Shown: piece by piece, positions 1 to 64,000 of the stretch | Layout of the letters: each line of letters starts with the position of its first letter | How positions within the stretch are numbered: position 1 is the stretch's first letter | Source: an uncultured virus (IMG/VR IMGVR_UViG_3300031885_002559) | Lineage: Duplodnaviria; Heunggongvirae; Uroviricota; Caudoviricetes | IMG/VR virus record: IMGVR_UViG_3300031885_002559 | Length of the DNA stretch: 64,000 bases | Direction: 5' to 3' (one strand) | Made by a program: the position numbers and the translations under genes | Notes under the pieces: generated by a model | What the model was told of the DNA's origin: nothing | The model's database searches: none | The model's input: only the letters and a program-made list of their open reading frames with translations

Positions 1-893
1 GCCATCTCGCGGGGCGGCACAGTAAAGTCCACCGCGAACTGCTCGTTATGCGTAGGCGACAGGTACATGCCCATAGGAACTGCGACACCGCCAAGTTTGC
101 GCACGTGCTCGCAGTTCGACGCCGACTCAAGCGGTACAACCGGCATAGTCCCCACCGCAGCCGCTTCCGTTACGGCTCTCGCGGTACCTTCACCGTACGA
201 CGGAAAGAAAAGCAGCTTGCAGTCCGCCATCGCCTCGAAAAATTGCAACTTGGGCAACCCCCACAGGAGCACCCCGCAAGGCCGGTTAAAGTCGTTGCGA
301 ACAGAGTCGAAGACCTTGTTGGAGTAGGACGCACCTTTGCGCTCGTGCCAACCAGCCCCACACGCAATGAGGCGCTTTTCTAACATCGGTTTGTGGTACT
401 TCCGGCACAAAGCAGTGTTTGCCGCACAGGGGATAACCTCCACGCGCATGTCCGGCAGCAGCCGCTTGATGACGCGCACGCCGTAGTCCAAAGGCGTGAT
501 CAACGCAGAAAAAATCTTCCAGCGGTCGTCACAGCCGCAGGTCAGAAACATGCTGGCTGGGTCAGAGTGCAAAAAGACAGCGGTCTTGGCCTTCGGAGCC
601 GCCTTGGCCACTTCGTACGAGACACTCAGGAAGCCGCTGCTCAGGATCACATCAGGCTGCATAGCGGCAATCTCAGGCAGCCACTCTGTCCAGCTTGAAC
701 GGGTATGGTACGCTACGCCATTGATGACGCGGTCGCACTGTTCTTCGGTGCTGGCTGTAAAGGCGTGGCACTCGTGAGCGCCAGACAGGCGCTCCAGCGC
801 ACGTAGCGGCGGAGACTCCAGCGGGTCGTTTACACAGCAGTTTTCCCAAAAACCTTTTGGCAGAGGGTAGTACCAGTCGCTAACGATTTTCAT
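1..893 (-). CDS. GT-B (GT4-like) glycosyltransferase, truncated by window edge
   Basis: Manual translation from ATG at 893 (ATGA overlap with upstream stop) is open to the window edge. It contains FFPSYGEGTARAVTEAAAVG, resembling the GT4 PS..E.fg...lEA.a.G motif. Confidence 0.7.
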   Translation of the reverse strand, partial: MKIVSDWYYPLPKGFWENCCVNDPLESPPLRALERLSGAHECHAFTASTEEQCDRVINGVAYHTRSSWTEWLPEIAAMQPDVILSSGFLSVSYEVAKAAPKAKTAVFLHSDPASMFLTCGCDDRWKIFSALITPLDYGVRVIKRLLPDMRVEVIPCAANTALCRKYHKPMLEKRLIACGAGWHERKGASYSNKVFDSVRNDFNRPCGVLLWGLPKLQFFEAMADCKLLFFPSYGEGTARAVTEAAAVGTMPVVPLESASNCEHVRKLGGVAVPMGMYLSPTHNEQFAVDFTVPPREM

Positions 894-2227
894 AGCCAAA
901 TCAGGGTCTCAAACACAACTGAGTCAGGCACGAATGCCACGCAGCAGCGAATGTCATTTTCGCCGTAGCTAAGCCACCACCCAGTCTCCGTGCGCACTGC
1001 GCCACACGGAAACACTACGGCGTGCTCGCTGGGCCGGTTGATTCCGGGCATCGAGCGCCGCTCTCTGTCCGCACCGCTTATCACCGGCCAACGCACACAG
1101 GCAACGGGCCGAAAGGGTGGTTTCGCCTCAAAGGCATACACGCCGACATGGTACCGTCGGCTCAGGTTCCAACGGCAGTCGTCCCTGCCAAAGGCCATGC
1201 GATGAGAGCTGTGGAACCAGTGCCAATAGAGCCCTTGAAACAGAACCGGTGGCGCACCGCCGCGCAATTCGCCGTAGGGCCAGTGGAACGTCCACGCCTG
1301 CTCAGCACAAAGCCGCAACTGGCCGTCCCGATAGGCCAACACACTGTGTGGATTGATGCTGTAAACCGCATGAATGCCCGACCAGTGGCTGAAAAAACTC
1401 CAGTTCTTTTCCTGCGCTTGCAGAACCACTCCGGGCACTTCTGTAAACTGTCGTATCCAGTCGATGGCGAGGTCGTCTCTTAGCTTGGACAGGAGCTGAA
1501 ACTTATTATCAGTATACGGCATGTAAAGATCGCCCTCATGCACAAAAAGCCGAGCGTCTTCAGCTCGTGGGCACGCAAACGTCTTAGCTGTTTTCGGCAC
1601 CGGTACCCAATTATCGTAGCATTCGCAGATACCGATTTGCGAATGCTGCCAATAGGGCTGATGCTCGGATCGGTAGGTCATCAGCCTACGACCGCGATAA
1701 ACCGCGATAGCGTTGTTCAGCCACACGTGGCTCTGCGTCTTAACCAGAGCAGACTCCGGTCTCAAGCGCTCAACTTTGATCCTACCGTCCAGAGCGCGGT
1801 CTCTCCGGCGAATACGCTCTTCGGATGCGACCGGCTCCTCTTTCGGTTTACTATCGGCAACAGCGACCGTAGTCGCATCGACAACCTCAAGCTGGTCAGA
1901 TTCGAGAAGGTGAGCCGCCCGCCGGAAAAAGGCGGATGCCACCTGCTGGCCGTAGCAGCGCAGCACAGTCAACTGCCTTGGAGCTACGCACTGAGCGATT
2001 TTCAGAAGGCAGTCTGAGGCATAGAGCTGCGCCAGACTGGACCTCCAAACTACGCAGTACTCTCCGTGAGCACGCTGAGAGGTGACAGATAGCGGCACAC
2101 CTTCGTCAGACAGAAGCAGCTCACGGTGGGGCCACGACTGGTTGTTGAAGCTCTCGCGGGCCAGCGCTAAGTCAGGCAGGCTACCGTCGTTCAGAAGGAT
2201 TACGGTAAACAGCCCGTGCCAGCTCAT
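890..2227 (-). CDS. GT2-like N-terminus plus five-bladed beta-propeller glycosidase/glycosyltransferase-like domain
   Basis: ESFNNQSWPHRELL (GT2-like start); EDARLF, EKNWSFF, LRGGAPP, VVFPCG, SYGEND motifs typical of GH130/beta-mannosyltransferase-like propellers. Confidence 0.6.
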   Translation of the reverse strand: MSWHGLFTVILLNDGSLPDLALARESFNNQSWPHRELLLSDEGVPLSVTSQRAHGEYCVVWRSSLAQLYASDCLLKIAQCVAPRQLTVLRCYGQQVASAFFRRAAHLLESDQLEVVDATTVAVADSKPKEEPVASEERIRRRDRALDGRIKVERLRPESALVKTQSHVWLNNAIAVYRGRRLMTYRSEHQPYWQHSQIGICECYDNWVPVPKTAKTFACPRAEDARLFVHEGDLYMPYTDNKFQLLSKLRDDLAIDWIRQFTEVPGVVLQAQEKNWSFFSHWSGIHAVYSINPHSVLAYRDGQLRLCAEQAWTFHWPYGELRGGAPPVLFQGLYWHWFHSSHRMAFGRDDCRWNLSRRYHVGVYAFEAKPPFRPVACVRWPVISGADRERRSMPGINRPSEHAVVFPCGAVRTETGWWLSYGENDIRCCVAFVPDSVVFETLIWL

Positions 2228-3369
2228 ACGCGCTTCAGTTGCAGACCAGAAAGGAACCCGTTCGCCTTAACGGCGACCACGTCGTCACTGCTTAGAACGA
2301 GGTTCACTTTGACGTAGTTGTCGTTTTCGACAAACGTGCCTGCTCCAGTTGGAGCGTTGGTCAGCACTGTTGGCGCACCTGCGTTGACAGAAACGTAGAA
2401 GTCGGTTGCGTTGGGGCCGGAAGTCGTGTCCGCGTAGAGGAACAGCGTATACGTTGCAGGCGGTATGCCTTTCAGATTGAACTCGTTCGTAATCGGCACG
2501 CTGAACATGTCGTAGCCGCCGACGTACGTGGCGAGCATCGAGTCAAAAGAAGCGTGGCTGCCTGCGTCCGTAGAGAGCGGAGCCACCTTTTCCAGTCGAA
2601 CACTGGTCTTAGCCCCACGGTAATCGTGAAGCCACTGGAATGGAGTCGCGCTGAAAGCCCTACCCGCGTACGCCGAGAAGTGGCAAGACGCGTCCACTGT
2701 CTCCGTGAATGCGGTCGGCGCGTACACGTTCCAGAAGTCTGTCCCTGTAAATCCAGCCGCAGCTAAGCCGGTCTTAGCCCCGCTACCGTTGAAATCAATG
2801 CTGAGCAGGTAGTTCGGCGTACCGACGAGCGCGTTGACGAAGTAGCGCACCCCGGAAACAACCGTGGACAAAATGCCCTCGTTGGTTGTGCGCGTAACCC
2901 GGTCTGGCGCAAACCGGAGCTTGCCGCCCTGACCGGGTACCCAGTTTTCGCTAAGCGTCCTGAAGTGGCGGCTCACCACCACGGGGTTCATGGCACTGCC
3001 GTTGAAGTAGACCCCAAGAAAAACTTCGTCAGAAACGGGCAAGCCCAGCCGAGTGCCTCGGGAGATCGACATTCCGGTGTGTACACTCACCTCACCCAAG
3101 CCGCCGACCACGGTGCTCACACCAAGGCCGTGGTCAATCGTAACTTCATTCGTACGCTTGGGCTGGGACGCCTTCCATGAGGGCTGCGCGTTGACAATGC
3201 CTACAACAACGCCGTCACCCGGAGCAACCGCCGGTTCACCGGATGGAAGCCGCAGCGTGTAGCCGAGGTTGACGAGCCCTTCCTGCGCGTAGGGGTAGAG
3301 GAGAGTTGAGTTCCGGGCGCACGGAGGCCGGAGCTTGGCGAAAACCGCTTTGGCTGTGGCTGCGCTCAT
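2224..3369 (-). CDS. Putative virion protein with degenerate M23-peptidase-like N-terminal domain
   Basis: AVAPGDGVVV...VTIDHGLGVSTVVGGL..VSVHTGMSISRGTRLG follows the M23 pattern but lacks the metal-binding His residues; beta-rich C-terminus. Confidence 0.5.
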   Translation of the reverse strand: MSAATAKAVFAKLRPPCARNSTLLYPYAQEGLVNLGYTLRLPSGEPAVAPGDGVVVGIVNAQPSWKASQPKRTNEVTIDHGLGVSTVVGGLGEVSVHTGMSISRGTRLGLPVSDEVFLGVYFNGSAMNPVVVSRHFRTLSENWVPGQGGKLRFAPDRVTRTTNEGILSTVVSGVRYFVNALVGTPNYLLSIDFNGSGAKTGLAAAGFTGTDFWNVYAPTAFTETVDASCHFSAYAGRAFSATPFQWLHDYRGAKTSVRLEKVAPLSTDAGSHASFDSMLATYVGGYDMFSVPITNEFNLKGIPPATYTLFLYADTTSGPNATDFYVSVNAGAPTVLTNAPTGAGTFVENDNYVKVNLVLSSDDVVAVKANGFLSGLQLKRV

Positions 3370-3370
3370 A

Positions 3371-4237
3371 CTAGGCCCTTTGAACGACGGTCAAGTCCTG
3401 ATGAATGCTCTCTGCATAAAACGTGGCTTCGCACGTCAGAGGGCCGGACTCCTTGTAGGTGAGGTCACCTACTTTGAAACCAGCCAGCCAAGCCTGCTTA
3501 ACTACATAGGACATGGATTGCTCCAAAGCACCGAAGGACGCGATGGATGTCAGTGTGCGCGGGGCACTAACCGACGCCTCCAGCCTCTCTCGGCTGGAGG
3601 CTTCGATGCTGGCCATGTCCACCCCTTTAAGCGATTCCGCGTACCGTTGCTGGGTCTGCCGAGCAACAAGTGCCTGCTGATTTTGTACAGCCAGCGCCTG
3701 CGGTGTCAGGTTGACATCGTTAACGTCGGCAGGCTTTAGCAGGTAGACCTCAAAGTTGAACCTGAACGGGTAACCGTAAGGTGTTCGGCTGCCCTTGGGG
3801 CGCAGCGCAAGGGTCTCGGCGTACCATCCCGTCAAACCGCCATGAACCCGACTGCCGCGTCCTGCCCTAACAAGCTCATGCCAAGTAGTCAAAAACGCGA
3901 GCGTATCGTTAGTCGGACTAATACCGTAGTTTTGGTTGACGGGCATCAGAAAGGTGATGCGCATGGCATCCAGAGGCTCATCCCAGCTCGGCATGTTGAA
4001 TGGCACGTTCCCACGCCGGATGGGGTCGGCCTTCATTTTCAGCTCTGGAATGGTGACGGACTGGGCATACTGAGGAAAAATCGGAGGGATTTCGTACCGG
4101 AGCCCGAGTCTGTTGATGTTGTCCACCACGGGCTTCATGTCCAAGTACCACAGATCGACCCGGTGGGGGTCCAGCCCCTCTGTCGCGGACTTCCCCCAGA
4201 GATTGATCTGGTTCTTTTCGGATATGGGCGCTCGCAT
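3371..4237 (-). CDS. Tail-tube-like / baseplate tube-initiator protein
   Basis: N-terminus (NLWG...LDPHRVDLW) resembles tail tube 8649-9257 (NTFG...LDLQRVDLW); QSVTIPE motif and tube-like C-terminal strand pattern. Confidence 0.55.
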   Translation of the reverse strand: MRAPISEKNQINLWGKSATEGLDPHRVDLWYLDMKPVVDNINRLGLRYEIPPIFPQYAQSVTIPELKMKADPIRRGNVPFNMPSWDEPLDAMRITFLMPVNQNYGISPTNDTLAFLTTWHELVRAGRGSRVHGGLTGWYAETLALRPKGSRTPYGYPFRFNFEVYLLKPADVNDVNLTPQALAVQNQQALVARQTQQRYAESLKGVDMASIEASSRERLEASVSAPRTLTSIASFGALEQSMSYVVKQAWLAGFKVGDLTYKESGPLTCEATFYAESIHQDLTVVQRA

Positions 4238-4258
4238 ACGCTGTAACTACTTCAGAGA

Positions 4259-5254
4259 ATGCAACTCTTAGGAACCTACGCTGGAATCGTCGAAAACGTC
4301 AAAGACCCACAGAGGCTAGGGCGCGTGAAAGCCCGTGTGCCGCACGTACACGGCGTCAGCGGAAGTGGAGCTGGGTACATCGGCACCAACGACCTGCCGT
4401 GGGCACTTCCGTCAGGTATGCCCGCCGGGGGCGGCCCGGCGTCAGGTGGCTTCAGCCAGCTCCCAGCCGTAGGAGACAAGGTCTGGGTCCGGTTTCTCGA
4501 TGGGGAGCCGGAAAAGCCCGTCTGGGAGTGGGGAATGCAGTCCCTGACCGACCGGGACAACATGAAGCTCCACAGCTACGATGAGACTGCGGGCAAGGTT
4601 GGCAACCCGAAGAGCACCATCTGGACACGCTACGGCCATGCCTTTGAGATCAACGCGGGCAGCATCATCGTAACGACGAGCAAGGGCTACAGGCTTCAAA
4701 TCATCGACGGAGACCCGACCGACGGGACAATCCGGCTCACGACCGCACTGGGCAACCAGTTCCAGCTCGACGACCTCGACGACGGGGCCTTCTTGCACGC
4801 CAACGTGGACTTCCGCCTCGACATCTCCAACGAGCTGAGAGGCACGTCGGACTCCTTCACGTGGCGGACGATGAGCAGCGATTTCAGCGTTCGGTCGGGC
4901 GGGGCCATCGACATGACTTCCGTCGATGACATCACGCTGACTACGACCTCAAACTTCAGCGTAGACGCCCTGACCGCCGTGGACATCAGCGCTTCGACCA
5001 ACATGACGCTCACAGCAGGCGCACAGATGCAGTTGGAGTTCACGACGCTCAACCTCGGCACAGGCGCGAGCGAGCCGTACGTCCTCGGCAACCAGTTGAC
5101 CCTCTTCCTCGACTCACTGCTGCTCTACCTCTCCACCCACACGCACGGCAACGGCAACATGGGGTCACCAACCACACCGCCCATCGTGCCGCCGCTCGGC
5201 GTGGTACAGCCCGTGACAGCCCTTCTGACCTCCAAGGTCATCCTCGGCCAGTAG
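4259..5254 (+). CDS. Baseplate central spike (gp5/gpV-like)
   Basis: DPQRLGRVKARVP and LPAVGDKVWVRFLDGEPEKPVW (Gp5 OB-fold), beta-helix-like repeats, C-terminal HTH metal-binding tip motif (STHTHGNG). Confidence 0.85.
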   Translation: MQLLGTYAGIVENVKDPQRLGRVKARVPHVHGVSGSGAGYIGTNDLPWALPSGMPAGGGPASGGFSQLPAVGDKVWVRFLDGEPEKPVWEWGMQSLTDRDNMKLHSYDETAGKVGNPKSTIWTRYGHAFEINAGSIIVTTSKGYRLQIIDGDPTDGTIRLTTALGNQFQLDDLDDGAFLHANVDFRLDISNELRGTSDSFTWRTMSSDFSVRSGGAIDMTSVDDITLTTTSNFSVDALTAVDISASTNMTLTAGAQMQLEFTTLNLGTGASEPYVLGNQLTLFLDSLLLYLSTHTHGNGNMGSPTTPPIVPPLGVVQPVTALLTSKVILGQ

Positions 5255-5330
5255 TTTGCCGTTCTATTGGGTGTGGTCCAGACACCAGCGGATGTACCCA
5301 TCAGGACTGCGCTTAAACTATTCGATATTT

Positions 5331-6101
5331 ATGGCAATCAAGACCAACATGAAGTCGCTCGTGCCTCGGCGCGAAGCGTACAAGCGCGAAATCACCCTCC
5401 TGTCCAAAGGCTTCACCAACCGAACGGCGTGGCCCGGAGGCAAAATGGTCGTCTTTCCGTGGGACAGCGGCACCGACGAGTTCTTGGTCGAGGCGAGCCG
5501 AAAAAGCAGCCGAAACGATCTCGTATACGGCTTGCTGGAGCGCCTGTGCGACCTCAACGGAGCCAAGCTGGAGGAGTTCGTGGCAAGCGAGCTAAACACC
5601 GTCCTGCTGGTCGCCAGAGCCGCGCAGAGCGGTGGAGCCATCGAGTACCAGTCCGAGTGCCCGTACTGCCACACGAAGCACCGTGAGCGCATCGTAGTGC
5701 CCGACGAGCTGGAGAAGGTGGCCGAGAAGCCTGACGACTACCCCGGCTATGACACCATCGTCCTGCCGGACTGCGGCGACGTGGTAAAGGTACGGCCCCT
5801 GCTGGTCAAGGACGAGCGCATCATCAACGAGCGCCAAGACGAAGCGAGGAAGCAGGTCTCTGACCGGGTTCTCCACGTGCTCATGCCGGTCATCTCCATC
5901 AACGACACAGTAGCTGATACGCTGACGGAAATGATGCTCTGGTACAACGCGCTCTCACCGCGAGACGCAAAGTTCTTGGAGCGGCAGGAAGACGCGCTAA
6001 CGCCCCATCTGGAGACCAGCATTCCGCATATTTGCGACCGGTCTGAGTGCGCCAAGCCGTTCACCCACGCCCTGAGCTTCGATCAGGAGTTTTTTCGTTG
6101 A
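5331..6101 (+). CDS. Baseplate hub assembly / tail chaperone protein (T4 gp26-like)
   Basis: CPYC and CDRSEC Cys pairs, VKVRPLLVKDE, ends DQEFFR, as in gp26-like proteins. Confidence 0.65.
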   Translation: MAIKTNMKSLVPRREAYKREITLLSKGFTNRTAWPGGKMVVFPWDSGTDEFLVEASRKSSRNDLVYGLLERLCDLNGAKLEEFVASELNTVLLVARAAQSGGAIEYQSECPYCHTKHRERIVVPDELEKVAEKPDDYPGYDTIVLPDCGDVVKVRPLLVKDERIINERQDEARKQVSDRVLHVLMPVISINDTVADTLTEMMLWYNALSPRDAKFLERQEDALTPHLETSIPHICDRSECAKPFTHALSFDQEFFR

Positions 6102-6282
6102 GGCGTCCAGCACGGCCCGACTGGTACGCTGGAGAGCCCTCTTTGAACTCGCATGGGACGGAAAAGGGCTCGTCCTCGATTTGACCCGCGTCCCCGACGA
6201 CATTCTTGAAGACCTGATGCGCTGGCGCAACGAGCGCGTGGAAGAAGAAAACGAAAAGATGAAGGAGATGCAGCGTCGATGA
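6091..6282 (+). CDS. gp51-like small ORF, probably expressed by frameshift from the upstream gene
   Basis: +1 frame FFVEASSTARLVRWRALFELAWDG...EEENEKMKEMQRR is open to a stop overlapping the next ATG (ATGA), with no good start codon in its first half. Confidence 0.5.
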   Translation, partial: FFVEASSTARLVRWRALFELAWDGKGLVLDLTRVPDDILEDLMRWRNERVEEENEKMKEMQRR

Positions 6283-7106
6283 TCGACATGATCGTAGACG
6301 GGAACTCGCTTTATGCCCGGTCGTGGTTCGCCGCGCAGCGCATGACGACGGACCCTGCTGAGGCGCTGCGGCTCTGTATACAGACGCTTCTCAGCCTGCT
6401 CAACCCAGATTCCAACCGGATCGGGTTCAACTTCACGCGCATGTTCTTCGGTTGGGACGCCCACCAAAACCCGTCCAAGGAGCGCGAGGCCAAGCCGCAA
6501 GAGTACTACGACACCCGTGAGATTTTCAAAGACACGCTGACCTTCATGTTCGGCGCAGCGCACCACGAGCAGGCTCCGTATGAAGGTGACGACATCGTAG
6601 CCACAGCCGTATACAGTAGCAAGGCGGACGACATCTACGTGATTTCTGGCGACAAGGACTTGATGCAGCTACAGGGCGGAAACGTCCACTACTACTCGCT
6701 CAACGAAAAAGCCGTGCTCTCCGACCACTTCATCCTCAGCCGGTGGCACGTCAAGCACCCAACCCAGATCGCCATTGCCTTGGCGGTTATCGGCGACCCG
6801 GTGGACAACATCAAGGGGGTGCCAAACTGGGGGCCGAAGCGCTGTCGCAAGCTCTTCGAGAGCGTGCCAGAAGACGCTGACTTTGAAACAGCGCTAGAAG
6901 CCGTCAGCAGCCAGATACCAGACAGCCTCAAGCCACACTTCTGGGAGTCACTGGGGAGAACCCTTGTGGAAACGAATGTGCCGGGTGTACCCGACCCGGC
7001 ACCTATCTGTCTGGCCGACCCGGCAGACGTGGAAGCCCTCGGCATCCCCCAGATCGGCTTCGCGTACCGGCAGGTGTACCACACCTACACGGTAGAGCCG
7101 TACTAG
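6279..7106 (+). CDS. 5'-3' exonuclease / flap endonuclease (T4 RNase H, PolI N-terminal-like)
   Basis: IVDGNSL, YEGDDIVAT, ISGDKDLMQL, GDPVDNIKGVPNWGPK motifs. Confidence 0.92.
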   Translation: MIDMIVDGNSLYARSWFAAQRMTTDPAEALRLCIQTLLSLLNPDSNRIGFNFTRMFFGWDAHQNPSKEREAKPQEYYDTREIFKDTLTFMFGAAHHEQAPYEGDDIVATAVYSSKADDIYVISGDKDLMQLQGGNVHYYSLNEKAVLSDHFILSRWHVKHPTQIAIALAVIGDPVDNIKGVPNWGPKRCRKLFESVPEDADFETALEAVSSQIPDSLKPHFWESLGRTLVETNVPGVPDPAPICLADPADVEALGIPQIGFAYRQVYHTYTVEPY

Positions 7107-7456
7107 AGGCTCAAGAGCGGAATCGTACCGCCGCTCGCCCGGTTGGCGTAGCGCGTCACCGCGAACTCAAGGAAGGCACCACCACTGGCGTTGCCGACCA
7201 TCTGAACCTGCGGGTAATTCGACGTGACCCGGAACATCTTCACCTCATTCGGCGATAGCGTGTTGTACAGGTCCGTGCCGGTCGTGCCCAAGTCAACCCA
7301 CGCCGTACCGTTGTACTCCTGAAAACGGTAGTTCATGGTGTTGACGCCGGAGTTCTTGATGACGGCGGTCATCGAAACCGGACCCTGCTGAATCGTGCTG
7401 AACAGCGTGCTCTGGGTCTCGCCGACGACTTGAGAATCTGTTACGTGGATTATCAT
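7103..7456 (-). CDS. Hypothetical small beta-rich (probably virion) protein
   Basis: ORF with normal codon usage within the structural cluster. Confidence 0.55.
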   Translation of the reverse strand: MIIHVTDSQVVGETQSTLFSTIQQGPVSMTAVIKNSGVNTMNYRFQEYNGTAWVDLGTTGTDLYNTLSPNEVKMFRVTSNYPQVQMVGNASGGAFLEFAVTRYANRASGGTIPLLSL

Positions 7457-7477
7457 TTGACAAGAGTGTTAGTACGA

Positions 7478-7750
7478 TTAGCTCATCTGACGCATCGACG
7501 ACGCGGTCTTTTGACGGAAATTGGTCCCGCCTTGACCGTGCATTCCTACGAGCTGCCCCGCAAGCCGATAGATGCTGTGAATGTTGCTGAAAACTTCGTC
7601 CTCTTCCGGCACGTTGAAGTTCAGCAGGCCCTGCTGAATCTGCTGGGCTTTCTGCTGAATCTGCTGGCCAATGCCAATCTCCTGACGCTCTTCGGGCGCA
7701 CCGGTCGTCTCATGGTTTTCGCCGAGAACGCGTGCAACGAGTGGGTTCAT
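7478..7750 (-). CDS. Hypothetical protein with MNPLVARVLGE N-terminal motif
   Basis: ATG at 7750 overlaps the upstream stop; the N-terminal motif is shared with other small ORFs. Confidence 0.55.
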   Translation of the reverse strand: MNPLVARVLGENHETTGAPEERQEIGIGQQIQQKAQQIQQGLLNFNVPEEDEVFSNIHSIYRLAGQLVGMHGQGGTNFRQKTASSMRQMS

Positions 7751-8286
7751 CAGAAGCGTATGCGCCACGTCAGCGTGGTCGCAAAGTCAGAGGTTTTGTT
7801 GATGCTCACCGCACGGATTTTGCGGGCAACGAGAATATCCGCTCCCGTATACAAACCCATCTCAGAGACGATGTAGCCATTGGCGTCGTTCACCCCAAGG
7901 GTGAAGGCAACCCGGCACACAAATGGGCTGATGAAGTCGATGTAGTCGATGGCCTGCGTTGCGCCGCCGCCACTGAGCGTGATCGGAGACTCCAGACTGG
8001 TGTCGGTTACCCGAGCTGCCGTGGTGCCTGTACCGACACCAAAACGCTGGGCAGTGTAGCTCGCAATCGGGGAGCGAAATCCGAAGGCGTACGCGAGAGC
8101 CTGACGGCCTTGATCGAGGAAAAGGTTTTGGCCTAGAGGAACCTCGTGGCGCTCCAGCCCCCACCCGGTGGGCTGACGGCCTTGAGGCGGGCGAATCCAG
8201 CCGTACTCAATGGCTTTCTGCACCGGGAGTTCCCGGCCATCAGCCAGTACGACCTTCGATACCGCCAATAAGCCTGTTGGTCTCAT
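7750..8286 (-). CDS. Putative baseplate/tail-fibre attachment protein
   Basis: NLFLDQGR...FGVGTGTTA..VTDTSL...EMGLY...KTSDFATTLTWRIRF pattern common in phage tail-collar/baseplate proteins. Confidence 0.6.
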   Translation of the reverse strand: MRPTGLLAVSKVVLADGRELPVQKAIEYGWIRPPQGRQPTGWGLERHEVPLGQNLFLDQGRQALAYAFGFRSPIASYTAQRFGVGTGTTAARVTDTSLESPITLSGGGATQAIDYIDFISPFVCRVAFTLGVNDANGYIVSEMGLYTGADILVARKIRAVSINKTSDFATTLTWRIRF

Positions 8287-8645
8287 GCGCCTACGAGCCT
8301 GAACGCTTCTTTCTTGGCCGCGTACTCCGGGCTGTACGTGGCCTCGCGGTGCATCCGCGCCTTCATCCGCCGCCGACGCTGCTCAAAGACTTCCTGAACC
8401 ACGCGCTTGGCCTGCGACTCCATCATCGGTGTGAACTCACAGCCACACGGGCACAGTGCCACTTGGATCGGCTCATTACCGCCCATTTCCCGGTCGTACA
8501 CTTCGCGAACATTGGCTTCCATCCGGCCACAGTCTGGGCAAACCAGTCCAGCATCCGTGTCCGAAACAGGTGGCTCTTCAAGCGCGACAACCTCGACAGG
8601 TTCGTTCTCGAAGAGCCGAAAAACTGCTCGCTTCCACTTGTTCAC
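8283..8645 (-). CDS. Hypothetical Zn-ribbon protein
   Basis: CPDC and CPCG motifs; tightly packed with its neighbours. Confidence 0.55.
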   Translation of the reverse strand: MNKWKRAVFRLFENEPVEVVALEEPPVSDTDAGLVCPDCGRMEANVREVYDREMGGNEPIQVALCPCGCEFTPMMESQAKRVVQEVFEQRRRRMKARMHREATYSPEYAAKKEAFRLVGA

Positions 8646-8648
8646 CGG

Positions 8649-9257
8649 TTACGGGACGGTAATGACCATCTGGTCAAGGTTGGTCGGGTAATAACGGTCG
8701 ATCTGGAGCCCGAACAGCAGGTTGACCGCCCCGCTCTGGGTCATGTCGGCATCCGTATACCGAAGGCCCTTGATCAAGCACCCTTCAAGCTCGTAGGTCA
8801 GGCCCTCGTTGAGCGTGTTCTCGCCCGGTACAGCAATGCCCCGGATGTCCTGAATCTGCTTCTGCATGTTAGGCACCAGCCAGCGCATGAAGCCCTTGGC
8901 CTTGATCTGCGTCGTCAGACCAACGCCGCCTGTCCGCTGGTTGGACGCCAACTGGAACCATTTCTCCAGCGCTTCCGCTGTGCGCTGCGAGAACGCGTAG
9001 CGCACCGGGATTTCGATGGCCGGAGTCGGGGTGTCGCCGCCGAGCATGAAGTTCGTCTGCTGCATGTACTTCACCTGAAACATCTCGCGGGAACGCTCAG
9101 GAAACGGGAACTTCTCCAGCGCGAACTCGACGTTCTCAGTCCAGTCGAGGCCAATGGCTCTCGGCAGGGAGAGGGTGACTTTCCATAGGTCAACACGCTG
9201 GAGGTCGAGGCGCGAGTCCTGCGACCCGAACGTGTTCTTGAAGTTCATTCGTGCCAT
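8649..9257 (-). CDS. Tail tube protein (gp19-like)
   Basis: Directly downstream of the sheath gene; ~200 aa; LEKW...G...IK and YELEGC..K.L.Y pattern. Confidence 0.75.
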   Translation of the reverse strand: MARMNFKNTFGSQDSRLDLQRVDLWKVTLSLPRAIGLDWTENVEFALEKFPFPERSREMFQVKYMQQTNFMLGGDTPTPAIEIPVRYAFSQRTAEALEKWFQLASNQRTGGVGLTTQIKAKGFMRWLVPNMQKQIQDIRGIAVPGENTLNEGLTYELEGCLIKGLRYTDADMTQSGAVNLLFGLQIDRYYPTNLDQMVITVP

Positions 9258-9262
9258 AAGCG

Positions 9263-11530
9263 TTACGTGTTAACGTTGTTCAGAGTTGCTCCAGACTCGC
9301 GCACCGTGGCGTTGATGAAGATGCGCTCTGCGACATCCGTCGGCACGATGGCCAGATCGACGATGACCTCCCGGTGGTTCCGGGTGTCAGCCGTGTTGTT
9401 CCGGTCGTCCACGACGAGTTCGTACTCCTCGATGCCGCGCTCGTTGCGCACCTTGTCCAGAAACTCCGTGAAGGCGAGCCGGATATGGATGAGCAGTTCG
9501 AGATCGTTCGGATCGAAGACGAACTTGCGGGCAACGTCGGCCAGCCCATCCACCACGTAATTGACGAGGATGACCGAGTGAACTGCCGTGAGCTTGGACT
9601 CGGCGCGCTGCATCGTGCGCTCGCCGTAGAGCAGGTAGCGGCCCCGGATGCGGAGCAGCGGGTTGACGCTGTTGCCTGCGCCGTACATCGCCTGCCGCAC
9701 GTCGTTGCTGACCTTCTCGTACTGAACCGAGAGGGCCTCGGGAATGAACCCGCGATTCTCGCCTGCCGCCGCGTACCACGGCTTGTCGCGGTCAAAGGTG
9801 AACGCCATCGCCCGGAGAGTTGCCAGCGTGGGCGGCACCAGCTTGATCAAGCCAGTGAACCGGTCGGTCATGCGGAACCAGTTCCAGTAGATCGCGATGT
9901 TCGCGTCGTCGATGCGACCACGACCAGTCCAGCGGCCTGTGCCATTGTGCCAGTCGATGGCTTCCCACGGATTGAGGTCAGGCGGCACGTCCGCCAGTGC
10001 CAGCGCGTTCACCTTGCGCGCCACGCGAGCCATCTCCTGCATGACCGCCATGCCTGCCACCGTCGCATTGGTCCCGAAGTTCGCCGAGTCCATCGGGGCA
10101 GCGAGGAGGTTGATGTCCACGTTGTCGATGTCCTCGAACGCCTTGAGGCCGGTAAACGTGTCGGTAGCCGGGTCGTATGTCCCGACGAAGTCTGCCTCCT
10201 GCGCGTTGTTGCCGTTGTACCCCTGCGTGAATTGGCCTCCCGTGGACCACGTCGTTCCCGAGGCAGACAGGATGCCAGCGTTGATCGCACCCGTGGGCAT
10301 ACCCAGCGGCGGCCCCGCATTCGTGCCGTAGTAGTTCACGTCCCACGGTGCCGCCGTATTGGCCGCATGGTAGGTGTCCGTGTCGTCGGCATTGACGATG
10401 TAGACGTACTGGGAAATGTCGTTGATCCGGGTCGTGTAGAAGTTCGACGAAGTCGGATCGTTCGACAGGTTGTCGTGGGTTTCCGCAAGGCCGCCGTCCA
10501 CGAAGACTTCCATCTTCTTGGAACCGGGGGCCGACCCCGGACGAACCCGAATGTAGAGCCCAGTCTTGGAGTTCGCACCATTGGCCCACTCACCCTCGGT
10601 GGTCGCCTCAACCCAAAGGAAAGGAACCCGCCCGGTGGCCTTGTAGAGCACACCAGACGTATACGTGTCCTGAAGAGCCACGGCCTGATACCCAAGCCGC
10701 GTGCTGTCGGAGGTCTCAAGCACGATGGTGCCGTTAAGCACCTGCTTGATCCTGACCTCGGGTGTTTCCGAGTAATTGCCGGTCTGCTTGATCTTGTAGA
10801 CTCCGCCGACCGTCAGGGTGCTCCAGTTAGCTGCGACCACAAACTGGTACGCATTCTTGCTGCCGGTGACTGCGCCGTACGTCGTCATCGGGAAATCGGT
10901 CAGCATCGTAGAGTCAGACCCGTAGGTGTAGGCGTAAACGACGCCTTCAGCCTTGTTGGCCGCACTGCCGTACTTGCTATACCCTAGAGAGGCCCCGATG
11001 TACGTCGCGCTCAGCGTCTCACCATCCAGAGCCACAATGCTGCCAGACGCGCTCAAAACGGGCACATTGACCGTGCTCGCTTTGCCGTCCTCCTTCAGCG
11101 ACAGGTAGAGCTGGCCCGACGGGTCGGAAGACAGCAGAGCGTTGACCACGGCAGCTTGGTTGAGGTTCGTCGTGAACGATCCAGCTCCAGCCGTGCCCAC
11201 ACCGTCCGCTTGATCGAGCGCAGCATACCGGTTGCCAACACGGACGACGGTCATGTCGTTCGTGAAGTCGGCAATCATCGAGACAGCATCGGCCAGATAA
11301 AAGCCGTTGTCGCTCGGAGTGCCGTTGGCGTTGTAGCTGCCCGTGATCGGGCGTCCAAACGTCATGACGAACTCCTTCAACGACCGCACCTTGATGGGAG
11401 TGTCGAAGAGGCCCTTGGAGCAGACGCCGATCAAACCGGGACGAAACCGACTGGTGCGCTCAGTGATGAACGACTGGTCGATGATCTGCGTGTATACCCC
11501 GGGAAAGGTTTTTGCACTTGTGTCAGCCAT
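9263..11530 (-). CDS. gp18: Contractile tail sheath protein
   Basis: FPGVYTQIID N-terminus; PWYAAAGENRG, VNPL, YGERT, FVFDPND, VDDRNNT, IVPTDVAERIFI C-terminal sheath motifs. Confidence 0.95.
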   Translation of the reverse strand: MADTSAKTFPGVYTQIIDQSFITERTSRFRPGLIGVCSKGLFDTPIKVRSLKEFVMTFGRPITGSYNANGTPSDNGFYLADAVSMIADFTNDMTVVRVGNRYAALDQADGVGTAGAGSFTTNLNQAAVVNALLSSDPSGQLYLSLKEDGKASTVNVPVLSASGSIVALDGETLSATYIGASLGYSKYGSAANKAEGVVYAYTYGSDSTMLTDFPMTTYGAVTGSKNAYQFVVAANWSTLTVGGVYKIKQTGNYSETPEVRIKQVLNGTIVLETSDSTRLGYQAVALQDTYTSGVLYKATGRVPFLWVEATTEGEWANGANSKTGLYIRVRPGSAPGSKKMEVFVDGGLAETHDNLSNDPTSSNFYTTRINDISQYVYIVNADDTDTYHAANTAAPWDVNYYGTNAGPPLGMPTGAINAGILSASGTTWSTGGQFTQGYNGNNAQEADFVGTYDPATDTFTGLKAFEDIDNVDINLLAAPMDSANFGTNATVAGMAVMQEMARVARKVNALALADVPPDLNPWEAIDWHNGTGRWTGRGRIDDANIAIYWNWFRMTDRFTGLIKLVPPTLATLRAMAFTFDRDKPWYAAAGENRGFIPEALSVQYEKVSNDVRQAMYGAGNSVNPLLRIRGRYLLYGERTMQRAESKLTAVHSVILVNYVVDGLADVARKFVFDPNDLELLIHIRLAFTEFLDKVRNERGIEEYELVVDDRNNTADTRNHREVIVDLAIVPTDVAERIFINATVRESGATLNNVNT

Positions 11531-11596
11531 AAACTCTGTTCGTTTTAACTACTCGTGTCGGGCGCGAGTGTTGGGTTCATCGTCAGTTTTACGATC

Positions 11597-12814
11597 TCAG
11601 GCCAGTACCCGGCTCCACGACCACCGGAAATTAAGGGTCAGCGTGTGCGTGTTCGCCTTCGTCTGGGCCTCATCAAAAACGAAGACGTAGGCGTTGTTAG
11701 CTTGCTGGTAGCAGAAGTAGAGATTTGGGCTGTGCGCGCCAAAACCCATTGAGTTCCAGTCCGACCTGTTTCCGTTTCCAACAGCGAAAGTGGCGCTCTT
11801 GTCCTGATAGTAGCTGCCGGTCGTATACGAGAGCTTGCCCATGTTCGTGTACGCGACATTCGCCGAGCGTGTGGAACCCACGCCAAAAGCAGCCGGGGCT
11901 GACGCGTCCGTTGACAGGTAGACGCCGATTGTACTCCCGGTGGAAGGCTCGTTCCCGTAGTGGCCATAGATGCCCTGAATCAGACCGAGCGTACTGACCG
12001 TACTCACGGCGTACGCCTGTAGCTGCTCGTCGCCGTCGGTAGTGACGGCGGGAGAAACGGGCCACCCGTTGATGATTGCAGTCTTAGGCGCGCTGGCGGA
12101 GGGTGCCAGCGTCACATTCAACTGGTAGACGAGGCGAAGCTGCTGTCCGTTCAGCACAGGCACCGGCCCCGGCAGCAAAATGCGCGAGAAGAGCGTGGAA
12201 GCCCCGGCTGCCGCCCACGACACGCCAACCTCAGTGTAGTTGACGGTGCCCCCACCTTCCGCCGTGAAATCGTATGTCCGGCGATGCTCTAAGACGTTCC
12301 CGACAATCGTCGTACCGCAGTAGGGCGTGCCGGTCAGGTACGTGTTGCTCCGTTTGACCTCACTGACCAAACCCGTCTGGTTCGTATTGTATACGGTAAA
12401 CTCAGCTCCCGTAACCGATACTGAGTTCGTTACGATGACGCTGGTGGGGCTGACCACCGTCGAAATCGTTGCCTCTTCCCCGGTGTCCCACTTGATGACA
12501 TTTCCAGCGTCTACGATAGTGCTCGTAAAGACGAACGAGCCACCGGTCAGCGTCACTGCGGTCCCCACTTGAGCTGCCGTGGTGACCCCGCTGTCGTCGC
12601 TAGTCGGTGTAGTGCCCGTCCCAGCCACGCCGTAGGTGAACAAGTCGCACCACGGGCTGATTGAGACCCGGTCCATCCCGTTGTTGAGGATCAAGTTCTT
12701 GATCCAGCCGGGCGACTCGCAGACGACTTCTTTCGTGGCCGCGTCAACCACCTGCCAACGGAAAAAGCCTTGGGCTCGCTGGTTGAACTCTGGTGCTGAG
12801 ATTTGGGCATTCAT
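11597..12814 (-). CDS. Putative tail/baseplate structural protein
   Basis: KNLILNNG, GTGTTP, YTEVGV, LFSR motifs; Thr/Gly-rich beta protein; next to the sheath gene. Confidence 0.6.
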   Translation of the reverse strand: MNAQISAPEFNQRAQGFFRWQVVDAATKEVVCESPGWIKNLILNNGMDRVSISPWCDLFTYGVAGTGTTPTSDDSGVTTAAQVGTAVTLTGGSFVFTSTIVDAGNVIKWDTGEEATISTVVSPTSVIVTNSVSVTGAEFTVYNTNQTGLVSEVKRSNTYLTGTPYCGTTIVGNVLEHRRTYDFTAEGGGTVNYTEVGVSWAAAGASTLFSRILLPGPVPVLNGQQLRLVYQLNVTLAPSASAPKTAIINGWPVSPAVTTDGDEQLQAYAVSTVSTLGLIQGIYGHYGNEPSTGSTIGVYLSTDASAPAAFGVGSTRSANVAYTNMGKLSYTTGSYYQDKSATFAVGNGNRSDWNSMGFGAHSPNLYFCYQQANNAYVFVFDEAQTKANTHTLTLNFRWSWSRVLA

Positions 12815-12816
12815 GG

Positions 12817-14334
12817 CTAAGCGTATGTGCCGTTGAGGAAGCCAGAGGCCATCGACCCGCTTGCGTAAAACGTTCCGGCCCCGAAAATCATCTGTGTGTG
12901 CGTTCCGTTCATCAATCCGGCAAACATGGTGCCGTTCTCGTAGTAACTACCGGCTCCGACCGTCACATTCAGGTACGTGCCGTCAAAGAGCGCCGAAACG
13001 ATTGTGCCGCTTTCAGTGCCCGCATTGACGAAAACTGTCGTGTCGGTGTAGCTGCCGCTGTAAACCCCGGACATCACCGTCCCCCACTCAACGGCAGTCC
13101 CTCCGTCCACGCTGATTAGCGTGTGGGTGCCGCCAAGGATACTTGAGCTTGAAATCCCGCCGTCCTCGTTCGTATAGAGGTCCATCGAGCCTACCAGCAG
13201 CCTGCTAGAGCCACCGGCCTCTTCTGGCCCCATCAGCATAGGCAGGTCAACCACGACCGGACCCACGACAACCATATCGGTGCCGAAGCCGCTTGGATTC
13301 GTATACCCATTCAGGTGGATGACAGGCTCAACGGTGAGACTGAACTGCCCAAACTGGTTTGCACCAACGTTGCTGAGACTGAGCAGGGGCACCGGGGCGC
13401 TGTCGGGCTCGCCGCGCCCTTCCAGCGCGACGGCGCACGTGCCGTTCGATGGGACGTTGGTCCGACTATCGAGGGTGGGGTTCTGATTTTGTATACGTCC
13501 GTCAAATCGGGCGTACTCCACGAAGGCGTTCTCAAGCGCCGTAGGCTCGACCGACCCGGAACCGAGCACGAGATACCAGAGCGCCGGATAGATTTTGAAG
13601 CGCAGGTCAACGTCGAAGCCCTCGACGACCACCGTGATGCTCGTGCGGAACTCTACGTTCTTGCCGGGTTCAGGCTCTTCCGGCGTCATGCTCTCGATCT
13701 CTCCGTCGAGATAAAGCCGAACCAACATTTCACCGTAGCCCGGGTAGGGAACCTTGATCCACGTCTGCGGCACGCCGCCTGTGCGCCACATCTCGTTCAT
13801 GAACTGCTGAAGGAAAAACGCAACGGTGTCAGGCCGGTTGGAGAAGAAGTCGATCTGGAAGCGATAGTCCCACGCCATCGGACGGCGCGCCGTAGTAACC
13901 TCCCCAAGCGCACAGCGCTGCAAGCCTGTGCCCTGCTGGTTCTTGCCGGGGATTACGCTGCCCGTGTCGCTTACCGTTGGCCAGTTGATATGCCGCCAAC
14001 GGTGAATCGAGAAGTTCTGGTACGAGCGATACTTCCAGCCCTTGCGGTGGACGGAGATGATCGGGTACCGGATCGGAGAGGGGTAAGGCTCGTACAGCGG
14101 TTTTCCGCAGTCGTCCTTCAGCGAAAGAAGATAGCCGAACGGATTGTTCGCGTCGCCCCAAAGCTGGGCGAACGCGCCGAAGGCATCCATCGGGCTGGTG
14201 AACACCACCGGCACCGGGTAGCCCTCTCTGACTTGGAATAGTCCATTGAGCCAGCGTTGCAGAGCCAGCTCGTGATACCTCATCGAAGTACCGCCCAACG
14301 AGCCCGCTCTGGCCGTGAGTGTGCCGTCAGCCAT
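12817..14334 (-). CDS. Tail terminator / sheath stabiliser (gp15-like) with C-terminal extension
   Basis: VPVVFTSP, YPIISVHR, PMAWDYRFQIDF, FRTSITVVVEG pattern; position in the tail module. Confidence 0.55.
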   Translation of the reverse strand: MADGTLTARAGSLGGTSMRYHELALQRWLNGLFQVREGYPVPVVFTSPMDAFGAFAQLWGDANNPFGYLLSLKDDCGKPLYEPYPSPIRYPIISVHRKGWKYRSYQNFSIHRWRHINWPTVSDTGSVIPGKNQQGTGLQRCALGEVTTARRPMAWDYRFQIDFFSNRPDTVAFFLQQFMNEMWRTGGVPQTWIKVPYPGYGEMLVRLYLDGEIESMTPEEPEPGKNVEFRTSITVVVEGFDVDLRFKIYPALWYLVLGSGSVEPTALENAFVEYARFDGRIQNQNPTLDSRTNVPSNGTCAVALEGRGEPDSAPVPLLSLSNVGANQFGQFSLTVEPVIHLNGYTNPSGFGTDMVVVGPVVVDLPMLMGPEEAGGSSRLLVGSMDLYTNEDGGISSSSILGGTHTLISVDGGTAVEWGTVMSGVYSGSYTDTTVFVNAGTESGTIVSALFDGTYLNVTVGAGSYYENGTMFAGLMNGTHTQMIFGAGTFYASGSMASGFLNGTYA

Positions 14335-14361
14335 ACCCTAACTATGGCCGACGAAAACGGA

Positions 14362-14622
14362 TTACACCGGAACGAGCAGGCTCGACTGCATCTTGACGAC
14401 GGTGCCGTTCTCAAGCTCCACGTCAACGAAGCCCGGATTGGCCTCCGAAGTCGAACGGACTTTGCCCTTCGCACCAGAATAGCCAGAAATCGGATCGTCG
14501 ATAACCGCGACTGTCGCACCGGCCTTGATGTCCTCGCTCAGAATCCGGTTCACGGCAGTCTGAACAAAGTTCTTGGCCTTGCTCTCGATGGACTCTGCGA
14601 TGATCTGCTTGATGTCTTTCAT
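14362..14622 (-). CDS. Small hypothetical protein (SH3/KOW-like C-terminus)
   Basis: MKDIKQIIAES start; GATVAVID...GKV...VDVELENG. Confidence 0.5.
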   Translation of the reverse strand: MKDIKQIIAESIESKAKNFVQTAVNRILSEDIKAGATVAVIDDPISGYSGAKGKVRSTSEANPGFVDVELENGTVVKMQSSLLVPV

Positions 14623-14627
14623 GCGTT

Positions 14628-14984
14628 CTAAATACGCGTTTCGTCCGTCACACCGGCCAAAATCACGTCGTTGATGTCTTCGTATCCCACAAACCACGCT
14701 GTACCCAGCCTGAGCCGCCGAAGCGTGCCCTCAGCCGAGCCGTCTGCTTTAACTACCAGCTTCCCGCGCACGAGCACAAGGCGCATCCCCTCGGCGGCCC
14801 GGTCCATGTCCTTCCGAAAGTCCTCGATCCGCTTGGGCAGGTCAGGCACAGGCTTCTTCGTCGCGACGTTTTCCAGCCAATCCATGACCGCCCGAACGAT
14901 CTTCTGGCGCTGCGCACGGTCATCCGTCAGCTCCTTGAACGTCGAGTTCATGGCGTCTACAAACGGCTGTTCGAGATCAATCAC
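14628..14984 (-). CDS. Hypothetical protein
   Basis: GTG overlapping the upstream stop; packed operon. Confidence 0.5.
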   Translation of the reverse strand: MIDLEQPFVDAMNSTFKELTDDRAQRQKIVRAVMDWLENVATKKPVPDLPKRIEDFRKDMDRAAEGMRLVLVRGKLVVKADGSAEGTLRRLRLGTAWFVGYEDINDVILAGVTDETRI

Positions 14985-15292
14985 GCCCTGTCCTCTCTGT
15001 CGCCAACCATTGGCGTATACGTGCCTTCTGGGTAAACCGAGTAGGTGAAGACTTGCGACAAAAAACCCTGCTCTCGCAGCCACTGCTTCCATTTTTCAAC
15101 CGCCTCTTCCTCCGATACCGCTGTGTCTGCCCACAAAAAATCCCTGCGATCTCCGGTCAGCGCATACTTTACGGTGAACTGCTTGCTCAGCGCTTGGTAA
15201 GCGTACCGTCGCGGCTCGTCATCAGGGTCAAAAACCGGGTCGGTCAACAGGCCGTCCAGCAGGGCGTATACGACTTGGGAGGCGAGGCTCAT
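14981..15292 (-). CDS. Hypothetical protein with VV.ALL(D/E) N-terminal motif
   Basis: MSLASQVVYALLD...FDPDDEPRRYA, similar to 49499-49882. Confidence 0.55.
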   Translation of the reverse strand: MSLASQVVYALLDGLLTDPVFDPDDEPRRYAYQALSKQFTVKYALTGDRRDFLWADTAVSEEEAVEKWKQWLREQGFLSQVFTYSVYPEGTYTPMVGDREDRA

Positions 15293-15840
15293 ACTTCGGG
15301 TAGGGGCCGGGTCTGAACCAACTCCCGAGGAACCACCACGCCCATGTTTGTAGTAGGCCGGGCGTCACCGTCCGCCGGGATGATCGTCTCGCAGATGAGG
15401 CCAAGCCAAACGTTAGTCTGCTGCCAGAACATTTCAGGCTCCATGACCACGTTGATGATCAAGTTCCGGTAGCCGTTGTAGTAGATGAAGTCCCCGCGCA
15501 TAGGGAAGTAGTCCGCTTCGGCCAGCAGAAGATTTGCGCACCAAAACTTCATTTTCTGCTGTGGCACCAGCCCCACCCGCGTCAGCCTCCAATCGGCCCG
15601 TTCGGCGCGCACGATGGTTGGCATGTTGAACGCCCTCGAAAAGACCGTTCTATCGTCGAGTGGAACGTGCCACAGGTCATCGAACTTTTCGGAACGACGG
15701 TCAACCTCGAAGTACTTGGGGTGAGGGCGGCCACTGCCGACCTTCACGTATTCAGCGTGCATCGAAAGAGCCGTAACGACATCTTGCCTTGTAAAAAGCT
15801 CAGGATCGTATAAAAACTCGCGCCTATCATTGAATCTCAC
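15289..15840 (-). CDS. Putative neck / head-closure protein (gp14-like)
   Basis: DDLWH, PMRGDFIYYNG, FWQ pattern; preceded by the TAGTTA motif. Confidence 0.5.
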   Translation of the reverse strand: MRFNDRREFLYDPELFTRQDVVTALSMHAEYVKVGSGRPHPKYFEVDRRSEKFDDLWHVPLDDRTVFSRAFNMPTIVRAERADWRLTRVGLVPQQKMKFWCANLLLAEADYFPMRGDFIYYNGYRNLIINVVMEPEMFWQQTNVWLGLICETIIPADGDARPTTNMGVVVPRELVQTRPLPEV

Positions 15841-15856
15841 ACCGTAACTATCTCAG

Positions 15857-16168
15857 ATGAAGAAGCCAGCCGCCCTGACCGCCCTCATCGAAGACCTGCG
15901 AGCCGAAGTCCTCAACACTTCGGTCGGAGCCTACGCCGAGTCCAAAGCCGTCATCTACCTTGACGATGACGCCGCCGGGGACGAAGACGGAATCGTTTTG
16001 CACCACTCAGACTGCGAGGTCTTGTTCCACTCGGCCAAGACCGTGGACAGCCTGTTTGAAGCGCTGAGCAACCCGACAGAAGCCTCGATTGAACTTCACG
16101 AGCTGGACCTCGCCGCCGACGCTCTGAACGCGATGGAGCGGCGGTTTGTGGCGGTGGATGAGGTCTGA
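15857..16168 (+). CDS. Hypothetical acidic protein
   Basis: ORF divergent from the neck gene and coupled to the hub gene. Confidence 0.55.
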   Translation: MKKPAALTALIEDLRAEVLNTSVGAYAESKAVIYLDDDAAGDEDGIVLHHSDCEVLFHSAKTVDSLFEALSNPTEASIELHELDLAADALNAMERRFVAVDEV

Positions 16169-16170
16169 CT

Positions 16171-17487
16171 ATGGCGCAAAAGTTCCAGCTTGAAGGCCGG
16201 GCACTGACCCAGTTTGAACTGGTGATGCCGAACCGTACAACGACCGTGCTCGACAGCGGCCTTGTGAGTTATATTGGCAGCACGCTCAACGACTCTGTAT
16301 ACGCTTCAGCCGTATACAACCACCGGCTAACCACCGTCACGCTCGACGTAGTGGACCGGCTGCTGCGTCAGGCGATGGCGACACCAACGCCGAGGTTGCG
16401 CTTCAGGCTGGGCGTTGGCAACCCGGACTACGCGTACTGGTTGCCGTGGCAGAACCACGTCATCATCACGTACAGCACCAGTCCAACCAGCATCGGCGAC
16501 ACGTCCGGCCACCTCATCCACATCGTTACCGGCGACGAGATATACGCCAACAACCGGGCGTCGAAGGTCGCTGCCCGCAAGGGGAAGATCAGCGACATCA
16601 TCAGGAGCATCGCCGCCGAAAACTCTTGGAAAGACCTCGTCATCGAGCCCACCGTAGGCGAAGGCGTATACACGCAGACGTTTGAGTCAGACGTGGAGTT
16701 CATCCGCAATCGGCTGGTTCGCCGGGCACTCAACTCCAAGGGCTTTGCCAACTACCTCTTCTACTTCAAAGACGGCGTGCTCCACTTTCACACGCCAGAG
16801 TACCAAGCAGGCGTCGTGCGAATGCCGTTTTACCAGATGGCGGGCTCAGCCCTCACTCAGACGGACTACAGCCAAAAGCTCTTCGAGCGCGGCATCGCTG
16901 GCGTCAGGATGATTGCGCACGATCCGTATACAGGAGAAAGCCGCGAGATTCTGAGCAACCCGTCCAAAGCGATTCGGTACGCAGATTCAACGTACCCCAC
17001 TGCCGGGCTCAGCGGGGCGCAGCTCAACATCCCCTACCACCTGAGCACGAACCCGCCCGAAGAAGCGGCAGCGCTTGCGCAGGCCAGCTACGCCGAGACA
17101 CATTTTGCCGGGTTCCAGATCAAGGCTGACATCGACAAGTTCATCGGTGTACGGGCAGGCGACATCGTGGACTTCCTGCTCACGCCACGCCTCGACAGCG
17201 CCTCGCCGTGGTCAGGCAACTGGCTGGTGTCGGAAGTCGTCCACGATGTTGACCAAGGGTCAGTGACTAGCCGGTACTCACTCATCCGTGGGGAGATCAA
17301 GAAGACGCGGGCCAACGTGAGCGTGGGAGCTGCTGGAAGCCAACTGGTGCCTGAGCAGGAAGCCCCCGGCCAAGACCTGAACCTGCCAGAAATCAACACC
17401 AGCGAACGGACGAAGGGGGCTGCAAAACAAACGCCCGGCAGAGTGTTTACAACCCTGTCGGACGCGAGCAAAGCACCGCTCGGTTAA
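16171..17487 (+). CDS. Baseplate hub protein (gp27/gpD/VgrG-like)
   Basis: GKISDIIRSIA, QTFESDVEFI, YLFYFKDGVLHF, WSGNWLVSEVVHDV motifs. Confidence 0.75.
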   Translation: MAQKFQLEGRALTQFELVMPNRTTTVLDSGLVSYIGSTLNDSVYASAVYNHRLTTVTLDVVDRLLRQAMATPTPRLRFRLGVGNPDYAYWLPWQNHVIITYSTSPTSIGDTSGHLIHIVTGDEIYANNRASKVAARKGKISDIIRSIAAENSWKDLVIEPTVGEGVYTQTFESDVEFIRNRLVRRALNSKGFANYLFYFKDGVLHFHTPEYQAGVVRMPFYQMAGSALTQTDYSQKLFERGIAGVRMIAHDPYTGESREILSNPSKAIRYADSTYPTAGLSGAQLNIPYHLSTNPPEEAAALAQASYAETHFAGFQIKADIDKFIGVRAGDIVDFLLTPRLDSASPWSGNWLVSEVVHDVDQGSVTSRYSLIRGEIKKTRANVSVGAAGSQLVPEQEAPGQDLNLPEINTSERTKGAAKQTPGRVFTTLSDASKAPLG

Positions 17488-17933
17488 ATCGGGCCGGGCA
17501 CTTCCTTGGCTTGGAACAACTGCGGCGGATAGTACGGGTCGTCTTTGGCGAAACCCAACTCGTTCCACTGGCGCTGCGAGTCAATCTGCATACGCAGATT
17601 ACCCGTCGTCGTACCCGTGCAGTAAAGCTCCATGTAAGGACGCCGGTTTGTGATCGAAGAAGTCTTCTGGCCGCCGGGGACCACCGCGACGGCTCCCATG
17701 AGGTTGTACCGTGTGCCGGATACGCTGCGATCATCCGTCTCGCGCAAGAGGACGCTGAACTGGGTGTTGCCGACGTTCTCGAACGTGACGAGAGCTGTGG
17801 TCTCCGGCGTGCCGGAGATTGTCGGGGCGAACCAGTCAGTGGCGTAGAGACGAGAGGTCACGTAACCGGAAATCACGGGCACCTGTACGAAGTGCTTCCG
17901 AACTAGCGGTCGTGGGTATTCACCGGGATTCAT
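17484..17933 (-). CDS. Hypothetical virion protein
   Basis: Beta-rich ORF in the structural region. Confidence 0.5.
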   Translation of the reverse strand: MNPGEYPRPLVRKHFVQVPVISGYVTSRLYATDWFAPTISGTPETTALVTFENVGNTQFSVLLRETDDRSVSGTRYNLMGAVAVVPGGQKTSSITNRRPYMELYCTGTTTGNLRMQIDSQRQWNELGFAKDDPYYPPQLFQAKEVPGPI

Positions 17934-17963
17934 AGTCGGTTACGGTACGTGGTTGACCGGGGA

Positions 17964-19292
17964 TCAGGCTTCAACAGGCTCTTCTTCGAGTTCCTCTTCA
18001 GCCTCGCCTTCAGCTTCCGGTTCGGTGTCCTCCGTAGGCTCGGGCACGGCAAGCTCTTCTTCGCCTTCGCCCTCACCGGTTGGAGCCTCGGGGGCTTCTT
18101 CCGGGGGCGGCGCGAGCGCCGTCACGAGCTGCTGGAGCAGATCGCGCATCTGGTTGAGGATGCCGAGGGCGCTGTCACCTTCGGTATCAGCACCAAGCGC
18201 GCTGTCGCTGATCGGGGGCTCCATCGGAGGAAGCTCTTCATCAGGCATGGCCTCGGGCGACGCGCCAAACTCTGGCGTCGGCGGAGCACCCTGCTCATCA
18301 TCCAGCATCTCTTCGACGAGCTTGATCGCCTCTTGGATGTCTGTATCAATCGTCTTCATAGTTTCGCCATTCGATGTAACTACACGCGCAGTTTCGAGAC
18401 TCTCGCCGTACCGTGCTGCGCGGTATTGAGCAACGGTCGGAAATCCACCGGTCTGTACTTTGCCTTTGGTCTTCTCCAAACCCGCAGGCTTCTTACTTGT
18501 ATACGTTGGCCACCGGTTGGGGCGCTGTGCGTAGGGCACTACAACGCGGCGCAAGGCTGCTTCTTCGTCCTCGGGCGGCGGGGGGAGTTCAACTTCCGGC
18601 GGAAGCGCTGGAGCGCCGCGCTCTGGTCGGCCCGGACGAGCTGGGCGCGGCAGGCGCGGGCCTTCAGGCGCAATCTCTGCCTCGGGCGGCGCAGGAAGCT
18701 CAGGCCCGACCTGATTCCGAAGCTGAGCCCGCTGGCGAACAAGTTCTGCACGATCACGTGCCGCCGCCATTGCACCGGGAAAATCCGTCCAACGCTTGGT
18801 CGCGTACGTGAGCAGCTTGTCGAACTTCTCAGAGGTATCGGGCTGGTTGTTGGGAAACGCCGAGAGCAGGCCGTAGATGTACCCGCGCATGGCCAAGACG
18901 TGCTTACACAATCCGGGCACTGCTTTCGGGTTGGTCCTGCGCGGAGCCCTGTTCCACGCTTGGTTCAGGCTGCGCGCCCCGACAGCTCCAGAGCCCTTCT
19001 GCTTGTTGGCCCATGCCCAGCGATACCGAAAATCAGGGCAGGTGCAGTCCACGAGGCACTCAAGGTGCTGAAGAGGCTTCTGCTGCCGGTTACGGGGCCT
19101 GAAAAACTTCACGTACCCCCGGTGGCGCAGCCCGGTCGTGTTCGTACGGTGCGAGCGGAAATTGAAGGCGTAGTATACGGCGTCCCGGTAGGAGTCGATG
19201 TCCAGAGGCGGCCCGTTTACGTCCAGCGAACGGGTTACCCGCTTCGGATCGCTGATCCGAAACAGCTCATCGAATGTCATCCGGCGTGGCAT
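17964..19292 (-). CDS. SWIM-type Zn-finger protein with acidic Pro-rich tail
   Basis: CTCPDF...GLCKH; low-complexity C-terminus. Confidence 0.65.
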   Translation of the reverse strand: MPRRMTFDELFRISDPKRVTRSLDVNGPPLDIDSYRDAVYYAFNFRSHRTNTTGLRHRGYVKFFRPRNRQQKPLQHLECLVDCTCPDFRYRWAWANKQKGSGAVGARSLNQAWNRAPRRTNPKAVPGLCKHVLAMRGYIYGLLSAFPNNQPDTSEKFDKLLTYATKRWTDFPGAMAAARDRAELVRQRAQLRNQVGPELPAPPEAEIAPEGPRLPRPARPGRPERGAPALPPEVELPPPPEDEEAALRRVVVPYAQRPNRWPTYTSKKPAGLEKTKGKVQTGGFPTVAQYRAARYGESLETARVVTSNGETMKTIDTDIQEAIKLVEEMLDDEQGAPPTPEFGASPEAMPDEELPPMEPPISDSALGADTEGDSALGILNQMRDLLQQLVTALAPPPEEAPEAPTGEGEGEEELAVPEPTEDTEPEAEGEAEEELEEEPVEA

Positions 19293-19295
19293 AGA

Positions 19296-20219
19296 TTACG
19301 TCGGTTCTGCTGTTGGCGCACTGGTAGCCTGCGGCACGACAGCTTTGCGCCCATAGTGCGTACCGCGCTTCATGTAAATCTCAACCGGTGTGCCGGGGTT
19401 CAAACCCGTCAATGCGCGCTCAAGCGTCTTCGCATCACGGATGAAAATGTTGCCAATGCGCAGTACCCAGTCCTTAGCCTTGAAACCGGCCTCACCAAGA
19501 GGGCTCCCCTTCGTCACTTCAACCAGTTGAACGCCGTCTTGCCCGCCGCGCCCAATAGCGTCTACATTGTACGCACCGCCGAGCTGTACCGGAGACGCAA
19601 TGCCCGGACCTTGGATGTCTGCGCGAAAGCGCTGCTCCTCGTGCGGGTCAAGCTCCATGCGCGACTTGCCCGCGTGTGAATACCCGCGCTGTTTGAGCAT
19701 CCTGACACGCTCGTTTTCAGCCTGCTGCGCCTTTTTAGCCTGCTGGCGCTCGTCCTTGGCTTTGTCCGGCATTTCCAGCCGCAGCACAGTCCTGACGAGT
19801 CTCCGCACCCTATTGCCGGTCTCAGCAATCACAACCAGCGAACCGTTCGGCTTCAAGCCAAGCCAGTCCATGATGTCCTCGGCCACGTTTTTGTTCGGGT
19901 AAAAATCGGTGGTGTCCCCCGTAACGACCGTTGAAGCGTTATCCGACTTGCGGAAAACCAGATAGTTCTCCGGCTTCGCGTTGAACATGGCCACAAGCTC
20001 ATCGAACTGCTCCTTGGTGTGAAACTTGTGCCCACGAGAGGGCACGCCGGGACCAAAAGCAATGCCACGCCCAGCTTCCGGCTTGGCGTATACGACAGGT
20101 TCTTGGCGCTCATGCGGCTGGAAACCCCGCTCAGGCTTCCGGTGCCTGCGACCCATCGCGAAGTCGAACAGCTCGTCGTCTTCAAGCAGATGGGCGACCA
20201 CTTTTCTAGCGCTCGTCAC
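19296..20219 (-). CDS. PDZ-domain protein with VV.HLLE N-terminal motif
   Basis: GVQLVEVTKGSPLGEAGFKAKDWVLRIG...GTPVEIYMKRG is a PDZ pattern. Confidence 0.65.
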   Translation of the reverse strand: MTSARKVVAHLLEDDELFDFAMGRRHRKPERGFQPHERQEPVVYAKPEAGRGIAFGPGVPSRGHKFHTKEQFDELVAMFNAKPENYLVFRKSDNASTVVTGDTTDFYPNKNVAEDIMDWLGLKPNGSLVVIAETGNRVRRLVRTVLRLEMPDKAKDERQQAKKAQQAENERVRMLKQRGYSHAGKSRMELDPHEEQRFRADIQGPGIASPVQLGGAYNVDAIGRGGQDGVQLVEVTKGSPLGEAGFKAKDWVLRIGNIFIRDAKTLERALTGLNPGTPVEIYMKRGTHYGRKAVVPQATSAPTAEPT

Positions 20220-20244
20220 ACCGTAACTACCGTTCTAACTGAGC

Positions 20245-22188
20245 GTGATTGACCTGAAGATCAAAAGCGTGCTCTTACGGAACTGGGCCAAGTTCGGCGA
20301 AGCCCACATCCAGTTTCCCGAGTTTGGGCTGGTCATGGTTACCGGGCAGAACACCGCATCCGGCGGAAAGCTCCAGTCGGTTGGCTCCGGTAAGACCAGC
20401 TTTGGCGAAGCCATTTCGCGCACGGTGTTTGGGACCGGCGCGACGGCCCTTAAAGAGTACAGCACCAACGAACAGGGAGACACGTACGTCAAGGTCACTG
20501 CTTCCTACTTGGGCAAGGACTTGGTCGTGGAGACGGGCTACAAGTGCCCGGAGCTGAGCCCGACCGGCGAGGCCCTACGCTACACGTACGACGGTGAAAA
20601 GGTCGAGCGGGGCCTGATCGCCCAAACACGCACCGATCTGAACAAGCTCCTCGGCATCACCGCCACACTCGCCGAGTGGACTATCTTCGTAGACGGCGAC
20701 AACCTCAAGTTCAACAAGCTTTCACAGTCCGAATCCGTGGAACTCATCATGGCCGCGCTCAAGCAGCCTCCGTGGAGCGCCTACCATGACCGGGCCAAAG
20801 ACGCGCTCAGTAAGTTCAAGAAGACCGTCGCCAAGGAGGAGGGCAGCATCGACGCCAAGCACTCCACCGTCCACAACGCAAAGCAGGCCGTAGACGAAGC
20901 CCAGACCGAGCTAGAAGCGGCCCGCGAGCAGTTCAAGCGCGAGAAGGCAGAAGCCGCGAAAATCGTGGCAGACTTCCAGCGCCGAATCGACGAAAAGCGG
21001 GAGTCAGTCCGGGTAAGCGAGGCCCGCCTGAAGGCCATCGACATCGAGGGCAAGAAGCTGGAAGACGAAAAGGCCGCCGCCCACCACGCCTTGGAGATTG
21101 AGTACAACAAGGCCCGCGACTTCGTACGGGCGTGCGCTGGACAGCGCCGTCCGTTGCTGGAAGCACACCACGCTGCCAAAGCCATAACGACCAAGGCCAA
21201 AGAGGCGCACAACCTGTTGGTCAAGGTGCCGGTGAAGTGCCCCACCTGTGGAAAACCGTGGGATGAAAAGGTTGACCCGAAGGAGCTGGCGACGCGCAAG
21301 AGCACCCTTGACGCGGCCATTGCCGTAGAGAACAAAGCTCACAGCGCGTATACGGAAAATGAAACGCGCCACGCAGGCGCGGAGGCGCTCGTCGAGTCCG
21401 CCGAAGACAAGATGAACGCGCTGGGGGTCAAGTTCGACGCCACGCGGCTCACGACAGAGTTCCAGTCCATCCAGCGGCTTATTCCGCGCTACACGCAGGA
21501 AATCCACAGGCTCGAACTGGACGCGCAAGCGTACAGGAATCCATCGGACAGCATCGTTAAGACAGCAGAAGCCACCCTGAAAGAGCGCCAAAGCGTGCTG
21601 GCCAAAGCCCGGCAAGAACTCGACGAAGCTGGACGCTCGCTGGTTGAAGCGCGTGCCGCCCTCAAGGTCATCGACTACTGGACTCGGGCGTTCAGCCCGA
21701 CGGGCATACCCAACATGGTGCTGCGAGACTCCATCGGGCCGTTAAACCGGGAAGCCCGGCGGGTCTCCGCCGCGATGACCGGAAACACCATCGAAGTCCG
21801 CTACGCGACACGGCGGGCACTGGCCAGCGGCGATGAAAAGGCTGAGCTGCTGGTCGAGGTGGACAACAAGCTGGGAAGCAGCAAGCTCAAGCGCAACTCC
21901 AAGGGCGAAGGTGGCCTGACCAACTTCATCATCGCTGAAACACTGTCGTCCGTAGGGCAGGTCTCCAAGCGCATCGGATTCCGCTGGTACGACGAGGTGG
22001 TCCCCCACCAAGACCCAGTGGTCTGCCGCAGCATCTACGCCTACATGCACGAGGTCGCCCACAAGCTGGGCATTTTGATCTTCATGGTGGACCACAACCC
22101 CGTCGCCGCAAACTACGCCGACTATTTCCTTCAGATCGAGAAGAAGGGCACAGCCGAGGAGTGCGCTGCCGTAGCGCGCTGGGTCTAG
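20245..22188 (+). CDS. sbcC: SbcC/Rad50/gp46-like recombination ATPase
   Basis: Split Walker A (GQN...GSGKT), coiled coils, CPTCG zinc hook, variant signature NSKGE, Walker B WYDE, H-loop VDH. Confidence 0.9.
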   Translation: MIDLKIKSVLLRNWAKFGEAHIQFPEFGLVMVTGQNTASGGKLQSVGSGKTSFGEAISRTVFGTGATALKEYSTNEQGDTYVKVTASYLGKDLVVETGYKCPELSPTGEALRYTYDGEKVERGLIAQTRTDLNKLLGITATLAEWTIFVDGDNLKFNKLSQSESVELIMAALKQPPWSAYHDRAKDALSKFKKTVAKEEGSIDAKHSTVHNAKQAVDEAQTELEAAREQFKREKAEAAKIVADFQRRIDEKRESVRVSEARLKAIDIEGKKLEDEKAAAHHALEIEYNKARDFVRACAGQRRPLLEAHHAAKAITTKAKEAHNLLVKVPVKCPTCGKPWDEKVDPKELATRKSTLDAAIAVENKAHSAYTENETRHAGAEALVESAEDKMNALGVKFDATRLTTEFQSIQRLIPRYTQEIHRLELDAQAYRNPSDSIVKTAEATLKERQSVLAKARQELDEAGRSLVEARAALKVIDYWTRAFSPTGIPNMVLRDSIGPLNREARRVSAAMTGNTIEVRYATRRALASGDEKAELLVEVDNKLGSSKLKRNSKGEGGLTNFIIAETLSSVGQVSKRIGFRWYDEVVPHQDPVVCRSIYAYMHEVAHKLGILIFMVDHNPVAANYADYFLQIEKKGTAEECAAVARWV

Positions 22189-23033
22189 TCGTCCAAGCCC
22201 TTGTAGTCGGCCATCTGGACAAGGCTGCGCGTGAAATAGAGCTTCTGCCTCACGTCGTTCGCGAACGCCTGCGGCTGTCTCTGCACTATTTTCGTATCTA
22301 CTGGATTCTGATGACCGGGCCGGTGGACGAACGTGAACGAGTACTCAGCCTGCGTGGGGAGGTTGAAGGCCAACTCGGGGCCGCGCAGCCACGGCCCTTG
22401 AAGCTTGGCGCTCACTTCATCGACGTAGCCCCGACAAACGATGCCGGGGCTGTTTTCGTCGATGTACATGAGTTCAAGCTGGCACACGACCGGATTGTAA
22501 ATGTGCTCCGCCCCAACCACAGAGGCAACGTCAATGCCGTCGAACGAGTTGTTTGCATTCTGCGCATCTTTTTCCTTTTGGCTATCATCAGTAGCTGCTG
22601 GAAAATCCCGGCCTATCTTAGCCCCGAAAAAAATCTCCTCGTTTCCGGTCTTGATCGGAAGGATGAACGAGTGGAGCCGGGCCGCAATCTTCAACAGGGT
22701 CAGCGCGCCTTCAGTACAGTAGGCCGTATCGGCGTAATGCAGCTTGAACGAAACCGGAATCTTCAGCACGCTTGTATGCTTGTACTGGTGTATACCGTCA
22801 GGCATTACCTGATTTGGGTGAACGTTGTACTCAGCGCGCCGGGCCAATTCAATAACATCAGGCATCGCCGGAAAGTCGATGCAGGTTGAAAGCAGCAGCG
22901 CATTCTGAACCTTGGGATTGCGCGGGTCGTACACAGGGTCATAGTTCTTCAGCACGTGGGAACGGCTAGGCAGCGCCAAGAGCCTTCCGTTCATCCGGCT
23001 TGAATCCCGCGAGATAATTGGGTCGTCCTGCAT
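22185..23033 (-). CDS. Putative baseplate/tube-associated protein
   Basis: Downstream of the tape measure gene; PVVCQL...CRGYVDEVS...GPW...LPTQAEYSFTF pattern. Confidence 0.5.
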   Translation of the reverse strand: MQDDPIISRDSSRMNGRLLALPSRSHVLKNYDPVYDPRNPKVQNALLLSTCIDFPAMPDVIELARRAEYNVHPNQVMPDGIHQYKHTSVLKIPVSFKLHYADTAYCTEGALTLLKIAARLHSFILPIKTGNEEIFFGAKIGRDFPAATDDSQKEKDAQNANNSFDGIDVASVVGAEHIYNPVVCQLELMYIDENSPGIVCRGYVDEVSAKLQGPWLRGPELAFNLPTQAEYSFTFVHRPGHQNPVDTKIVQRQPQAFANDVRQKLYFTRSLVQMADYKGLDD

Positions 23034-23050
23034 AGGCTAGTATGACGGTT

Positions 23051-25285
23051 TTACCGCACGGACGGAAAAGGCACAAACGAGGCCGCTGGCCAAAAAGTAG
23101 CCGCATTCAACAAGATGTTCGGAACCGTCATCGCTTCGTTGGCCAACCTGCGTTCCGACGATTCTCGGGCCTGAGTCACCTTCGCCCAGTTGCGCGTGTC
23201 TTTGTTTTCGCGGACCTGCTGCGCACCCACGTCCTTCAGCGTGTCGCTGAACTTATCAAAGGCCAAAGCTTCCTTGGGCGGTCCTTCCGCGTAGCTGATA
23301 CCTGCCAACGCCTTCATGTACGAGGTCTGGTCCACCATAGGCTGCACTTCCCGCATGACTGCTGCGTGCGCCGCCTCATACGTTATCATCGGGTTGGCCT
23401 TCAAGCGGGAGTCCACCATGCTGTTGATGACCCGCGTGGTCTCAGTCACGTCCGCTTTGGCAAGGGCTCTCGCCAAAAGCACATCCTGTGTCTGGCGCAG
23501 GCGTATCTGAACTGAGCGATTTTGCTTTTCGGTCTGGTTTTGCAGGTCAATAGCCTCGCTCATCTTCCTGCCGTACCAGTACATGAGGCCGAGCAGGGTG
23601 ACGATAGCCGCCAGTGGCGCGGCGACAGCGGCAATCGCGCCCCAACCGCCTGCCCCTGCAACGAGACCTGCTCCGCCCGCACGTATACCGGCCAACCCAG
23701 CGCGTATACCGGCCAACGTTATTGGCGCGTTGAGCGTAGCCCAAAGGCTTCGCATCGCAAGTGTCGCACGCACCGCAGCCCCGGAAGTAAGACTCGCAGT
23801 GAGCGCCAAGTCATACAAAGCCGGGACAAGACGCGTCAGTATAGACGCAGTCGTCACAGCCATGACCACGCCCACCGCCACGGTCACTGTAAACAAGACA
23901 TCCTTGTTCCGGTTCAAGTAGGCCAGCCCGTCAGCAAACTGACCAACCAACCAGTTCAACCCGGCAATAACCGGGTAGAGAACTCGCTGGGCAATAGCCC
24001 ACAGTTCGTTGCCCAAGCGCTTCCAGCCTGCACCCAGCGCCACCGTCTGCTGGTTGAAACGCTCCTGAATCGTGATGCCTTCAAGCTGCTTGCGGTTGTT
24101 GTCCTCAACCACTTTACCGAGTATGTTCAGAGTCTTGGCGCTAAGGTTGAGAACCTGCGAAAGCCCTTCTAGCTGTGCTTGGCGCTGCCAGCCACCTACG
24201 TTCTTTGTCCACTGGTTGGCCATTGCACCCATGCGCTCAATAGCTGCCTCCGTCTGACCTGCATCCGCCAGAAACTCAGGACTGCCGATGCCAAGCATTC
24301 CAGCTCCCGGCATACCTTCGATGGTGGTATACTTGGTCAGGGCCTGCGTAAGCTCACCCGATGCGCCGCCAAGCCCCTTGATCGCACTTTCGTACTTGGC
24401 AACCACACCGACCACCTCATCCACTTTTCCGCCGATACCTTCGCGCAGCGCACCGACCGCCGACATGATGTGCTCCGCCATGCGGCCTGCCTCGTCCGCC
24501 GCAAGCGCCGTCTCGTTGACGATGGTCGCCATCGTATTCGCCATCCGCTCGACGCTGCCGCCGAGCTGCCGCTCAAAGATCACCGCCAGCCGGGCTCCCA
24601 GATCGGTGGACAGGCCGATGGCCGTCTTCATCTGGGCAACAAAGCGCAGGTTTCGCTCCCACGACTTCTCGTTGTCCATTCCGTAGTGGACCAACGAGCG
24701 CGCCGCCTCCGTAGCCGCCTCGAACTCGACGCCGGTTCCGGCGACCAAGTTCAAAGTGTCGTACATCAGGTCATAGCGGTGGCCAAACGATGAGTTGGCC
24801 TCGATCAAGTCCTGCTGGAGCTTCGAGTTGTACGCATGAAGCTGCTTCAGCGCGCTGAGTTCAGCGAGCATTATGCTGATCCGAATGTTGCCGACTTTGG
24901 CGAACTTCTCATTGATGCGAAGCTGATCGGTGTAGAGCCCGAGCTGCGCTTTCAGCCCGGCAGCTTCCTCCTCGTGCCCCTTTCTGATTTTGCCGGTTCT
25001 TGTCGTGATCTCGGCCAGACTATTCTTGGCCAATTCCTGCAACGCCTTGATTTCACCAGCGCTGTACCTGAGACCGCTGGCAAGACGCTCAAAAGCCCGG
25101 CCAAAAGGAGAAGCCTCCCAGATCAAACTCAGGGTCTTGCTAGCAACGTTGGCACTCAGCATCCCAGTCAGCACGCGCCCGAGGCTCAAGCTCGCCTGTG
25201 ACGCGCTGTTGTGGACGCTGGTCAGCGAGTTGGCCATGCCCTGAGCCGCCTGCCCCAGACGATCAATGTTGGTCGTGTCAGCCAT
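23051..25285 (-). CDS. Tape measure protein
   Basis: 744 aa, Ala/Gly/Leu-rich and helical, with central hydrophobic segments. Confidence 0.75.
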   Translation of the reverse strand: MADTTNIDRLGQAAQGMANSLTSVHNSASQASLSLGRVLTGMLSANVASKTLSLIWEASPFGRAFERLASGLRYSAGEIKALQELAKNSLAEITTRTGKIRKGHEEEAAGLKAQLGLYTDQLRINEKFAKVGNIRISIMLAELSALKQLHAYNSKLQQDLIEANSSFGHRYDLMYDTLNLVAGTGVEFEAATEAARSLVHYGMDNEKSWERNLRFVAQMKTAIGLSTDLGARLAVIFERQLGGSVERMANTMATIVNETALAADEAGRMAEHIMSAVGALREGIGGKVDEVVGVVAKYESAIKGLGGASGELTQALTKYTTIEGMPGAGMLGIGSPEFLADAGQTEAAIERMGAMANQWTKNVGGWQRQAQLEGLSQVLNLSAKTLNILGKVVEDNNRKQLEGITIQERFNQQTVALGAGWKRLGNELWAIAQRVLYPVIAGLNWLVGQFADGLAYLNRNKDVLFTVTVAVGVVMAVTTASILTRLVPALYDLALTASLTSGAAVRATLAMRSLWATLNAPITLAGIRAGLAGIRAGGAGLVAGAGGWGAIAAVAAPLAAIVTLLGLMYWYGRKMSEAIDLQNQTEKQNRSVQIRLRQTQDVLLARALAKADVTETTRVINSMVDSRLKANPMITYEAAHAAVMREVQPMVDQTSYMKALAGISYAEGPPKEALAFDKFSDTLKDVGAQQVRENKDTRNWAKVTQARESSERRLANEAMTVPNILLNAATFWPAASFVPFPSVR

Positions 25286-25496
25286 TTAGCATCCTGTCTA
25301 CGACTTGCGCCGCCTCGTGCACCCCGGCGTCCTTGTTCCCAAAGCCTTTCTTCCGGTCGCGCTGATTCGTCACGGCAGCCACCATGTCGATGAACATTTG
25401 CGGCTTGCGCCCGGACATCGCATCACGGCTCGTCATCCGGGCGTACTTCTTCGCTTCCGGCGGGAGCGGCAGCTTTCCAATGTCGTCGCGCATCAA
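25278..25496 (-). CDS. Hypothetical protein
   Basis: Short ORF overlapping the tape measure start. Confidence 0.45.
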   Translation of the reverse strand: MMRDDIGKLPLPPEAKKYARMTSRDAMSGRKPQMFIDMVAAVTNQRDRKKGFGNKDAGVHEAAQVVDRMLNG

Positions 25497-25647
25497 GTTC
25501 GTTGGTCAATGGTTTGGTGGTTGCCCTGCCCCGGCACCAACCGAGGCAGGGCTCCCTATGACCACTCAACCCCACCACACCAATGGCGGGCACTTTAACT
25601 ACTCAGCCACCTCGAAGAGCCCCAAAAAGAAAATCGACCTTTGCTGT

Positions 25648-25676
25648 TGACAGCTACCGCGACAGGGTATACGGTA
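25648..25676 (+). promoter_or_regulatory. Sigma70-like early promoter
   Basis: TTGACA-N17-TACGGT upstream of the DUF932-like gene; the -10 region overlaps GTATAC. Confidence 0.6.
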
Positions 25677-25738
25677 TCGCACGTAAACCGGGTTCGGGAA
25701 CGAACTCTGAAGCCAACAACAACAAAAACACAGACACC

Positions 25739-26527
25739 ATGAAAGAACTCAACCTCTGTTTGCACGCGGGCGGCTACAAGACTGATCTCGCAACCGTGGA
25801 GCGCGTCGTCACCCCGGCTCCCGTCAACCGCTGGCACCCCATCGCCCACATCGACCTCCACCACTGCGTCGAGCAGGCCGTCACCGCCCTCAACTTGCGG
25901 ATCGTCGCCCAGCTCCACGCGCTGGCTCGCGGCGGCGACCACTACTTCGGGCTCTACCAGTTGGCCAACGGCCACAACAACGACGACATGGGCCTCGTCC
26001 TCGGCACCCGGAACAGCCACGACAAGACGTTCGTGGCGGGCGTAGCGGCAGGCGACGGCGTATTCGCCTGTGACAACCTCTCCTTCTGGTCGGAGGTCGT
26101 GCTGGGCCGGATGCACACCACGAACATCGTCCGCGACCTGCCGGGGGTCTGCAACAAGGCGGTCGGCCTCTTGGCTGAAAAGTGGACCAGCATGGGCGAC
26201 CGGGTTGCCGCGTACAAGCAGCACCTGTTGACCGACGAGCGCACCCACGACTTCGTGATCCGCGCCACCGACGCCGGGGCCATCGTGCCGCGCAGCATCC
26301 CCACCGTCCTCAAGGAATGGCGGACCCCGTCGCACGCCGAGTTCTCCACCGACGGCAAGAGCGCGTGGCGCTTGCGCAACGCCTTCACCGAGTCCTTCAA
26401 GGACATCGAGAACCCGCTGGTCCTCACCCGCCGTAGCCAGATTCTGAACGGCCTGCTCGATGTCGAGTGCGGCCTGCTGGCGAAGGACAAAGTCATCGAC
26501 GTGGCCACCACCGTCACCCAGAACTAG
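25739..26527 (+). CDS. DUF932/DUF945-like phage protein
   Basis: RNSHDKT, VFACDNL, SAWRLRNAFTE motifs. Confidence 0.8.
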   Translation: MKELNLCLHAGGYKTDLATVERVVTPAPVNRWHPIAHIDLHHCVEQAVTALNLRIVAQLHALARGGDHYFGLYQLANGHNNDDMGLVLGTRNSHDKTFVAGVAAGDGVFACDNLSFWSEVVLGRMHTTNIVRDLPGVCNKAVGLLAEKWTSMGDRVAAYKQHLLTDERTHDFVIRATDAGAIVPRSIPTVLKEWRTPSHAEFSTDGKSAWRLRNAFTESFKDIENPLVLTRRSQILNGLLDVECGLLAKDKVIDVATTVTQN

Positions 26528-26536
26528 CCGGTCACT

Positions 26537-26558
26537 GGGGGCCGGGCAACCGGCCCCC
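26537..26558 (+). terminator. GC-rich hairpin after the DUF932-like gene
   Basis: GGGGGCCGG-GCAA-CCGGCCCCC; no strong U-tract. Confidence 0.4.
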
Positions 26559-26587
26559 TGCCAAAAGCAAACCGTATACGCAAATCT

Positions 26588-27067
26588 ATGCTCTTCATTC
26601 TTTTCGGTTTCATAGGGGTATACTGCCTGCCCCTTGCGATTGCGTCTTGGGGCACCGTCCACAGAGAGCAGCAGGAGGAGTACATGAAAAAGCTCAGGTG
26701 CGATCCTGCTGTACGCAAAGAGGCCGCGAAAACGCCACATGGTCGTGCCCTGATTGCAGCCATAGACGCGAAAGACGCGACCGAAAAGAAAGAACGGATT
26801 GCCCGGTACCTAGAGGGACTGAAAGAGGAACGCCGAGAACTTCGGCAAGAACACCACAAGGCGGGCAGAGAACGACGGGCGAAGCGCGCTGCTGCCGGTC
26901 TCACTCCGCTGCCGCCCAAAGACCGCCGACACGAGGTCTCGCTGGCATGGCGCGCCGAGCGCCAGAACCAGAAAGAAGCGTGGAAGGACTACAGAAAGTG
27001 CCGCACATCTGGAGACTACGCTGCATGGCGCGCCCGTCATCCTGAAATCAAGCTGGGATACCTGTGA
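26588..27067 (+). CDS. Hypothetical membrane-anchored basic protein
   Basis: N-terminal hydrophobic helix followed by a charged coiled region. Confidence 0.5.
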   Translation: MLFILFGFIGVYCLPLAIASWGTVHREQQEEYMKKLRCDPAVRKEAAKTPHGRALIAAIDAKDATEKKERIARYLEGLKEERRELRQEHHKAGRERRAKRAAAGLTPLPPKDRRHEVSLAWRAERQNQKEAWKDYRKCRTSGDYAAWRARHPEIKLGYL

Positions 27068-27387
27068 AAGACAAAATCCACAACCTCACGGCCAAGCCGA
27101 TCACCGAGTTCACTCGCCGCGATACCGTATACGCAAATCGGAACATCAGGGGCTTCATGTACACGGTGCTGGGCAAGTTCGTGAAGTTCGAGCGCGGATG
27201 CGTGACCGTCAAAGGCAAGTTCATCAGCCCCGAATGGGCCGACGCTCGCGAGTTTGGAGGCACGACACGAGAGGGTGACGCTACGATCACCGTGAAGCTG
27301 ACGAAGTGCTACCTCTGGGGCCAAGGCCCGGAGGACGTGTGGCCCCGGTGCCACTGGTTCAAGACCTGTTCTAAGACCGCAGACTGA
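27064..27387 (+). CDS. Hypothetical protein
   Basis: Coupled GTGA/TGATG overlaps with its neighbours. Confidence 0.55.
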   Translation: MKDKIHNLTAKPITEFTRRDTVYANRNIRGFMYTVLGKFVKFERGCVTVKGKFISPEWADAREFGGTTREGDATITVKLTKCYLWGQGPEDVWPRCHWFKTCSKTAD

Positions 27388-27608
27388 TGGCTCAAGAACT
27401 TCCAGCCTCTGCGCCTGCGCCGATGCCCGTCGAGATCACGGAGGTCTCGTACGGCAAGACGATCCCGCTGCGCCAGTACGAGAACGTCAGGATCGACCTG
27501 AAGGCCAAAGTGAAGCCCGGCCAGAGCTGGCGGCAGGTCTTGGAAACGCTGCGAGTTCACGTCGCCCGCGAAGAGCAGCGTGAACTCGCCAAGCTGGAGA
27601 ACGGCTAG
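27387..27608 (+). CDS. Small hypothetical protein
   Basis: VSYGKTIPLRQYENVRIDL pattern seen in small phage proteins. Confidence 0.55.
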   Translation: MAQELPASAPAPMPVEITEVSYGKTIPLRQYENVRIDLKAKVKPGQSWRQVLETLRVHVAREEQRELAKLENG

Positions 27609-27612
27609 CCGA

Positions 27613-27846
27613 TCAGGTGTTGTTGATGCTGCGCGGCTGACCGGCGGCGTTCGGGCCGATGTTGTTCCGGGCCACACCCGCAGCGTTCAACCCAACACGG
27701 AGGTTCGCGCTCTTGAGCGCACCGTCGGTGGCCAGACCTTTGGCACTGGCCGCTACGAGAGTCGCCTGAGTGGAAGCGCGGCCACTCCCCGCCGCGTTGT
27801 TGCCGTTGTCGTACCGAGCGTTCGGATCGTAGTTCTTGTCTGCCAT
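27613..27846 (-). CDS. Small Ala/Asn/Gly-rich protein, probably virion-associated
   Basis: Preceded by the TAGTTA motif. Confidence 0.5.
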   Translation of the reverse strand: MADKNYDPNARYDNGNNAAGSGRASTQATLVAASAKGLATDGALKSANLRVGLNAAGVARNNIGPNAAGQPRSINNT

Positions 27847-27877
27847 AAATCGTTCAGTTGTTGACTGCTCCCCCTAA

Positions 27878-28567
27878 CTACGCGGTCTTCCCGACACGTT
27901 TGGCCAGCTCGCCCAAGGCGTGCAGAAGCTCAGCCTCGCTGGAAACCAAAAACCGGCTATCCGGGTCGTAGTGCCCTATGACCTCTAGCTCCACACTGCC
28001 CTTGCCCGGCTCCGGCACGTTCTTGTGAACCGTGGCGTATACGCGCCAGATACGTCGGCTATTCGGCGTCCAGTCCAGCAGGATGTCACGCCGATCCAAA
28101 GGCCGGTCAAATTGACCAACCGTAAACACGTACTTGAACCCAAAGTCTTTCAGAATGCGGAGGAAGGCCACGTGCGGAAAGGCGTACTCCTTCGGGTTGA
28201 ACTCGAAGTCGTCTTCGTCCTCGTCTTCCAGCAGCGACTCGCCGAGCACAAACCGGACAGGAATGGTGTCGAGCCCCAGTTTGTAGGCCGCCCAGACCCG
28301 ATGATGGCCGTTGCGCATGACGAGACGCCCGTTCCAGTCCTCGACCTGCACCGGCTGGCGTATACCTTTCTTGCGGATCGAGTCCAGAAACTTGTCCCAG
28401 TACGCCGGGTCCAACTGGTAGTGATTGCGCTCGATGTAGGCGAAGATGTCCGGCCACGTCCGCAGGCCGTAGTCCACCGGCTCGATCTCGGCGTACACGC
28501 GCTGGATTGGAACGCGCTCGACGCGCACCTCCTCCAGCAAAGCCTGCACGACACCCTGCGCGCTCAT
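27878..28567 (-). CDS. ParB/Srx-like N-terminal domain protein
   Basis: SIRKKGIRQPVQV...MRNGHHRVWAAYKLG..IPV. Confidence 0.75.
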   Translation of the reverse strand: MSAQGVVQALLEEVRVERVPIQRVYAEIEPVDYGLRTWPDIFAYIERNHYQLDPAYWDKFLDSIRKKGIRQPVQVEDWNGRLVMRNGHHRVWAAYKLGLDTIPVRFVLGESLLEDEDEDDFEFNPKEYAFPHVAFLRILKDFGFKYVFTVGQFDRPLDRRDILLDWTPNSRRIWRVYATVHKNVPEPGKGSVELEVIGHYDPDSRFLVSSEAELLHALGELAKRVGKTA

Positions 28568-29043
28568 AGGGTCGATCCACAGCCTCCAGCGCCGGGGCTG
28601 CCCCCAGAGCCACCGCAGCATCCTCCGCCGCCTCCTGAGCCCCCTGTGGAGCCGCCGCTGGTGCCTCCTGTGCTCCCTCCAGCTCCACCGCCGCCTGAAT
28701 TGTTGCCGATGCCCCCACCGCCCGGTGCCGGGCCGCTGGACGATGCGCCGCCGGGCTGCGGGCCGCCGGTCGGTGCTGCGAAGTTGTGCCCGTACTGCTG
28801 CGAGGGCGTCAGCGTGCCCTCTGGGATCGTGATGATTGCCTCGACCTGCGGCTGGTTGTTCGGAAACGTCGAGCCTGCCGCGCCGGGACCGGTGGCCGGA
28901 ATCATGACGGGAACGTTGTTAGCGCCCTGTGACACGGACATGTGCGCGAAGTAGTACGGGTCGTACTTGTACTGCACAACCGTTCGCGTGCGCCGAGGAA
29001 AAGCGCCGACTCGGGCTAGCTCTGGAGGCGTTGGTGTAGCCAC
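28564..29043 (-). CDS. Gly-rich hypothetical protein
   Basis: Poly-Gly C-terminus; preceded by GTAGCTA, a variant of the late motif. Confidence 0.5.
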   Translation of the reverse strand: MATPTPPELARVGAFPRRTRTVVQYKYDPYYFAHMSVSQGANNVPVMIPATGPGAAGSTFPNNQPQVEAIITIPEGTLTPSQQYGHNFAAPTGGPQPGGASSSGPAPGGGGIGNNSGGGGAGGSTGGTSGGSTGGSGGGGGCCGGSGGSPGAGGCGSTL

Positions 29044-29201
29044 GCTCTAGCTACAGTGTCAAAAAAGCGTGATTTTCTTGTTGCGCTTTATTGGGGTACG
29101 CGTATACGTAGCCACGAACGTCCGACCTTCACTGGTAGCCCGAGCGCCAAATCCGCTCTTAAAGCATCACGACTGTCTGACACAACCGAAAGTAAACCTG
29201 C

Positions 29202-29885
29202 ATGAGTAGTAACCTCGTTGGAGACGTAATCACCCTAACCCTCGCTGGCATCCGACCGTTTCTGTTTGCCAACGGACAATCCGCTGATCCTCTCGGCCCG
29301 TACTGGGAGAAGATTCAAGTGCTGCGCAGCAAGCGGAAGAAAACCCGAGCTGACTATGAGGCGCTGGAAGACCTCATGTGGTACAGCCAGCTCTACATCA
29401 ACGCCAAGGGACAACTGATTGTCCCCGCCATGAACGTATACGAGTCCATCCGCAAGGGTGCCTCGAAGTTCCGCATGGGCGAGGCGTTCAAGAGCGGCCT
29501 CTTCGTCGAAACCGATGACGAGGGCAGCGAGGGCTTCGTCATCGAGTACGAAGGCCCCAAAGACCCGAAGAAGATGCGCGCTGATCCGTGCTTCACGTTC
29601 CGCCGCATGACCCCGACCTCAACCGGTCAGCGCACACCCGTCGTCTACCCGATGATCAGCGGGTGGAAACTCCGCGTCAAGATCAACACCGATCCTTCGG
29701 TTCTTAACCCCAAAGACGTAATCCGCGCCTGCGTGCTGGCCGGGCGCTACGTGGCCATCGGCGGCCATCGGCCTCAGTTCGGGCGGTACCTCTGCGAGGA
29801 CGTTATGGTGAATGGAGAACCGGTCGCTATGGACGACGCCGCGACGCCCGAGCAGCCGAAGAGCCAGCCGAAGAGCAAGAAGTGA
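29202..29885 (+). CDS. Cas7/RAMP-like protein
   Basis: N-terminal strand ITLTLAGIRPFLF, IVPAMNVYESIRKGA helix, PMISGWKLRVKI strand and Gly-rich loop AGRYVAIGGHRPQFGRY match RAMP/Cas7 architecture; a repeat array follows. Confidence 0.7.
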   Translation: MSSNLVGDVITLTLAGIRPFLFANGQSADPLGPYWEKIQVLRSKRKKTRADYEALEDLMWYSQLYINAKGQLIVPAMNVYESIRKGASKFRMGEAFKSGLFVETDDEGSEGFVIEYEGPKDPKKMRADPCFTFRRMTPTSTGQRTPVVYPMISGWKLRVKINTDPSVLNPKDVIRACVLAGRYVAIGGHRPQFGRYLCEDVMVNGEPVAMDDAATPEQPKSQPKSKK

Positions 29886-29892
29886 GAAAACA

Positions 29893-30102
29893 ATGAGCGC
29901 GACCAACAGCTATCCGATTCTCCGTCACTGGAAAGTGCGGGTCACGCTCAGGACCGATCCTTCGGTCATTAGCCCCGAAAACGTGGTGCGCGCCTGTGCG
30001 CTAGCCGGTCGTAACGGCATAGGCGCGCACCATCCGAAGTTCGGTCAATTCGTCTGCCAAGATGTCAGAATAAACGGAAAGCCGATTAACCAGCACGAAT
30101 GA
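29893..30102 (+). CDS. Half-size paralogue of the C-terminal part of the RAMP-like protein
   Basis: YPILRHWKVRVTLRTDPSVISPENVVRACALAGRNGIGAHHPKFGQF aligns with YPMISGWKLRVKINTDPSVLNPKDVIRACVLAGRYVAIGGHRPQFGRY. Confidence 0.75.
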   Translation: MSATNSYPILRHWKVRVTLRTDPSVISPENVVRACALAGRNGIGAHHPKFGQFVCQDVRINGKPINQHE

Positions 30103-30620
30103 ACACTCTACCTGACCTGTCTACGCCGTGCGTCGAGCCGCCTACGGCGGAGGTCGCCCACCTCATCGTAACGAACTGCGCCTACGGTGACACAGTCCCT
30201 ATCACGTGGTTTGAGACCCAGTTTGGGGCCAAGGAGGGGAAGTGGCGCTTCACCGGCCCTATGATTCGAGTGCGGAGCTTACTCAAGCTACAAGGCCGGA
30301 AGCTGTCGCGCATTGGACGCGATGGTGTATACGTAGTGCTACACAAGGAAAGCCTAGTCCGCGTGGCCGCCCAACAAGCCAAAACGGCGGTGCGGACCCT
30401 TGGCGAAAACGCAAAAATGCTGAACGCCATAAGTCGTACCGGCATGGAGTCTGACGCTATCAGGCGCATGGATTACTGGCAGAACAAAACCGCGTTCATG
30501 CACCGGGTCGCGACCGAAGCGTTGACCATGCAGGAGATCCCCGAAGGCAGCAACATGCCAAAGCTGCTTGCGGATATGCTGCGGAATCCGAACAAGAAGA
30601 AGAAGCCGAAGGCTGAATGA
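30099..30620 (+). CDS. Accessory protein of the RAMP-array locus (possible winged-helix plus helical domain)
   Basis: Translationally coupled (ATGA); basic C-terminus; its stop codon sits inside a degenerate repeat. Confidence 0.6.
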   Translation: MNTLPDLSTPCVEPPTAEVAHLIVTNCAYGDTVPITWFETQFGAKEGKWRFTGPMIRVRSLLKLQGRKLSRIGRDGVYVVLHKESLVRVAAQQAKTAVRTLGENAKMLNAISRTGMESDAIRRMDYWQNKTAFMHRVATEALTMQEIPEGSNMPKLLADMLRNPNKKKKPKAE

Positions 30621-30681
30621 TTTCGACAATTTCCACCCGACACATTTCCCGTCTACTCCTTCCGTCACAAGACGCGACGTT

Positions 30682-31465
30682 ACAACCCACGGCCTCGCAA
30701 GAGGCCGAAGATTTCCCTCCCTGCCATCCCCCGCCAGCCCGAACCTGCACCCTCCCGCACAGTACACAACAACCCACGGCCTCGAAAGAGGCCGAAGATT
30801 TCTCTCCGTGCCAGCACGCCCCTCGCCACGCCACCCCTGCCCTCGTCCTTACAACCCACGGCCTTCAGCAATGGAGGCCGAAGATTTCAACCCCGCTCCT
30901 ACCAGCCCACCACAGCACCGGACAGTACCCCACAACCCACGGCCTCGAAAGAGGCCGAAGATTTCACGCCAGAACTCACCCGGTCAACACTCGACACCAC
31001 ACGCCAGCGCCCTACCGCGCACAACAACCCACGGCCTCGAAAGAGGCCGAAGATTTCTCTCCACGCCCCCACGGCCCAGAGCCCTACTGGACTCGCCAGT
31101 CCATGCCGTAACACAACAACCCACGGCCTCGAAAGAGGCCGAAGATTTCTCTCCACCCCAAGTCCGCACGTCCCCTGCCAAGCCACTACTGTCCACCACA
31201 GGACCAAACAACCCACGGCCTCGAAAGAGGCCGAAGATTTCCCTCCCCACCTCGTCAGCACCGCCCGGCCCTCGACTAGACCCCACCCTCCAACCCAGAA
31301 CAACCCACAGCCCGCCGGTCTTCTTGACGGCGGGCTGAAGTTCGTATACGTTGGATCGGACAAGGCGTCCCTTTTACGCCACGATTCCCGGCCATACTAT
31401 GCCCGGCAATACAAAGGCAGTGCAAAACAACCCACAGCCCCTCGCAAGAAGGGCTGAAGTTTTTC
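30682..31465. repeat. CRISPR-like array of nine hairpin repeats with 5-nt-periodic spacers
   Basis: Consensus ACAACCCACGGCCTCGAAAGAGGCCGAAGATTTC (34 nt) starting at 30682, 30769, 30851 (variant), 30932, 31024, 31116, 31208, 31300 (variant) and 31427 (variant). Spacers are 53, 48, 43, 58, 58, 58, 58 nt. Confidence 0.95.
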
Positions 31466-31472
31466 GGTATAC

Positions 31473-31505
31473 AAAAAGAGAGCCCCGGATTTCTCCGGGG
31501 CTCTC
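31473..31505 (-). terminator. Intrinsic terminator of the major capsid gene
   Basis: Minus strand GAGAGCCCCGGA-GAAA-TCCGGGGCTCTC-TTTTT. Confidence 0.85.
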
Positions 31506-31526
31506 GTGTCAAACTGGTCGCTCAGC

Positions 31527-32996
31527 TTAGCCAATGGTCTGGCCAAACGCTGTCGGCGAGTTCTGGATCAACCCTCGGCAATACATCTTCGAGTTGATCA
31601 TCTTCCGGGCGAACGAGGTCGCGAACCCGCGTTGATGGATGAAGTCCGGCAGAACGATGTCGGGCGTCGTATACAGTTTTTGGTACTCCGCCAGCACGTA
31701 CCCGGTCGTCAAGAATTGGTCGCCCTTGTGGCCGACCAGAAACTCGTTGTTCGGATAGTGGGGATCAGCAAAAACTTTTTTGTTCCCCAGATCACCGATG
31801 TAGGTGATGCCCTGCATCTGCACGCGGTTGTTCTTGGGAACGAACTGCGGCAGTGTCGCCACGACCGTCGCCGCCTGAAGGCCGAGCAGCAACCAGTTTC
31901 CGGCCACCATGTTCGTGGCACCGAAAATGAAATTGCTGGCCGTCTCGAAGGCGTCGATGATCGAGAACTTGTGGGTCTGGTAGTTGACGCTCGCCGGGGC
32001 GATGGCGTCCCACACCACGAAACCGGCGTCCGCTTTGGCGCGCAGGTCGAAGATCACCTGACGGTGCTTCTGATACTGCAATGCGTTCGTCAGGGCATTG
32101 AGCAGGACGCTCTCCGCCTTGATGTTGTACATCGCTTGCAGGTTCTGATCGGCTTCCTCGGACCAGAGCGTCTTCAGCTTCATCACCTTGGCGGTGACAG
32201 GAGTGCTGGAGAGCTTCATCTCGTAATCTTGGATCGCGAGATTGCCTTCCGAGTTGAACGCGTACGTCAGCGAGTACGCCGCCGTGTTGTGCGCGCCGTC
32301 CGTGAAGGTCAGCGTGCCCGCGCCCGTGCCCTGATAGACAATGGTGCCGACGCTGCCGTTGGTCGCCACGTCAATGATGTTGCCGTTGCCGTCGTCGCCG
32401 ACGGTTAGCCCACCTGCGGTGCCACTGATCGTACCGGCGCGGATCGGAGTCCATTCGAGGACAAGCACGCCACCACCGCTCGTGGTGCCACTCTCGTCCT
32501 GAACGACCTCATCAGCGTCGTCGTCGCGGTCCACTGCGCCCTGAAGCGCACGCCACATGGGAGCGCCAGCCGGGGTGCGGCCCTTGCGCCGACCGGTCAC
32601 GATGTCCATGTAGACGATCTGGCTCACTGGGCCAGCCATCGGCTGCACGGCCACCAACTGGTCGATCACGTCGTTCTCCGACATGTTCGCGATCACGGGG
32701 AAAATCCACTTGTCGAACGTTCCCAGTGATGTGGTGCGGGTGACTTCGTCGAGGCGGCCAAACCGGGAACGGCAGTTCTCCAGCATGATCGCAGCGACGG
32801 GCCGCTTGTGTTCGGGCATGTGCTGCACGAACTCTTTCCAGCCACGGGCTTCCCAAAGCCCACGCGTACTCTTCTCGGGGATTCCGACCGGGGTTTCAGC
32901 GAGACGGTGTCCCCATTCGAGGATTTCCGTGAAGCGGTTGATCTGACCGCCCTCACTCGCCAACATCGGTCTTCCTGACTCGTGTAGGATTACCAT
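31527..32996 (-). CDS. gp23: Major capsid protein, T4 gp23-like
   Basis: VAVQPMAGPVSQIVY, VTAKVMKLKTLWSEEADQNL, GDLGNKKVFADP, GYVLAEY motifs. Confidence 0.93.
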   Translation of the reverse strand: MVILHESGRPMLASEGGQINRFTEILEWGHRLAETPVGIPEKSTRGLWEARGWKEFVQHMPEHKRPVAAIMLENCRSRFGRLDEVTRTTSLGTFDKWIFPVIANMSENDVIDQLVAVQPMAGPVSQIVYMDIVTGRRKGRTPAGAPMWRALQGAVDRDDDADEVVQDESGTTSGGGVLVLEWTPIRAGTISGTAGGLTVGDDGNGNIIDVATNGSVGTIVYQGTGAGTLTFTDGAHNTAAYSLTYAFNSEGNLAIQDYEMKLSSTPVTAKVMKLKTLWSEEADQNLQAMYNIKAESVLLNALTNALQYQKHRQVIFDLRAKADAGFVVWDAIAPASVNYQTHKFSIIDAFETASNFIFGATNMVAGNWLLLGLQAATVVATLPQFVPKNNRVQMQGITYIGDLGNKKVFADPHYPNNEFLVGHKGDQFLTTGYVLAEYQKLYTTPDIVLPDFIHQRGFATSFARKMINSKMYCRGLIQNSPTAFGQTIG

Positions 32997-33030
32997 AGGT
33001 TTCTGTTATTGATGTTGATGTTGTTGTTGG

Positions 33031-34752
33031 TTACTTGGCGGCAGCACCGCTCATACGGCGTACCATCTCCACGCTCTCGTTCAGACCGGGGGCCGTGAAC
33101 GACGACGAGTAGATAACCTTCGTTTCAGTCACAGGCTTTGCGGCTGAATCCTTTTTGTCCTCGGTCACCGGGGCGGCCTTCTTGTCCTCTTTGGACTCGT
33201 TGGTCACTTTGCCGGGTTCCTTGGCGACCTTCCCCTCTTCGGGACTCGGGGCACCCTTCTGCTTCTCGTCCTTGATGGCTTCCTTGGACGGGGCTTCGCC
33301 TTCCTTCGGCGTCGCAGCGGGGCCTTTGTCTCCCTCAACCACAGGCTTCTTGCCTTCCAGCTCCTCGCGGATGGCGGCAACGTGGCGGAGGCGGGTGGCT
33401 TCCTTGAGCTTCTTGGTCAGAGCTTCGTTGGTGGCCAGCTTGTCTTTGAACTCAAGCTGGAGCAGGCGGCGACCCAGTTCCGTGGTGTCCTCGTGATACC
33501 GGGCGGCCATGAGGTCGAGGGCTTCGGTCGAGGTGTCAAACTGCTTCTCAATGAGTTGCAGCTTGCCCTTGCGATCTTCGGCGATCTGACGCCAGCCCTG
33601 ACCGCGCTTGGTCAGTTCTTCCACCATCTTCTGGGCCTTGGTCCCGGCCTGAAGGCTTTCACCGAGCTTCTTCTTGTACGTGATGGCAGTCTGGGCGACC
33701 GCGTTCACCACGCGCATGAGCTTGGTGTTGTTTTCCGTCAGCTTTCTGGCCTGACGCGTAGGAGCCGCCGCAGCTTCGTTGAAAGACGATGCCATTTGAT
33801 CGAGTTCGCGATGGGTCTTCTGAGCATCCCAAGCGCGTGTCGCATCACCGGCTGCCCACTTGGCAGTCTCCTGATGCAGCTCCTCGATCAAAGTCACGCT
33901 CTCAGCGAACCGCTGCGGGTCGAGCTTGGAAGGCTCCACCGCTCGAAGTGCCGTTACACGGCCTTTGATCTCGTTGAGTTCCATACTTTTGATCCTGTTG
34001 GTTTTCGTGGGGCTGGCGGCAGCGGCGGCTGGGCCAGTTGAAGGAGACTCCTTCAAATCGGTCTTGGCTTCCGTCAGAGCGACCTCCTTGGCTGGCTCTT
34101 TGGACTCCGCAGTAGGGTTGGGGGCAACCGGCGCAGCCATGCGTGCATTGGGCGCGCTGGCGGCAGGCTCACGGACGGGCTTCAGCTCGGCCTGCTCAAA
34201 GCTGGGCTTGATAACCACGTCCCACGACTCGCACACGTAGTCATCCTGTACGTCGTCAATGCCGTCGGCGGATTTGGAAAGTGAACCGTAGCCCCGGCTG
34301 GACACGAGCGGGTTGTACCCGGCTTCGATCAGGGCCTTGAGCTTGTCGCCCTCCGGGGTCTCGACGAGGGAAATCTCGCCCACGACCTCCCAGATAGACT
34401 TACCGACCTCATCCTTGCTTTCGATGAGCTTAGCCTCGGTGACGACGTGGGAGATGGGAGAGAGAAGGGTGACAATTCCGTCTTTGGGGTGTTCCAGCAG
34501 GCCGAAAGCCGCATTGCGCTCTATGGCCTCCATCAGCGGGGAGCCGTTGGTGAGATTCTTCTCCCAAACGTGCTTGGAGTAGCGCCTCCCGTTCCCGTTT
34601 ACGCAGTCACAGATGCTTAGGCGGCCCGGAATGCGAGTAACCTTGAGCCCGCTTGGACGGCTCTCAGAGACTAGAGGCTTCGTCCGGTCTACAAAGAAAG
34701 GAAACGCGCCGGTTACGCCTTCGGCAAGGTATTGTCGCATAGCAATGGACAC
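33031..34752 (-). CDS. gp21: Prohead core protease (gp21-like) fused to a coiled-coil scaffold-like region
   Basis: NGNGRRY, GLLEHP, VSSRGYGS, WDVVIKPS protease motifs, then about 380 aa of helical, charged tail. Confidence 0.88.
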   Translation of the reverse strand: MSIAMRQYLAEGVTGAFPFFVDRTKPLVSESRPSGLKVTRIPGRLSICDCVNGNGRRYSKHVWEKNLTNGSPLMEAIERNAAFGLLEHPKDGIVTLLSPISHVVTEAKLIESKDEVGKSIWEVVGEISLVETPEGDKLKALIEAGYNPLVSSRGYGSLSKSADGIDDVQDDYVCESWDVVIKPSFEQAELKPVREPAASAPNARMAAPVAPNPTAESKEPAKEVALTEAKTDLKESPSTGPAAAAASPTKTNRIKSMELNEIKGRVTALRAVEPSKLDPQRFAESVTLIEELHQETAKWAAGDATRAWDAQKTHRELDQMASSFNEAAAAPTRQARKLTENNTKLMRVVNAVAQTAITYKKKLGESLQAGTKAQKMVEELTKRGQGWRQIAEDRKGKLQLIEKQFDTSTEALDLMAARYHEDTTELGRRLLQLEFKDKLATNEALTKKLKEATRLRHVAAIREELEGKKPVVEGDKGPAATPKEGEAPSKEAIKDEKQKGAPSPEEGKVAKEPGKVTNESKEDKKAAPVTEDKKDSAAKPVTETKVIYSSSFTAPGLNESVEMVRRMSGAAAK

Positions 34753-34853
34753 AATCGCTATTCATAACCACGAAGAGTTTCACCTTGGAGCCGTGTCCGT
34801 ATGCGTCTACGCATCTAAGACGCTTGAAGATCAACCGACCAAGCAGCCGTCAC

Positions 34854-35147
34854 TTACAGCTCTGGAGCGTGTGGGAGCTTGGGGATGGAAAGCTCCTTGA
34901 AGTTGTTGATATTGACCTCGGAGCGGTAGAAGTTCCAGCAGTGGTCCATAGCCTTGTCTACGGTGTCCATGTTCGCCCCGCGATCCTTGAACCACTTCTT
35001 ACAGTCTTCAACCTCAAGCTCTTCGCTCTGGCCGTTATCCAGCGTTATCACGAAGAAGTCGCTCCACGCCTCGCGTGTTATGAGCACGTGGACGGCAGGC
35101 TTTCGCGGAACAGGCGCGCTAGGCTTGGCTGAAACTTCGGTCGGCAT
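34854..35147 (-). CDS. Hypothetical protein
   Basis: ORF preceded by the CGTTCT motif. Confidence 0.55.
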   Translation of the reverse strand: MPTEVSAKPSAPVPRKPAVHVLITREAWSDFFVITLDNGQSEELEVEDCKKWFKDRGANMDTVDKAMDHCWNFYRSEVNINNFKELSIPKLPHAPEL

Positions 35148-35348
35148 GGCTCAGAACGTATACGAGAATATCCTGCAAAACTGGTGAGCTACTGTCTTGA
35201 GACTGAGCGCCTAAGAGGCCAAACTTGTCTACAGCCTCCTGCGTTAACGCCTCGGACCACTCCAATCTCCCGTCTACGGCAATTATCCCCTGTGTTACTT
35301 TGAGGTCAAATTGCTCGACCGCCCATGCCTTGGCGCGCTCGACGGCAC

Positions 35349-36089
35349 TCATCGCACAAAGCGCCGGAAGTTCTCCATGATCTTCCTGCCATCACCCGGC
35401 ACGTGCTCCGGCATATCCTGCCCTTCCTTGAGAAGCACCTGCCCCATGCCCGCCGAGGATTCCGTAACGTTCATGGCCGCCGGAGACTGAATACCAAGCT
35501 GCGAGTACGCAGACTCGGCAGTCACGACCTGATCGGGCTCCTGCTGGCGCGACGGTGCACCACGCTGGCGGCCCAGCAGAATGTCCATCGTGTCTACGGA
35601 AGAGTGCGGCTGCGTCTCTGCCGCTGGCTCTGCCTCGGCATCCTTGGCTCGGAAAGTCTGGCGGGAGGCTCCGGGCACCGCTGACGGGTCAATGGGCTTA
35701 TCAGCCTCTGGAGTCACATCCGGGGCGACCAAGGCCGCCGTGGGCGTCATCATCTTCTCTTTGTCAGCGTACGGGTCATTCGGCTCCATCACCACGTCCC
35801 TAACGGGCCTCATGCCCTTCTTGATGGGCTCTCCAACCGTGTCGATCTCCGGGGCATCCGGCGGGATGATGGGCTTCGTCTCCTTGGGCTGGTCAACTGC
35901 TTCTCCAACGACACGCCGCACGTCGCCGCCGTCATCCAAGCCTTCAGGATCGCGGCGCTGCCGCATCTGAGCCAACCGGTCGCGGTACGTCTTGCGCGGC
36001 AGGTTTGCGAGAACAGGAGCTACATCACCGGTCGCCTCGACAAGTGGTGCCGGGCCGGTGCCCATGACTCTGGCTAGAAGCGGGTTCAT
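35349..36089 (-). CDS. Acidic Pro-rich protein, possible internal head protein
   Basis: MNPLLARVMG...LVE N-terminus; upstream of the head genes. Confidence 0.55.
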   Translation of the reverse strand: MNPLLARVMGTGPAPLVEATGDVAPVLANLPRKTYRDRLAQMRQRRDPEGLDDGGDVRRVVGEAVDQPKETKPIIPPDAPEIDTVGEPIKKGMRPVRDVVMEPNDPYADKEKMMTPTAALVAPDVTPEADKPIDPSAVPGASRQTFRAKDAEAEPAAETQPHSSVDTMDILLGRQRGAPSRQQEPDQVVTAESAYSQLGIQSPAAMNVTESSAGMGQVLLKEGQDMPEHVPGDGRKIMENFRRFVR

Positions 36090-36616
36090 TCCTTCTCCGT
36101 TTTCGGCTGAGCCTCGGGCTCGGGTTCGGGTTCGGGCTCCTGAGCTTCACCACCAGTGACGCGCCCAACCATCGGGCTCGGCCCACCACTGGGCTCCTGC
36201 CCAGTCTGCGCGTCCTCTTCTTGCGCCATGATCTCGTCCACGTTCATGGCGAGTTCCATCGCGCTGTCCTGACCAATCATGAAGATGAGCGCGACCAAAT
36301 CAGTATACGGTATGCCGGAAGCCACCTGAAAGGCCACGTCCTGCTTGCTGCCGCTCTGCCACGCACCCGCGAGGGCCTCTACGCCGCTGTCGGCCTCCTG
36401 CGGAAGCTCGGTCATGTCAGTCATCTCGTCGCGCTCACCGGACGGCGTGGGCGTGCGGTCGGGCTGAGAGGGCGTCTCAGGCTTCTGGTCAGCGCGGGTA
36501 GCCACGCCTATGTCCTCGCCGAGAACACGCGCCATAACGCTGCTGCGGCGCGGGGCGGGGTGCTGCGGTGTACTCTGGCCCTCACCCACGATCCGGCGGA
36601 TCAACTTTGAGTTCAT
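36086..36616 (-). CDS. Acidic protein, possible internal head protein
   Basis: IRRIVGE and MARVLGE motifs; TAGTTA upstream. Confidence 0.55.
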   Translation of the reverse strand: MNSKLIRRIVGEGQSTPQHPAPRRSSVMARVLGEDIGVATRADQKPETPSQPDRTPTPSGERDEMTDMTELPQEADSGVEALAGAWQSGSKQDVAFQVASGIPYTDLVALIFMIGQDSAMELAMNVDEIMAQEEDAQTGQEPSGGPSPMVGRVTGGEAQEPEPEPEPEAQPKTEKE

Positions 36617-36626
36617 CTTGGCCTAA

Positions 36627-37547
36627 CTACGGGGCCAGCGCAGTCACAAGCTTGTACCCACACTCAAGAAGGTTCTCGACCGGGATGCCACCCCCACTGT
36701 AGCCCCCAGCCATCTTCGGCTGTACGAGCCGGAACGGGCGATAATGGTGCCGGTTCGAGTAGGTTTTGACAGCCTCAGCCATGACGACAGACGCGTGCTT
36801 GTCAGCCTGAAGGCGTTCCGCACCTGTGACGGAAGTCTGGCAATCCTGATGCCTAAGCAGCGGGTGCTCCAGATCGAGGCAGTTCATGTCGTGGCCGTCC
36901 AGACGTATACCCCCAGCGAATCGGCAGCGGATCGTGTAGTCGCAGTGCTCCTCGCCGAACTGGCCGAAGCTGGCGTCGAAGTACCCAACCTCCTCGACCA
37001 GCTTTCGGGTAATCGACATCATGATGCCCGTGAACCGGGGCAGGAACTTGACGCCGTAGCCGCGTACACGGTACGTCGTCCAGCGGTAAGACTCGTGGTG
37101 CGTGAAGTCGCAGAAGCACCAGAGCCCGACGTTCAGGTCGGTGTGGCCTTGGCCGTAGAACTTCACGAAATCGCCTGCGACCAAGAGATCGTCGTTGCAG
37201 AGGCACAGGTGGTCGGCGTCCGTCTCGTCCATGAACCACTTGAGCGCCCGGTTCGAGTTACAGGCTACGCCGAGATTGCGCTCGCCCATGAAAACCTGCA
37301 CGCCTTGCGCTGTTACAGGCAGGGGCACTGGGCCTTCTTGCGGCTGCTCCTTGTACTCGTAAGCCAGAAGGTCAAGACGGTGGTGCGGCACCCGGTTGAG
37401 CTGGAGAAAGTCAGCAGTGTCATCGCGCTGCCCGCAGTCTTCAAAGATGGCCGTGCGATAAAAAGGGCAGTGAGCAGCCAAACCATCCAGCATGGTCTGA
37501 AGCGTGTGGCGGCGGCGGTAGGTGAGGACAGCGATGGCAGATTTCAT
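36627..37547 (-). CDS. GT2-family glycosyltransferase
   Basis: AVLTYRR, FEDC, NLGVACNSN, LCNDD, VGYFDASFGQFGEEHCDY. Confidence 0.85.
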   Translation of the reverse strand: MKSAIAVLTYRRRHTLQTMLDGLAAHCPFYRTAIFEDCGQRDDTADFLQLNRVPHHRLDLLAYEYKEQPQEGPVPLPVTAQGVQVFMGERNLGVACNSNRALKWFMDETDADHLCLCNDDLLVAGDFVKFYGQGHTDLNVGLWCFCDFTHHESYRWTTYRVRGYGVKFLPRFTGIMMSITRKLVEEVGYFDASFGQFGEEHCDYTIRCRFAGGIRLDGHDMNCLDLEHPLLRHQDCQTSVTGAERLQADKHASVVMAEAVKTYSNRHHYRPFRLVQPKMAGGYSGGGIPVENLLECGYKLVTALAP

Positions 37548-37579
37548 CAGGAGAATAGAACCTGATACCGCCGTATACG

Positions 37580-37888
37580 CTATACCTCAGTCTCAGGCTG
37601 GTTCAAGAATTGGTCAAGGTCGTGGCCTACGTGAAAGCGCACGGAGCGCCGAGCGGGGATCACGACAGTTCCGGCTTCCGGCCTCTGTGGGTTGCGCCCG
37701 ACCTTCGCCTTGCGCGTCACAGGCTGAAAAACACCGAAGCCACGAAACTCCACGCGCCGGTTGTCCGTGAGAGCCGAGCCGATGACCAAAAGCGTTTCCA
37801 GCAGGATGGCCTTCGCCTTCTCAACGGGCAGGCCGAACTTCTTGGCGATGCCTTGCGCGAGTTCAGTGCGGGTAAGCGTGCTCATCAC
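37580..37888 (-). CDS. HU/IHF-family DNA-binding protein
   Basis: LTRTEL, VEFRGFGVF, RKAKVGRNP, VIPARRSVRF. Confidence 0.93.
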   Translation of the reverse strand: MMSTLTRTELAQGIAKKFGLPVEKAKAILLETLLVIGSALTDNRRVEFRGFGVFQPVTRKAKVGRNPQRPEAGTVVIPARRSVRFHVGHDLDQFLNQPETEV

Positions 37889-38241
37889 TTAGGCGGCGTA
37901 CGGCCTTGGAAGTACCCGAGCGCGATCCGGGCCGCCGCCTCGGGCATGAGGTTGATGTCGGCTTGAATATCGAGCAGGAACACCATGATGCGGTAGGCCA
38001 GCACTACCAGCCACACCAGCAGAAACAGGGCGCTGAGCAGCAAAGCCCCCAGCACCCACACCAAGCTGGGCTCCGGGCGAAACAGCCAGTAAAAGGCCGT
38101 AGCCACCCACGTAAACACGATGAGCGCCCCCATGACAAAGTCGTGCGGCGCGAAAAGCCCAAGCTTCATCTGCGCCTGAAATCGCGTCATGGGCTTCTCC
38201 GGCGCAGTCTGGGCCGATCCGGGCTGAGGTTGTTCAGGCAT
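37885..38241 (-). CDS. Two-TM membrane protein (holin-like?)
   Basis: Two hydrophobic helices. Confidence 0.5.
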   Translation of the reverse strand: MPEQPQPGSAQTAPEKPMTRFQAQMKLGLFAPHDFVMGALIVFTWVATAFYWLFRPEPSLVWVLGALLLSALFLLVWLVVLAYRIMVFLLDIQADINLMPEAAARIALGYFQGRTPPK

Positions 38242-39730
38242 TGGTTTCCTCCGCTGGCACGCGCTCAACAAAAGCCTCTTGCGCGTGCTGGTCAATCAGC
38301 GCAATCAGGTCGTCGGTCGAGAGGCTCTCAGGCGGATACCAGCTCTTCTGCTTACCGACCAGCCGGGCCTTGAGCTTGGCGCTGGGGCCACAGAACCGTA
38401 GACGGATAGGGCTGTTGGAGTCCTCAAGGCAAAACAGGAGGCGGCGCTTACGATGCGGCTGATGGATGTAGAAGCGTTGTCCGTTGCGGCTGATAGGTGT
38501 GAAAGTCTCGTTCAGGTAGGCCACGATCTCCATGTCCTCGGTGGCACTGGTTTCTGAGGCAGCAGGCTCTACAGGCGTTTCGTCTGCCAGCGCGGGCAGG
38601 ATGGCTGGAACTCGCGTCATCCGCGTACCAAGCAGCCGGGGGCTGATCGTGATTTTGCCCAAACCGACGTTGGCAGCCTCAACCGCACAGCTATTACGGA
38701 GCCCGCAGCTATTGCAGCGCTTGTCCGTACGGTGAAACATCGTGCCGTAGCAGTTGAGCCGGTCGGCGTATACGCGTGGAACTTTGGCCCCGATTTCAGC
38801 CAAGAGATCAGCAGTTTGGCCGTTGATCTTCTCGTACTGGTCCCGTGCGGCAATAGTCAGCATCCGGCGAATGACGATGTCGTCAACCGTGCTTGGAATC
38901 TGAAGACCGAACGCGAGCGCCAGTTGTTGCAGCACGGCGTTCCGGCGGGCGTTTGCGTCGAGTTCATCCGTAGACATAGCGTTATAGGCAGTGACCTTTA
39001 CCTGTATGCTAAGAACGGTGTTCTTGTAAAAATCCAGAGGTAATCCCAAGCCTTTTGCGCGGTGCTCCATCCTGATTTTGACGTGGATGGGGCCGCCTGC
39101 GCGTCGGCCACGGTTGGCATCGCAGTAGGCGTAGGCCAGAGTTTCAGCGTTGGGCGACACGAGCGAAGCAAGGACGTAGCGCTCATGCGGCTGAAGAATG
39201 GCCATGTAGTCTTCCAGCAGCTCCTGATCCGCGTGCGGAATGTGGCCTTCGTCTGGAATCTGAAGGTTCGACTCCGGGTCATCCATGCTGATCTCAACGT
39301 TCTTGTGGTGGTTGAGTTCAGCCTCAAGCTCAGCTTCAGTCCTTGGGGCGTCTACGGCGCGGTGGCGCGGGGGCGGTTTCTGCCCCGTGCGCTTGTGCGT
39401 AAACCGGTACTTCTGGACCAGACTACGAAACTGGTTTGCGACGGCGGTTTTGAAATACTTGAAGAAGGAAACCCGGTTAGGCTGCCGGTCGATCACGCCC
39501 TTATCCAAAAACTGGGCGAGCTTGTACCGGCCTTCGGCCATCAGCTCGTCGAAGTGAAGCTGAGGGCACGTGTGGTCCGTATACTTTGTTGCCAGCGAGG
39601 CGATGGTGCGGTCGATGTCCGACTGCATCTCCTCAAGCACCGGAGGCCGCACGGTTGGATCGCTGAACAGGAACGGCAGGTTGAGGATGAGCTTGCGACG
39701 GTCTGGCACGCACGAGCATACCGTCGGCAT
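38234..39730 (-). CDS. Putative sigma-factor-like protein with C-terminal Cys cluster
   Basis: FDELMAEGRYKL...FFKYFKTAVANQFRSL resembles sigma region 2; CYG...CNSCGLRNSC. Confidence 0.5.
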   Translation of the reverse strand: MPTVCSCVPDRRKLILNLPFLFSDPTVRPPVLEEMQSDIDRTIASLATKYTDHTCPQLHFDELMAEGRYKLAQFLDKGVIDRQPNRVSFFKYFKTAVANQFRSLVQKYRFTHKRTGQKPPPRHRAVDAPRTEAELEAELNHHKNVEISMDDPESNLQIPDEGHIPHADQELLEDYMAILQPHERYVLASLVSPNAETLAYAYCDANRGRRAGGPIHVKIRMEHRAKGLGLPLDFYKNTVLSIQVKVTAYNAMSTDELDANARRNAVLQQLALAFGLQIPSTVDDIVIRRMLTIAARDQYEKINGQTADLLAEIGAKVPRVYADRLNCYGTMFHRTDKRCNSCGLRNSCAVEAANVGLGKITISPRLLGTRMTRVPAILPALADETPVEPAASETSATEDMEIVAYLNETFTPISRNGQRFYIHQPHRKRRLLFCLEDSNSPIRLRFCGPSAKLKARLVGKQKSWYPPESLSTDDLIALIDQHAQEAFVERVPAEETNA

Positions 39731-39743
39731 CAAGTCCACGTCC

Positions 39744-40754
39744 TCACACGTCGGCTTCGTTGGCGTCGTAGATTGCGTGCTCACCATAGCGGCGTGGGTC
39801 GAGCGTAACGGACATCTGTTCAAAAATCTCCTGCGCGCTCCGGGCTGTCTTTTTGTGCTTGCGCGCAATTTCGGCTATGGACTCCGGGTCGAGGTCGCTC
39901 TTGTTGATCGCCCGGAACGTCGCGTAGTCGTCGCTGAGCTTGGCCATGTAGCTCAGAGTCGGTAATTTGAACCGCTGGCCGCCCAGAACTGCAATCATCT
40001 TTTTCATCTGGTCCCACGTCACGATCTCCAGAAGCGTGGGCAGATGCGTGTAGCTCTCTGCTGCTCGAAACAAATCCTGCTCCGTAAATGGGATGTGGAT
40101 TTTGTCGTACATCTGGTGGCGCAGAGCCGTAAGCGCCCACCCGTAGAAAAACTTGGAAAGCTCTAGGCTGATGCCGTAGGCGTACGCCGCCGACCTGATG
40201 GCCGACTGCTTGTCGTGTTCGTCGTCGATGATGCACTCGATCAAGTATCTGATCGCACCGATCTCCTGCGGGTCGCCCCACCGGCACACAAGCTCGCTCA
40301 GACGGTGCCTAACATCGTTCGCAACATCGTGCTTGTCTACCTCGTGGTCCTCCACGCCGTAGAACTTCTCCAGATTTTCGCTCGTGACGTAGAAACGCTT
40401 CCGATACTGGTTGACCTTGACCAGCTCGGATCGAAACGCGTTCTTGGCACACTTGGAGAACCAACTGAAGAGGCGACCCTTGCGGGGCTGCCAGCGCATG
40501 AGCCACTTGACGACCTTCTCTTGGGCCGCGCTGACCAATACAGGCAGATCAACCGTATAGTGGAAGTCCTCGTACTGCGCAAGGCGCTCGAACATGGCCG
40601 TGGACCCTTCCACGATCTGCTCCAGCACCAGCATGGCCTCCTTATGGCGGCCAGCCGCAGACAGTTCCTTCCACTTTATGGCTAACGGCGTGAGGACTGA
40701 CGCTTGGAAAATATGCTCGTCAGTCGCCGGAGTTGCTTTGATTTTCTTTGGCAC
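39744..40754 (-). CDS. Putative phage sigma factor (gp55-like region 2) with Mor-like C-terminus
   Basis: RWQPRKGRLFSWFSKCAKNAF (region 2); LGGQRFKLP...IAEIARKHKKTARSAQEI (Mor-like HTH). Confidence 0.6.
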   Translation of the reverse strand: MPKKIKATPATDEHIFQASVLTPLAIKWKELSAAGRHKEAMLVLEQIVEGSTAMFERLAQYEDFHYTVDLPVLVSAAQEKVVKWLMRWQPRKGRLFSWFSKCAKNAFRSELVKVNQYRKRFYVTSENLEKFYGVEDHEVDKHDVANDVRHRLSELVCRWGDPQEIGAIRYLIECIIDDEHDKQSAIRSAAYAYGISLELSKFFYGWALTALRHQMYDKIHIPFTEQDLFRAAESYTHLPTLLEIVTWDQMKKMIAVLGGQRFKLPTLSYMAKLSDDYATFRAINKSDLDPESIAEIARKHKKTARSAQEIFEQMSVTLDPRRYGEHAIYDANEADV

Positions 40755-41523
40755 CAGATTTGGGCATCTTGGCGTAACGACTGTACTCTTTGATCAGGTC
40801 CGAGAGCGCCCTGTTGCGGCGGTCGTAGTTCGGACACCGGTCGTTAACCAGTGCGAGCTGCTCCGCTGACATCAGAAGCGTCACGATACTGACGGCGGCG
40901 ATGAGCGGCAAGTGGCTAGTCGTAGGCTGGCGTACGGCACCTTGGAGCACCACGGTAGGCTGCGGCTCAGGAGCCACAGGTTCAGGCGCAGGTTCAGGCG
41001 CTTTAGGGGTAGGCTTCGCTTCCACCTTGGGCTGAGGCTTGGGCTGAGGCTTGGGCTGCTCGGCTTTAGCTTCAGGCTCAAGCTTCGGCTTCGACTCAAG
41101 CTTCGGCTTCGACTCAAGCTTCGGCTTAGGTTTCAGCTTCGGCTCTACCGGAGCTTTCGTTTCCGCTTTCGGCTTTTCGGTTTTGACGCGCTTGGCTTTT
41201 GCAGCTTTTGCAGCTATGGGCTCTACTGCTGCCGGGGCTGCCACAACTGCGTACTTCTTCCAGTCGTTGGCGCTGTTGAACACGTGGCCGCCGTCAGAGG
41301 AGATGTGGTCACGGCCCATGCCCAAAGGATCGTTGCCACGACCGCAGAGGTAGTGGGTTATGGCGACGACCTCTGCGTTGAAAGCCTGCTGCGTTCCGTC
41401 AGGGCGTGCTACAAGCACATCTTTTCTGCTGCCGGACATCCGCGAGCTGTACCACGGGTCCGTGAGGATCGCCTTCTCGACCTTGATGTATCGGGGTAGG
41501 CTGGGTTTAATTGGGGTGGTCAT
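40720..41523 (-). CDS. Hypothetical protein with Lys/Pro-rich linker
   Basis: KPKLES repeats within the ORF. Confidence 0.55.
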   Translation of the reverse strand: MTTPIKPSLPRYIKVEKAILTDPWYSSRMSGSRKDVLVARPDGTQQAFNAEVVAITHYLCGRGNDPLGMGRDHISSDGGHVFNSANDWKKYAVVAAPAAVEPIAAKAAKAKRVKTEKPKAETKAPVEPKLKPKPKLESKPKLESKPKLEPEAKAEQPKPQPKPQPKVEAKPTPKAPEPAPEPVAPEPQPTVVLQGAVRQPTTSHLPLIAAVSIVTLLMSAEQLALVNDRCPNYDRRNRALSDLIKEYSRYAKMPKSGAKENQSNSGD

Positions 41524-41602
41524 AGACTGTCGTGTGTCAGGTATACTCAACGCGATTTTTGTTTCAATAGAAAAGCACGATTTTGCGCGAAAAACTTGCT
41601 CA

Positions 41603-42310
41603 CTACTTCTTCACACCGCGCTGTGGAGCACGATTTAGCGGTGCTTGACGCGGCACTGGGCGCTGACGCGGAGGCGGCGGAGGAGGCACAGGTTCATCAA
41701 CCGGCTCAGGTGGAGCGTCTTCTTCAGGAGCCTCTTCAGCAGGCTCAGCCTCTTCAGCAGGCGGAGCCTCTTCAGCGGGCTCAGCCTCTTCAGCAGGCGG
41801 AGCCTCTTCTGCCGGGGCTTCAGCGTCTTCCATTTGCAGAATCGGCCTACCCGCCGTGATCGCAGAGACGTACTTGCCATAGGCAAGGGCCTCAGTCATG
41901 ACTTCGTCCCACGGCCCGAACCACTGAAGCACCTCCGTATACAGATTTTGAATATCGGGTTTCCGCGTTTTCAAGACGATCTCGCCTTGGTCGTCAAGCT
42001 CAACCAAAATGGCGTGTATGTGGTTGCAGATATTGGCCTGAACACGGGGTAGCTCGCCGTGTTCCTGCCAGTAGCACTGATCAATGATGACCGTGAAATG
42101 AGCGTCATGCCAGACCTTCTCGATAGGCCCGACCTTACGAAGCTTGACCACGTCACCTTTGCACCGAACCGTCTCCTCCTGATCGTTCTGCGTCATCGCG
42201 ACAACGCTGTCGATCTTGAGCTTCGTCAGCGTACCGTCGTACCGCTGCTTGATCAACCGCTGCAAAAACGCCTGAAAATCGGCGTCCTTTTCGTAAGCTG
42301 TTGTTGGCAT
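41603..42310 (-). CDS. Putative phage metallopeptidase-like protein with acidic repeat tail
   Basis: HFTVIIDQCYW...NHIHAI...KPDI pattern (degenerate HExxH); PAEEA repeats. Confidence 0.45.
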   Translation of the reverse strand: MPTTAYEKDADFQAFLQRLIKQRYDGTLTKLKIDSVVAMTQNDQEETVRCKGDVVKLRKVGPIEKVWHDAHFTVIIDQCYWQEHGELPRVQANICNHIHAILVELDDQGEIVLKTRKPDIQNLYTEVLQWFGPWDEVMTEALAYGKYVSAITAGRPILQMEDAEAPAEEAPPAEEAEPAEEAPPAEEAEPAEEAPEEDAPPEPVDEPVPPPPPPRQRPVPRQAPLNRAPQRGVKK

Positions 42311-42312
42311 CG

Positions 42313-43701
42313 TTAGTCCTTTTCTTCTGCTGCGTACGGTTGTTCGTCGTCTTCGTCACCGTGGGGTACGCTGACTCCAAGACCCTCCGTTTGCATGGCG
42401 TGCTTGACTGCCGCAGCCCAGAGCAGGTCTATGTCAGCCCGGTGGGCCTCGTAAAACGCAGGCCACTCGGCCCGGCAGAAAATCGACGGGTCTTTGCGCC
42501 CACGGCCACGCTTGGCCACCGGCTTTTCGTCGTCTTCAGCGAGCGTCGTAGTCGTCTCTTTCACGTCGAAGGTCGTCGTCGGAATCTCGTGACGAGCGAA
42601 CTTGAACGCGATGTTGGTGCCCTTCTCCTTATTCTGGATTTCAGCGAACTCTCCTTGCCCGATGAACAGGAGGCTTTCAAGGATGCTGAAGCTGTCGTTG
42701 AGGCCGCCAATCTTGTCGTCGAACAGGAGCGCCATGCGACCCTCGCGCAACGGCTTTTTGATCCTGTTTTTCTTGGAGAAGAAACCCACCAGATACCCAG
42801 CGGCAAATTGCGCCGTAGGCACGAGCCGGTATTTCGTCGGCATCTGATACATGAAAATGCGGTGCGTCGCCGCGAACTTCAGCGCCTTGCCGCCGAAGGT
42901 AACGTGGGCGTTATCCTGTGGCGTAGAGGTCATCATGGGCCGCTTGTTCTGGCCCTGCTCCTTGATGTTGTCACGCACCTGATTGGTGCAGATCATGCAG
43001 ACGTTTTGACGGTTGATGTCGAGCATGAGCTTGCGGAAGCCCTTGCTGATCTGCGCGGCTTGGCGCGGGTAGTCGTCCTTGCCCCATTCCTGTGCCAGCT
43101 CTTCTTTGGAGCTAGTAGAGGCGATGGTATCGACGATGACGACCACGAACTGCTTACGCGGTTTGCCTGCTTCCTCGAAACGGGCTTCGCGCTCTTTGGC
43201 GACCTCCATCACGTTGTCCACCATCTTGAACATCATCTCGATGGTATCGCACCGGGACAGGATCACGTCGGCGTCCGTGCCGTCAACCGTCAGCTTGCTG
43301 TCATCGTCAACGGACTGCTCGTTGTCGATGTAGAGCACGGCCACGTCCATCTCGTCATGGTTGAGCGGCTTGTACACGACAACCCCGGCAGCGTCGCGCT
43401 CGACCTCGTAGATGTGGAACTGCTGGGCGCGTATAGCCGACCGAAAAACAAGGCTGGTCTTGCCGCAGGACTCCAGCCCGTAGATTTCGCACACCCGGCC
43501 AAACGGCATCCCGCCGACGAGGTCGTCGAACACGCGGATGCCCGTAGTCAGGACGTACTTGATCGCAGACAAGACCTGCTTGTTGCTGCGGGAAACCTCG
43601 TAGGTGCCGTACTTCACACCGTCTGGGGCTGTCCGCTTCAACTTGGCGATGACCTCGTCTTGGAAGTCGGTCGTAGCGCGGAGTTTGACGGGTTTGCTCA
43701 T
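42313..43701 (-). CDS. uvsX: RecA/UvsX recombinase
   Basis: GGMPFGRVCEIYGLESCGKT, YIDNE, IVDTIA, TNQVR, GGKALKF. Confidence 0.95.
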   Translation of the reverse strand: MSKPVKLRATTDFQDEVIAKLKRTAPDGVKYGTYEVSRSNKQVLSAIKYVLTTGIRVFDDLVGGMPFGRVCEIYGLESCGKTSLVFRSAIRAQQFHIYEVERDAAGVVVYKPLNHDEMDVAVLYIDNEQSVDDDSKLTVDGTDADVILSRCDTIEMMFKMVDNVMEVAKEREARFEEAGKPRKQFVVVIVDTIASTSSKEELAQEWGKDDYPRQAAQISKGFRKLMLDINRQNVCMICTNQVRDNIKEQGQNKRPMMTSTPQDNAHVTFGGKALKFAATHRIFMYQMPTKYRLVPTAQFAAGYLVGFFSKKNRIKKPLREGRMALLFDDKIGGLNDSFSILESLLFIGQGEFAEIQNKEKGTNIAFKFARHEIPTTTFDVKETTTTLAEDDEKPVAKRGRGRKDPSIFCRAEWPAFYEAHRADIDLLWAAAVKHAMQTEGLGVSVPHGDEDDEQPYAAEEKD

Positions 43702-45155
43702 GCGCGTGTGGTCCTCTGTTGAACGCCTGTGATTCGACGGCGGATTTCGTCACCCAACCCAGCAGGGGCAGGGCGCGCAACAGGAGGCGGAGCCGTCTCC
43801 TCGGCAGGGAGGCTCTCCTCAGCAGGCGGAGCAGCATCCGTAGTCTCTTCAGGCAGCTCTTCGCCTTCGTCGATGTGCCCATCTTTGGTGCCGCCACGCG
43901 GCAACGGAGCTGGGGCGGGACGAGCGCGTGGAGCAAGAGGGGCTGCCGCCGCTGGAGCCGAACGAGGCGCAGCCGGTCGCGCTGGAAGCGCGGCAGGACG
44001 TGTTGCAGCCGGGGCTGTACGGGCAGCCGGAGGGGCTGCGGCTCGCGCTTGAGCTGGCGCTGGCGCTGTACGGGCAGCCGGAGCTGGGGCGGCGCGACGT
44101 GGGGCCGGGGCCGGAGCCGGTTCTTCGACGCCCTCTTCGACCGGCTGTTCAGGCGGAGGCTCCTGCTCGGCAATAGCCTGAGCATCCGGCGGTTCTTCGG
44201 CTGTCGGTTCGGCTGCCGGGTATTCAGCACCCGGCACTTGATCCTCTTCAGGCGGAGCCGGACGACCGCGACCTGCGGGGCGGCTACGCCCAGTGCGCGC
44301 AGGAGGGTTGTCGTCGTGTTCGTCGAGGCGCTCAGTCTCTTGCGCACCTTCTTCGATGTCGGTGTACGTCTGACTGCGCGAGCGGCCACCACCAGCAGCG
44401 CCACCGCCCCGGTGGGCCGACGAGAAGGCCGATTCGTGGAGCTTGTCAGCAAACTCCTGAAGCTCCTTATCGGTGGGCATCACGACCTTGGGGAGTTTCA
44501 TCCCATCCTCGATCTTCTTGATGCGCGGATCGCCTTCAACCAAGTTGTCGAGCGCAGGCCGGGCATCTTCGACACGGTCAAGCCGGATGCCCTTGGCAGT
44601 CTTGTTCGCCCAGAAGTCACTGCCTTTGATCCAGTCGAGCACGCTACGCGGGTTGCTGGACCGCAGATGGTTCCGGTAGAATCCCATCAGCTCCTCGAAC
44701 GAGTTCTTGTAGTGCGAGAACTCGTACGGCAGCAGGATTTCGTTGTCGGGCACGGCAATAGGGCCTGCGCCCGTGGACTTCTCGAACACCAAGCAAAACG
44801 TTGTCCACTGGGCTTGCGCACGGCCTTCCCAGCCGATGTCCTTGATCGCGTCCGATGTGCTGTCGTTGAGGCGATCAGCTTCTTCGCAGACAGGGCACCA
44901 CGCGTCAGGGTCACCCCCGAAGTCAGGCGCAGTGTGCTTGGGGCAGTAAACCGGCTTCTGGTTCAGCCAGTGGCGGCCCAGCCGGGCGTACCACAGGCCC
45001 TTCGGGCCGAGTTTTGCAGGGAGAAACCTGACAAGCCACGAGTCGCCGCGTTTCATCTTCACGCGGCGGGCCGCTCGGCTCGTCGATTGAATGTAGCGCG
45101 ACTCACTATCGTACTCGATCAGGTTGGGATCAATGGGGGCTTGGTCTCTTGGCAT
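43698..45155 (-). CDS. gp32-like single-stranded DNA-binding protein with long low-complexity tail
   Basis: VRFLPA...H...CP....G...CPVCE; adjacent to UvsX. Confidence 0.75.
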   Translation of the reverse strand: MPRDQAPIDPNLIEYDSESRYIQSTSRAARRVKMKRGDSWLVRFLPAKLGPKGLWYARLGRHWLNQKPVYCPKHTAPDFGGDPDAWCPVCEEADRLNDSTSDAIKDIGWEGRAQAQWTTFCLVFEKSTGAGPIAVPDNEILLPYEFSHYKNSFEELMGFYRNHLRSSNPRSVLDWIKGSDFWANKTAKGIRLDRVEDARPALDNLVEGDPRIKKIEDGMKLPKVVMPTDKELQEFADKLHESAFSSAHRGGGAAGGGRSRSQTYTDIEEGAQETERLDEHDDNPPARTGRSRPAGRGRPAPPEEDQVPGAEYPAAEPTAEEPPDAQAIAEQEPPPEQPVEEGVEEPAPAPAPRRAAPAPAARTAPAPAQARAAAPPAARTAPAATRPAALPARPAAPRSAPAAAAPLAPRARPAPAPLPRGGTKDGHIDEGEELPEETTDAAPPAEESLPAEETAPPPVARPAPAGLGDEIRRRITGVQQRTTRA

Positions 45156-45174
45156 AGGTGTTTTCCGGTTGAGG

Positions 45175-45636
45175 TTAAGAACGTGAGAGAGCGTCCGTGT
45201 GCCGACGCGTAGCCTCTGTCGTGCGCACCAGCTCCATCTTGGCTGTCAGCGATGAGATGGAGCGCTTGAGACGCTCGCACCACGCGTCAGACTCTGCGTG
45301 TATACGGTGTGCGTTCTTGACGACATCGTCGAGAACGACGGCCTTTTCCAGCGCGGCTTCAGTCATCTTTTCACCGTACCGCTCAAGGAACTCGCCGCTC
45401 CGCAGTCGGAAGTATACGGTAGCTTCGGCCTCCTTGATCTCCTGCTTTTCGATCTGCTCCGTCTGCACATAGTACTGGAGCTTTTCGTTCAGGTACTCGA
45501 TGATGCCGGGCAACTGCTGGCTGGCCTCCTCGATACTCGTGTAGTCGTGATTGAGGTAGAAGTCGAGGTCGATGACCTCGCCATCCCCGAACATGAGCTT
45601 GCCGATCTTCGGGCACGGCATCTTTTTGGCAATCAT
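45175..45636 (-). CDS. UvsY-like recombination mediator
   Basis: About 150 aa, helical, KMTEAALE motif; in the SSB-UvsX cluster. Confidence 0.5.
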   Translation of the reverse strand: MIAKKMPCPKIGKLMFGDGEVIDLDFYLNHDYTSIEEASQQLPGIIEYLNEKLQYYVQTEQIEKQEIKEAEATVYFRLRSGEFLERYGEKMTEAALEKAVVLDDVVKNAHRIHAESDAWCERLKRSISSLTAKMELVRTTEATRRHTDALSRS

Positions 45637-46874
45637 TTGGGTGTAAACGGTGCGAGTTTAACCGATGCGCTTTCCACGGCGTCCAGCTTTTTGAGAACGT
45701 CGTCCGGCGTAGTAGAACCAAGAACTTCACACTGAACCTGACCTCGGCCACGAGGGCACTTGTTTTCAGGGAAGTTCACGTAGGCAAAACACGGGCTGTG
45801 GTCACAGGCTGTGGAGTTCCAAATCGCCAAATCCATGTAGTCCGGGTCGTAGCCGAGCCGCACACCCGGATGATGGCTTCCCCACAGCGAAATCGCCGGG
45901 GTGCGCAGGGCCTCAGCGATGTAGAGCGTGCCTGAATCGAGGCAGACCAGCGCCTTGGCCCGCTCAATCAGCGCCATGAGCACGCGGAGCGGAGTGCCGT
46001 CGATCATGTTGATCACCGGCCCCGGCATCTGCGTATTGGCGACATGATGGACGAACGACCCGGCGCTCATCTCGGTATCGGGCAGCTTCATCTTGGTTGA
46101 ACCGACCACGACCACGGGACGGCGGGCCGACAGCTCCTTGATGATGGCCAGCCACGTGACGTAGCTCAGGGACCGGATCGACGCGGCGGCAAACGGGGCC
46201 ACCACGTAGTAGCCCGTGCGGCGCAGGTCGATCTTCTTCTGGTCGTACACCATCTTGTAGAGCCGGTCCAAGTGCCTGAAGTCTTCCGGCGTGGTAACGG
46301 CCTTGGGGCGCTTCCACTGCGCGTCAATCTGGTCTGGGTCGAAGTTCAACTGGCGGTAGAGCGCGTCGTATACGTTTAGCTGATCGACCTCCTCGTCGCA
46401 CTCGGTTACCGACTCGACAAACCAGTGGAAATTGTAGAGCCGCAAGTGGTCGTACTCCACTGGCCCGCACAGCGCCGTGCCATTGCTGATGTCCGGGTTG
46501 TGCGTCAGGATGACGGCGCGGTCTGACAAAGCGTATACGTCGAGCTTGACGTTGTGCCCAGTCACGTGGTTCAGAAAGGCCAGTGGCCCAGTCAGGAACA
46601 GGAGGTCACCGATGCCTCGGTCGCGCAGCCGTTCAATGAGGACGCGGGTGTCGGCAATGTTCTTCCCGGCGCTCAAGTGGTTGAGCAGGCTGCCCGAGTT
46701 CAAGTCTGACACGGTCTCCACGAAGTCCTGTATCAGCGTAACGTGCATCGCATTGAGCACGTAGCGCCGAGCCGGGTTCAGCAGCCAGACTTCGTCCTCG
46801 GTGCGATGAAACATGACCGGCTGGTTAACCGTGACGATTTTCCAGCCGTAGTTCGTCAGCTTGTGCGGCGACAT
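45633..46874 (-). CDS. GT9-family (heptosyltransferase-like) glycosyltransferase
   Basis: GIGDLLF, LVCLDSGTLYIAEALRTPAISLWG, CSPC-like motif. Confidence 0.85.
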   Translation of the reverse strand: MSPHKLTNYGWKIVTVNQPVMFHRTEDEVWLLNPARRYVLNAMHVTLIQDFVETVSDLNSGSLLNHLSAGKNIADTRVLIERLRDRGIGDLLFLTGPLAFLNHVTGHNVKLDVYALSDRAVILTHNPDISNGTALCGPVEYDHLRLYNFHWFVESVTECDEEVDQLNVYDALYRQLNFDPDQIDAQWKRPKAVTTPEDFRHLDRLYKMVYDQKKIDLRRTGYYVVAPFAAASIRSLSYVTWLAIIKELSARRPVVVVGSTKMKLPDTEMSAGSFVHHVANTQMPGPVINMIDGTPLRVLMALIERAKALVCLDSGTLYIAEALRTPAISLWGSHHPGVRLGYDPDYMDLAIWNSTACDHSPCFAYVNFPENKCPRGRGQVQCEVLGSTTPDDVLKKLDAVESASVKLAPFTPK

Positions 46875-46891
46875 AGTGGGTAAGAACGTGA

Positions 46892-48433
46892 TTATTTCGG
46901 GAGACCGAGGTAGGGCCAGATGGACTGAGGGATGATGGCCATTTCTTCAGGACGCCACTCCCGTATACGCGGCCAAATCTGGTACTTCTTGTACATGTGC
47001 GCGTTCACCATGCCGGGCTTGGCATTGGGCAGCGTGTCTTTCATCCAGCCCTCGAAGTCGTAGTCGGGATCGTCGTAGTGCCCACCCCGGCGGTGCTTCT
47101 TCTCGTTTTCTTCCGACGTGCGGCGCGTGCTGGTAAAGTGGATCACGCGTGGAATCTGCACCTGAAACTGGGTGGCCGAGGGCGTTCGACACACGCGGAA
47201 GTTGGCCGCGCTCGAAATGTACACGACAGCAACATCAGTCGCCGAGTCCACCGGGTAGCCGGGGGTGCCCATCACCGGGATCATGCGCACGCTGATCGCC
47301 AGTTGGCCCTGCTGGATGAAAGGCCGTATCAGCTCCAGCGTACCCGGCACCCAGAGTTCGTCGCCGTCCACAATCAAGATGTGCTTGAAGCCCTGCTTGC
47401 GAATCCAGTCGAGGCTCTCGTTGCGCAGGCGCGTCTCAACCGATAGTCGGCTATCGGTGGGATGAACACGGTAGCTGGCCGTGTGGAATACCTTGGCGTT
47501 TACGTTGGCTCCTAACGCGGTGAGCTTGTCAAAAACGGGCTGGAGCGTAGCTGACTCTTCTGGCAGCACAGGTTCCCCGGACCAGTACTCATCGGGACAG
47601 GCGAAAAAGAAGTCACGGCAGCCCTCCTCCATCATGCGCTGGCAGACTTCAAAGAGGCAGAGGTCATCCTTGGTGGTCTGCAAGTATACGGCAAAGCGCA
47701 TCGCCTCTTCCTTCGGGGCGATAACTTCGTCAGTGCCCAGCGACTTGGGGCCGTCGTCGAGCGGAAACTTCCGCATCCGCCGGAAGTGGAACAGCATCTC
47801 ACCGCTGTTCCAGCGCTCCTGCGACGCGTGCGCCGTATCGGTCTGGTCGCGCTGGCGCTTGCCGCAGTCCGGGTGCATGTGCTCAAAGAGGAGCTGCGGC
47901 GCTTGGATAACCACGCTGTCGAGCATGGCCTTCTCGCCAAACTCGGTATCGCAGAAGAGAGACTGGTACTTCGGGTAGAAGATGTAGCCAAACTTATTGT
48001 AGCGAGCCCGCGTCAGGATCGCGAGCACCAAGATGTCGTGGACGTAGCCGTCTTCGACATGGACAACGTATTCGCCGTTTTCCCAGCCTGCCGGTTCAAG
48101 GCCCAGCAGAAGCTCGTCCCAGTTTTGCGGCGGGTTGAAGTCATCCGCCACAGCAATGATCACCTTGCCTGTGGTCTTGGCGGCAGCAGCGTTCCAGCCT
48201 GCGACGCATGTCTTTGGACCGTCGTTGACTACAAGGTGCGCACCGCAGCACGCGCCTGCGGTAGCGAGAGCGTTCTTTGCCGCGTGCAGGGAGGCATCGT
48301 CCCCGCTGTCAACCGAGATAACCCACTCCACGTTGGCCGGGTTTTTGGCCCGGCTGGTCCACAGGTTAACCACAGCGGGTATGAACTTCGGCCTAACCGA
48401 TGTATACGCCAGAGAGAATGTTGGTGTGCTCAT
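46892..48433 (-). CDS. Tandem GT2-like glycosyltransferase
   Basis: SVDSGD, WNAAA, AVADDF, FCDTE in the first domain; IVDGDELW in the second. Confidence 0.75.
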   Translation of the reverse strand: MSTPTFSLAYTSVRPKFIPAVVNLWTSRAKNPANVEWVISVDSGDDASLHAAKNALATAGACCGAHLVVNDGPKTCVAGWNAAAAKTTGKVIIAVADDFNPPQNWDELLLGLEPAGWENGEYVVHVEDGYVHDILVLAILTRARYNKFGYIFYPKYQSLFCDTEFGEKAMLDSVVIQAPQLLFEHMHPDCGKRQRDQTDTAHASQERWNSGEMLFHFRRMRKFPLDDGPKSLGTDEVIAPKEEAMRFAVYLQTTKDDLCLFEVCQRMMEEGCRDFFFACPDEYWSGEPVLPEESATLQPVFDKLTALGANVNAKVFHTASYRVHPTDSRLSVETRLRNESLDWIRKQGFKHILIVDGDELWVPGTLELIRPFIQQGQLAISVRMIPVMGTPGYPVDSATDVAVVYISSAANFRVCRTPSATQFQVQIPRVIHFTSTRRTSEENEKKHRRGGHYDDPDYDFEGWMKDTLPNAKPGMVNAHMYKKYQIWPRIREWRPEEMAIIPQSIWPYLGLPK

Positions 48434-48891
48434 CTTCGTGTTCTAAAAGAACGTGACCGCAGACCTTCAGAGCCTCAAGATGCAGTTCAACCTGCTGAAC
48501 CAGCAGGCCAACCTACTGGTGGGTGCCACCCAAATCGTTCAGGACTACCGAATGCTTTCCGCCAGTCTACTTAGGATGGCCGAAACCGCCGAAGCCAATG
48601 CAAGACGAACCTATGATCGTGCGGCGCAAGCTGCTGACACAGATGGTGGAACAGTTCCGCAACCGCCACGCCCGGATGCCGGAGAAGATCGTGCTGCACC
48701 CGCTGGCGCTACCGGTGCTGGCCCTGCGCCGTAGCGTGGCTGCCGTGTGGGCAGGTATCCCGGTTGAGATCAAAGAGATCGACACCAGCAGGCTCACCAA
48801 GGACGAGGACGCCCGCTACCTCGGCGTTGCACTCGACGCTGACGCGCAAAAGGCTCAGCTAGTCGCGTTCGACCTGAAGTAGTTAAGGTCG

Positions 48892-49149
48892 ATGAACCCA
48901 ATCATCAAACGCGTGCTGGGCGAGTCTGTGGAAAGCAAGGACTCGCCGCTACCTGTAATCGAGGATACCCGGCCTGCGCGGTTCTTCCGCTGCCCGCACT
49001 GCCAGCAAGAAATCCACGAGAAGCACGATTACGTAGACGAGTCCGGCCAGACCCGGCACCGGGAGTGCGGCGGGGCCTTCAAATGGCCGCCGTTCGACTG
49101 GAGCACGGTGAGCCCCGCGTGGCGCGCCTTACTACAGGGACGCCAGTGA
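48892..49149 (+). CDS. Small Zn-ribbon protein with MNPIIKRVLGES N-terminus
   Basis: CPHC...HREC; GTAGTTA upstream. Confidence 0.55.
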   Translation: MNPIIKRVLGESVESKDSPLPVIEDTRPARFFRCPHCQQEIHEKHDYVDESGQTRHRECGGAFKWPPFDWSTVSPAWRALLQGRQ

Positions 49150-49502
49150 ACGAGGCCCGCACAGTTGTCGCCCGCCTGCTCGAAGACGAAGACGGCTGGA
49201 TCGGCGTCGATCTTGACGGCACGCTGGCGCGCTACACAGGCTGGAAAGGCTCGACCCATATCGGCGCGCCGATACCGCGCATGGTTAAGCGTATACGCCG
49301 ATGGGTTGGCCACGGCAAGAAGGTCAAGATTTTCACAGCACGGGCTGACGACGAGAAATCCGTCAACGCGATCAAGAAGTGGCTGAAAGCCCACGAGCTG
49401 CCTGCGCTGGAGGTCACCAACCTCAAGGACGAGCACATGACCGAGCTGTGGGATGACCGGGCCGTATCGGTCGAGAAAAACACCGGACGGGCCAAGGACT
49501 AG
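49146..49502 (+). CDS. HAD-family phosphatase (PNKP-phosphatase-like)
   Basis: GVDLDGTLA, IFTAR, K...WDDR. Confidence 0.8.
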   Translation: MNEARTVVARLLEDEDGWIGVDLDGTLARYTGWKGSTHIGAPIPRMVKRIRRWVGHGKKVKIFTARADDEKSVNAIKKWLKAHELPALEVTNLKDEHMTELWDDRAVSVEKNTGRAKD

Positions 49503-49882
49503 CGGGGCAAGACGCGGCCCTGTACTGTCACCGCCACGCACACCCACCGTCCTTCCGTATACGATTCAATCCGACCGTTGTTATAGCGTACAAACCGTGG
49601 ATTCGCACCCTTGGCCTTACAGGCAGCCACGATCTCGTCGATAGCATTGACTTGGTCCAGTTGGTAGCTCGCGATGGACGTGGTGCCAAACTTGGGGCCA
49701 AGGCCGACGCGAGTTATCCACGAAAACGCCCGGCGAGTCAGGTTGTCGTCTCCCCAAATGTCAGCGCTTAGATTAACCGCACGGAGGTTTCTGGGCGGCG
49801 CAAGGGCATACGACTTCGGATCGAACTCGAAGTCGTCCTCGGCCTCCAGAAGTGCGTATACGATTTCAGTTGCGCGTGACAT
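49499..49882 (-). CDS. Hypothetical protein with IVYALLE N-terminal motif
   Basis: MSRATEIVYALLEAEDDFEFDPKSYA. Confidence 0.55.
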   Translation of the reverse strand: MSRATEIVYALLEAEDDFEFDPKSYALAPPRNLRAVNLSADIWGDDNLTRRAFSWITRVGLGPKFGTTSIASYQLDQVNAIDEIVAACKAKGANPRFVRYNNGRIESYTEGRWVCVAVTVQGRVLPR

Positions 49883-50249
49883 CGTCTTCAAGCATCCGCC
49901 GAACCAAACCTTCAGCAAAGGACTGAATGTCGTCCGCTCCAGACTTCGGCGCGTCAACAGTCATGTCCTTGGCGAGAACGCCCCGCTGCATCTGATCGAA
50001 GATTTGCTGAACGTGCGCAGGGATCGGGGCTCCAGCCGAACGACACGCGAGGTAGGCCCCTATGTAGGCGGTATAGACCATGTCTAGCCCACGGTCACTA
50101 AGCTCTGCTGCAAAGGGCTGGAGATACGCGCTGAAGGCGCGGCGCACCCTGTCGAAACTGGCGATGCCTTCGGCGGCGTGGCCATTCCAGATTTCAACAA
50201 GTTTGGCCAAGTGAACCGGGCCGAGCGCGTCTTGAAACGAGTCTGCCAT
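49866..50249 (-). CDS. Hypothetical protein
   Basis: Preceded by GTAATTA, a variant of the late motif. Confidence 0.5.
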   Translation of the reverse strand: MADSFQDALGPVHLAKLVEIWNGHAAEGIASFDRVRRAFSAYLQPFAAELSDRGLDMVYTAYIGAYLACRSAGAPIPAHVQQIFDQMQRGVLAKDMTVDAPKSGADDIQSFAEGLVRRMLEDDVTRN

Positions 50250-50256
50250 AACCTAA

Positions 50257-51681
50257 TTACACGGCAACGGGTTCAGCAGCCACCGGGGCCTCAGCCTCAA
50301 CCGCGTGCTTGCCCCACGTCAGGCCGTACTTGTCGGCGCACACCGGGCCGTAGCCCACGTCAGTTGAGCGGTCGTCGGTCAGCGAGCGCCCGCAGAAGCA
50401 GCAGCAGCCGGTCATCTTGCCGTACTTGGCGGCCACGTCCTCGGGGTTGGCGGCGAGCGCCAGAAGCTGAGCCTCAACCGTGCTCGGGCAAGCCGCGACC
50501 GGGAAGAACCGGCCCTGTGGGCTGATTTTACCGAAGTACTGGTCGCCGCCCTTGACGTAGATGAACCCGGCGTTCGTAGACTGCTTGCCCGCGAGCGACA
50601 GGGCGATGTGGTGACCGGCTTCGTCCGCGAGGCGGATGGCCGGGCGCTTGAGCGTGGCAGACGCTTTCTCGAACATCTCGAAGATGCGCGTGAGACCGCC
50701 CTTGTCGAGCTGGGTCGTCGGCTTCGACGCCGTGATGCGCGCCTGCTCGCGGCGGAAGGCTTCCATGATGTAGGCCGCAATGCCGGACAGCCGGGCTTCG
50801 ATGGCCTCGGCCCGCGCCACGGTAAGCAGGTTGTGCTCGAAGTCAGACATCGTCTTGACCGCGCCCGTGCTCGGACGGAACTGGTCGAGCACTGAGCGCT
50901 TCAGGTCGAAGTCGCTGGCGTCGTCGGCGATCACCGGGCTGTAGGTCGTGATCACCCACTCGCGAGCCTGCTCGGCGAGGGCCTTGTCTTCGTCGGTCAC
51001 CGTGAACTCGTGCGCCGAGTGAACCGTATTCCACGCGATGTCCGCCGTGGACGACCCACCGGTCTCGCGAGCGGCCTTGCGCGTGACGAACCGATGCGCC
51101 TTGCGCACTTCCGCCGCGACGTGACTCAGGAAGACCAGCAGGTCCACGCGGTAGGTCTCGCCCATGCGCCCGCCGCCGTTGCCGTAAAAGTGGCAGAGGT
51201 CGAACGCCGACATCACCAGCTCCGCGTAGTTCATCATCGCGTGCGGGTCGCCTTCGCCGAGGAAGTCCTTCATGCAGGAGCTGCCGACCTGCTTGGTATC
51301 GCCCTGCTCGTTGCGGACGATGTAGGTGTCCCGGCGCTGGCGGTTCTGCTTGCAGTGGTCGCAGCAAGGGCTGCCGTCGCGGTAGCTGCCGGGCACTTCG
51401 TAGCCGGGGATGGCGCGCACCACGTTGCCATCAGAGGTATGGCAGATGGTCGCGAGAAACGACCAGCCCGCGTACTTCGGGGTCTCGCCAACGAGTTCGA
51501 CATCGACCTTGCGAACCATGCGGCCCTGCGCGGCCAGCTTCTCGTCAGGGTGCGGGATGTCCTTTGTGGCACCAACAGTCAGCACCACAGGCGCGCAGTT
51601 GAGTTTCGCGGCGCGAGCGTTGATGCGGGCGATGCGCTTCTGAAGTTCAGTGAGGTTTTCGGCGTAGATGTTGTAGTTCAT
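50257..51681 (-). CDS. Early phage protein with C-terminal DUF6011-like Zn finger
   Basis: CDHC...VGSSC and CCFCGRSLTDDRSTDVGYGPVCA; TTGACT-type promoter upstream. Confidence 0.7.
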   Translation of the reverse strand: MNYNIYAENLTELQKRIARINARAAKLNCAPVVLTVGATKDIPHPDEKLAAQGRMVRKVDVELVGETPKYAGWSFLATICHTSDGNVVRAIPGYEVPGSYRDGSPCCDHCKQNRQRRDTYIVRNEQGDTKQVGSSCMKDFLGEGDPHAMMNYAELVMSAFDLCHFYGNGGGRMGETYRVDLLVFLSHVAAEVRKAHRFVTRKAARETGGSSTADIAWNTVHSAHEFTVTDEDKALAEQAREWVITTYSPVIADDASDFDLKRSVLDQFRPSTGAVKTMSDFEHNLLTVARAEAIEARLSGIAAYIMEAFRREQARITASKPTTQLDKGGLTRIFEMFEKASATLKRPAIRLADEAGHHIALSLAGKQSTNAGFIYVKGGDQYFGKISPQGRFFPVAACPSTVEAQLLALAANPEDVAAKYGKMTGCCCFCGRSLTDDRSTDVGYGPVCADKYGLTWGKHAVEAEAPVAAEPVAV

Positions 51682-51771
51682 GGCTCTACGGTCGCACCGC
51701 AGGCCCAAGAAGTCAACATCAAAGATCGATTTTTTATCGCACTAAATCGTCTTTATTATCAACGACTTACG

Positions 51772-52533
51772 CTAGTCAAGCATTGCCGGGGTGTGCAACT
51801 GCATCCCCTTCAGTTGCTGAAGCAGGAGTTTGAGTTCTTCGGAGGCAAGATTGCGCTTCTGCTGGTCAAGCTGGATGTCCTTCATCGGGCCGGGGATAGC
51901 GCCAGAGAACTTCATCCACAGTTCGCCTTGCAAGTACTTCGCTCTGGCCAGTGAGTACTGCTTAACCCAGTCGGACCCAGTCGCAGTCAGCCGTTCCGTA
52001 CGGTCGTGCGGCCAGTAGCAGAAAATACCCGCTTGGTAGCGCTCAATGGGGTTGTGGATGTAGAGCGCCTGCTCCATGTCGTCGTAGAACCAGTCGGGCC
52101 TGACCGAAGTCACGCGCTGCCACGTTTTCCGCCAGCGCAAGAAGGTGTCGTACTCGTCCAATCCGAGCCGGAAAAGTGGTGCCGGGTTAATCAGGTTTCC
52201 GTAGAAAATCTCAGTCGGTACCGGGTTCGGCTCGACGAAGTCTACGCGGGCAACACCAAGGCCCATGTCTTGCCCTTGCAGATATTTGAACTGGCCACGG
52301 ACCATGAGCACGTTGCCGACCTTGATGTTCGGCACCCACTGCGAGTACAGGGAAAGTGCGTCCTGTATACAGTCGATGATCTGCTGGTTGGTAAGCTCGA
52401 CGTTCCAGACCGGTGCACCGAGTTGACGAATGACGTAGTTCTTCAACTGGTCCATCGTGTACCCTCGAAGTGGCAGGGTGTCGATGGAGTCGGCGCTGGT
52501 TCTCAGAGGCTCGCTCGCGTTGCTCGTCGGCAT
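51772..52533 (-). CDS. Neck protein (gp13-like head completion)
   Basis: LKNYVIRQLGAPVWNVELTNQQIIDCIQDAL, WVKQYSLARAKY..G....KF. Confidence 0.8.
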   Translation of the reverse strand: MPTSNASEPLRTSADSIDTLPLRGYTMDQLKNYVIRQLGAPVWNVELTNQQIIDCIQDALSLYSQWVPNIKVGNVLMVRGQFKYLQGQDMGLGVARVDFVEPNPVPTEIFYGNLINPAPLFRLGLDEYDTFLRWRKTWQRVTSVRPDWFYDDMEQALYIHNPIERYQAGIFCYWPHDRTERLTATGSDWVKQYSLARAKYLQGELWMKFSGAIPGPMKDIQLDQQKRNLASEELKLLLQQLKGMQLHTPAMLD

Positions 52534-52555
52534 ACGTCCTAACTACGACACAGAT

Positions 52556-53530
52556 TCAAGCCGGATACGCCTGCATCAACTGGGCGTGCATCTGCGGGAA
52601 ACGCCGCTTGATGTGCTGCTCCAGAGCTTCCCGGCTGGGGAAAGTCCTGCCATCGGCGGCACAAATGAACTTCCTCGACGGAGCAACAGGCGCAGGCTTG
52701 GGTGCAGGAAGAGCTGGAGTGGCAGGTTCGTCTTCGAGAACCGGAGCTGTCGGAATATCAGGCTCTGGCGCTGGCGCAGGCACAACCGTAGGCACGACCG
52801 TATTCATAAAGCCGGTCTCGCTGTCGAGCTGCTCGTTGATCGCCTGACCGGCGCGCAGGGCCTTCTGAAGCTCCGTACGTTCGCTCGCCGTCTTCTGCGT
52901 CCGTGAATCATCCGAAAGCTGTTCAGCGCCTTCAGGCAATGCCAAAGCAGGCTGGTGTGGAATGCGCGCCTGAAACCCCGGCTGCCCCGGCGTTCTGCCC
53001 GCTGTTGGAGAGTCAACAGCGTACTTGATCGTTGGCAACTGGCCGGAAGACGGGGGCGCGCCAGCCGTATCGGGCACCCCGTAGTCCTCGGGCACCACTC
53101 TGGTCGGCTTGATCAACCCGGCTTTGCGCGCATCCGCGATGTTCGGATAGCCACGAACCGAAGGCGCGTTGATGGCGTTCGGCCCAACCTTAGCCACGCT
53201 CGATAGCACTGGCTGGCGCACGCCCTTCTTGTCCACAGTCCACTCATGGCCTCCATGCACCGACTGACCATCAGGCGCAAACTCCACGTTCGCCTTGATA
53301 TGCGGAATCGCGATGATCGGCAAGGGGCTGTCGCCGGTCTCTTTGGACAACTGCTTGTAGCCCTCGAAAAACGGGTCGTTGATCTTGCGCCCCAGCTTGT
53401 CGAGGACAAACTCACCGGGCTTGAGATGCAGCGTGATGTTGAGACTGGATATAACCAGTTGGATGGGCCAGCGGGCACCGTTGAAATAGCCCACAATGTT
53501 CGTGGTCGCCACAGCCTTCGTATCGCTCAT
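52556..53530 (-). CDS. Hypothetical Pro-rich protein with degenerate C2H2-like C-terminus
   Basis: FICAADGRTFPSREALEQHIKRRF. Confidence 0.55.
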   Translation of the reverse strand: MSDTKAVATTNIVGYFNGARWPIQLVISSLNITLHLKPGEFVLDKLGRKINDPFFEGYKQLSKETGDSPLPIIAIPHIKANVEFAPDGQSVHGGHEWTVDKKGVRQPVLSSVAKVGPNAINAPSVRGYPNIADARKAGLIKPTRVVPEDYGVPDTAGAPPSSGQLPTIKYAVDSPTAGRTPGQPGFQARIPHQPALALPEGAEQLSDDSRTQKTASERTELQKALRAGQAINEQLDSETGFMNTVVPTVVPAPAPEPDIPTAPVLEDEPATPALPAPKPAPVAPSRKFICAADGRTFPSREALEQHIKRRFPQMHAQLMQAYPA

Positions 53531-53565
53531 ACCCCTAAGAACGGGAAACTGCGGACAGCGAAAAC

Positions 53566-53589
53566 AAAAAACCGGGCTGAGCGCCCGGT
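53566..53589 (-). terminator. Intrinsic terminator
   Basis: Minus strand ACCGGGC-GCTCA-GCCCGGT-TTTTT. Confidence 0.65.
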
Positions 53590-53608
53590 CTGCTACCGCC
53601 TGTTGGGG

Positions 53609-54175
53609 TCAGGCCCAGCGCCGCCGCAACCAGTGGCTATTCTCCTGTGTCGCTGAGCCTGCGATGACGTACGGCGCGTTTGCCCGCTTGAGAACCACGC
53701 CCTCGTAGTTCGGAAGGTTGTCCCTCAGCCGCGCCAGCCACGCCTTGGTGGGCCGCTCAAAGCGCCACGGCGCGCCCGTCAAGCGCGCCATCTGCATGGC
53801 CATGATAACGCGCTCAGCCGTGGTGGCATTCAGGAAGGGTTTGCCCCACAAGGCCAGAAGCTCAAACGGGCAAAACAAGCCGTCAAACACGCCTCCATCA
53901 AGCACCGTACGGTCTGGCAGTTTTCTGAAAGCGTCGCGGTTGTTGACGGGCTTGGTGTACCAGCCGCCGTGGCGGTTCTGCACGTGTACGGTTTTGTCTA
54001 TAACCGCCAGACACGCCCTGTGCTCGTTGAGCTTGGGCTGCACGATCCACGTGGACTCATCTCGGGCCATCTGGGCGATCTCCGCCACGTCGTCAGCGCG
54101 CACTACGCGCCCGGTTGCTGGGCGCATGGGGTAGAAGGGCATCGTGATTCCGCGTACGACCTGTATCTGCGTCAT
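53609..54175 (-). CDS. Minimal ATP-dependent ligase-like nucleotidyltransferase domain
   Basis: QPKLNEHR (motif I variant), NRHG, VLDG, FELL, YEGVVLK, W.R.R. Confidence 0.65.
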   Translation of the reverse strand: MTQIQVVRGITMPFYPMRPATGRVVRADDVAEIAQMARDESTWIVQPKLNEHRACLAVIDKTVHVQNRHGGWYTKPVNNRDAFRKLPDRTVLDGGVFDGLFCPFELLALWGKPFLNATTAERVIMAMQMARLTGAPWRFERPTKAWLARLRDNLPNYEGVVLKRANAPYVIAGSATQENSHWLRRRWA

Positions 54176-54501
54176 GAAAGACGTATACGCCTGTGTGGCC
54201 TGCACGTCAACACAAAAGCTCGATTACGGAACGTCGAGGTCGAAGTCGCTTTTGGAAACGAAGACAGGGTCGCCCACATCCGCGCTGAGTAGGCGGAGGC
54301 TGCCCGCGTCCATGTAAATGAAGTCTGGGCGTGTATCTGAGCTGGTCGGGATGTTCACGAGCTGCCGTACAATCTGGGTGCTATGCTGTTCTGAGCGCAC
54401 GACGTAGTACTCTCCAGTCGTCGCTCCAAGAAGCTTCCGGCAGATGTCGTTGGCGACGAGGCCGCTTTGAGGCGTGCGGGCGATGAGCCCGGCAAACAGC
54501 T

Positions 54502-54963
54502 TTACAGGGGAGCCCGGTAGAACGCGTGGGCCTTGACCACCGCCACGGGCTTTCTTCCGCGTGCCCATTCAGGCTTCTCCTCCTTGCGCGTGAAGTAGTT
54601 CGCCCCGTGCGTGATCCCCGGCAGCTTCTCGGGCTCGTCGCAGACTATCCGTGCGATGACGAGCGCCTGCTGAAAAACCGGCTCCTTCCAGTACTTCTTG
54701 ACCAAGTTCTCCGGCCCCCTGCCGTTCAAGCACGAGAAAGCGTACTTGCCGCTCTTGGCGCGCTTGGTCACCACCTGCAACGGGGTCAGGCTCTTGTCCG
54801 CAGCCCGCTGATGGATTACCTCGCCCACCGCGAGCATTCCGCGCTCGCCTTCGCCCCACGCTTCGCCCATCAAAACGGCAGCCACAACGCGATGTTGATA
54901 GGTGTCCGCAGCCACGGCAGCATAGCTGACCGATAGCGCCAAGATCAGGACAAAAGTCTTCAT
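54502..54963 (-). CDS. Cell wall hydrolase (SleB/Hydrolase_2) with signal peptide
   Basis: GEAWGEGERGMLAVGEVI.QR, FSC.N, ITHGANYF, PEWA, HAFY. Confidence 0.88.
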   Translation of the reverse strand: MKTFVLILALSVSYAAVAADTYQHRVVAAVLMGEAWGEGERGMLAVGEVIHQRAADKSLTPLQVVTKRAKSGKYAFSCLNGRGPENLVKKYWKEPVFQQALVIARIVCDEPEKLPGITHGANYFTRKEEKPEWARGRKPVAVVKAHAFYRAPL

Positions 54964-55251
54964 TGCTTGAGTGCGGCGAAAGCCCGGAGCCGCTCAGGCT
55001 GTACTCCGGGCGCTTGTCTTCTAGCAGCCTCAGCCTGCCTGATCTTCTGAAAGTGCGCAACGACTTTCTGCGATTTAATGTTGACAACATCGAGACCGTC
55101 TCCGTGACGCCGAGTCTCACAGGCACGCTGCCGCGCCAACCGCTTGATCTCCGTATACGTGTAAGTCTTTGAGCGACGCCACACTCTGGAGAACTGCCTG
55201 CCCGCAAAACGAAAATGTTCAAGGTCATCGGTCATGCAACGTAGAACCGAG

Positions 55252-55740
55252 TCACGTCGAGCCGAAGGTGAACGTGATCTTGCGCTTTCTGAAGTCGATC
55301 TCGACATCCAGCAAAACCAGACGCCCATTGCCATGCGTGGAGCTGATGTCCATTTCGATCACGGCTTCCCAAGGCTGCTGCTGCGCGTAGTAATGCGCCA
55401 TCCGCTTAGGGTCAGCAGTTTCCGGGTCGCCTTCAGGCCGGGGCTCAGTCGTGGAGGGATAGACGACAGTTTCAGTCCAGCTCAAAGGCTTGTCTATGGT
55501 TTGCGAGCCGTCGTAGCCCTCCATGTCCAGCGTCGCTTTGAGGTGTTGTACGCTGACCGTTATCTCCTTGATGCCGTAGTCGCGGACATCAAAGTGTGCA
55601 CTCCAATTTACCACGCCGTATACGTCCTCAGCGTCGCCGTCAGGATGGTAAACATTCGTGGCATTTCGACTGATGGGCGTCACGAAGCTCATGTCCGACT
55701 CCAGCAGCCGGGCAACCACCGCGATGGCGTTCACGTTCAC
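55252..55740 (-). CDS. Hypothetical protein with VVARLLES N-terminal motif
   Basis: GTAGTTA upstream. Confidence 0.55.
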   Translation of the reverse strand: MNVNAIAVVARLLESDMSFVTPISRNATNVYHPDGDAEDVYGVVNWSAHFDVRDYGIKEITVSVQHLKATLDMEGYDGSQTIDKPLSWTETVVYPSTTEPRPEGDPETADPKRMAHYYAQQQPWEAVIEMDISSTHGNGRLVLLDVEIDFRKRKITFTFGST

Positions 55741-55747
55741 AGCCTAA

Positions 55748-56080
55748 CTACCACTTCTGGATAGCCGCCTTTCTCATCACTTTTCCCTCCAAAGCGAGGT
55801 GGTGCTCCCGACAAAACCAGCGGACCTCCAGAGGTTTCGTATAATCTTCGTGGTGCGGCTGCGTTTCCATCGACGCGCAAACCTCACAGGGTCCACGTTT
55901 CAAGACACCCCGTGCTATGTAAACGTTCGCGTATCTCCGGGCATTCAGCTTCAGCTTCGCCAAGGGAGAAAGTGCTGCGTACCTGTAGCGCCTACAATAA
56001 ACAGCGTGGCACTTCCAGCAGGAGCCCTGTCCGGGGCGTGCGGGCTGGCCGCACTTACAAGTTGTTCCACGTGAGAACAC
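55748..56080 (-). CDS. Small HNH-like Zn-binding protein
   Basis: CEVC...HHEDYTKPLEVRWFCREHH. Confidence 0.6.
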   Translation of the reverse strand: MFSRGTTCKCGQPARPGQGSCWKCHAVYCRRYRYAALSPLAKLKLNARRYANVYIARGVLKRGPCEVCASMETQPHHEDYTKPLEVRWFCREHHLALEGKVMRKAAIQKW

Positions 56081-56098
56081 CGGATGTTGTATACCTCA

Positions 56099-56202
56099 GC
56101 GCCCACACCACAAGCTACAGATTCAATGGCGACGGCTGCTACACCCTTGCCGAAGGGATTCGGAGGGTTCTGCCAGCCTCCCAAGTCTGTCAGGTGAGGC
56201 GC
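56099..56202 (-). ncRNA. Candidate rod-like structured RNA
   Basis: Nested stems GCGCC/GGCGC, ACAGA/TCTGT, GGCTG/CAGCC, ACCCT/AGGGT, CCGAA/TTCGG in an intergenic gap; strand uncertain. Confidence 0.4.
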
Positions 56203-56467
56203 ATCTCAGGCCCGTGCAGCCATAGGGTTGCGCGGGTCAAGAGCCGCCTTCACGGCTTCCAGACCAGAGACTCGCGGCTGGGCCTGTACCTTGCGCTGAG
56301 CTGGGGCCTCTTCAAGCTCCGGGGCGGGCTCAAACGTATCACCCGCGAGGTTCCAGTTCGGAACGCACAGTTGGCACATGCACCGCTGATTGTGTGTCTC
56401 AGCATCCACACCGCAACGTAAGCACAAAACGTAGACGTAGACAAGAACTATTTCGTCTACGTCTACG

Positions 56468-57028
56468 CTATGCTCGCCGCAGCATGAACGGCTCCCAGTC
56501 CGGGTGCTTCGGGGTAATCGTCAAGGCGACGATGACCTCCTTTGGCACAACGGGCTTGATGCGGAGCTTGAGACCGGCCTCTTCCGGCGTCCGGTTGGCC
56601 TTCCGGTGGTTGATGTCCTTCCGGCTCCAGACAAGGTTGGTCCACGTGTTTCCGCCACCCCGGCTGCGAGGCATGACGTGGTCGAGCGTGCCGTCCGGGG
56701 CGTACTCACCCGTATACGCGCAGTGGTACTTGTCGCGCTTGGCAACACCCCGGCGGTCCAGCTTCGGGCGCGTCTTGGGCATCCCCTCGTAGGCCGTGAC
56801 TACGACCGTAGGAACACGGACCTGACGGTTGGTCGTGCGGATGCACACGTCAGTCTCGCGGATCGGCAAGGCAATCCACGTCTCCCACGTACACGCCAGC
56901 ATGGTCGTCGTGTCGATGGCGCGCTTCTGGCCCCGGCAGATGTCGCACAAAGCCGTGCCAACGTCGGTTTCAGCAATCGCCTGCCAGCCAGCGTTCAGCA
57001 CGAGCACTTTTCGTGTGAGCAGTTCCAT
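56468..57028 (-). CDS. HNH endonuclease (McrA-like)
   Basis: VLVLNAGW, RDKYHCAYTG, TLDHVMPRSRGG..TWTNLV, N..KANRTPEEAG. Confidence 0.88.
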   Translation of the reverse strand: MELLTRKVLVLNAGWQAIAETDVGTALCDICRGQKRAIDTTTMLACTWETWIALPIRETDVCIRTTNRQVRVPTVVVTAYEGMPKTRPKLDRRGVAKRDKYHCAYTGEYAPDGTLDHVMPRSRGGGNTWTNLVWSRKDINHRKANRTPEEAGLKLRIKPVVPKEVIVALTITPKHPDWEPFMLRRA

Positions 57029-57262
57029 AAATCTTGGGCGGTGTTTGTTCTTTGTTAAGCGTGCGCGAACGCGAGTACGACATCAAGCAGGAGATTTTCA
57101 GGCTAATATCGCCTGCTGCCGGGCGCGCACGGATGCGAAACCGGTGGGAATACGTCTGCTGGCTCCACGACAAGGGCCTCGACTTCGCGCACATTGGTCG
57201 TCTGATCGACCGGCACGAGACCACGGCCAAGCGCCTATGGAAGCGCGGCACGAAGGAGAGGA

Positions 57263-57337
57263 TGGTCCCGGCGGTCGGGGTTGCACCGACACTCGACGGG
57301 TCAAAGCCGTCACGTGCTACTGTTACACCACGCCGGA
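57263..57337 (-). tRNA. tRNA-Gln(TTG)
   Basis: Cloverleaf, anticodon arm GACGG-CTTTGAC-CCGTC, encoded CCA, atypical T-loop TGCAA. Confidence 0.85.
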
Positions 57338-57340
57338 AAA

Positions 57341-57416
57341 TGGTACCGCCAGCCGGGGACGATCCGGCAACCCTCCGGTTAAAAGCCGGATGCTCTGCCT
57401 GTTGAGCTATGGCGGT
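57341..57416 (-). tRNA. tRNA-Lys(TTT)
   Basis: TAGCTCAA..GGCAGAGC D-arm, TCCGG-CTTTTAA-CCGGA, CCA. Confidence 0.88.
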
Positions 57417-57422
57417 ATACGG

Positions 57423-57506
57423 TGGTCGTCGCGGGGAGACTTGCACTCCCAAGGCTCTCAGGCTCTCGACCTGAACCCTCTGCTATTCGGGCTTAACCAC
57501 GCGACG
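57423..57506 (-). tRNA. tRNA-Leu(GAG), non-canonical fold
   Basis: 7-bp acceptor, TCAGG-TCGAGAG-CCTGA, T-arm, ACCA end. Confidence 0.7.
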
Positions 57507-57525
57507 GAAAGCTGTTCTACGGACT

Positions 57526-58026
57526 GTGCCCGTACACCAAAGAAGGCCAGACCTCATCAACGAGGCAAACATCGCTGAAAGCAGCAGGGTCTACTGGAAA
57601 CATCACGGTATTCTGCTAGTACCCATCAAGGCTGACGAAATGGCCGAGACAGACATCGTGTGGCTTTCAGGCCAGTACGCGGGCCTTGTAAACGAGTGTA
57701 AGTGCCGTTTCCGTGTTAAAGTCACCGACTACGATTTGCTGATCGACAAAAAGAAGATCAACGCAGGCATCAAAGAGGCAGAACGCCTTAACGTCAGATT
57801 CTTGTTAACAATCTGGTGGGGAGCCCAAAACGGTATTGGCGACGACGTAGCGTGGGCACGCTGGATCGACCGAGACGAGGCGAGTAAGTTCAAGGTGGTC
57901 CTGTGGGGACGAAACGATGAACGCGACGACAACGACATAGACCCCTCGTACAGCATACCTACTCACACTTTCACCATAGCGATTCCAATGCTCTACGAGA
58001 GGCTGCGATCACCCGCATCTACGTGA
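57526..58026 (+). CDS. PD-(D/E)XK nuclease-like protein
   Basis: ETDIV...VNECKCR pattern. Confidence 0.55.
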   Translation: MPVHQRRPDLINEANIAESSRVYWKHHGILLVPIKADEMAETDIVWLSGQYAGLVNECKCRFRVKVTDYDLLIDKKKINAGIKEAERLNVRFLLTIWWGAQNGIGDDVAWARWIDRDEASKFKVVLWGRNDERDDNDIDPSYSIPTHTFTIAIPMLYERLRSPAST

Positions 58027-58117
58027 CCGCACGCCGCTTAGCACGCGACGAAAAAGAAAATGGTGCCCGCCGCTTAGCACGCGACGGGCACCGGTATCAA
58101 ACGGAGCTTTTTAGCTT

Positions 58118-58257
58118 TGAAATCGAACAAGCACGAAACTTTGAGCTTGATCCTGATGCTCTACCGCTGAGCTACCCGCTCAAAACCAAAACCGTGAAAG
58201 TGGCGAGCGGGATGGGATTTGAACCCACGACCTCAGTTTAAGTTGTTTCGTCTCGCA
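58118..58257 (-). ncRNA. YrlA-like Y RNA (circularly permuted tRNA mimic)
   Basis: T-arm and 3' acceptor (GTGGGTTCAAATCCCATCCCGCTCGCCA) come before the 5' acceptor and D-arm (GAGCGGGTAGCTCAGCGGTAGAGC); closing stem ACGAAAC/GTTTCGT. Confidence 0.75.
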
Positions 58258-58370
58258 GATTTCCTTCCGCCTGCGTTGTTGAGCCTTCGGGTGATAGCCT
58301 GATCTTTAGCCTGAATCTGACGATTACCCTGAGCTTGGACAGGACTGCCTTACGACAGCCCCACCCGAAA

Positions 58371-59135
58371 TCAAACCTGACCGTTGAAGATGTAGCGCAG
58401 CAGATGCGCGCCGATCTTCTTGAAGAGGTCCACCTCTGTCTCGTTGGCCCGCGAGCGCGCTCGACGGACAGAGCGCAGCAGGATTTCCGAGCGTTCCAGC
58501 AGCTCCGCCTTCTCGGCGGGCGTGACCAACCCCGACCACTCTTGCTCGTGGATCGTACCAACCGGCACGTCCACGGTCAGCATCTCAGTCTGAGCCGGGT
58601 GCTCCTTGGTGGCGTCGTACTTGATGACGACCCGCACGTCCTTCTTGGTGCGGGTCTTCACAACCTCACGCGCCCGGTAGATGTGCTCGCCGCGCTCCGG
58701 GTCCGCTGTGAAACCCTTGGCTGGGTCCAGCGTGGGCACGGCGTGAACGAGCGCGTGAATCTCCGCGATGCGCTTTTCCAGTTCGAGCAGAGCAGTTGCC
58801 GGAACGTCCTTGACCAGCACGGTCCCCGCGTCGTCGTCGAGAATGATGTCGGCGCGAGCCACGGTGTTGGCTTCAGCCACCTGAAACGACGCGTCCAGCG
58901 CCTTCTGGAGAAAAGCGCTGATCCACTTCAGCTCCTTGCGAACAGTCGATTGGATGTCCGACTGCCCCTCGGTGACGGCGGGCTTGCCCTCTTCCGAGGG
59001 AACGAACAGAACGCGCTTTTCTTCAAACAGGTGGCGCTTCTTTTCAAAGGTAGCGGCCAAGTCGGTACGCGTCTTGGTCGCCTGTGTTTCGAGATTGGTC
59101 TCAACGGCCAGTAGTTCGTGGAGTCGTGTTGGCAT
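58371..59135 (-). CDS. Conserved helical phage protein upstream of the Y-like RNA
   Basis: LHELLAVE start; VPATALLELEK, PTLDP, ATKEHPAQ, WSG; sigma70-like promoter upstream. Confidence 0.7.
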   Translation of the reverse strand: MPTRLHELLAVETNLETQATKTRTDLAATFEKKRHLFEEKRVLFVPSEEGKPAVTEGQSDIQSTVRKELKWISAFLQKALDASFQVAEANTVARADIILDDDAGTVLVKDVPATALLELEKRIAEIHALVHAVPTLDPAKGFTADPERGEHIYRAREVVKTRTKKDVRVVIKYDATKEHPAQTEMLTVDVPVGTIHEQEWSGLVTPAEKAELLERSEILLRSVRRARSRANETEVDLFKKIGAHLLRYIFNGQV

Positions 59136-59192
59136 ATCTGTGCGTAGCGTATACTTGTTGATGGTTTCGTCAACAGAAAAACTCGGTCAAAG

Positions 59193-59735
59193 TCACCGCC
59201 GCCTAAACCTATCGACGTAAACGGGAATCCGTGTTGGTGGTTTCACAGGCTCTTGTGAGACTTGTGGAACAGAATTGGTAGTCACCTGCTCAGGCGGTTT
59301 TGCTTTTAGCAGACGCCGTTTTCCCACTTCTTTGACGGCGATGACCTCTTTCGTCGCGCAATTCTCCGCCGCAGCTTCTTCTGCGGTCTCAAAGACAAGC
59401 TTGGCCCCGTTAGCTCGAACTACGATCCAGAACTTTCGCGCTTGGACAAGCACACCCGTTTTGCTGGGAACGTAAGCCGTCACGTCCCAGACAAGCGCTT
59501 TCATCTCCGTGATCGAGCACTCGCGCTCGCCTACGACTTCAATCACGCGCAGAGTCTCAAGTTCAGCAAAGCGCGGGCGAATACTGTCGATTTGGTAACC
59601 AGCCAGCGCGCTGGCAACTTCGTGCGCTGTCAGTGGGCCGTGGTGAAATAGGTGTGCGTATACACTCCAGCGCAATCCGGTCAGCAGTCCTGAGTCTTCA
59701 ATTTTTGCGTATGCTTCAGCACTGGTGTTGCGCAT
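59193..59735 (-). CDS. Winged-HTH protein
   Basis: GPLTAHEVA.....SIRPRFAELETLRVIEVVGER. Confidence 0.65.
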   Translation of the reverse strand: MRNTSAEAYAKIEDSGLLTGLRWSVYAHLFHHGPLTAHEVASALAGYQIDSIRPRFAELETLRVIEVVGERECSITEMKALVWDVTAYVPSKTGVLVQARKFWIVVRANGAKLVFETAEEAAAENCATKEVIAVKEVGKRRLLKAKPPEQVTTNSVPQVSQEPVKPPTRIPVYVDRFRRR

Positions 59736-59749
59736 ACCACTATAGAACG

Positions 59750-59781
59750 TGGTTGACCCGGTCGGCTACGATCCGACAACC
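59750..59781 (-). pseudogene. Isolated tRNA 3' half (T-arm, acceptor strand, CCA)
   Basis: GGTTGTCGGATCGTAGCCGACCGGGTCAACCA directly after the CCA of the adjacent tRNA. Confidence 0.6.
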
Positions 59782-59782
59782 T

Positions 59783-59858
59783 TGGTGGGCCTTGTGGGAC
59801 TCAAACCCACGGTCTATCGCTTATGAGGCGATTGCTTTAGTCGCTAAGCTAAAAGCCC
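59783..59858 (-). tRNA. tRNA with CAT anticodon (probably Ile2, possibly elongator Met)
   Basis: GGGC start, ATCGC-CTCATAA-GCGAT, ACCA. Confidence 0.8.
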
Positions 59859-59864
59859 AGAAAA

Positions 59865-59955
59865 TGGCGGAAGGCAGTGGACATCATCCACACCCCGGTT
59901 TAGCGGAGCCGTCGGTTTAGCAAACCGCGATAGCACGCTGGCTATTTTACCTTCC
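59865..59955 (-). tRNA. tRNA-Ser(GCT)
   Basis: GGAAGG start, CGGT-TTGCTAA-ACCG, long variable arm, GCCA end; degenerate D and T loops. Confidence 0.75.
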
Positions 59956-59960
59956 GTATA

Positions 59961-59995
59961 CAAAAGGCGGCTGGCCAGTTTCCCAGCCAGCCGCC
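59961..59995 (-). terminator. Intrinsic terminator after Ro60
   Basis: Minus strand GGCGGCTGGC...GCCAGCCGCC-TTTT. Confidence 0.75.
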
Positions 59996-60015
59996 GTTGG
60001 GCCTGTAGGCCGCAG

Positions 60016-61698
60016 CTATTCGTCAGCCACAGTCTCTTCGGCCTTGGCTGCCGCGTCACCACGGATGAAGTTCGCGATGATCGGCGGGGCCGACGCATCG
60101 AAACCTACGACATCCAGACCGAACTTGTCGGTCGGATCGTTGACGGTGAAGTCGTTCGCGCACGTAGCCACGAAGACCGACCGGGCATCCCGTACGAACT
60201 TCTGCCGGTACTCGCGCAGCGCCTGAGCCGGGTGGCGACCGCAGTTGACCTCACCGTCGGTCATGCAGATGAAGCCACCGACCTCCAGCTTGTTCTGGAG
60301 CGCGTACTGGAATGCCAGCGAGATGTCCGTCGAACCGAAGTTCGAGCGTAACGCCCGGTTCATCGCGTCGTCGAGCGACATACCCTTGCGGATACCCAGC
60401 TCCACGAACTGATGCGCAAACCCGAAGACGTGGCACTCTGGCTCCACGCTCAGGTGAATGAGCGACAAGGCCGCCGTTGCCTCGCACGAGCGAAGCACCG
60501 AGCCAGCGATCTGGCTGCCCATCGAGCCTGAAACATCCAGAGCGATGAGCACCGGCTTGCCGCAGGGTACGACGTTCGGAAACGCCGCGTAGAAGGCTTG
60601 GTCAAGGTCCGCTAGGATCGACGGGACCGGGGTCCACGTGAGATCGCCCTTGATGCCACGGCCCTGCCCGTATACGCGGTGAGCGACCAGCACCGCCATC
60701 GGGTGAATGCGCGACTTCCGCAGGTACGCTGCGTCAGTCAGTCGGTTCCGCACCAGTTTGGCCGCTGCCGACAGCGGCTTCACCAGCCCGATGGAGGTCA
60801 TCTTGCCGAGGTTACGGATCAGGGCCGTAAGCGGCATCTTCTGAAGCAGAGCCTCCCAGACGGCGAGGCTGTTCAGGTGCTGCGTCGGGATCGCCTCCCG
60901 AGGGAGGTTGCTCTCGACGATGAGTTCGATGACCCGCTTCTCGGAAGCCGTCTTGGCCTCCTCGAACGCCTTGATCAACTCGGGCAGGTAACGCGTGCGC
61001 GACGGGTACTTCGCGACGGTCTCCTTGGCCTTCCGCTTGACCTCCCGCGCACCCAGCACACCCATGCCGCCAACCATCCAGCGCAGAACCGAGTCCTGCG
61101 CGGCGGAGGCCGCCTTCGGATGAGCCAGACGCAGGATGTCTGCGTGGGTCCAACCGTCACGCTGCTGGTACTTGATCGCCTGAAAGGCCAACTGGTCAGC
61201 CTCCCGAGACGTGTACCAGCCGCTGGCTGCCCGGCAGATAGCTCGTCCCCATCCACGCAGCGCGTTGATGTACTGCGCGAAGTGGAACAGGTGCGTGCCG
61301 ATACGGCAAACCTTGGGGAGTGCCGCTGCCGCTGCCGCCTTGGCTGCCGTGTCACCGTGGGTGAGCGCCAGCGCCAGAGCGAAGATGGCCGGGTCATTGC
61401 GGTACGCAAGGCCCTTGTCGGAGACCTCAGTGATCCGCTTGACGGCCCGAACACCGTCAGCCTTGATGCAGCGTACGGTCGCGCCGTGCTTCTGCTTCAG
61501 GAGTTCCGGCTCCTTGATGTAGTACGTGCCCTTCTCGACCCCGAGGATCAGGAAGCGGTCAAGGTTTGCCCAGTCATCGACCTGCCAGACAAATCCGCCG
61601 TCGGAATCCGGCACCATGTCGGTGCGGCCCGGCAGAGGCTGGGTAACCGGCGTGTTGGTGGCGCGCCGGTTGAACTGCGTCATGTTGATGGTTGCCAT
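60016..61698 (-). CDS. rsr: Ro60/Rsr TROVE + vWA domain RNA-binding protein
   Basis: GGFVW, LDRFLILG, VCRIGTHLFHF, KYQQRDGWTH.D.LRLAHP, MPLTALIRNL, ALDVSGSM (MIDAS), TDGE, VVGFDA. Confidence 0.96.
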   Translation of the reverse strand: MATINMTQFNRRATNTPVTQPLPGRTDMVPDSDGGFVWQVDDWANLDRFLILGVEKGTYYIKEPELLKQKHGATVRCIKADGVRAVKRITEVSDKGLAYRNDPAIFALALALTHGDTAAKAAAAAALPKVCRIGTHLFHFAQYINALRGWGRAICRAASGWYTSREADQLAFQAIKYQQRDGWTHADILRLAHPKAASAAQDSVLRWMVGGMGVLGAREVKRKAKETVAKYPSRTRYLPELIKAFEEAKTASEKRVIELIVESNLPREAIPTQHLNSLAVWEALLQKMPLTALIRNLGKMTSIGLVKPLSAAAKLVRNRLTDAAYLRKSRIHPMAVLVAHRVYGQGRGIKGDLTWTPVPSILADLDQAFYAAFPNVVPCGKPVLIALDVSGSMGSQIAGSVLRSCEATAALSLIHLSVEPECHVFGFAHQFVELGIRKGMSLDDAMNRALRSNFGSTDISLAFQYALQNKLEVGGFICMTDGEVNCGRHPAQALREYRQKFVRDARSVFVATCANDFTVNDPTDKFGLDVVGFDASAPPIIANFIRGDAAAKAEETVADE

Positions 61699-61838
61699 AG
61701 GTAATGGCAGTCGTACTTCCCGTATACGTTATCGGGTTTTCACCGCTGGCTGCTGCTACAGCCTGATGGTTTTTGACAGTCGTCCAGCAAGGGAATCGGC
61801 CAGACGAAAGCGACGAAGAGAAGAACACGAAAGAAGAA

Positions 61839-61969
61839 TGGCGAGCAAAGAGACGCAGTCGGAAATGCTGACCGCTGTGCTACCGCTACACCAACTCCCG
61901 GTGTTCGGGAGCCAAGGAGTCGAACCTTGTCCAACGGTTCCGATGATAACCAACTACTACGGCTCGCCA
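61839..61969 (-). ncRNA. yrlA: YrlA Y RNA upstream of Ro60
   Basis: Terminal stem GGCGAGC/GCTCGCC; T-arm CAAGG-TTCGACT-CCTTG; loop-closed acceptor GCTCCCG/CGGGAGT; then D-arm TGGTGTAGCGGTAGCAC. Confidence 0.85.
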
Positions 61970-61972
61970 AAG

Positions 61973-62425
61973 TGGTGGAGGCGAGGGGAATCGAACCCCT
62001 GTCCTTATGCGCCTTGCGACGCGTTCACATGCTTCCCCGATTTTGACCAGTAGACTGGAGCCAGACCGGGAACTGCTCTCAGCCGGTGCGGTGAAGACCA
62101 CCGCCGGTCAGCGCCGACTTGTTCGCTCGGCACCCAGACTAACCTGCTGTCGTCGGTCGGCCCAGCCTAGCAGGCGTCAGTTGGCGACCGTCGCACGGCG
62201 TTTAGGCCGCAGCGAGTTCCAGAACCTCGGTCTCTTCAAACTGAACGAGGATCGCATCCGGGTTGCGGATGATCTCCGTCGCTTCAGCGAGCAGGGACTC
62301 GATGTTCAGGGTATCAGTTGCTTCGTCAGCAGTTGATGTTTGCCTCGGGGTTTTACGTGGCCAACGAGACATCCACGGCATGTAGCGCACGGTCCAGCAA
62401 CACAAGTCGAGACCTGTACGCCCCC
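61973..62425 (-). ncRNA. ssrA: tmRNA
   Basis: 5' GGGGGCGTACAGGTCTCGAC, 3' GGGGTTCGATTCCCCTCGCCTCCACCA, G3-U70 pair; tag frame 62330-62202 ending LAAA-stop. Confidence 0.93.
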
Positions 62426-62531
62426 ATCAAAGAACGATCTGAAAATAGGCCCCGGATCACTCCGGGGTCGGGGCTGGCTGGTTCAACAGCCGCCATCCAC
62501 CATTCCGCCGCACATACGGCGAAATCGAAAT

Positions 62532-62608
62532 TGGTTGCGGGAGCTGGATTTGAACCAGCGACCTCTTGGTTATGAGCCAAGCGAGCTTCCGGGCTGCTCC
62601 ACCCCGCG
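62532..62608 (-). tRNA. tRNA-fMet(CAT)
   Basis: CGCGGGGTGGAGCAGCCCGG start, C1:A72 mismatch, CTCATAA loop. Confidence 0.9.
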
Positions 62609-62661
62609 ATGCAAAGAACGCTGTTACCGTATACCTGCGCGAATCTCTGTCAACGAAAAGT

Positions 62662-62745
62662 TGGTCGGCGCGGAGGGACTTGCACCCTCAAGGCTGACGG
62701 ATTTTGAATCCGTCCGGTCTGCTATTCCCTGTGAACCACGCGCCG
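62662..62745 (-). tRNA. tRNA-Leu(CAA), non-canonical fold
   Basis: ACGGA-TTCAAAA-TCCGT, 7-bp acceptor, ACCA. Confidence 0.75.
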
Positions 62746-62751
62746 ACTAGA

Positions 62752-62835
62752 TGGTGTCCGCACCGGGACTTGCACCCGGAAGGGGCGGGGGTTTAAGCCC
62801 CGTGGCTCTGCTGTTCGCGCTGACCCCATGCGGAC
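62752..62835 (-). tRNA. tRNA-Leu(TAA), non-canonical fold
   Basis: CGGGG-CTTAAAC-CCCCG, ACCA. Confidence 0.75.
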
Positions 62836-62843
62836 GTATACAG

Positions 62844-62919
62844 TGGTCGCTCCAGTCGGGGTTGCACCGACAACCTCTGGTTCCTAAGACCAGCGCCTCT
62901 GCTATTGGGCTATGGAGCG
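62844..62919 (-). tRNA. tRNA-Leu(TAG), short variable loop
   Basis: CTGGT-CTTAGGA-ACCAG, 76 nt, ACCA. Confidence 0.8.
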
Positions 62920-62923
62920 AAGA

Positions 62924-63007
62924 TGGTCGCCACGAGACGAATTGCACGTCCAAGGCTCACTCCTTCTGAGGGAGGCCCGTCTGCTATTCCGGGTAAACCA
63001 CGTGGCG
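62924..63007 (-). tRNA. tRNA-Leu(CAG), non-canonical fold
   Basis: CTCC-CTCAGAA-GGAG, ACCA. Confidence 0.72.
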
Positions 63008-63017
63008 TAGTTAAGGC

Positions 63018-63854
63018 ATGGCAGCAATACACAAACACCGCAGCCTAGCAAAGTTTCGGCGCACGGATAATAGTCCTCATCACTGCATTGAATGCGGTAA
63101 ACGTCATACCAACTACCCGTCAAAAATGTGCCAAGACTGTGAAGCGCGCAGGACAGAGACCGAGTTTCCACAGCATGACGTGCCGCCCTATTTTCCACAG
63201 CCGGACAGCGATGACTTCGATGAGTCAGCCGCCAAGCGCATCGTGGCCGTCATGCTCGAAGACATCCCCTACGGTTCCGACGCCCCGGATCGCGCAGGTG
63301 GCCCGGATGACCCTTGGCGCAAAGGCGGCATGAATCCCCTTGGGTCCATGCAGTTCTCCGGCCAGCGGGCCGGAGAACAAGTACCAGTGCCAGACGAAGG
63401 CCAAGAGGATGGCTTTGAAGAGTTCGCTGAGCCCCTCCGCCAGCGTGGCAAGACCGACGACGAGATCATCGCGCTTTGGCAAGCCCATCAAACGGCAGGC
63501 CAAGAGCGCCCGACGGCTAGCCCGGCCCCGACCACGCAACCCGTACCCCCGACCCAGATGGGCCACTCTCGCTTCCAGTGGCGTCCTGAGTCACGCCGCG
63601 TAAGCGCCCGCGAGATGATCGAGCACTGTGGTCACTGCGCCAGCGATCCCGCCGTCAAACGCGGAGCCAAGGTCGAGAAAGAGCACACGCGCAATCCGAA
63701 GAAGGCGGCCAAGATCGCTCAGGACCACCTGAAGGAAAACCCGAAGTACTACCCGAAGACTCCGCCGCCCAAGGGGGCCAAAGAGCGGTTGGCGTATACC
63801 AAAGGGCCGAAGCCAAAGTACGCGTTCTACGCTGGCGCAACCGGGTCAACCTAG
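63018..63854 (+). CDS. Hypothetical late protein with DUF5661-like C-terminal motif
   Basis: GAKVEKEHT...IAQDHLKENPKYY; GTAGTTA upstream. Confidence 0.6.
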   Translation: MAAIHKHRSLAKFRRTDNSPHHCIECGKRHTNYPSKMCQDCEARRTETEFPQHDVPPYFPQPDSDDFDESAAKRIVAVMLEDIPYGSDAPDRAGGPDDPWRKGGMNPLGSMQFSGQRAGEQVPVPDEGQEDGFEEFAEPLRQRGKTDDEIIALWQAHQTAGQERPTASPAPTTQPVPPTQMGHSRFQWRPESRRVSAREMIEHCGHCASDPAVKRGAKVEKEHTRNPKKAAKIAQDHLKENPKYYPKTPPPKGAKERLAYTKGPKPKYAFYAGATGST

Positions 63855-63855
63855 A

Positions 63856-63931
63856 TGGTACCCTCGGCTGGAGTCTCGCCAGCAACCTGCGGTTTCGAGG
63901 ACCGCCGCTCTATAAATTGAGCTACGAGGGC
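63856..63931 (-). tRNA. tRNA-Arg(TCG)
   Basis: GCCCTCGTAGCTCAA, GCGGT-CCTCGAA-ACCGC, ACCA; degenerate T-loop. Confidence 0.75.
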
Positions 63932-64000
63932 ATGAAAGCCAAACAGATCATCGAAGCGATGCTGCCGTATCCAAAGCAGTTCGTCGCCAAAGCGAAGCCG

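Follow-up and report, generated by a model that had tools for sequence, protein, structure and literature searches.

A probable phage VIPR locus with an unusual pentamer array, cytosine-centred on the gene strand

Results

We analysed a 64,000-nt stretch of DNA from an uncultured sediment phage of the Caudoviricetes (IMG/VR record IMGVR_UViG_3300031885_002559), referred to here as the window. Three + strand open reading frames (ORFs), for proteins of 227, 69 and 173 aa, lie directly ahead of a hairpin-repeat array, and this operon is flanked on both sides by - strand genes (Table 1). The original prediction for this DNA had placed a three-gene operon between structural genes of the opposite strand, and that is where the ORFs were found. 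The 69-aa product is counted from its ATG at 29893, the ORF as listed beginning at 29812, and the second and third ORFs share an ATGA overlap. The intrinsic terminator of the capsid gene forms the boundary of the locus. No Cas or nuclease family was found in the three operon proteins, nor in 46 further long ORFs of the window (E<=1e-5, crude length filter), which bears out the predicted absence of Cas1, Cas2 and a nuclease.

Table 1 Positions of the genes, array units and flanking features
Feature	Position	Strand	Basis
159-aa Gly-rich ORF	28564-29043	-	upstream of vipr
Divergent intergenic region, candidate promoter	29044-29201	+	sequence; inferred, weak
vipr, RAMP/Cas7-fold, divergent Vipr clade, 227 aa	29202-29885	+	homology, predicted fold
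Half-Vipr ORF, 69 aa, paralogue of Vipr residues 149-208	29893-30102	+	DNA repeat, phrog_4652
vap-like accessory gene, 173 aa	30099-30620	+	vap position in VIPR loci
Mini hairpin AGCC-GAA-GGCT, then GAATGATTTC	30604-30624	+	read from sequence; overlaps vap stop codon
Unit 1	tract 30621-30681, tail 30682-30714	gene strand favoured	register analysis
Unit 2	tract 30715-30768, tail 30769-30801	gene strand favoured	register analysis
Unit 3	tract 30802-30850, tail 30851-30887	gene strand favoured	register analysis
Unit 4	tract 30888-30931, tail 30932-30964	gene strand favoured	register analysis
Unit 5	tract 30965-31023, tail 31024-31056	gene strand favoured	register analysis
Unit 6	tract 31057-31115, tail 31116-31148	gene strand favoured	register analysis
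Unit 7	tract 31149-31207, tail 31208-31240	gene strand favoured	register analysis
Unit 8	tract 31241-31299, tail 31300-31342	gene strand favoured	register analysis
Non-periodic 84-nt segment	31343-31426	+	imperfect 19-bp palindrome about 31388-31406
Ninth, divergent hairpin and T5 run	31427-31461, region to 31466	+	sequence, folding
Intrinsic terminator of capsid gene	31478-31505	-	12-bp stem, GAAA loop, then TTTTTGT
Major capsid protein	31527-32996	-	Pfam Gp23, E 4.5e-30; downstream of operon
Prohead protease	33031-34752	-	S77, E 5.3e-15; downstream of operon

Because the upstream gene lies on the - strand, the operon requires a promoter of its own. The motif put forward for it in the original prediction is present in the divergent intergenic region (TTGCGC at 29081-29086, a 16-nt spacer and TATACG at 29103-29108), but as a sigma-70-like site it is weak and was not called by a consensus promoter scan. 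The window contains 72 copies of the hexamer GTATAC, where about 9.5 would be expected, so that finding one at the candidate promoter carries little weight. As it is scattered across coding DNA, we rejected it as a promoter mark.

VIPR (Viral Interference Programmable Repeat) was described in 2026 as a system in which a CRISPR-related protein silences the DNA of rivals, coating guide RNAs that are written in units of five bases (10.64898/2026.04.26.720920, 10.64898/2026.04.26.720927). The 227-aa protein of the window is a true Vipr homologue with a RAMP/Cas7 fold. It matched the PDB entry 36pp_D, 'SUSP1 Vipr protein', over residues 10-203 against 4-191 (phmmer E 5.4e-12; ~23% identity) and phrog_4652 with an E of 5.1e-27, so that the attribution to VIPR in the original prediction holds. 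Homologues were found by tblastn in 127 phage records, phiSUSP1 included, and 1578 protein-library matches were obtained at E<=1e-3. For close relatives, a homologous-protein search returned only the query itself, and no usable locus came out of viral-contig scans with P0001-P0005 and alignment A3; alignment A2 lacked any conserved stretch.

An AF2 model of Vipr from the single sequence reached a pLDDT of only 40 and was replaced by one based on a 60-row alignment (pLDDT 93.8), which has a beta-alpha-beta-beta-alpha-beta core. The comparison with RAMP/Cas7 structures that the original prediction had proposed, carried out on this model with Foldseek, gave 105 matches at E<=1e-3, the best being Csm3/Cas7 and Csf2 (E 6e-7, probability 1.00, TM 0.4-0.5), and thereby upheld the RAMP-like reading; at the sequence level, similarity to Csf2 was weak (E 0.11). 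The G-loop, IGGHRPQFGRY, aligns with the family motif GDWRPRxGRF. In SUSP1 Vipr, the two guanines of the scaffold are reported to be read by H17, R138, D177 and W178 (10.64898/2026.04.26.720920, 10.64898/2026.04.26.720927; PDB 36pp). All four are replaced in the window protein (H17A, R138Y, D177G and W178H, at A23, Y149, G188 and H189, respectively), and the equivalent of SUSP1 R179 is retained as R190. The same columns of the 60-row family alignment hold H in 41, R in 50, D in 39 and W in 30 rows (Y in a further 13).

The 69-aa ORF had been called a half-RAMP, and is indeed a copy of the C-terminal third of Vipr, spanning its last strands, helix and G-loop. The duplication is visible as a DNA repeat (D4; 29645-29751 against 29910-30016, 73% identity) and as a match to phrog_4652 (E 5.1e-6). 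Conserved Arg positions of its G-loop are altered (IGAHHPKFGQF versus IGGHRPQFGRY in Vipr). A complex prediction of Vipr with the half-copy gave no verdict (score 0.00, mark 0.32). Translationally coupled to the vap-like gene, the half-copy could act as a filament cap or length regulator.

For the 173-aa accessory protein, no Pfam or PHROG family was found, and a homologous-protein search returned only the query itself. The accessory gene of the S-T clade described below resembles it weakly and collinearly (blastp E 0.07; hhalign E 0.0065, at a probability of only 5.8%). Leads from the Atlas were hypothetical viral proteins that match it in size (score 0.94, TM 0.61-0.66) and MarR-like regulators (TM 0.36-0.49), and the protein may be a DNA binder of the winged-helix type. 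Of the "two extra genes" that the original prediction had listed as setting this locus apart from VIPR, only the half-Vipr is extra; VIPR loci normally carry an accessory gene behind vipr.

The array contains nine repeats, each composed of ACAACCCAC, a hairpin and GAAG(A)TT, which start where the tails of units 1 to 8 and the ninth hairpin start in Table 1. They had been described as nine 34-nt repeats: the count stands, but the lengths vary, with seven near-identical repeats of 33-37 nt and a last pair with different, compensating stems. The segments between them (61, 54, 49, 44 and four times 59 nt, with a further one of 84 nt) are not the unique stretches of 43-58 nt first proposed, nor the free, non-periodic spacers of a CRISPR array. 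Eight are tracts of 8-12 pentamers with a strict 5-nt period, in which C falls in one phase at 88 of the 90 steps; the mean for shuffled sequences was 60.6 and the maximum 70 (n=5000).

On the gene strand, the pentamer logo (n=83) has C 41, A 29, T 10 and G 3 at the first position (p1), C in 81/83 at p2, and A 34, C 25, T 13 and G 11 at p3. Thus p1-p3 are constrained, whereas p4 and p5 have approximately the composition of the genome. The fixed trinucleotide reads M-C-M on the vipr strand and K-G-K on the opposite strand. A GGY, NNNGG, YNNNG or NNNNG scaffold is absent from the gene strand (G at 3/83, 0/83 and 11/83 of p1, p2 and p3), and the opposite strand has one fixed G only, with no GG or GGY. 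The locus hence departs from published VIPR in its scaffold, a single C being fixed on the gene strand with no GG anchor, a peculiarity that the original prediction had overlooked; if the - strand were the RNA, the array would fit an NNNNG-like class only loosely. We dismissed a 256-aa ORF running across the array (30568-31338), an artefact that arises where the sequence is rich in C and has few stop codons; a 5-nt period is not a coding one. Four runs of sediment metagenomes contain an alternative unit 4 with 6 changed sites: 5 lie in p4/p5 and one is a C>A change at p1, with none at p2 or p3.

On the + strand, the ACAACCCAC-hairpin-GAAG(A)TT element caps the 3' end of each of the eight tracts. 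In these tails, ACAACCCAC and GAAG(A)TT are conserved and the stems covary, with 3 pairs changed on both sides; the compensation is seen in units 3, 8 and 9. The mini hairpin at the vap stop codon appears to resemble the 3' half of a tail, so that tract 1 would be flanked on its left like the other tracts. Judged from its sequence, the ninth hairpin with its T5 run is likely the terminator of the + strand unit, and an A run upstream of it lends it a bidirectional appearance. No Rfam family was found in the array or the tails.

We then compared the array with those of related loci. Tracts with a 5-nt period lie beside Vipr genes in nearly all of them, which answers in the affirmative the proposal, made at the outset, to look for homologues linked to periodic arrays. 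G tracts run on the vipr strand in 42 of the 47 loci of one survey and in 3 canonical loci of another, and no inverted array was found among these 45 G-type loci. Relatives without equivalents of H17 and D177 instead carry pyrimidine-anchored tracts on the vipr strand (metagenome locus L014 of the A/Y clade, the S-T clade and locus L096). In L014, 22 copies of NNRTT are followed by a distal hairpin, and an HNH gene sits where a vap-like gene would be. In the S-T clade, from viral contigs, G tracts occur in 0/51 loci and strict C tracts in 14/51, with the logo Y-U-C/NN (1553 pentamers); the first unit begins at the vap stop codon, and in loci L051 and L052 + strand PHROG-matched genes start 23-40 nt past the array. 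S-T tails combine a covarying stem with the loop ACGAWTAA and could form an AUCG/CGAU pseudoknot; their stems contain 6 G.U cells on the gene strand versus 3 on the other (66 distinct hairpins). Searches found no Rfam family and no hammerhead in six S-T loci, and ARAGORN called no tRNA in L003, L004, L014 or L054.

L014 and the S-T clade thus share with the window a Vipr without H17/D177, gene-strand pyrimidine-anchored 5-nt tracts, a tail hairpin distal to the tract and an array that begins at the end of the last gene. The fixed bases differ, being UU in L014, UC in the S-T clade and C in the window, as do the tails. The A/Y and S-T clades are separated in a FastTree tree, but a constraint placing them in one clade was not rejected (AU test p 0.82), the constrained tree being better by 60 lnL. 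We do not claim independent origins for them; as they possibly form one clade, a single ancestral inversion could explain all gene-strand pyrimidine arrays.

Targets were sought in ~1 Mb of DNA, both strands counted. Neither the 8 window guides under 11 rules (p3p4, p4p5, p3p4p5 and controls, with skips of 0-2) nor 88 S-T guides under 7 rules gave anything above shuffled-order controls.

Discussion

Our combined findings suggest that the locus is probably a VIPR system composed of vipr, a 69-aa half-copy, a vap-like gene and eight vrRNAs followed by a ninth, degenerate unit; it would form a small + strand VIPR island within the - strand head-gene module of a phage with a T4-type capsid. From homology with the SUSP1 system we infer its transcription, strand, RNP formation, targeting rule and silencing. 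The array would be transcribed and cut into units of ~90 nt, along whose tracts Vipr protomers would polymerise, one per pentamer. Three scaffold bases of each pentamer would be sequestered, with the variable p4/p5 presented, and the filament could then read a gapped DNA target and block transcription of a competitor element, no nuclease being encoded.

The vrRNA rather likely corresponds to the gene strand. It would be co-transcribed with the genes from the operon promoter and terminate at the U run of the ninth hairpin, and the Vipr lineage of the window would read a C-centred scaffold. Only when read on the + strand does every tract, including tract 1 immediately after vap, have a tail on its 3' side. 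GNRA loops lie on the + strand in 8 of the 9 hairpins; in two gene-linked hairpins elsewhere in the window they lie on the sense strand of the hairpin's own gene. The U5 run occurs on the + strand, at the last hairpin alone. Among related loci, the same strand is favoured by the vipr-strand pyrimidine tracts of L014, the S-T clade and L096, by the S-T arrays that begin at the vap stop codon, and by the higher number of G.U cells on the gene strand of the S-T stems. The same VIPR system could also have its array transcribed from the - strand, convergent with vipr, toward the capsid gene. The scaffold would then be a relaxed G scaffold, K-G-K/NN, with the published NNNNG and NNNGG nearest to it, the gene-strand C anchor would be its mere complement, and each tract would have an extended 12-bp hairpin. 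G is found in all printed scaffolds, and in this array an invariant G occurs on the - strand only. On that strand the fold of the tail is more stable by 4 kcal/mol (12 pairs and -16.6 kcal/mol, versus 7 pairs and -12.6 kcal/mol on the + strand), the five further pairs including G.U. This outer helix, AAUCU/GGGUU, depends on three G.U pairs, which become C.A mismatches on the + strand; its pairs are invariant, however, and therefore provide no covariation evidence. Hairpin 9 has U.G on the - strand where the + strand has C.A, and hairpin 3 has the reverse. A simple terminator scan called two hairpins on the - strand and none on the +, the 84 nt without periodicity that separate hairpins 8 and 9 could hold a promoter for it, L014 reads AAY/NN on that strand, a close parallel of GGY/NN, and a single ancestral inversion is compatible with the tree. 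Against this stand the lack of inverted arrays among the 45 G-type loci and the outcome of a search by scan and by eye, which found no sigma-70-like promoter on the - strand between 31343 and 31520. Two hairpins would come before the first tract, tract 1 would enter vap antisense with only the 4-bp mini hairpin behind it, and the last tract would be left without a full tail. The GNRA loops sit on the + strand, the S-T arrays lie between + strand genes with the short gaps given above, and the third scaffold base on the - strand (G 49%, T 35%, C 4%) is the opposite of the canonical Y. We thus regard transcription from the - strand as unlikely, though worth keeping in view.

Two further explanations do without vrRNAs of the VIPR kind. 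The array could consist of terminator- or REP-like hairpins with C-rich filler, Vipr using other RNAs or decaying. The target search found nothing, the hairpins do look like terminators and the half-Vipr ORF may be a sign of duplication and of decay. Filler, however, would not be expected to keep its 88/90 phase in register with each hairpin; nearly all related loci show this period, a hallmark of vrRNAs, next to their Vipr genes, the variants in the population are largely confined to p4/p5, and vipr is intact, with its confident model. We consider this very improbable. Even less credit is due to a CRISPR-like arrangement of hairpin repeats and unique spacers, with contiguous target pairing and a Cas7-like coat. 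The regular spacing of the hairpins and the Cas7-like fold would suit it, but segments constrained at 3 in 5 positions cannot be free contiguous guides, the 227-aa protein is a Vipr rather than a CRISPR Cas7, and no Cas1, Cas2 or Cas6 family turned up in the operon or the 46 further long ORFs.

A lineage of Vipr proteins, with all four guanine-reading residues replaced, may have exchanged the guanine scaffold for one that is centred on a pyrimidine or amino base and read from the gene strand (M-C-M in the window, R-U-U and Y-U-C in related loci), a proposition to which we give even odds. The VIPR scaffold code itself would then be evolvable, and mutually orthogonal protein-scaffold pairs would leave co-infecting phages unable to borrow or hijack each other's guides. 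An October 2026 preprint describes satellites and phages that steal GGYNN guides; the gene-strand reading, if it holds, would explain how phages stop rivals using theirs and would offer an orthogonal scaffold for programmable DNA binding. Knowledge of VIPR so far derives from a single scaffold, GGY, and a single structure, and altered guanine contacts together with a different, or other-strand, fixed base make this locus a test case for protein-scaffold co-evolution. The population variant of unit 4, with its changes mostly at NN positions, would mean that guides are rewritten in the wild.

Comparison with known systems

The published VIPR layout consists of vipr, vap and an array of units of ~100 nt, each a tract with an invariable structured tail (10.64898/2026.04.26.720920). 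The discrete hairpin repeats between segments, which the original prediction had taken for a CRISPR-like feature foreign to VIPR, match this layout. The nearest described system is that of the Escherichia phage SUSP1, a type II VIPR with Vipr, vap1 and four vrRNAs (10.64898/2026.04.26.720920, 10.64898/2026.04.26.720927). The two have in common a homologous Vipr, a core of two genes of which one is accessory (in the window a putative vap), an array that follows the genes immediately, units of ~90-100 nt with 8-12 pentamers (three constrained and two variable positions) and a structured tail, and both are phage-borne and nuclease-free. They differ in the scaffold, with G-rich GGY repeats on the gene strand in SUSP1 and M-C-M (K-G-K on the opposite strand) in the window, in the tail, a pseudoknot in SUSP1 and a simple GNRA hairpin here, and in the 69-aa half-Vipr ORF, which SUSP1 lacks. 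With the alternative repeats NNNGG, YNNNG and NNNNG, named in the Methods of the same paper (10.64898/2026.04.26.720920), the window shares a relaxed scaffold with fewer fixed bases. The variants printed in its main text, as distinct from fig. S17 and data S4, all keep G on the vrRNA, whereas the gene strand of the window has C.

Class 1 CRISPR backbones place one protomer at each fixed step of the guide RNA. The window Vipr is predicted to share with those of type III (Csm3/Cas7) and type IV (Csf2) the RRM/RAMP fold, the G-loop and the thumb. Their step is 6 nt; that of the window is 5 nt and, if SUSP1 is a guide, three bases per step would be sequestered, giving gapped pairing. The window also differs from them in that no Cas1, Cas2, Cas5, Cas6, Cas8 or Cas10 was found among the ORFs scanned, and in having no CRISPR repeats with free spacers. 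The locus is thus a member of the VIPR family with an unusual scaffold, in a system that is itself already known.

Homology of the operon and its genomic setting

The 227-aa protein that opens the operon is a Vipr homologue. It belongs to no Pfam family and matches a PHROG family of unknown function (phrog_4652, E 5.1e-27). Among proteins of solved structure it matched a single chain, 36pp_D, the 'SUSP1 Vipr protein' (E 5.4e-12, residues 10-203 versus 4-191), followed by the type IV Cas7 protein Csf2 at E 0.11. Homologues were found by tblastn in 127 phage records, including phiSUSP1 and felixounaviruses, with identity below 60% in all, and an exhaustive HMMER search retrieved 1578 proteins at E<=1e-3, the top non-self matches having 38-40% identity. 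The structural model rose from pLDDT 40 when folded alone to 93.8 with a 60-row alignment, and chains of Csm3/Cas7 and Csf2 led the Foldseek results for the latter (105 hits at E<=1e-3, the lowest E being 6e-7; TM 0.4-0.5). The RRM/RAMP fold, whose absence the original prediction had named as decisive against it, is thus present in the model, and its attribution to VIPR is borne out by the accessible parts of two preprints (10.64898/2026.04.26.720920 and 10.64898/2026.04.26.720927). Sequence comparisons place the locus in the VIPR family by descent, on a divergent branch.

Two further genes follow. The 69-aa ORF resembles half a Vipr, with 73% DNA identity over the aligned part and both G-loop arginines replaced (Arg to His in HRP, giving HHP; Arg to Gln in GRY, giving GQF). 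The overlap of its stop codon with the next gene's start suggests that it is translated; our guess is that it serves as a cap or regulator or is a remnant. For the 173-aa accessory gene no family was found, and a word-based search returned only the protein itself. Weak collinear similarity links it to the accessory gene of the S-T clade, described below (blastp E 0.07; hhalign E 0.0065, probability 5.8%). Its Atlas neighbours are equally sized hypothetical proteins of viruses and, farther off, MarR-like winged-helix regulators, a lead that fits the description of DNA-binding vaps (VIPR accessory genes) in the available preprint text.

The three + strand ORFs and nine repeats were found where first described, as an island flanked by - strand head genes. 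Elsewhere the window, which comes from an uncultured phage, has genes for a baseplate V protein, a 5'-3' exonuclease, a Ro60-like protein and six tRNAs, and its DNA is contained in sediment metagenome runs. Two genes upstream of the island lies a protein that matches PHROG ParB-like at E 1.7e-7 and Pfam ParB-N at E 0.0018, the latter short of the cut-off. The palindrome GTATAC occurs 72 times in the 64 kb, against ~9.5 expected from base composition (e.g., at 29102, 29436, 30327, 31344 and 31467), both within and between genes and frequently as part of the longer CGTATACG. Restriction-type palindromes are usually avoided, and this excess is the reverse; such sites might serve in modification, packaging or recombination. 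The Ro60 homologue (TROVE E 7e-41, Ro60 vWA E 2e-43) lies among the tRNA genes, and because bacterial Ro60 acts with tRNA-like Y RNAs, a partner RNA may be close by.

Features of the VIPR island and its surroundings in the window
Feature	Position	Strand	Remarks
ParB-N-like protein	27878-28621	-	
GNRA hairpin after + gene	26537-26558		GNRA on sense strand
vipr, 227 aa	29202-29885	+	Vipr homologue
Half-Vipr ORF, 69 aa	29893-30102	+	Aligned to Vipr residues 149-208
Accessory gene, 173 aa	30099-30620	+	In vap position; ATGA overlap with 69-aa ORF
Hairpin copies 1-9 (starts)	30682, 30769, 30851, 30932, 31024, 31116, 31208, 31300, 31427	+	
Non-periodic segment, 84 nt	31343-31426		Between hairpins 8 and 9
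Imperfect 19-bp palindrome	31388-31406		
Major capsid protein, T4-type	31527-32996	-	Pfam Gp23, E 4.5e-30
Capsid terminator hairpin		-	GNRA on sense strand
Prohead protease	33031-34752		S77, E 5.3e-15
tRNA genes (six)	57263-63931		
Ro60 homologue	60019-61698	-	

An array of pentamer tracts

In the accessible preprint text, vrRNAs are ~100 nt long, made up of 9-16 pentamers (GGY + NN) and, after them, a structured tail that does not vary, and are often arrayed downstream of vipr and vap (10.64898/2026.04.26.720920). Directly 3' of the 173-aa ORF we found nine copies of ACAACCCAC followed by a hairpin and GAAG(A)TT. Seven hairpins are almost identical; the stems of copies 3, 8 and 9 are longer or differ but still pair, with three pairs changed on both sides. 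The intervening stretches had been taken for the unique segments of a CRISPR-like array of hairpin repeats, a reading that gave way to a vrRNA array once they were cut in the anchor register and proved to be 5-nt-periodic tracts. Among 83 pentamers, the second position (p2) is C in 81, p1 is C in 41, A in 29, T in 10 and G in 3, and p3 is A in 34, C in 25, T in 13 and G in 11, while p4 and p5 have a base composition like that of the genome. With the best phase taken for each tract, C was in phase at 88/90 steps, compared to a mean of 60.6 and a maximum of 70 in 5000 shuffles. Three constrained and two free bases per pentamer, with 8-12 pentamers and a conserved hairpin tail per unit, amount to the VIPR layout. 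A 256-aa ORF spanning the array was dismissed as an artefact of C-rich sequence.

Contigs from 4/4 DNA runs carry an alternative unit 4 that differs at 30900, 30907, 30910, 30911, 30915 and 30921. Five of these six differences fall in p4/p5 and none in p2/p3; the other is a C>A at p1, where either base is allowed. Loose contig ends show more tracts of like kind attached to the same tail. The non-periodic segment contains an operator-like imperfect palindrome, CCGGCCATA-C-TATGCCCGG. It overlaps the hexamers TACTAT/TAGTAT, which resemble a -10 element on either strand. One low-depth contig has six substitutions and a 1-nt deletion at 31356-31385, just upstream of it.

Scaffold and guanine contacts

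The vipr strand carries the GGY repeats in SUSP1, LESphi2, MakoManhole, LittleE and Medea1, and the G tracts in 42/47 loci of one set (the exceptions being L014 and L024, with T tracts, and three truncated loci) and in three canonical loci of a second set. In the window this strand lacks G tracts and has C as the fixed base, and the other strand reads K-G-K, not GGY. According to the available text on the SUSP1 protein, H17 and D177 read G1, R138 and W178 read G2, and R179, C173, T175, E71 and M72 read Y3 (10.64898/2026.04.26.720927). At the four guanine positions of the alignment, the window's Vipr has A23, G188, Y149 and H189, with R190 retained; across the 60-row family alignment these columns hold H in 41, D in 39, R in 50 and W in 30 (plus Y in 13). 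Like replacements are common to a group of nearest relatives (AYGW in P0002, ANGW in P0003, AYTW in P0004, SYAW in P0005, and others), which together with the window's Vipr and that of L014 form one side of a branch with SH-aLRT 88.6 (95 for the inner five rows).

L014, a metagenome locus of the window's clade in which an HNH gene precedes vipr, has 22 NNRTT pentamers on the vipr strand from 13 nt past the stop codon, then a hairpin. The locus is an integrative element with a fragment of an integrase beside the HNH gene and vipr, where NNRTT tracts flank the HNH-vipr pair on both sides (1085-1170 and 2058-2172), the opposite strand reading AAY/NN. A scan of viral contigs yielded 51 loci of an S-T clade, whose four guanine positions hold S, R/F, T and W; G tracts were found in 0/51 and strict C tracts in 14/51, and 1553 pentamers of 108 distinct tracts give a vipr-strand logo of Y-U-C + NN. 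Their arrays begin at the accessory gene's stop codon; the stems of their tails covary, and the ACGAWTAA loop is conserved. In another locus, L096, TTGACA-17-TAGAAT is followed on the vipr strand by six TT-NNN pentamers and a hairpin. Therefore, loss of the guanine contacts accompanies pyrimidine-anchored tracts on the gene strand. The S-T clade and that of the window came out separate in a FastTree tree, but we do not claim independent origins because an AU test did not reject joining them (p 0.82), and the tree constrained in this way was better by 60 lnL.

The S-T contigs (L050-L099, e.g., L054 4117-5099) represent a large clade of marine-looking phages with vipr, accessory gene and arrays. 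Their units start at CTTAGC, the first of which overlaps the accessory-gene stop codon, and their tails are made up of ATCGCT, the stem and the loop; AUCG could pair with loop CGAU to form a pseudoknot. Some units are set apart by a second conserved structured element with no Rfam match. The vrRNA tails of the Gordonia phage MakoManhole (L003 2985-3025, 3100-3145) and the Mycobacterium phage LittleE (L004 4180-4235, 4335-4385) resemble a tRNA acceptor plus T-arm half, with GGTTCGAnTCC flanked by a long stem. Such a likeness would point to tRNA enzymes processing the 3' end; ARAGORN called no tRNA at these sites.

Strand of the array RNA

We consider it probable that the vrRNA is the gene (+) strand. 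Array and vipr are co-oriented in all G-type loci examined, and only a reading on + gives each of the window's tracts, even the one right behind the accessory gene, a tail on its 3' side. The loops are GNRA on + in 8/9 hairpins, as they are on the sense strand of two other gene-linked hairpins in the window, and U5 on + follows the last hairpin only. In the S-T loci L051 and L052, + strand genes with PHROG matches lie 23-40 nt past the array, and S-T tail stems have 6 G.U cells on the gene strand versus 3 on the other (66 distinct hairpins).

Transcription from the opposite strand is less probable, though it would restore a G to the scaffold, as in all scaffolds in the accessible print (including 10.64898/2026.04.26.720920 and 10.64898/2026.10.15.759431), and the - strand of L014 reads AAY/NN. 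The tail is also more stable on - (12 pairs, -16.6 kcal/mol, versus 7 pairs, -12.6, on +), with three G.U pairs in the outer helix; these are invariant, however, and so no proof. Two hairpins were called terminator-like on -, and the 84-nt segment could contain a promoter, but no sigma-70-type promoter was detected in it. A target duplex predicted from p4/p5 with a symmetric skip is equal for both strands, such that targets would reveal the rule rather than the strand.

Proposed mechanism and comparison with known VIPR systems

By homology with VIPR, Vipr protomers would coat each tract, one per pentamer, in a filament that would conceal the scaffold bases and expose p4/p5. Through these it would recognise a gapped site on DNA and keep a rival element from being transcribed; the operon has no nuclease gene. 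Searches of ~1 Mb of DNA, counting both strands, with eight window guides under 11 rules and 88 S-T guides under 7 rules, gave no targets above shuffled controls.

VIPR is already published, and what is notable here is the changed scaffold together with the changed guanine contacts. In the accessible literature the scaffolds are GGY/NN, NNNGG, YNNNG and NNNNG only; a C- or U-anchored type may be among the supplementary logos. Our combined findings show a real system, a VIPR with altered scaffold and contacts, which by analogy would work like one. In common with VIPR it has a homologous protein of the expected fold, pentamer tracts whose NN positions vary, tails that are conserved, and a phage setting free of nucleases. 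Its accessory gene occupies the vap position, with weak similarity to the S-T gene. Unlike the SUSP1 VIPR, it has neither the GGY scaffold nor the guanine-contact residues.

Follow-up and report, generated by a model that had tools for sequence, protein, structure and literature searches.

The segment from position 29202 to 31466 of the 64,000-nt stretch of DNA analysed here (the window), which comes from an uncultured Caudoviricetes virus (IMG/VR record IMGVR_UViG_3300031885_002559), is probably a phage-encoded VIPR (Viral Interference Programmable Repeat) system with its guides on the + strand, made up of vipr, a 69-aa partial vipr duplicate, a vap-like gene and a nine-guide vrRNA array; we put the probability of this reading at roughly 0.78. 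The assignment is based on (i) a Vipr homolog encoded upstream of the array, (ii) 12-15 pentamers per unit and (iii) a structured element downstream of every tract. Systems of this kind are already known, having been described in preprints of April-October 2026, and we class the locus as a variant of them. Among the VIPR loci surveyed it is an outlier: the loss of guanine contacts in the protein and the loss of guanines from the motif were found combined in this locus only (87 loci, 150 family representatives). The features of the locus and of its immediate downstream flank are as follows.

29202..29885, + strand: vipr, 227 aa, a RAMP/Cas7-like subunit predicted from homology and fold to polymerise on guide RNA
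29893..30102, + strand: 69-aa ORF that duplicates, in diverged form, the C-terminal module of Vipr (thumb base, helix and G-loop)
30099..30620, + strand: candidate vap-like protein, 173 aa, at the position that vap1 has in SUSP1 and LESphi2
30629..31466, + strand: vrRNA array, nine units in which a period-5 tract precedes ACAACCCAC, a hairpin and GAAG(A/T)TT
30629-30693, 30711-30780, 30798-30862 and 30884-30943, + strand: tracts in register, units 1-4
30961-31035, 31053-31127, 31145-31219 and 31237-31311, + strand: tracts in register, units 5-8
31373-31438, + strand: degenerate ninth tract with one 6-nt slip
30682..30715, + strand: repeat/tail 1, 7-bp stem with GCAA loop (MFE -14.7 kcal/mol, z -4.5)
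30851..30888, + strand: repeat/tail 3, a different and longer stem of 9 bp with GCAA loop between the common flanks (-16.1 kcal/mol)
31300..31345, + strand: repeat/tail 8, an unrelated long GC stem with the flanks ACAACCCAC and GAAGTT kept (-24 kcal/mol)
31427..31466, + strand: repeat/tail 9, a third stem variant with GCAA loop, then a TTTTT run (-13.2 kcal/mol)
31478..31505, - strand: intrinsic terminator of the convergent major capsid gene, 12-bp stem then TTTTT
31527-32996, - strand: convergent Gp23-type major capsid gene (Pfam Gp23, E 4.5e-30)

Vipr is described as a minimal RAMP that polymerises with one protomer per 5-nt unit of guide RNA (PMC13142463; bioRxiv 10.64898/2026.04.26.720927), and the vrRNA as a run of 9-16 GGY-NN units that leads into a structured 3' tail (PMC13142463). 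According to the same accounts, GGY is sequestered by the protein and NN pairs with double-stranded DNA, every third target base being skipped (PMC13142463; bioRxiv 10.64898/2026.04.26.720927). Competing satellites and prophages are named as natural targets in the VIPR preprints of 2026 and, as far as these accounts extend, characterisation has so far been mainly in two GGY-type systems. Seven VIPR types have been published, and the authors allow for GGY 'or a related consensus' (PMC13142463), a wording that may already cover the motif described below. The present locus does not show GGY: its sense trio is n-(C/A)-C and its antisense trio G-(G/T)-N, the comparison being with the GGY consensus.

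The ACAACCCACRGCC motif is present in nine copies, all on the + strand (at 30682, 30769, 30851, 30932, 31024, 31116, 31208, 31300 and 31427); shuffled windows contained a mean of 0.17 matches. A regular tract was defined as the sequence that separates the end of GAAGATTTC from the next ACAACCCAC, and pentamers were parsed from the repeat end. The seven regular inter-repeat tracts measure 53, 48, 43, 58, 58, 58 and 58 nt, the lengths, differing by multiples of 5, that had been listed in the original prediction. Its central claim, an invariant C at every fifth base, was borne out by base counts modulo 5, position 5 being C in 71 of 71 pentamers. When the tracts were shuffled 20,000 times and each shuffled tract was scored in its best phase, a mean of 52.6 and a maximum of 63 were obtained, and none of the shuffles reached 71 (the C fraction of the tracts is 0.52). 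The periodicity is highly non-random. Position 4 is occupied by C (38), A (25), T (5) or G (3), i.e. by C or A in 63 of the 71 pentamers, in keeping with the earlier description of the tracts as mostly NNNCC or NNNAC; the information content of positions 1-3 is 0.15-0.26 bits apiece. The repeat flanks share the register (ATTTC before; ACAAC AACCC ACGGC after), so that each unit comprises 12-15 pentamers, against the published 9-16. Ahead of the first repeat, all 13 pentamers counted from 30629 end in C. Before the last one, eight in-register pentamers (31373-31412) are followed by a 6-nt step (31413-31418), after which the register is restored through 31438; both this single slip and the extension ahead of the first repeat had been anticipated.

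ORFs spanning the array are frame-shifting repeats and non-coding. Two other period-5 runs in the window (16998-17038 and 18605-18650) lack the tail motif and are at chance level. The exact repeat pattern was found at 13 loci in IMG/VR, of which one is genuine and represents the same phage, its contig being broken within the array (L007). A blastn comparison of the array with 50,697 phage records gave no match, an Rfam scan of 29500-32500 (E<=10) gave sub-threshold matches only, and a literature search for pentanucleotide periodicity in bacteriophage found none.

Read on the + strand, all nine tracts have ACAACCCAC and a hairpin after them, which on this reading make a structured 3' tail. None of 200 shuffles folds as well as repeat/tail 1. 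Copies equivalent to it, with GAAA loops, start at 30769, 30932, 31024, 31116 and 31208, and folding of the whole array recovers the hairpins as they are in single repeats. The stem sequence of repeat/tail 3 differs from that of the other copies with the pairing kept. Overall, seven of the nine copies are nearly identical, and copies 8 and 9 retain only the flanks. Three different stems between identical flanks indicate that pairing is conserved rather than stem sequence. The TTTTT run after repeat/tail 9 is a possible end of the + strand transcript. The terminator that follows it, on the opposite strand, belongs to the capsid gene; it marks the boundary of the array and lies outside the VIPR system.

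The 227-aa protein matched the PDB chain 36pp_D, 'SUSP1 Vipr protein', in a phmmer search (E 5.4e-12, residues 10-203, 23% identity), and a profile of its family matched PDB 36pp at E 5e-8; 36pp is one solved structure, matched by both profile and protein. It also matches phrog_4652 (E 5e-27), as does SUSP1 Vipr (1.4e-96). The AF2 model (pLDDT 84) has a predicted RAMP fold with thumb and G-loop, and its best Foldseek matches are Csm3, type VII Cas7 and Csf2 (E about 1e-5). The reading frame of vipr is intact, and the Vipr family counts 4566 representatives at E<=1e-3. Word-based homolog searches with Vipr and with the 173-aa protein each returned the query only, and searches for related loci with Vipr alone or the 173-aa protein yielded no usable loci in viral or metagenome contigs. 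For this locus, the guide mechanism would follow from the homology of Vipr to an experimentally characterised system.

The 69-aa ORF, which lies between vipr and the candidate accessory gene, is 53% identical to Vipr residues 149-208 (E 3e-26); a longer reading of this ORF (29812-30102) matches the C-terminal part of phrog_4652 at E 5e-6. The duplicate differs from Vipr by a dN of 0.28 and a dS of 1.09 (Nei-Gojobori; dN/dS about 0.26), and has therefore been under purifying selection since the duplication. The 173-aa protein shows weak similarity, confined to its N-terminus, to SUSP1 vap1 (E 0.006), to its LESphi2 counterpart (E 0.003) and to phrog_5926 (E 0.053). It matched no Pfam family, and its ESM Atlas neighbours are viral hypothetical proteins. 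MarR/HTH models came up for it at TM 0.36-0.49 only, a lead and nothing firmer.

Downstream of the array, an S77 prohead protease gene comes after the capsid gene, and the window also contains a long tape-measure-like ORF; the locus is thus encoded by a phage, to which 73 viral contigs are related. Two capsid relatives (L044 and L015) have, in the same place in the genome, 700-800 nt of period-5 sequence that lacks hairpin repeats, and the tracts of both adjoin phrog_4652 genes, the PHROG to which the 227-aa protein also belongs.

A 34-nt hairpin repeat with variable inserts and a 92-nt period could also be taken for a CRISPR array, whether a phage mini-array or an RNA anti-CRISPR mimicking a host repeat, with ordinary acquired spacers, and there is a weak Rfam match to CRISPR-DR46 (20.2 bits, E 8.8). 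That score is far under the gathering score of 50, however, and this reading is effectively refuted by the periodicity: a periodic C in every one of 71 pentamers cannot come from acquired foreign DNA, as the original prediction had rightly argued, and tract lengths change in 5-nt steps. The tracts are therefore not CRISPR spacers, although they had been given that name; the minus-strand form G(G/T)NNN proposed along with it is correct and is simply the complement. Moreover, the adjoining RAMP is Vipr and not a Cas7 of known type, none of the 11 flanking ORFs scanned matches a Cas family in Pfam, and neither cas1/cas2 nor cas6 nor a large subunit was seen among them. There is nonetheless a real likeness to class 1 CRISPR crRNA on a Cas7/Csm3 backbone, namely a RAMP fold with thumb and G-loop, one subunit per fixed guide step, periodic bases excluded from pairing, and the order short 5' flank, guide, 3' hairpin, which is the layout of Cas6-processed crRNA. 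The differences are that the step is 5 nt and not 6, that the excluded bases are sequence-specific and that the guides are not acquired spacers.

TRAP (trp RNA-binding attenuation protein), which binds 11 (G/U)AG triplets spaced 2-3 nt, offers another likeness in its roughly 5-nt period of a short fixed motif with one subunit each. It differs in having an unrelated fold, in forming a ring and not a filament and in having no guide function, and no TRAP homolog was seen at the locus. A TRAP-like ring, a Rho rut site, a G-quadruplex or i-motif, a Chi-site array, a DGR template and pentapeptide coding were all considered and dropped on the Vipr homology.

For the family survey, a six-protein Vipr alignment was used to fetch 80 IMG/VR loci, all of which were oriented by vipr. 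Period-5 runs of at least 8 units are present in 80 of 80 of these vipr loci, and runs of this length also occur in six of six annotated phages (SUSP1, LESphi2, LittleE, Medea1, MakoManhole and phiHSIC). On the sense strand, G dominates the periodic signal in 58 of the 80 loci and C in 6; in the other 16 the signal is a mixture of the two (GGC units).

In SUSP1 Vipr, the residues reported to hold the two guanines are H17, R138, D177 and W178, with H17 and D177 holding G1. In the alignment, the window has A at H17, Y at R138, G at D177 and H at W178. The changes at H17, R138 and D177 are real substitutions, whereas the W178 position varies across the family anyway; at the R138, D177 and W178 positions the 69-aa duplicate has Y, A and H. 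Arg occupies the R138 position in 145 of 150 family representatives and in 85 of the 87 loci surveyed; the D177 position is acidic (Asp or Glu) in 85 of these 87, and the H17 position is variable. The only other locus without Arg at R138 is that of phiHSIC, which has Ala there and a G-C-A-N-N motif with C, not G, as second base; to judge from the alignment, this coincidence fits the structural role of R138. In the window, the sense strand has the invariant C with no enrichment of G before it, which gives n-(C/A)-C. Five surveyed loci (L149, L152, L154, L159 and L163) also have an invariant C on the sense strand, with G at 54-66% at the two preceding positions and Ala or Ser at H17, and on these sequence features they resemble an intermediate stage from canonical GGY to the form in the window. 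Their likeness to the window extends to AAGAWTT at the unit ends. They differ in the G before the C, in keeping R138 and D177 and in having A-rich tails (CAAGGAAAC...AAAGATTT) without hairpin, and their Vipr proteins are ~30-32% identical to that of the window.

The guides are, in our judgement, quite probably read on the + strand. The canonical G-G-Y is on the vipr-sense strand in all comparators, and the C-anchored relatives are evidence that the family can have its invariant C on the sense strand. AAGAWTT occurs 7 times on the + strand and 0 times on the minus strand in the window, and 8 and 0 times, respectively, in L152, where six of the eight copies are at unit ends. Eight of the nine + strand loops are GNRA, and the + strand order, tract then hairpin nine times over, supplies every tract with a 3' tail, as in published VIPR.

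The alternative is a VIPR system with minus-strand guides of the form G-(G/T)-N-N-N, its array inverted relative to vipr and expressed by terminator read-through or from a promoter of its own, in which the invariant G would keep the role of G1. G is indeed invariant in the vrRNAs described in PMC13142463 and dominates in 58 of the 80 surveyed loci, and the order of conservation (first base invariant, second relaxed, third free) resembles the G-C-A of phiHSIC. The repeats also fold more stably on the minus strand, by 3.8 kcal/mol (-18.5 against -14.7 kcal/mol), with five extra flank pairs that on the + strand need G-U or cannot form. A U-G pair in repeat 9 forms only on the minus strand, but one in repeat 3 forms on the + strand; with one wobble each way, such pairs do not settle the strand. 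However, both residues that hold G1 in SUSP1 (H17 and D177) are replaced in the window, the array would be the sole case antisense to vipr among the 87 surveyed loci, and AAGAWTT, which the C-anchored relatives have as well, is a + strand motif in the window. The order hairpin-tract would, in addition, leave the last tract (30693 back to 30629) without a 3' tail, and the ~15 nt between the capsid terminator and repeat 9 leave no room for a minus-strand promoter. A scan for promoters and terminators gave nothing decisive on either strand. Taken with the evidence on both sides, minus-strand guides seem to us unlikely.

On the preferred + strand reading, the array would be transcribed together with the genes and cut into ~90-nt units, each RNA of ~85-95 nt starting near AUUUC or GAAGAUUUC and ending after the hairpin. 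A unit would consist of a tract of 12-15 pentamers that ends in the conserved ACAAC AACCC AC, followed by a GNRA-loop hairpin as 3' tail. One Vipr subunit would bind each pentamer and hold its fixed bases, a filament thus being formed along the tract. The invariant C would correspond to Y3 of GGY, the preceding C/A to G2 and the base before it, free here, to G1. The first two bases of the pentamers would be exposed as the guide pair and would jointly read a double-stranded DNA target discontinuously, presumably, by analogy with SUSP1, with two bases read and one skipped; the predicted outcome is silencing of a competing phage or satellite. From the letters of the array it had been proposed that one protein subunit per pentamer grips fixed bases and that the variable ones form a non-contiguous code; this mechanism has been demonstrated experimentally for VIPR, and by homology it would apply here.

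Targets were sought in two ways. A mismatch-tolerant search of the window and the fetched loci (up to 1.07 Mb, both strands), run with guide positions (1,2), (2,3), (1,2,3) and (3,4) and skips of 0-3, found no signal that exceeded the shuffled-order controls. Exact gapped patterns gave 0 matches in viral contigs for unit 5 under both position choices and for unit 7 under (1,2). Under (2,3), unit 7 had two exact matches in metagenome contigs and three in genome contigs; we attribute these five to chance, because they lie in three unrelated genes (GNAT-like, HNH/DUF222-like and MerR-like, named by eye) and in three frames, and their flanks do not extend the match. A codon-composition test for the two guide bases was driven by composition and set aside as uninformative.

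That no target came up in these searches, and that the G-contacting residues of Vipr are lost, would agree with a different function for the tracts, as an RNA or DNA decoy or sponge titrating a C-binding protein of the host or of a rival, or with a decaying remnant of a VIPR array, put out of action by the loss of these contacts; competitors and decoys are among the vrRNAs described in October 2026 (10.64898/2026.10.15.759431). Against this stand the intact vipr, the dN/dS of about 0.26 of the duplicated module and the perfect periodic C across nine units with free variation elsewhere, which points to ongoing selection. Population data bear on the same question. The locus was found in at least three sediment metagenome runs, and a variant contig present in three runs differs from unit 4 at six listed sites, which fall on pentamer positions 2, 4 (C to A), 2, 3, 2 and 3; none is on the invariant C, in a sample of six sites from one variant. 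Other strains, represented by short contigs, have different tracts beside the same repeats, a comparison of sequences that suggests guide turnover and is what would be expected of it. We regard a decoy or remnant as highly improbable.

A VIPR system with + strand guides thus remains the reading that we favour, and its closest likeness is to the type II VIPR of SUSP1, together with the P. fulva and LESphi2-like prophage systems. The likeness consists of phage encoding, the succession of vipr, a small (here putative) accessory gene and a downstream array of several ~100-nt units, 5-nt units numbering 9-16 per guide, an invariant structured 3' tail and Vipr homology. The locus departs from SUSP1 in its motif, n-(C/A)-C, where a single base is invariant, compared with the two invariant G of G-G-Y; in the residues at H17, R138, D177 and W178, which read A, Y, G and H; in its tail, a plain GNRA hairpin where SUSP1 has a pseudoknot; in its nine tightly packed units with a 92-nt period, as against three or four; and in the extra 69-aa partial copy of vipr.

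These departures allow a bolder interpretation, which we hold to be doubtful: a VIPR lineage with a rebuilt repeat-reading pocket, in which both guanine contacts have been lost, a single cytosine serves as anchor and a third base in each unit is freed, and which has two CRISPR-like traits besides. One trait may be the regular hairpin-repeat array, with a guide between a short 5' flank and a 3' hairpin; the other may be the small RAMP-derived protein kept under purifying selection, which could cap the filament or hold the hairpin. If true, such a lineage would be a living intermediate between single-RAMP VIPR and the multi-RAMP repeat-spacer effectors of CRISPR, and its recognition code would be naturally orthogonal.

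VIPR, a CRISPR-like silencer of DNA guided by RNA, has only recently been described; it aims proteins at DNA by a discontinuous RNA code, and its published principle was recovered in the original prediction from the raw sequence of this array alone. The locus may provide an orthogonal Vipr-RNA pair for engineering, and its hairpin-repeat array and extra RAMP fragment are relevant to the proposed transition from VIPR to CRISPR. For the family itself, the locus is a measure of how far the code can drift, with one invariant base against two or three. Of the four residues that contact the guanines, three have been substituted, two of these at near-fixed positions, and the locus is therefore a natural test of which residues set the motif.

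The interval that separates the major capsid gene from a conserved gene for a 159-aa protein was compared between the window (28564-31527) and three related loci (L017, L031 and L033). Its content differs across the phage family of the window: a VIPR cassette lies in it in the window itself, other arrays or an unrelated gene occupy it in relatives, and in L017 it measures only ~650 nt. Two genes from the cassette lies:

27878-28621, minus strand, gene for a 247-aa protein

The product matches the ParB N-terminal domain weakly (Pfam, E = 0.0018, below the cut-off), and also several ParB-like PHROG families (best E = 1.7e-7).

Arrays of two kinds were found in capsid relatives of the window:

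L029:5540-6640, non-coding array differing from that of the window, at the same site past the capsid terminator
L029:7820-8280, second array of the same type, 1.2 kb beyond the first
L044:5520-6250, period-5 tract, 700-800 nt, lacking hairpin repeats
L015:2540-3330, period-5 tract, 700-800 nt, also lacking hairpin repeats

In the first L029 array, GGCTCGCT and GGTGCTCT alternate at 18-nt spacing over ~1.1 kb; its reading frames are broken and it is therefore not one ORF. No phrog_4652 (vipr) gene was seen inside the L029 locus. In the L044 and L015 tracts, 1-nt register shifts are common, runs overlap, and the G-rich strand runs in the same direction as the adjoining phrog_4652 and phrog_15946 genes; these tracts may correspond to what the VIPR preprint terms 'staggered arrays'.

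Annotated phages add the following features:

L092:3605-3886, period-5 array of G-C-A-N-N units, phage phiHSIC
L089:4180-4230, T-arm-like sequence after a period-5 tract, actinophage LittleE (by eye)
L091:2960-3020 and 3090-3150, T-arm-like sequences after period-5 tracts, actinophage MakoManhole (by eye)

The phiHSIC array is overlapped by ORF21, a minus-strand 'hypothetical protein' that is probably a mis-called gene, because the array occupies the same stretch; LittleE shows a similar overlap, between its upstream array and annotated gene 35. The resemblance 3' of the actinophage tracts, judged by eye only, is to a tRNA T-arm with a GGTTCGA-type loop, which suggests tRNA-like tails as possible substrates for cleavage by tRNA-processing enzymes of the host.

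Metagenome contigs (runs X1-X4) end at repeats of the window (30866-30961 and repeat borders). In some, the same repeat is followed by other tracts or by sequence that does not resemble the window, so co-occurring strains seem to vary in what their arrays contain.

What the first reader, a model, noticed from the sequence alone, without database searches (positions are those of the whole stretch)
57423..63007. Five Leu-anticodon tRNAs without the class II variable arm; four share a new-looking extra helix
GAG, CAA, TAA, CAG and TAG anticodons are all present. Bacterial tRNA-Leu normally has a long variable arm; none of these does. The four 84-nt genes have an insertion between the acceptor and D-arm that is complementary to the short variable region (GGTT/AGCC in three, GGGG/CCCC in the TAA gene), a compensatory pattern implying an extra helix. 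All share the D-loop motif AA(T/C)AGCAGA. They may resist host anticodon/tRNA nucleases, be charged by a dedicated synthetase, be mischarged, or act as decoys.
Basis: partly seen in the sequence, partly recalled or inferred. Interest (0 to 1): 0.75.

Follow-up and report, generated by a model that had tools for sequence, protein, structure and literature searches.

The report
Phage leucine tRNAs with extra helix
A T4-like phage carries a full set of leucine tRNA genes that have lost the usual side arm, and four of them instead have a new short helix in the tRNA core, a shape that standard tRNA finders miss and that recurs in many uncultured phages and mobile tRNA gene clusters.

Summary
The window is a T4-like phage fragment. 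On its minus strand lie four 84-nt Leu-anticodon genes (GAG, CAG, CAA, UAA) and one 76-nt tRNA-Leu(UAG). None has a class II variable hairpin. ARAGORN at default settings and Rfam tRNA miss all four 84-nt genes.

Motif scans found 189 distinct relatives, all with Leu anticodons. A73 is present in 186 of them.

The proposed helix joins 4 nt after U8 to 4 nt of the variable region. It is 96.7% paired, with compensatory changes at three of four pairs: 23 doubly changed cells against 1.8 in shuffles. RNAalifold predicts it unaided. The D-loop/T-loop elbow pairs also covary.

These are not host housekeeping tRNAs. Four Verrucomicrobiota genomes carrying this family (three with the extra-helix type, one only a short relative) each keep dispersed class II tRNA-Leu genes. 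The family sits in phage contigs and in dense tRNA clusters.

My reading is that these are working leucine tRNAs with a five-helix fold, possibly evading toxins that target class II tRNAs. Function is untested. I found no description in print, and the scan had no look-alike.

The parts
57423..57506 (-). 84-nt tRNA-Leu(GAG), extra-helix type; anticodon loop UCGAGAG (C33); A73 and CCA encoded
   Evidence: Sequence read. Scores 98.3 bits with family model R1. Missed by ARAGORN at default settings and by Rfam tRNA.
57495..57498 (-). 5' strand of the new helix (GGUU) in Leu(GAG)
   Evidence: helix columns 9-14 of alignment A4.
57453..57456 (-). 3' strand of the new helix (AGCC) in Leu(GAG), followed by UU and the T stem
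   Evidence: helix columns 63-66 of alignment A4.
62662..62745 (-). 84-nt tRNA-Leu(CAA), extra-helix type; helix strands at 62734-62737 (GGUU) and 62692-62695 (AGCC)
   Evidence: 101.2 bits with R1.
62752..62835 (-). 84-nt tRNA-Leu(UAA), extra-helix type with the compensated helix GGGG (62824-62827) / CCCC (62782-62785); 4-nt linker UCAG
   Evidence: 71.8 bits with R1.
62844..62919 (-). 76-nt tRNA-Leu(UAG), class I shape: 2-nt connector, 5-nt variable loop, same D-loop motif CAAUAGCAGA and T loop UGCAACC
   Evidence: ARAGORN; Rfam tRNA 54.4 bits.
62924..63007 (-). 84-nt tRNA-Leu(CAG), extra-helix type; helix strands at 62996-62999 (GGUU) and 62954-62957 (AGCC)
   Evidence: 94.1 bits with R1. 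The single-sequence minimum-energy fold contains the helix.

Best explanation
These are genuine phage-borne leucine tRNAs of a previously undescribed architecture.

Proposed layout: acceptor stem (7 bp), U8, helix strand X (4 nt), a 2-nt linker, D stem (4 bp plus a G.A pair) abutting the anticodon stem directly with no nucleotide 26, anticodon arm, 1 nt, helix strand X' (4 nt), UU, T arm, acceptor 3' strand, A73, CCA.

X pairs with X'. The usual four-way junction is therefore split into two three-way junctions bridged by a 4-bp helix. That helix would lie alongside the D stem, where the 8-9 connector and the variable loop normally run. The L shape is kept by an altered elbow (A18.G55 with G19-C56).

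Inferred steps, not shown:
- The genes are transcribed with the neighbouring tRNAs and processed.
- They are leucylated by the host LeuRS through A73 and the U8-A14 / A15-U48 core.
- Together with the 76-nt UAG gene they read all six leucine codons.

The most likely benefit is that the phage's leucine decoding becomes independent of the host's class II tRNA-Leu. Those host tRNAs are the kind preferred by some tRNA-directed defence toxins. The phage versions also differ in the anticodon loop: A37 instead of G37, and C33 in the GAG species.

My odds:
- Real structured RNA containing the X helix: 0.9.
- Active leucine tRNA: 0.7.
- Defence evasion as the reason for the shape: 0.4.
For: Family size and identity.
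- 189 distinct extra-helix sequences were collected from the window, viral contigs, metagenomes and genomes. 188 parse to Leu anticodons: CAA 56, CAG 46, UAA 39, UAG 26, GAG 19, AAG 2. One is out of register because of a one-base insertion.
- A73 is present in 186 of 189, A14A15 in 189, U8 in 187, UU before the T stem in 189, and CCA in 154.

The four standard helices covary strongly.
- On the ungapped alignment A2 (148 sequences), 97.2% of cells are paired against 73.4% in shuffles.
- 815 cells are doubly changed against 234, with 0 of 500 shuffles as high.

The new helix, on A4 (107 distinct rows).
- 96.7% of cells are paired.
- Pair types: GC96/GU9; GC97/AU2/CG1/UA1/GU1; UG77/CG11/AU6/GC5/UA2; UA92/CG8.
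- 23 doubly changed cells against 1.8 +/- 1.3 in shuffles (0 of 500). Covariation score 0.278 against 0.02-0.14 for slid partners.
- RNAalifold predicts the helix on its own.
- Compensated variants lie on different contigs: GGCU/AGCC, GGGU/ACCC, GGAU/AUCC, GGAC/GUCC, GAAC/GUUC, GGUC/GACU, GUCC/GGAU, GGGG/CCCC.

Elbow covariation, nucleotides 18,19 | 55,56 in 136 rows: AG|GC 123, GG|UC 6, AC|GG 2. Six rows do not fit: two true mixtures (GG|GC, AU|GC), three with gaps in the D-loop columns and one misaligned.

Complete isoacceptor sets occur in the window (five anticodons) and in other phage contigs. For example, one 75-kb viral contig carries CAG, GAG, UAG, UAA and CAA.

Genomic setting.
- The window is phage: Gp23 capsid, prohead protease and a gp5-like baseplate protein.
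- Verrucomicrobiota genomes that carry this family (G002-G004 the extra-helix type, G001 only a 78-nt short relative) keep dispersed class II tRNA-Leu. G001, G002 and G003 each have 5 of 5 anticodons; G004 has 4 among the genes fetched.
- The family sits in dense tRNA clusters.

Anticodon loops.
- Host class II Leu(CAG), Leu(GAG) and Leu(UAG) of G001 have G37 and U33.
- The family has A37 in 46 of 46 CAG and 19 of 19 GAG sequences, and C33 in 19 of 19 GAG sequences.

Literature.
- E. coli leucine identity rests on A73, A14, A15-U48, G18G19 and A20a, and not on the variable arm (PMC9976931, passages read).
- MenT3 and AbiEii nucleotidyltransferase toxins prefer long-armed class II tRNAs (PMC7450476 and bioRxiv 10.64898/2026.01.19.700257, passages read).
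- Phage tRNAs are proposed to evade host tRNases through loop changes (PMC10264068, abstract and passages).
- AbiEii homologues are frequent in three of the four host genomes, and two pairs flank the G002 tRNA cluster.
Against: - There are no expression, processing or aminoacylation data.
- The helix is only 4 bp with a U.G pair. 14 of 422 cells are unpaired. In the UAA subgroup the fourth pair is often mismatched, or needs a one-base bulge to form.
- In the 148 ungapped sequences the helix is almost invariant (GGUU/AGCC), so that set alone neither supports nor refutes it.
- Alignment A4 was fitted to the model structure, which favours pairing.
- Single-sequence minimum-energy folds contain the whole helix only for the CAG gene, and 2 bp of it for GAG. 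CAA and UAA fold otherwise.
- A18 and G55 depart from G18G19 and G18-U55. [quoted passage not shown]
- C33 and A37 are unusual for CUN-reading bacterial tRNAs.
- The host of the window's phage is inferred only from where the relatives lie.
- The link to AbiE is one neighbourhood in the four genomes searched for AbiEii; flanking genes were read only for G002.
Confidence: 0.55

Rival explanations
1. They are working leucine tRNAs, but the odd shape has no defence role. It would be a lineage-specific structural variant that arose once in mobile tRNA clusters and is maintained by stabilising selection. The genes would simply add leucine-decoding capacity for phage genes.
For: - Same structural and identity evidence as the best explanation.
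- The same contigs also carry 76-nt Leu tRNAs and class II Leu tRNAs with small variable hairpins. All share the D-loop and T-loop motifs, so several shapes coexist without an obvious rule.
- The AbiE neighbourhood was seen in only one of the four genomes searched for AbiEii.
Against: - The changes at anticodon-loop positions 33 and 37 are systematic across the family, and the variable hairpin is consistently removed. This looks directional.
- Complete leucine sets are unusual if the genes merely add supply.
Confidence: 0.22
2. They are non-decoding tRNA mimics. They could be decoys that soak up tRNA-directed nucleases or nucleotidyltransferases, or ligands for the neighbouring Ro60/Rsr RNA-quality-control module.
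For: - They lie in a cluster with a Ro60/Rsr gene, a Y-RNA-like hit and a tmRNA.
- The elbow and core are non-standard.
- Standard tRNA models do not recognise them.
Against: - Five or six different Leu anticodons are each conserved across contigs.
- Anticodon loops are 7 nt, A73 is present in 186 of 189 and CCA is encoded in 154 of 189.
- A decoy would not need complete isoacceptor sets or a preserved anticodon stem. All five anticodon-stem pairs show doubly changed cells.
Confidence: 0.1
3. They are charged by something other than the host LeuRS. This could be a phage-encoded synthetase elsewhere in the genome, or mischarging with another amino acid that recodes leucine codons.
For: - G18 and U55, reported as LeuRS-relevant, are replaced (PMC2377443 abstract).
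- Only 64 kb of the phage genome is available.
Against: - No synthetase domain was found in 55 window ORFs scanned with Pfam.
- A73, A14 and A15 with U before the T stem match the leucine identity set (PMC9976931 passages).
- The same family sits in chromosomal islands next to no synthetase, in the 40 kb read around the G002 cluster.
Confidence: 0.06
4. They are decayed tRNA pseudogenes, or the complementarity arose by chance.
For: Default tRNA finders reject them.
Against: - 189 distinct sequences show compensatory changes in all five helices. No shuffle of 500 reaches the observed values.
- The motif is enriched in the window: 6 occurrences against 0.84 expected.
Confidence: 0.02

Closest known systems
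Bacterial class II tRNA-Leu (for example the dispersed tRNA-Leu genes of the Verrucomicrobiota genomes G001-G004, or E. coli tRNA-Leu)
   Same: Leu anticodons and A73. U8, then G13 A14 A15 U at the start of the D loop and ...CAGA at its end. A G13.A22-type closing pair, a U before the T stem, and an overall length of 84-85 nt. The host D loop GAAUUGGCAGA differs from the family's GAAUAGCAGA by one deleted U and G18 to A.
   Different: There is no variable hairpin. Five extra nucleotides follow U8 and pair with the variable region. Nucleotide 26 is absorbed into the D stem. The elbow is A18.G55 instead of G18.U55. A37 replaces G37 in the CAG and GAG species and in most UAG, and the GAG species have C33.
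Animal mitochondrial tRNA-Leu (class I shape, no long variable arm)
   Same: These are leucine tRNAs without the long arm, recognised mainly through A73 and A14 (PMC9976931, passage on human mt-tRNA-Leu(UUR)). The window's 76-nt UAG gene has this shape.
   Different: The setting is bacterial or phage, the sequences are unrelated, and mitochondrial tRNA-Leu has no extra helix.
Known non-canonical tRNAs: tRNA-Sec, allo-tRNAs (8/4, 9/3), tRNA-Pyl and armless mitochondrial tRNAs
   Same: All are natural departures from the standard cloverleaf, partly found by metagenome mining (PMC7609411 passages; PMC5389517 abstract).
   Different: Those change stem lengths or lose arms. None, in the passages I read, adds a helix between the acceptor/D connector and the variable region. 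The family here keeps the 7/5 acceptor/T arrangement.
Phage tRNAs proposed or shown to escape host tRNA-targeting defences (mycobacteriophage and T5-type tRNAs)
   Same: They are phage-borne tRNAs whose anticodon loops differ from the host's at or near known cleavage sites (PMC10264068 abstract and passages; PMC11555353 abstract only).
   Different: In those cases the change is a few loop bases. Here the whole core and the variable arm are rebuilt, and no cognate host enzyme is known.

Membership tests
tRNA as modelled by Rfam RF00005 (cloverleaf) | Score at or above the gathering threshold (29 bits) | tested here: not met
   0 of the 4 84-nt genes are reported even at E up to 10. The 76-nt UAG gene scores 54.4 bits.
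tRNA as modelled by Rfam RF00005 (cloverleaf) | 7-bp acceptor stem, 5-bp anticodon stem with a 7-nt loop, 5-bp T stem with a 7-nt loop, all supported by covariation | tested here: met
   92.7-99.8% of cells paired. Doubly changed cells occur in 16 of these 17 pairs; the remaining pair (T-stem G53-C61) never varies.
tRNA as modelled by Rfam RF00005 (cloverleaf) | Four-way junction with a 2-nt connector (positions 8-9) and a single nucleotide 26 | tested here: not met
   Seven nucleotides lie between the acceptor and D stems, four of them in a new helix. Position 26 pairs within the D stem.
tRNA as modelled by Rfam RF00005 (cloverleaf) | D-loop/T-loop elbow pairs 18-55 and 19-56 | tested here: met
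   Covariation AG|GC 123, GG|UC 6, AC|GG 2; two true mixtures among six non-fitting rows in 136. The identity of the pairs is unusual (A.G).
Bacterial class II tRNA-Leu | Leu anticodon and discriminator A73 | tested here: met
   188 of 189 sequences parse to a Leu anticodon (one is out of register). A73 is present in 186 of 189.
Bacterial class II tRNA-Leu | Long variable arm forming its own hairpin (10 nt or more) | tested here: not met
   The variable region is 7 nt (6 in the UAA gene) with no hairpin.
Bacterial class II tRNA-Leu | Core determinants U8-A14, A15-U48, G18G19, A20a | tested here: inconclusive
   U8 is present in 187 of 189, A14A15 in 189 and U before the T stem in 189. G18 is replaced by A. 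Whether the tertiary pairs form cannot be told from sequence.
Bacterial class II tRNA-Leu | Leucylation by LeuRS | not testable with these tools
   Needs an aminoacylation assay.
allo-tRNA (8/4 or 9/3 acceptor/T branch) | Acceptor stem of 8 or 9 bp with a T stem of 4 or 3 bp | tested here: not met
   The arrangement is 7/5.
Nuclease-evading phage tRNAs | Phage-borne, with anticodon-loop differences from the host tRNA of the same anticodon | tested here: met
   Phage genes in the window. A37 and C33 against G37 and U33 in class II Leu of the Verrucomicrobiota genome G001. The host assignment is inferred.
Nuclease-evading phage tRNAs | Insensitivity to a defined host tRNA-targeting enzyme | not testable with these tools
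   No enzyme is identified. AbiEii homologues are only a lead.

The most novel reading that the evidence does not exclude
This would be a natural, translation-competent tRNA family that abandons the cloverleaf. It has five helices and two three-way junctions, with a strut helix replacing both the tertiary core and the class II arm. It would have evolved in phages and mobile tRNA clusters of Verrucomicrobiota so that leucine decoding survives immune toxins that recognise the long arm or the anticodon loop of host class II tRNAs.
Probability: 0.3. Interest if true: 0.9.

Novelty: new variant of a known kind. Interest (0 to 1): 0.8.

Why it matters
[quoted passage not shown] If these RNAs are active, several things follow:
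- The tRNA core tolerates an added helix in nature.
- Bacterial LeuRS, EF-Tu, RNase P and the ribosome accept such a tRNA.
- Standard annotation misses a whole class of phage tRNA genes. Here it missed four of five leucine tRNAs.

The family would also make directly testable the idea that phages rebuild tRNA bodies, and not only anticodon loops, to escape tRNA-directed immunity. It could also supply compact, possibly orthogonal, leucine tRNA scaffolds for genetic-code engineering.

Tried and rejected
1. I tested whether the 84-nt type is the native housekeeping tRNA-Leu of a Verrucomicrobiota clade. This was prompted, where 55 of 71 genome loci carry a Verrucomicrobiota-type label.
   - Rejected. 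G001, G002 and G003 each have all five class II tRNA-Leu genes dispersed, and G004 has four among the genes fetched.
   - With model R1, among 151 evenly drawn genomes of the phylum, the only listed hits above about 55 bits (three, at 82-101 bits) lie in the centre genome G002. Class II Leu genes score about 45-55 bits (641 weaker matches were not listed).
2. Close relatives among deposited phages.
   - Megablast of 7.5 kb found only tRNA-Met pieces.
   - blastn in distant mode on the 346-nt Leu cluster found nothing in 50,697 records.
3. Expression: no RNA holder listed.
4. The whole genome of the window is not held, so the rest of the phage could not be searched for a synthetase.
5. MAFFT alignment A1 shifted the 85-nt subgroup by one column and was not used for counts.
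6. A regex for the elbow nucleotides was unreliable. I replaced it with alignment columns.
7. Pfam and PHROGs scans of neighbouring ORFs gave no tRNA-modifying enzyme or synthetase.
8. Literature. Six full-text searches and passages of a review of non-canonical tRNAs (PMC7609411) gave no description of a tRNA-Leu with this helix, or of class I-shaped phage tRNA-Leu. Subscription-only papers are not covered.
9. Earlier notes of this scan.
   - By sequence: 0 look-alike windows.
   - By place: none.
   - By words: other remodelled phage tRNAs, but not this fold.

Full report
**What is in the window**

On the minus strand lie five genes with leucine anticodons:
- Leu(GAG) 57423-57506
- Leu(CAA) 62662-62745
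- Leu(UAA) 62752-62835
- Leu(UAG) 62844-62919
- Leu(CAG) 62924-63007

Four are 84 nt and one (UAG) is 76 nt. All end in A-CCA. None has the hairpin-forming long variable arm of bacterial tRNA-Leu.

ARAGORN at default settings finds only the 76-nt gene. Rfam's tRNA model reports none of the four long genes, even at E up to 10. Relaxed ARAGORN settings find some of them but mislabel them.

The D-loop motif AAYAGCAGA occurs six times in the window, five of them in these genes. Shuffles give 0.84 on average, and none of 100 reaches six.

The window itself is phage. It encodes a T4-type Gp23 major capsid protein, a prohead protease, a gp5-like baseplate protein and a 5'-3' exonuclease. No aminoacyl-tRNA synthetase was found among the 55 ORFs scanned.

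The tRNA cluster also holds:
- tRNAs for Gln, Lys, Met (two) and Arg
- a tmRNA and a weak Y-RNA-like hit
- a Ro60/Rsr gene

**Relatives**

Scans for the D-loop and T-loop motifs left the proposed helix strands free. They returned:
- 40 viral loci
- 71 loci in species-representative genomes

After removing chance matches by requiring a paired acceptor stem, 189 distinct sequences of the long type remained. Of these, 188 parse to leucine anticodons: CAA 56, CAG 46, UAA 39, UAG 26, GAG 19 and AAG 2. One is out of register because of a one-base insertion.

Conserved features among the 189:
- A73 in 186
- A14A15 in 189
- U8 in 187
- UU before the T stem in 189
- encoded CCA in 154
- a CCG ending in 22, because the next tRNA gene starts inside the CCA

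A covariance model built from 148 ungapped sequences then found further, more divergent members in the same loci. At least 11 distinct viral contigs of 4.5 to 306 kb carry the type. Nothing similar is present in 50,697 deposited phage records.

**Is the extra helix real?**

The four standard helices covary as expected for a tRNA.

In the 148 ungapped sequences the proposed helix is 98.5% paired. It is almost invariant there (GGUU/AGCC), which says nothing either way.

The divergent members decide the matter. On the model-based alignment A4 (107 distinct rows), 96.7% of cells pair. Three of the four pairs show changes on both sides:
- pair 2: GC, AU, CG, UA
- pair 3: UG, CG, AU, GC, UA
- pair 4: UA, CG

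Taken alone, the helix has 23 doubly changed cells against 1.8 +/- 1.3 in shuffles (0 of 500). Its covariation score is 0.278, against 0.02-0.14 when the partner is slid by one to three columns.

A4 was fitted to the model, which favours pairing. Two independent lines agree, however:
- An anchor-based parse (four bases after U8, four bases before UU) gives the same variants.
- RNAalifold predicts the helix unaided.

Fully compensated variants on different contigs include GGCU/AGCC, GGGU/ACCC, GGAU/AUCC, GGAC/GUCC, GAAC/GUUC, GGUC/GACU, GUCC/GGAU and the window's GGGG/CCCC.

Evidence against the helix:
- 14 of 422 cells are unpaired.
- The UAA subgroup often mismatches the fourth pair, or needs a one-base bulge.
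- Single-sequence energy folds contain the whole helix only for the CAG gene.

**Refined architecture**

RNAalifold also pairs the last 'linker' base with the base that would be nucleotide 26. On the ungapped alignment this pair reads CG42, AU28, GC23, GU9, UG6, UA5, with 35 unpaired.

The layout is therefore, from 5' to 3':
1. acceptor stem, 7 bp
2. U8
3. helix strand X, 4 nt
4. a 2-nt linker
5. D stem of 4 pairs plus G.A, with a loop that includes AAUAGCAG
6. anticodon arm, with no spacer between it and the D stem
7. 1 nt
8. helix strand X', 4 nt
9. UU
10. T arm
11. acceptor 3' strand
12. A73-CCA

The four-way junction thus becomes two three-way junctions bridged by the new helix.

From standard tRNA geometry (my inference), X runs from U8 down to the base of the D stem. 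X' runs from the top of the anticodon stem up to the T stem. The helix would then lie beside the D stem, where the 8-9 connector and the variable loop normally run. It would fill the place from which a class II arm emerges.

The elbow is kept. D-loop nucleotides 18,19 and T-loop nucleotides 55,56 read as follows in 136 rows:
- AG|GC in 123 rows
- GG|UC in 6 rows
- AC|GG in 2 rows
- six rows do not fit: two true mixtures (GG|GC, AU|GC), three with gaps in the D-loop columns and one misaligned

**Where the family lives**

Fifty-five of the 71 genome loci carry a Verrucomicrobiota-type label. The seven chance matches all lie in other phyla. Nine true matches sit in bins of other phyla or bins labelled only 'uncultured bacterium', some of them on short contigs.

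I first suspected that the long type was the clade's native tRNA-Leu. It is not:
- G001, G002 and G003 each have all five class II tRNA-Leu genes dispersed. G004 has four among the genes fetched.
- In these genomes the new type, or in G001 only its short relatives, sits in dense tRNA clusters.
- With the model, the only listed hits above about 55 bits (three, at 82-101 bits) in 151 evenly drawn genomes of the phylum lie in the centre genome G002 (641 weaker matches were not listed).

The G002 cluster contains RtcB. It is flanked on one side by an integrase, HipA, restriction-modification genes and a YhcG nuclease. On the other side are two AbiEi/AbiEii pairs and an IS110 transposase.

The family therefore belongs to phages and mobile islands. 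The window's phage probably infects Verrucomicrobiota; this is an inference.

**How it most likely works**

Shown: these are conserved, structured, tRNA-like RNAs with five covarying helices, a covarying elbow and leucine anticodons.

Inferred: they are leucylated by the host LeuRS. The following support this:
- In E. coli, leucine identity rests on A73, A14, A15-U48, G18G19 and A20a. The variable arm's sequence and fold do not matter (PMC9976931, passages).
- Human mitochondrial tRNA-Leu works without the arm (same source).

The following weigh against it:
- G18 is A in this family.
- Aquifex LeuRS needs G18-U55 and the orientation of the arm (PMC2377443, abstract).

The anticodon loops differ from those of the presumed hosts. 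A37 is present in all 46 CAG and all 19 GAG members, and C33 in all 19 GAG members. The host class II genes have G37 and U33.

Several published observations bear on the defence reading:
- Phage tRNAs are proposed to escape host tRNases by such loop changes (PMC10264068).
- MenT3 prefers long-armed tRNAs (PMC7450476, passages).

AbiEii homologues are frequent in three of the four host genomes. I therefore favour the reading that the rebuilt body frees leucine decoding from host class II tRNA-Leu under attack. I give that last step odds of only 0.4.

Rival readings are a neutral lineage variant, decoys, and other charging routes. They are weighed in their own sections.

**Comparison and novelty**

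The closest relatives by sequence are class II tRNA-Leu genes. The host D loop differs by one deleted U and one G-to-A change.

Membership of class II fails on its defining arm. Membership of the Rfam cloverleaf model fails on score and on junction topology. The allo-tRNA arrangement is not met.

Six literature searches and a review of non-canonical tRNAs gave no report of this fold. The scan's own notes hold no look-alike.

I class the family as a new variant of a known kind, tRNA. It is of high interest because the fold departs from the cloverleaf and the family is widespread but unannotated.

Noticed in passing
window 61973-62425 (-): A phage-encoded tmRNA (Rfam RF00023, 107 bits) lies between the Ro60/Rsr gene and the leucine tRNA run.
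   Followed up: no
window 58130-58251 (-) and 60016-61698 (-): A YrlA-type Y-RNA-like hit (37.3 bits, below the gathering score of 69) lies near a Ro60/Rsr gene (TROVE plus vWA_Ro60 domains). A DUF7873 protein (58371-59135) and an unknown 180-aa ORF lie between them. This looks like a phage-borne RNA quality-control module.
   Followed up: partly
window 59865-59956 (-): A 92-nt tRNA-Ser(GCU)-like RNA ending in CCA, with a long variable hairpin and an abnormal T arm (6 bp with a 3-nt loop in the energy fold). It is found only by ARAGORN at a relaxed threshold. Fold z-score -3.54.
   Followed up: partly
window 57423-57506 (-); L001, L009, L057, L060 and others: Every GAG isoacceptor of the family has C33 (19 of 19; loops UCGAGAG, UCGAGAA or CCGAGAA). 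So do 75-77-nt Leu(GAG) genes in L065 and in the G001 cluster. Host class II Leu(GAG) has U33.
   Followed up: partly
L062, L064, L080, L182, L207 and many others (positions about 401, 491, 573): A conserved CAG-UAA-CAA triplet of the new tRNAs is packed so tightly that the UAA gene ends in ACCG. Its C75 is the first base of the next tRNA, so the CCA end must be completed after cutting (22 of 189 sequences).
   Followed up: no
L015, L020, L028, L029, L031, L033, L040, L049; L019:1567-1650, L026:1635-1718, L101:659-740, L137:374-457, L011:3232-3316: The same or similar viral contigs carry 75-77-nt class I-shaped tRNA-Leu genes, and class II tRNA-Leu genes with very small variable hairpins (3-4 bp). 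All have the AAUAGCAG D loop and UGCAA T loop. This suggests a series of arm reductions within mobile leucine tRNAs.
   Followed up: partly
L003:3074-3159: An 86-nt Leu(UAA) gene has a perfect GGAU/AUCC extra helix but a canonical elbow (GG in the D loop, UUCGAAU T loop). The helix and the altered elbow are therefore separable.
   Followed up: no
L268 (G002:C5:790000-809999) and L269 (810000-829999): The chromosomal tRNA cluster that carries the new tRNAs contains RtcB and an SPFH protein. It is flanked by an integrase, HipA, a BsuBI/PstI-type restriction system, YhcG, two AbiEi/AbiEii pairs and an IS110 transposase. It looks like a defence or mobile island.
   Followed up: partly
L247 (G001:C2:4172005-4172089): ARAGORN calls a dispersed 86-nt class II tRNA with anticodon UUA, which would read the UAA stop codon, in a Verrucomicrobiae genome.
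   Followed up: no
window 61838-61975 (-): tRNA-like pieces lie just downstream of the tmRNA: a permuted-tmRNA hit of 28.4 bits (below the gathering score) and a T-arm-like GGUUCGACUCC. They are unexplained.
   Followed up: partly
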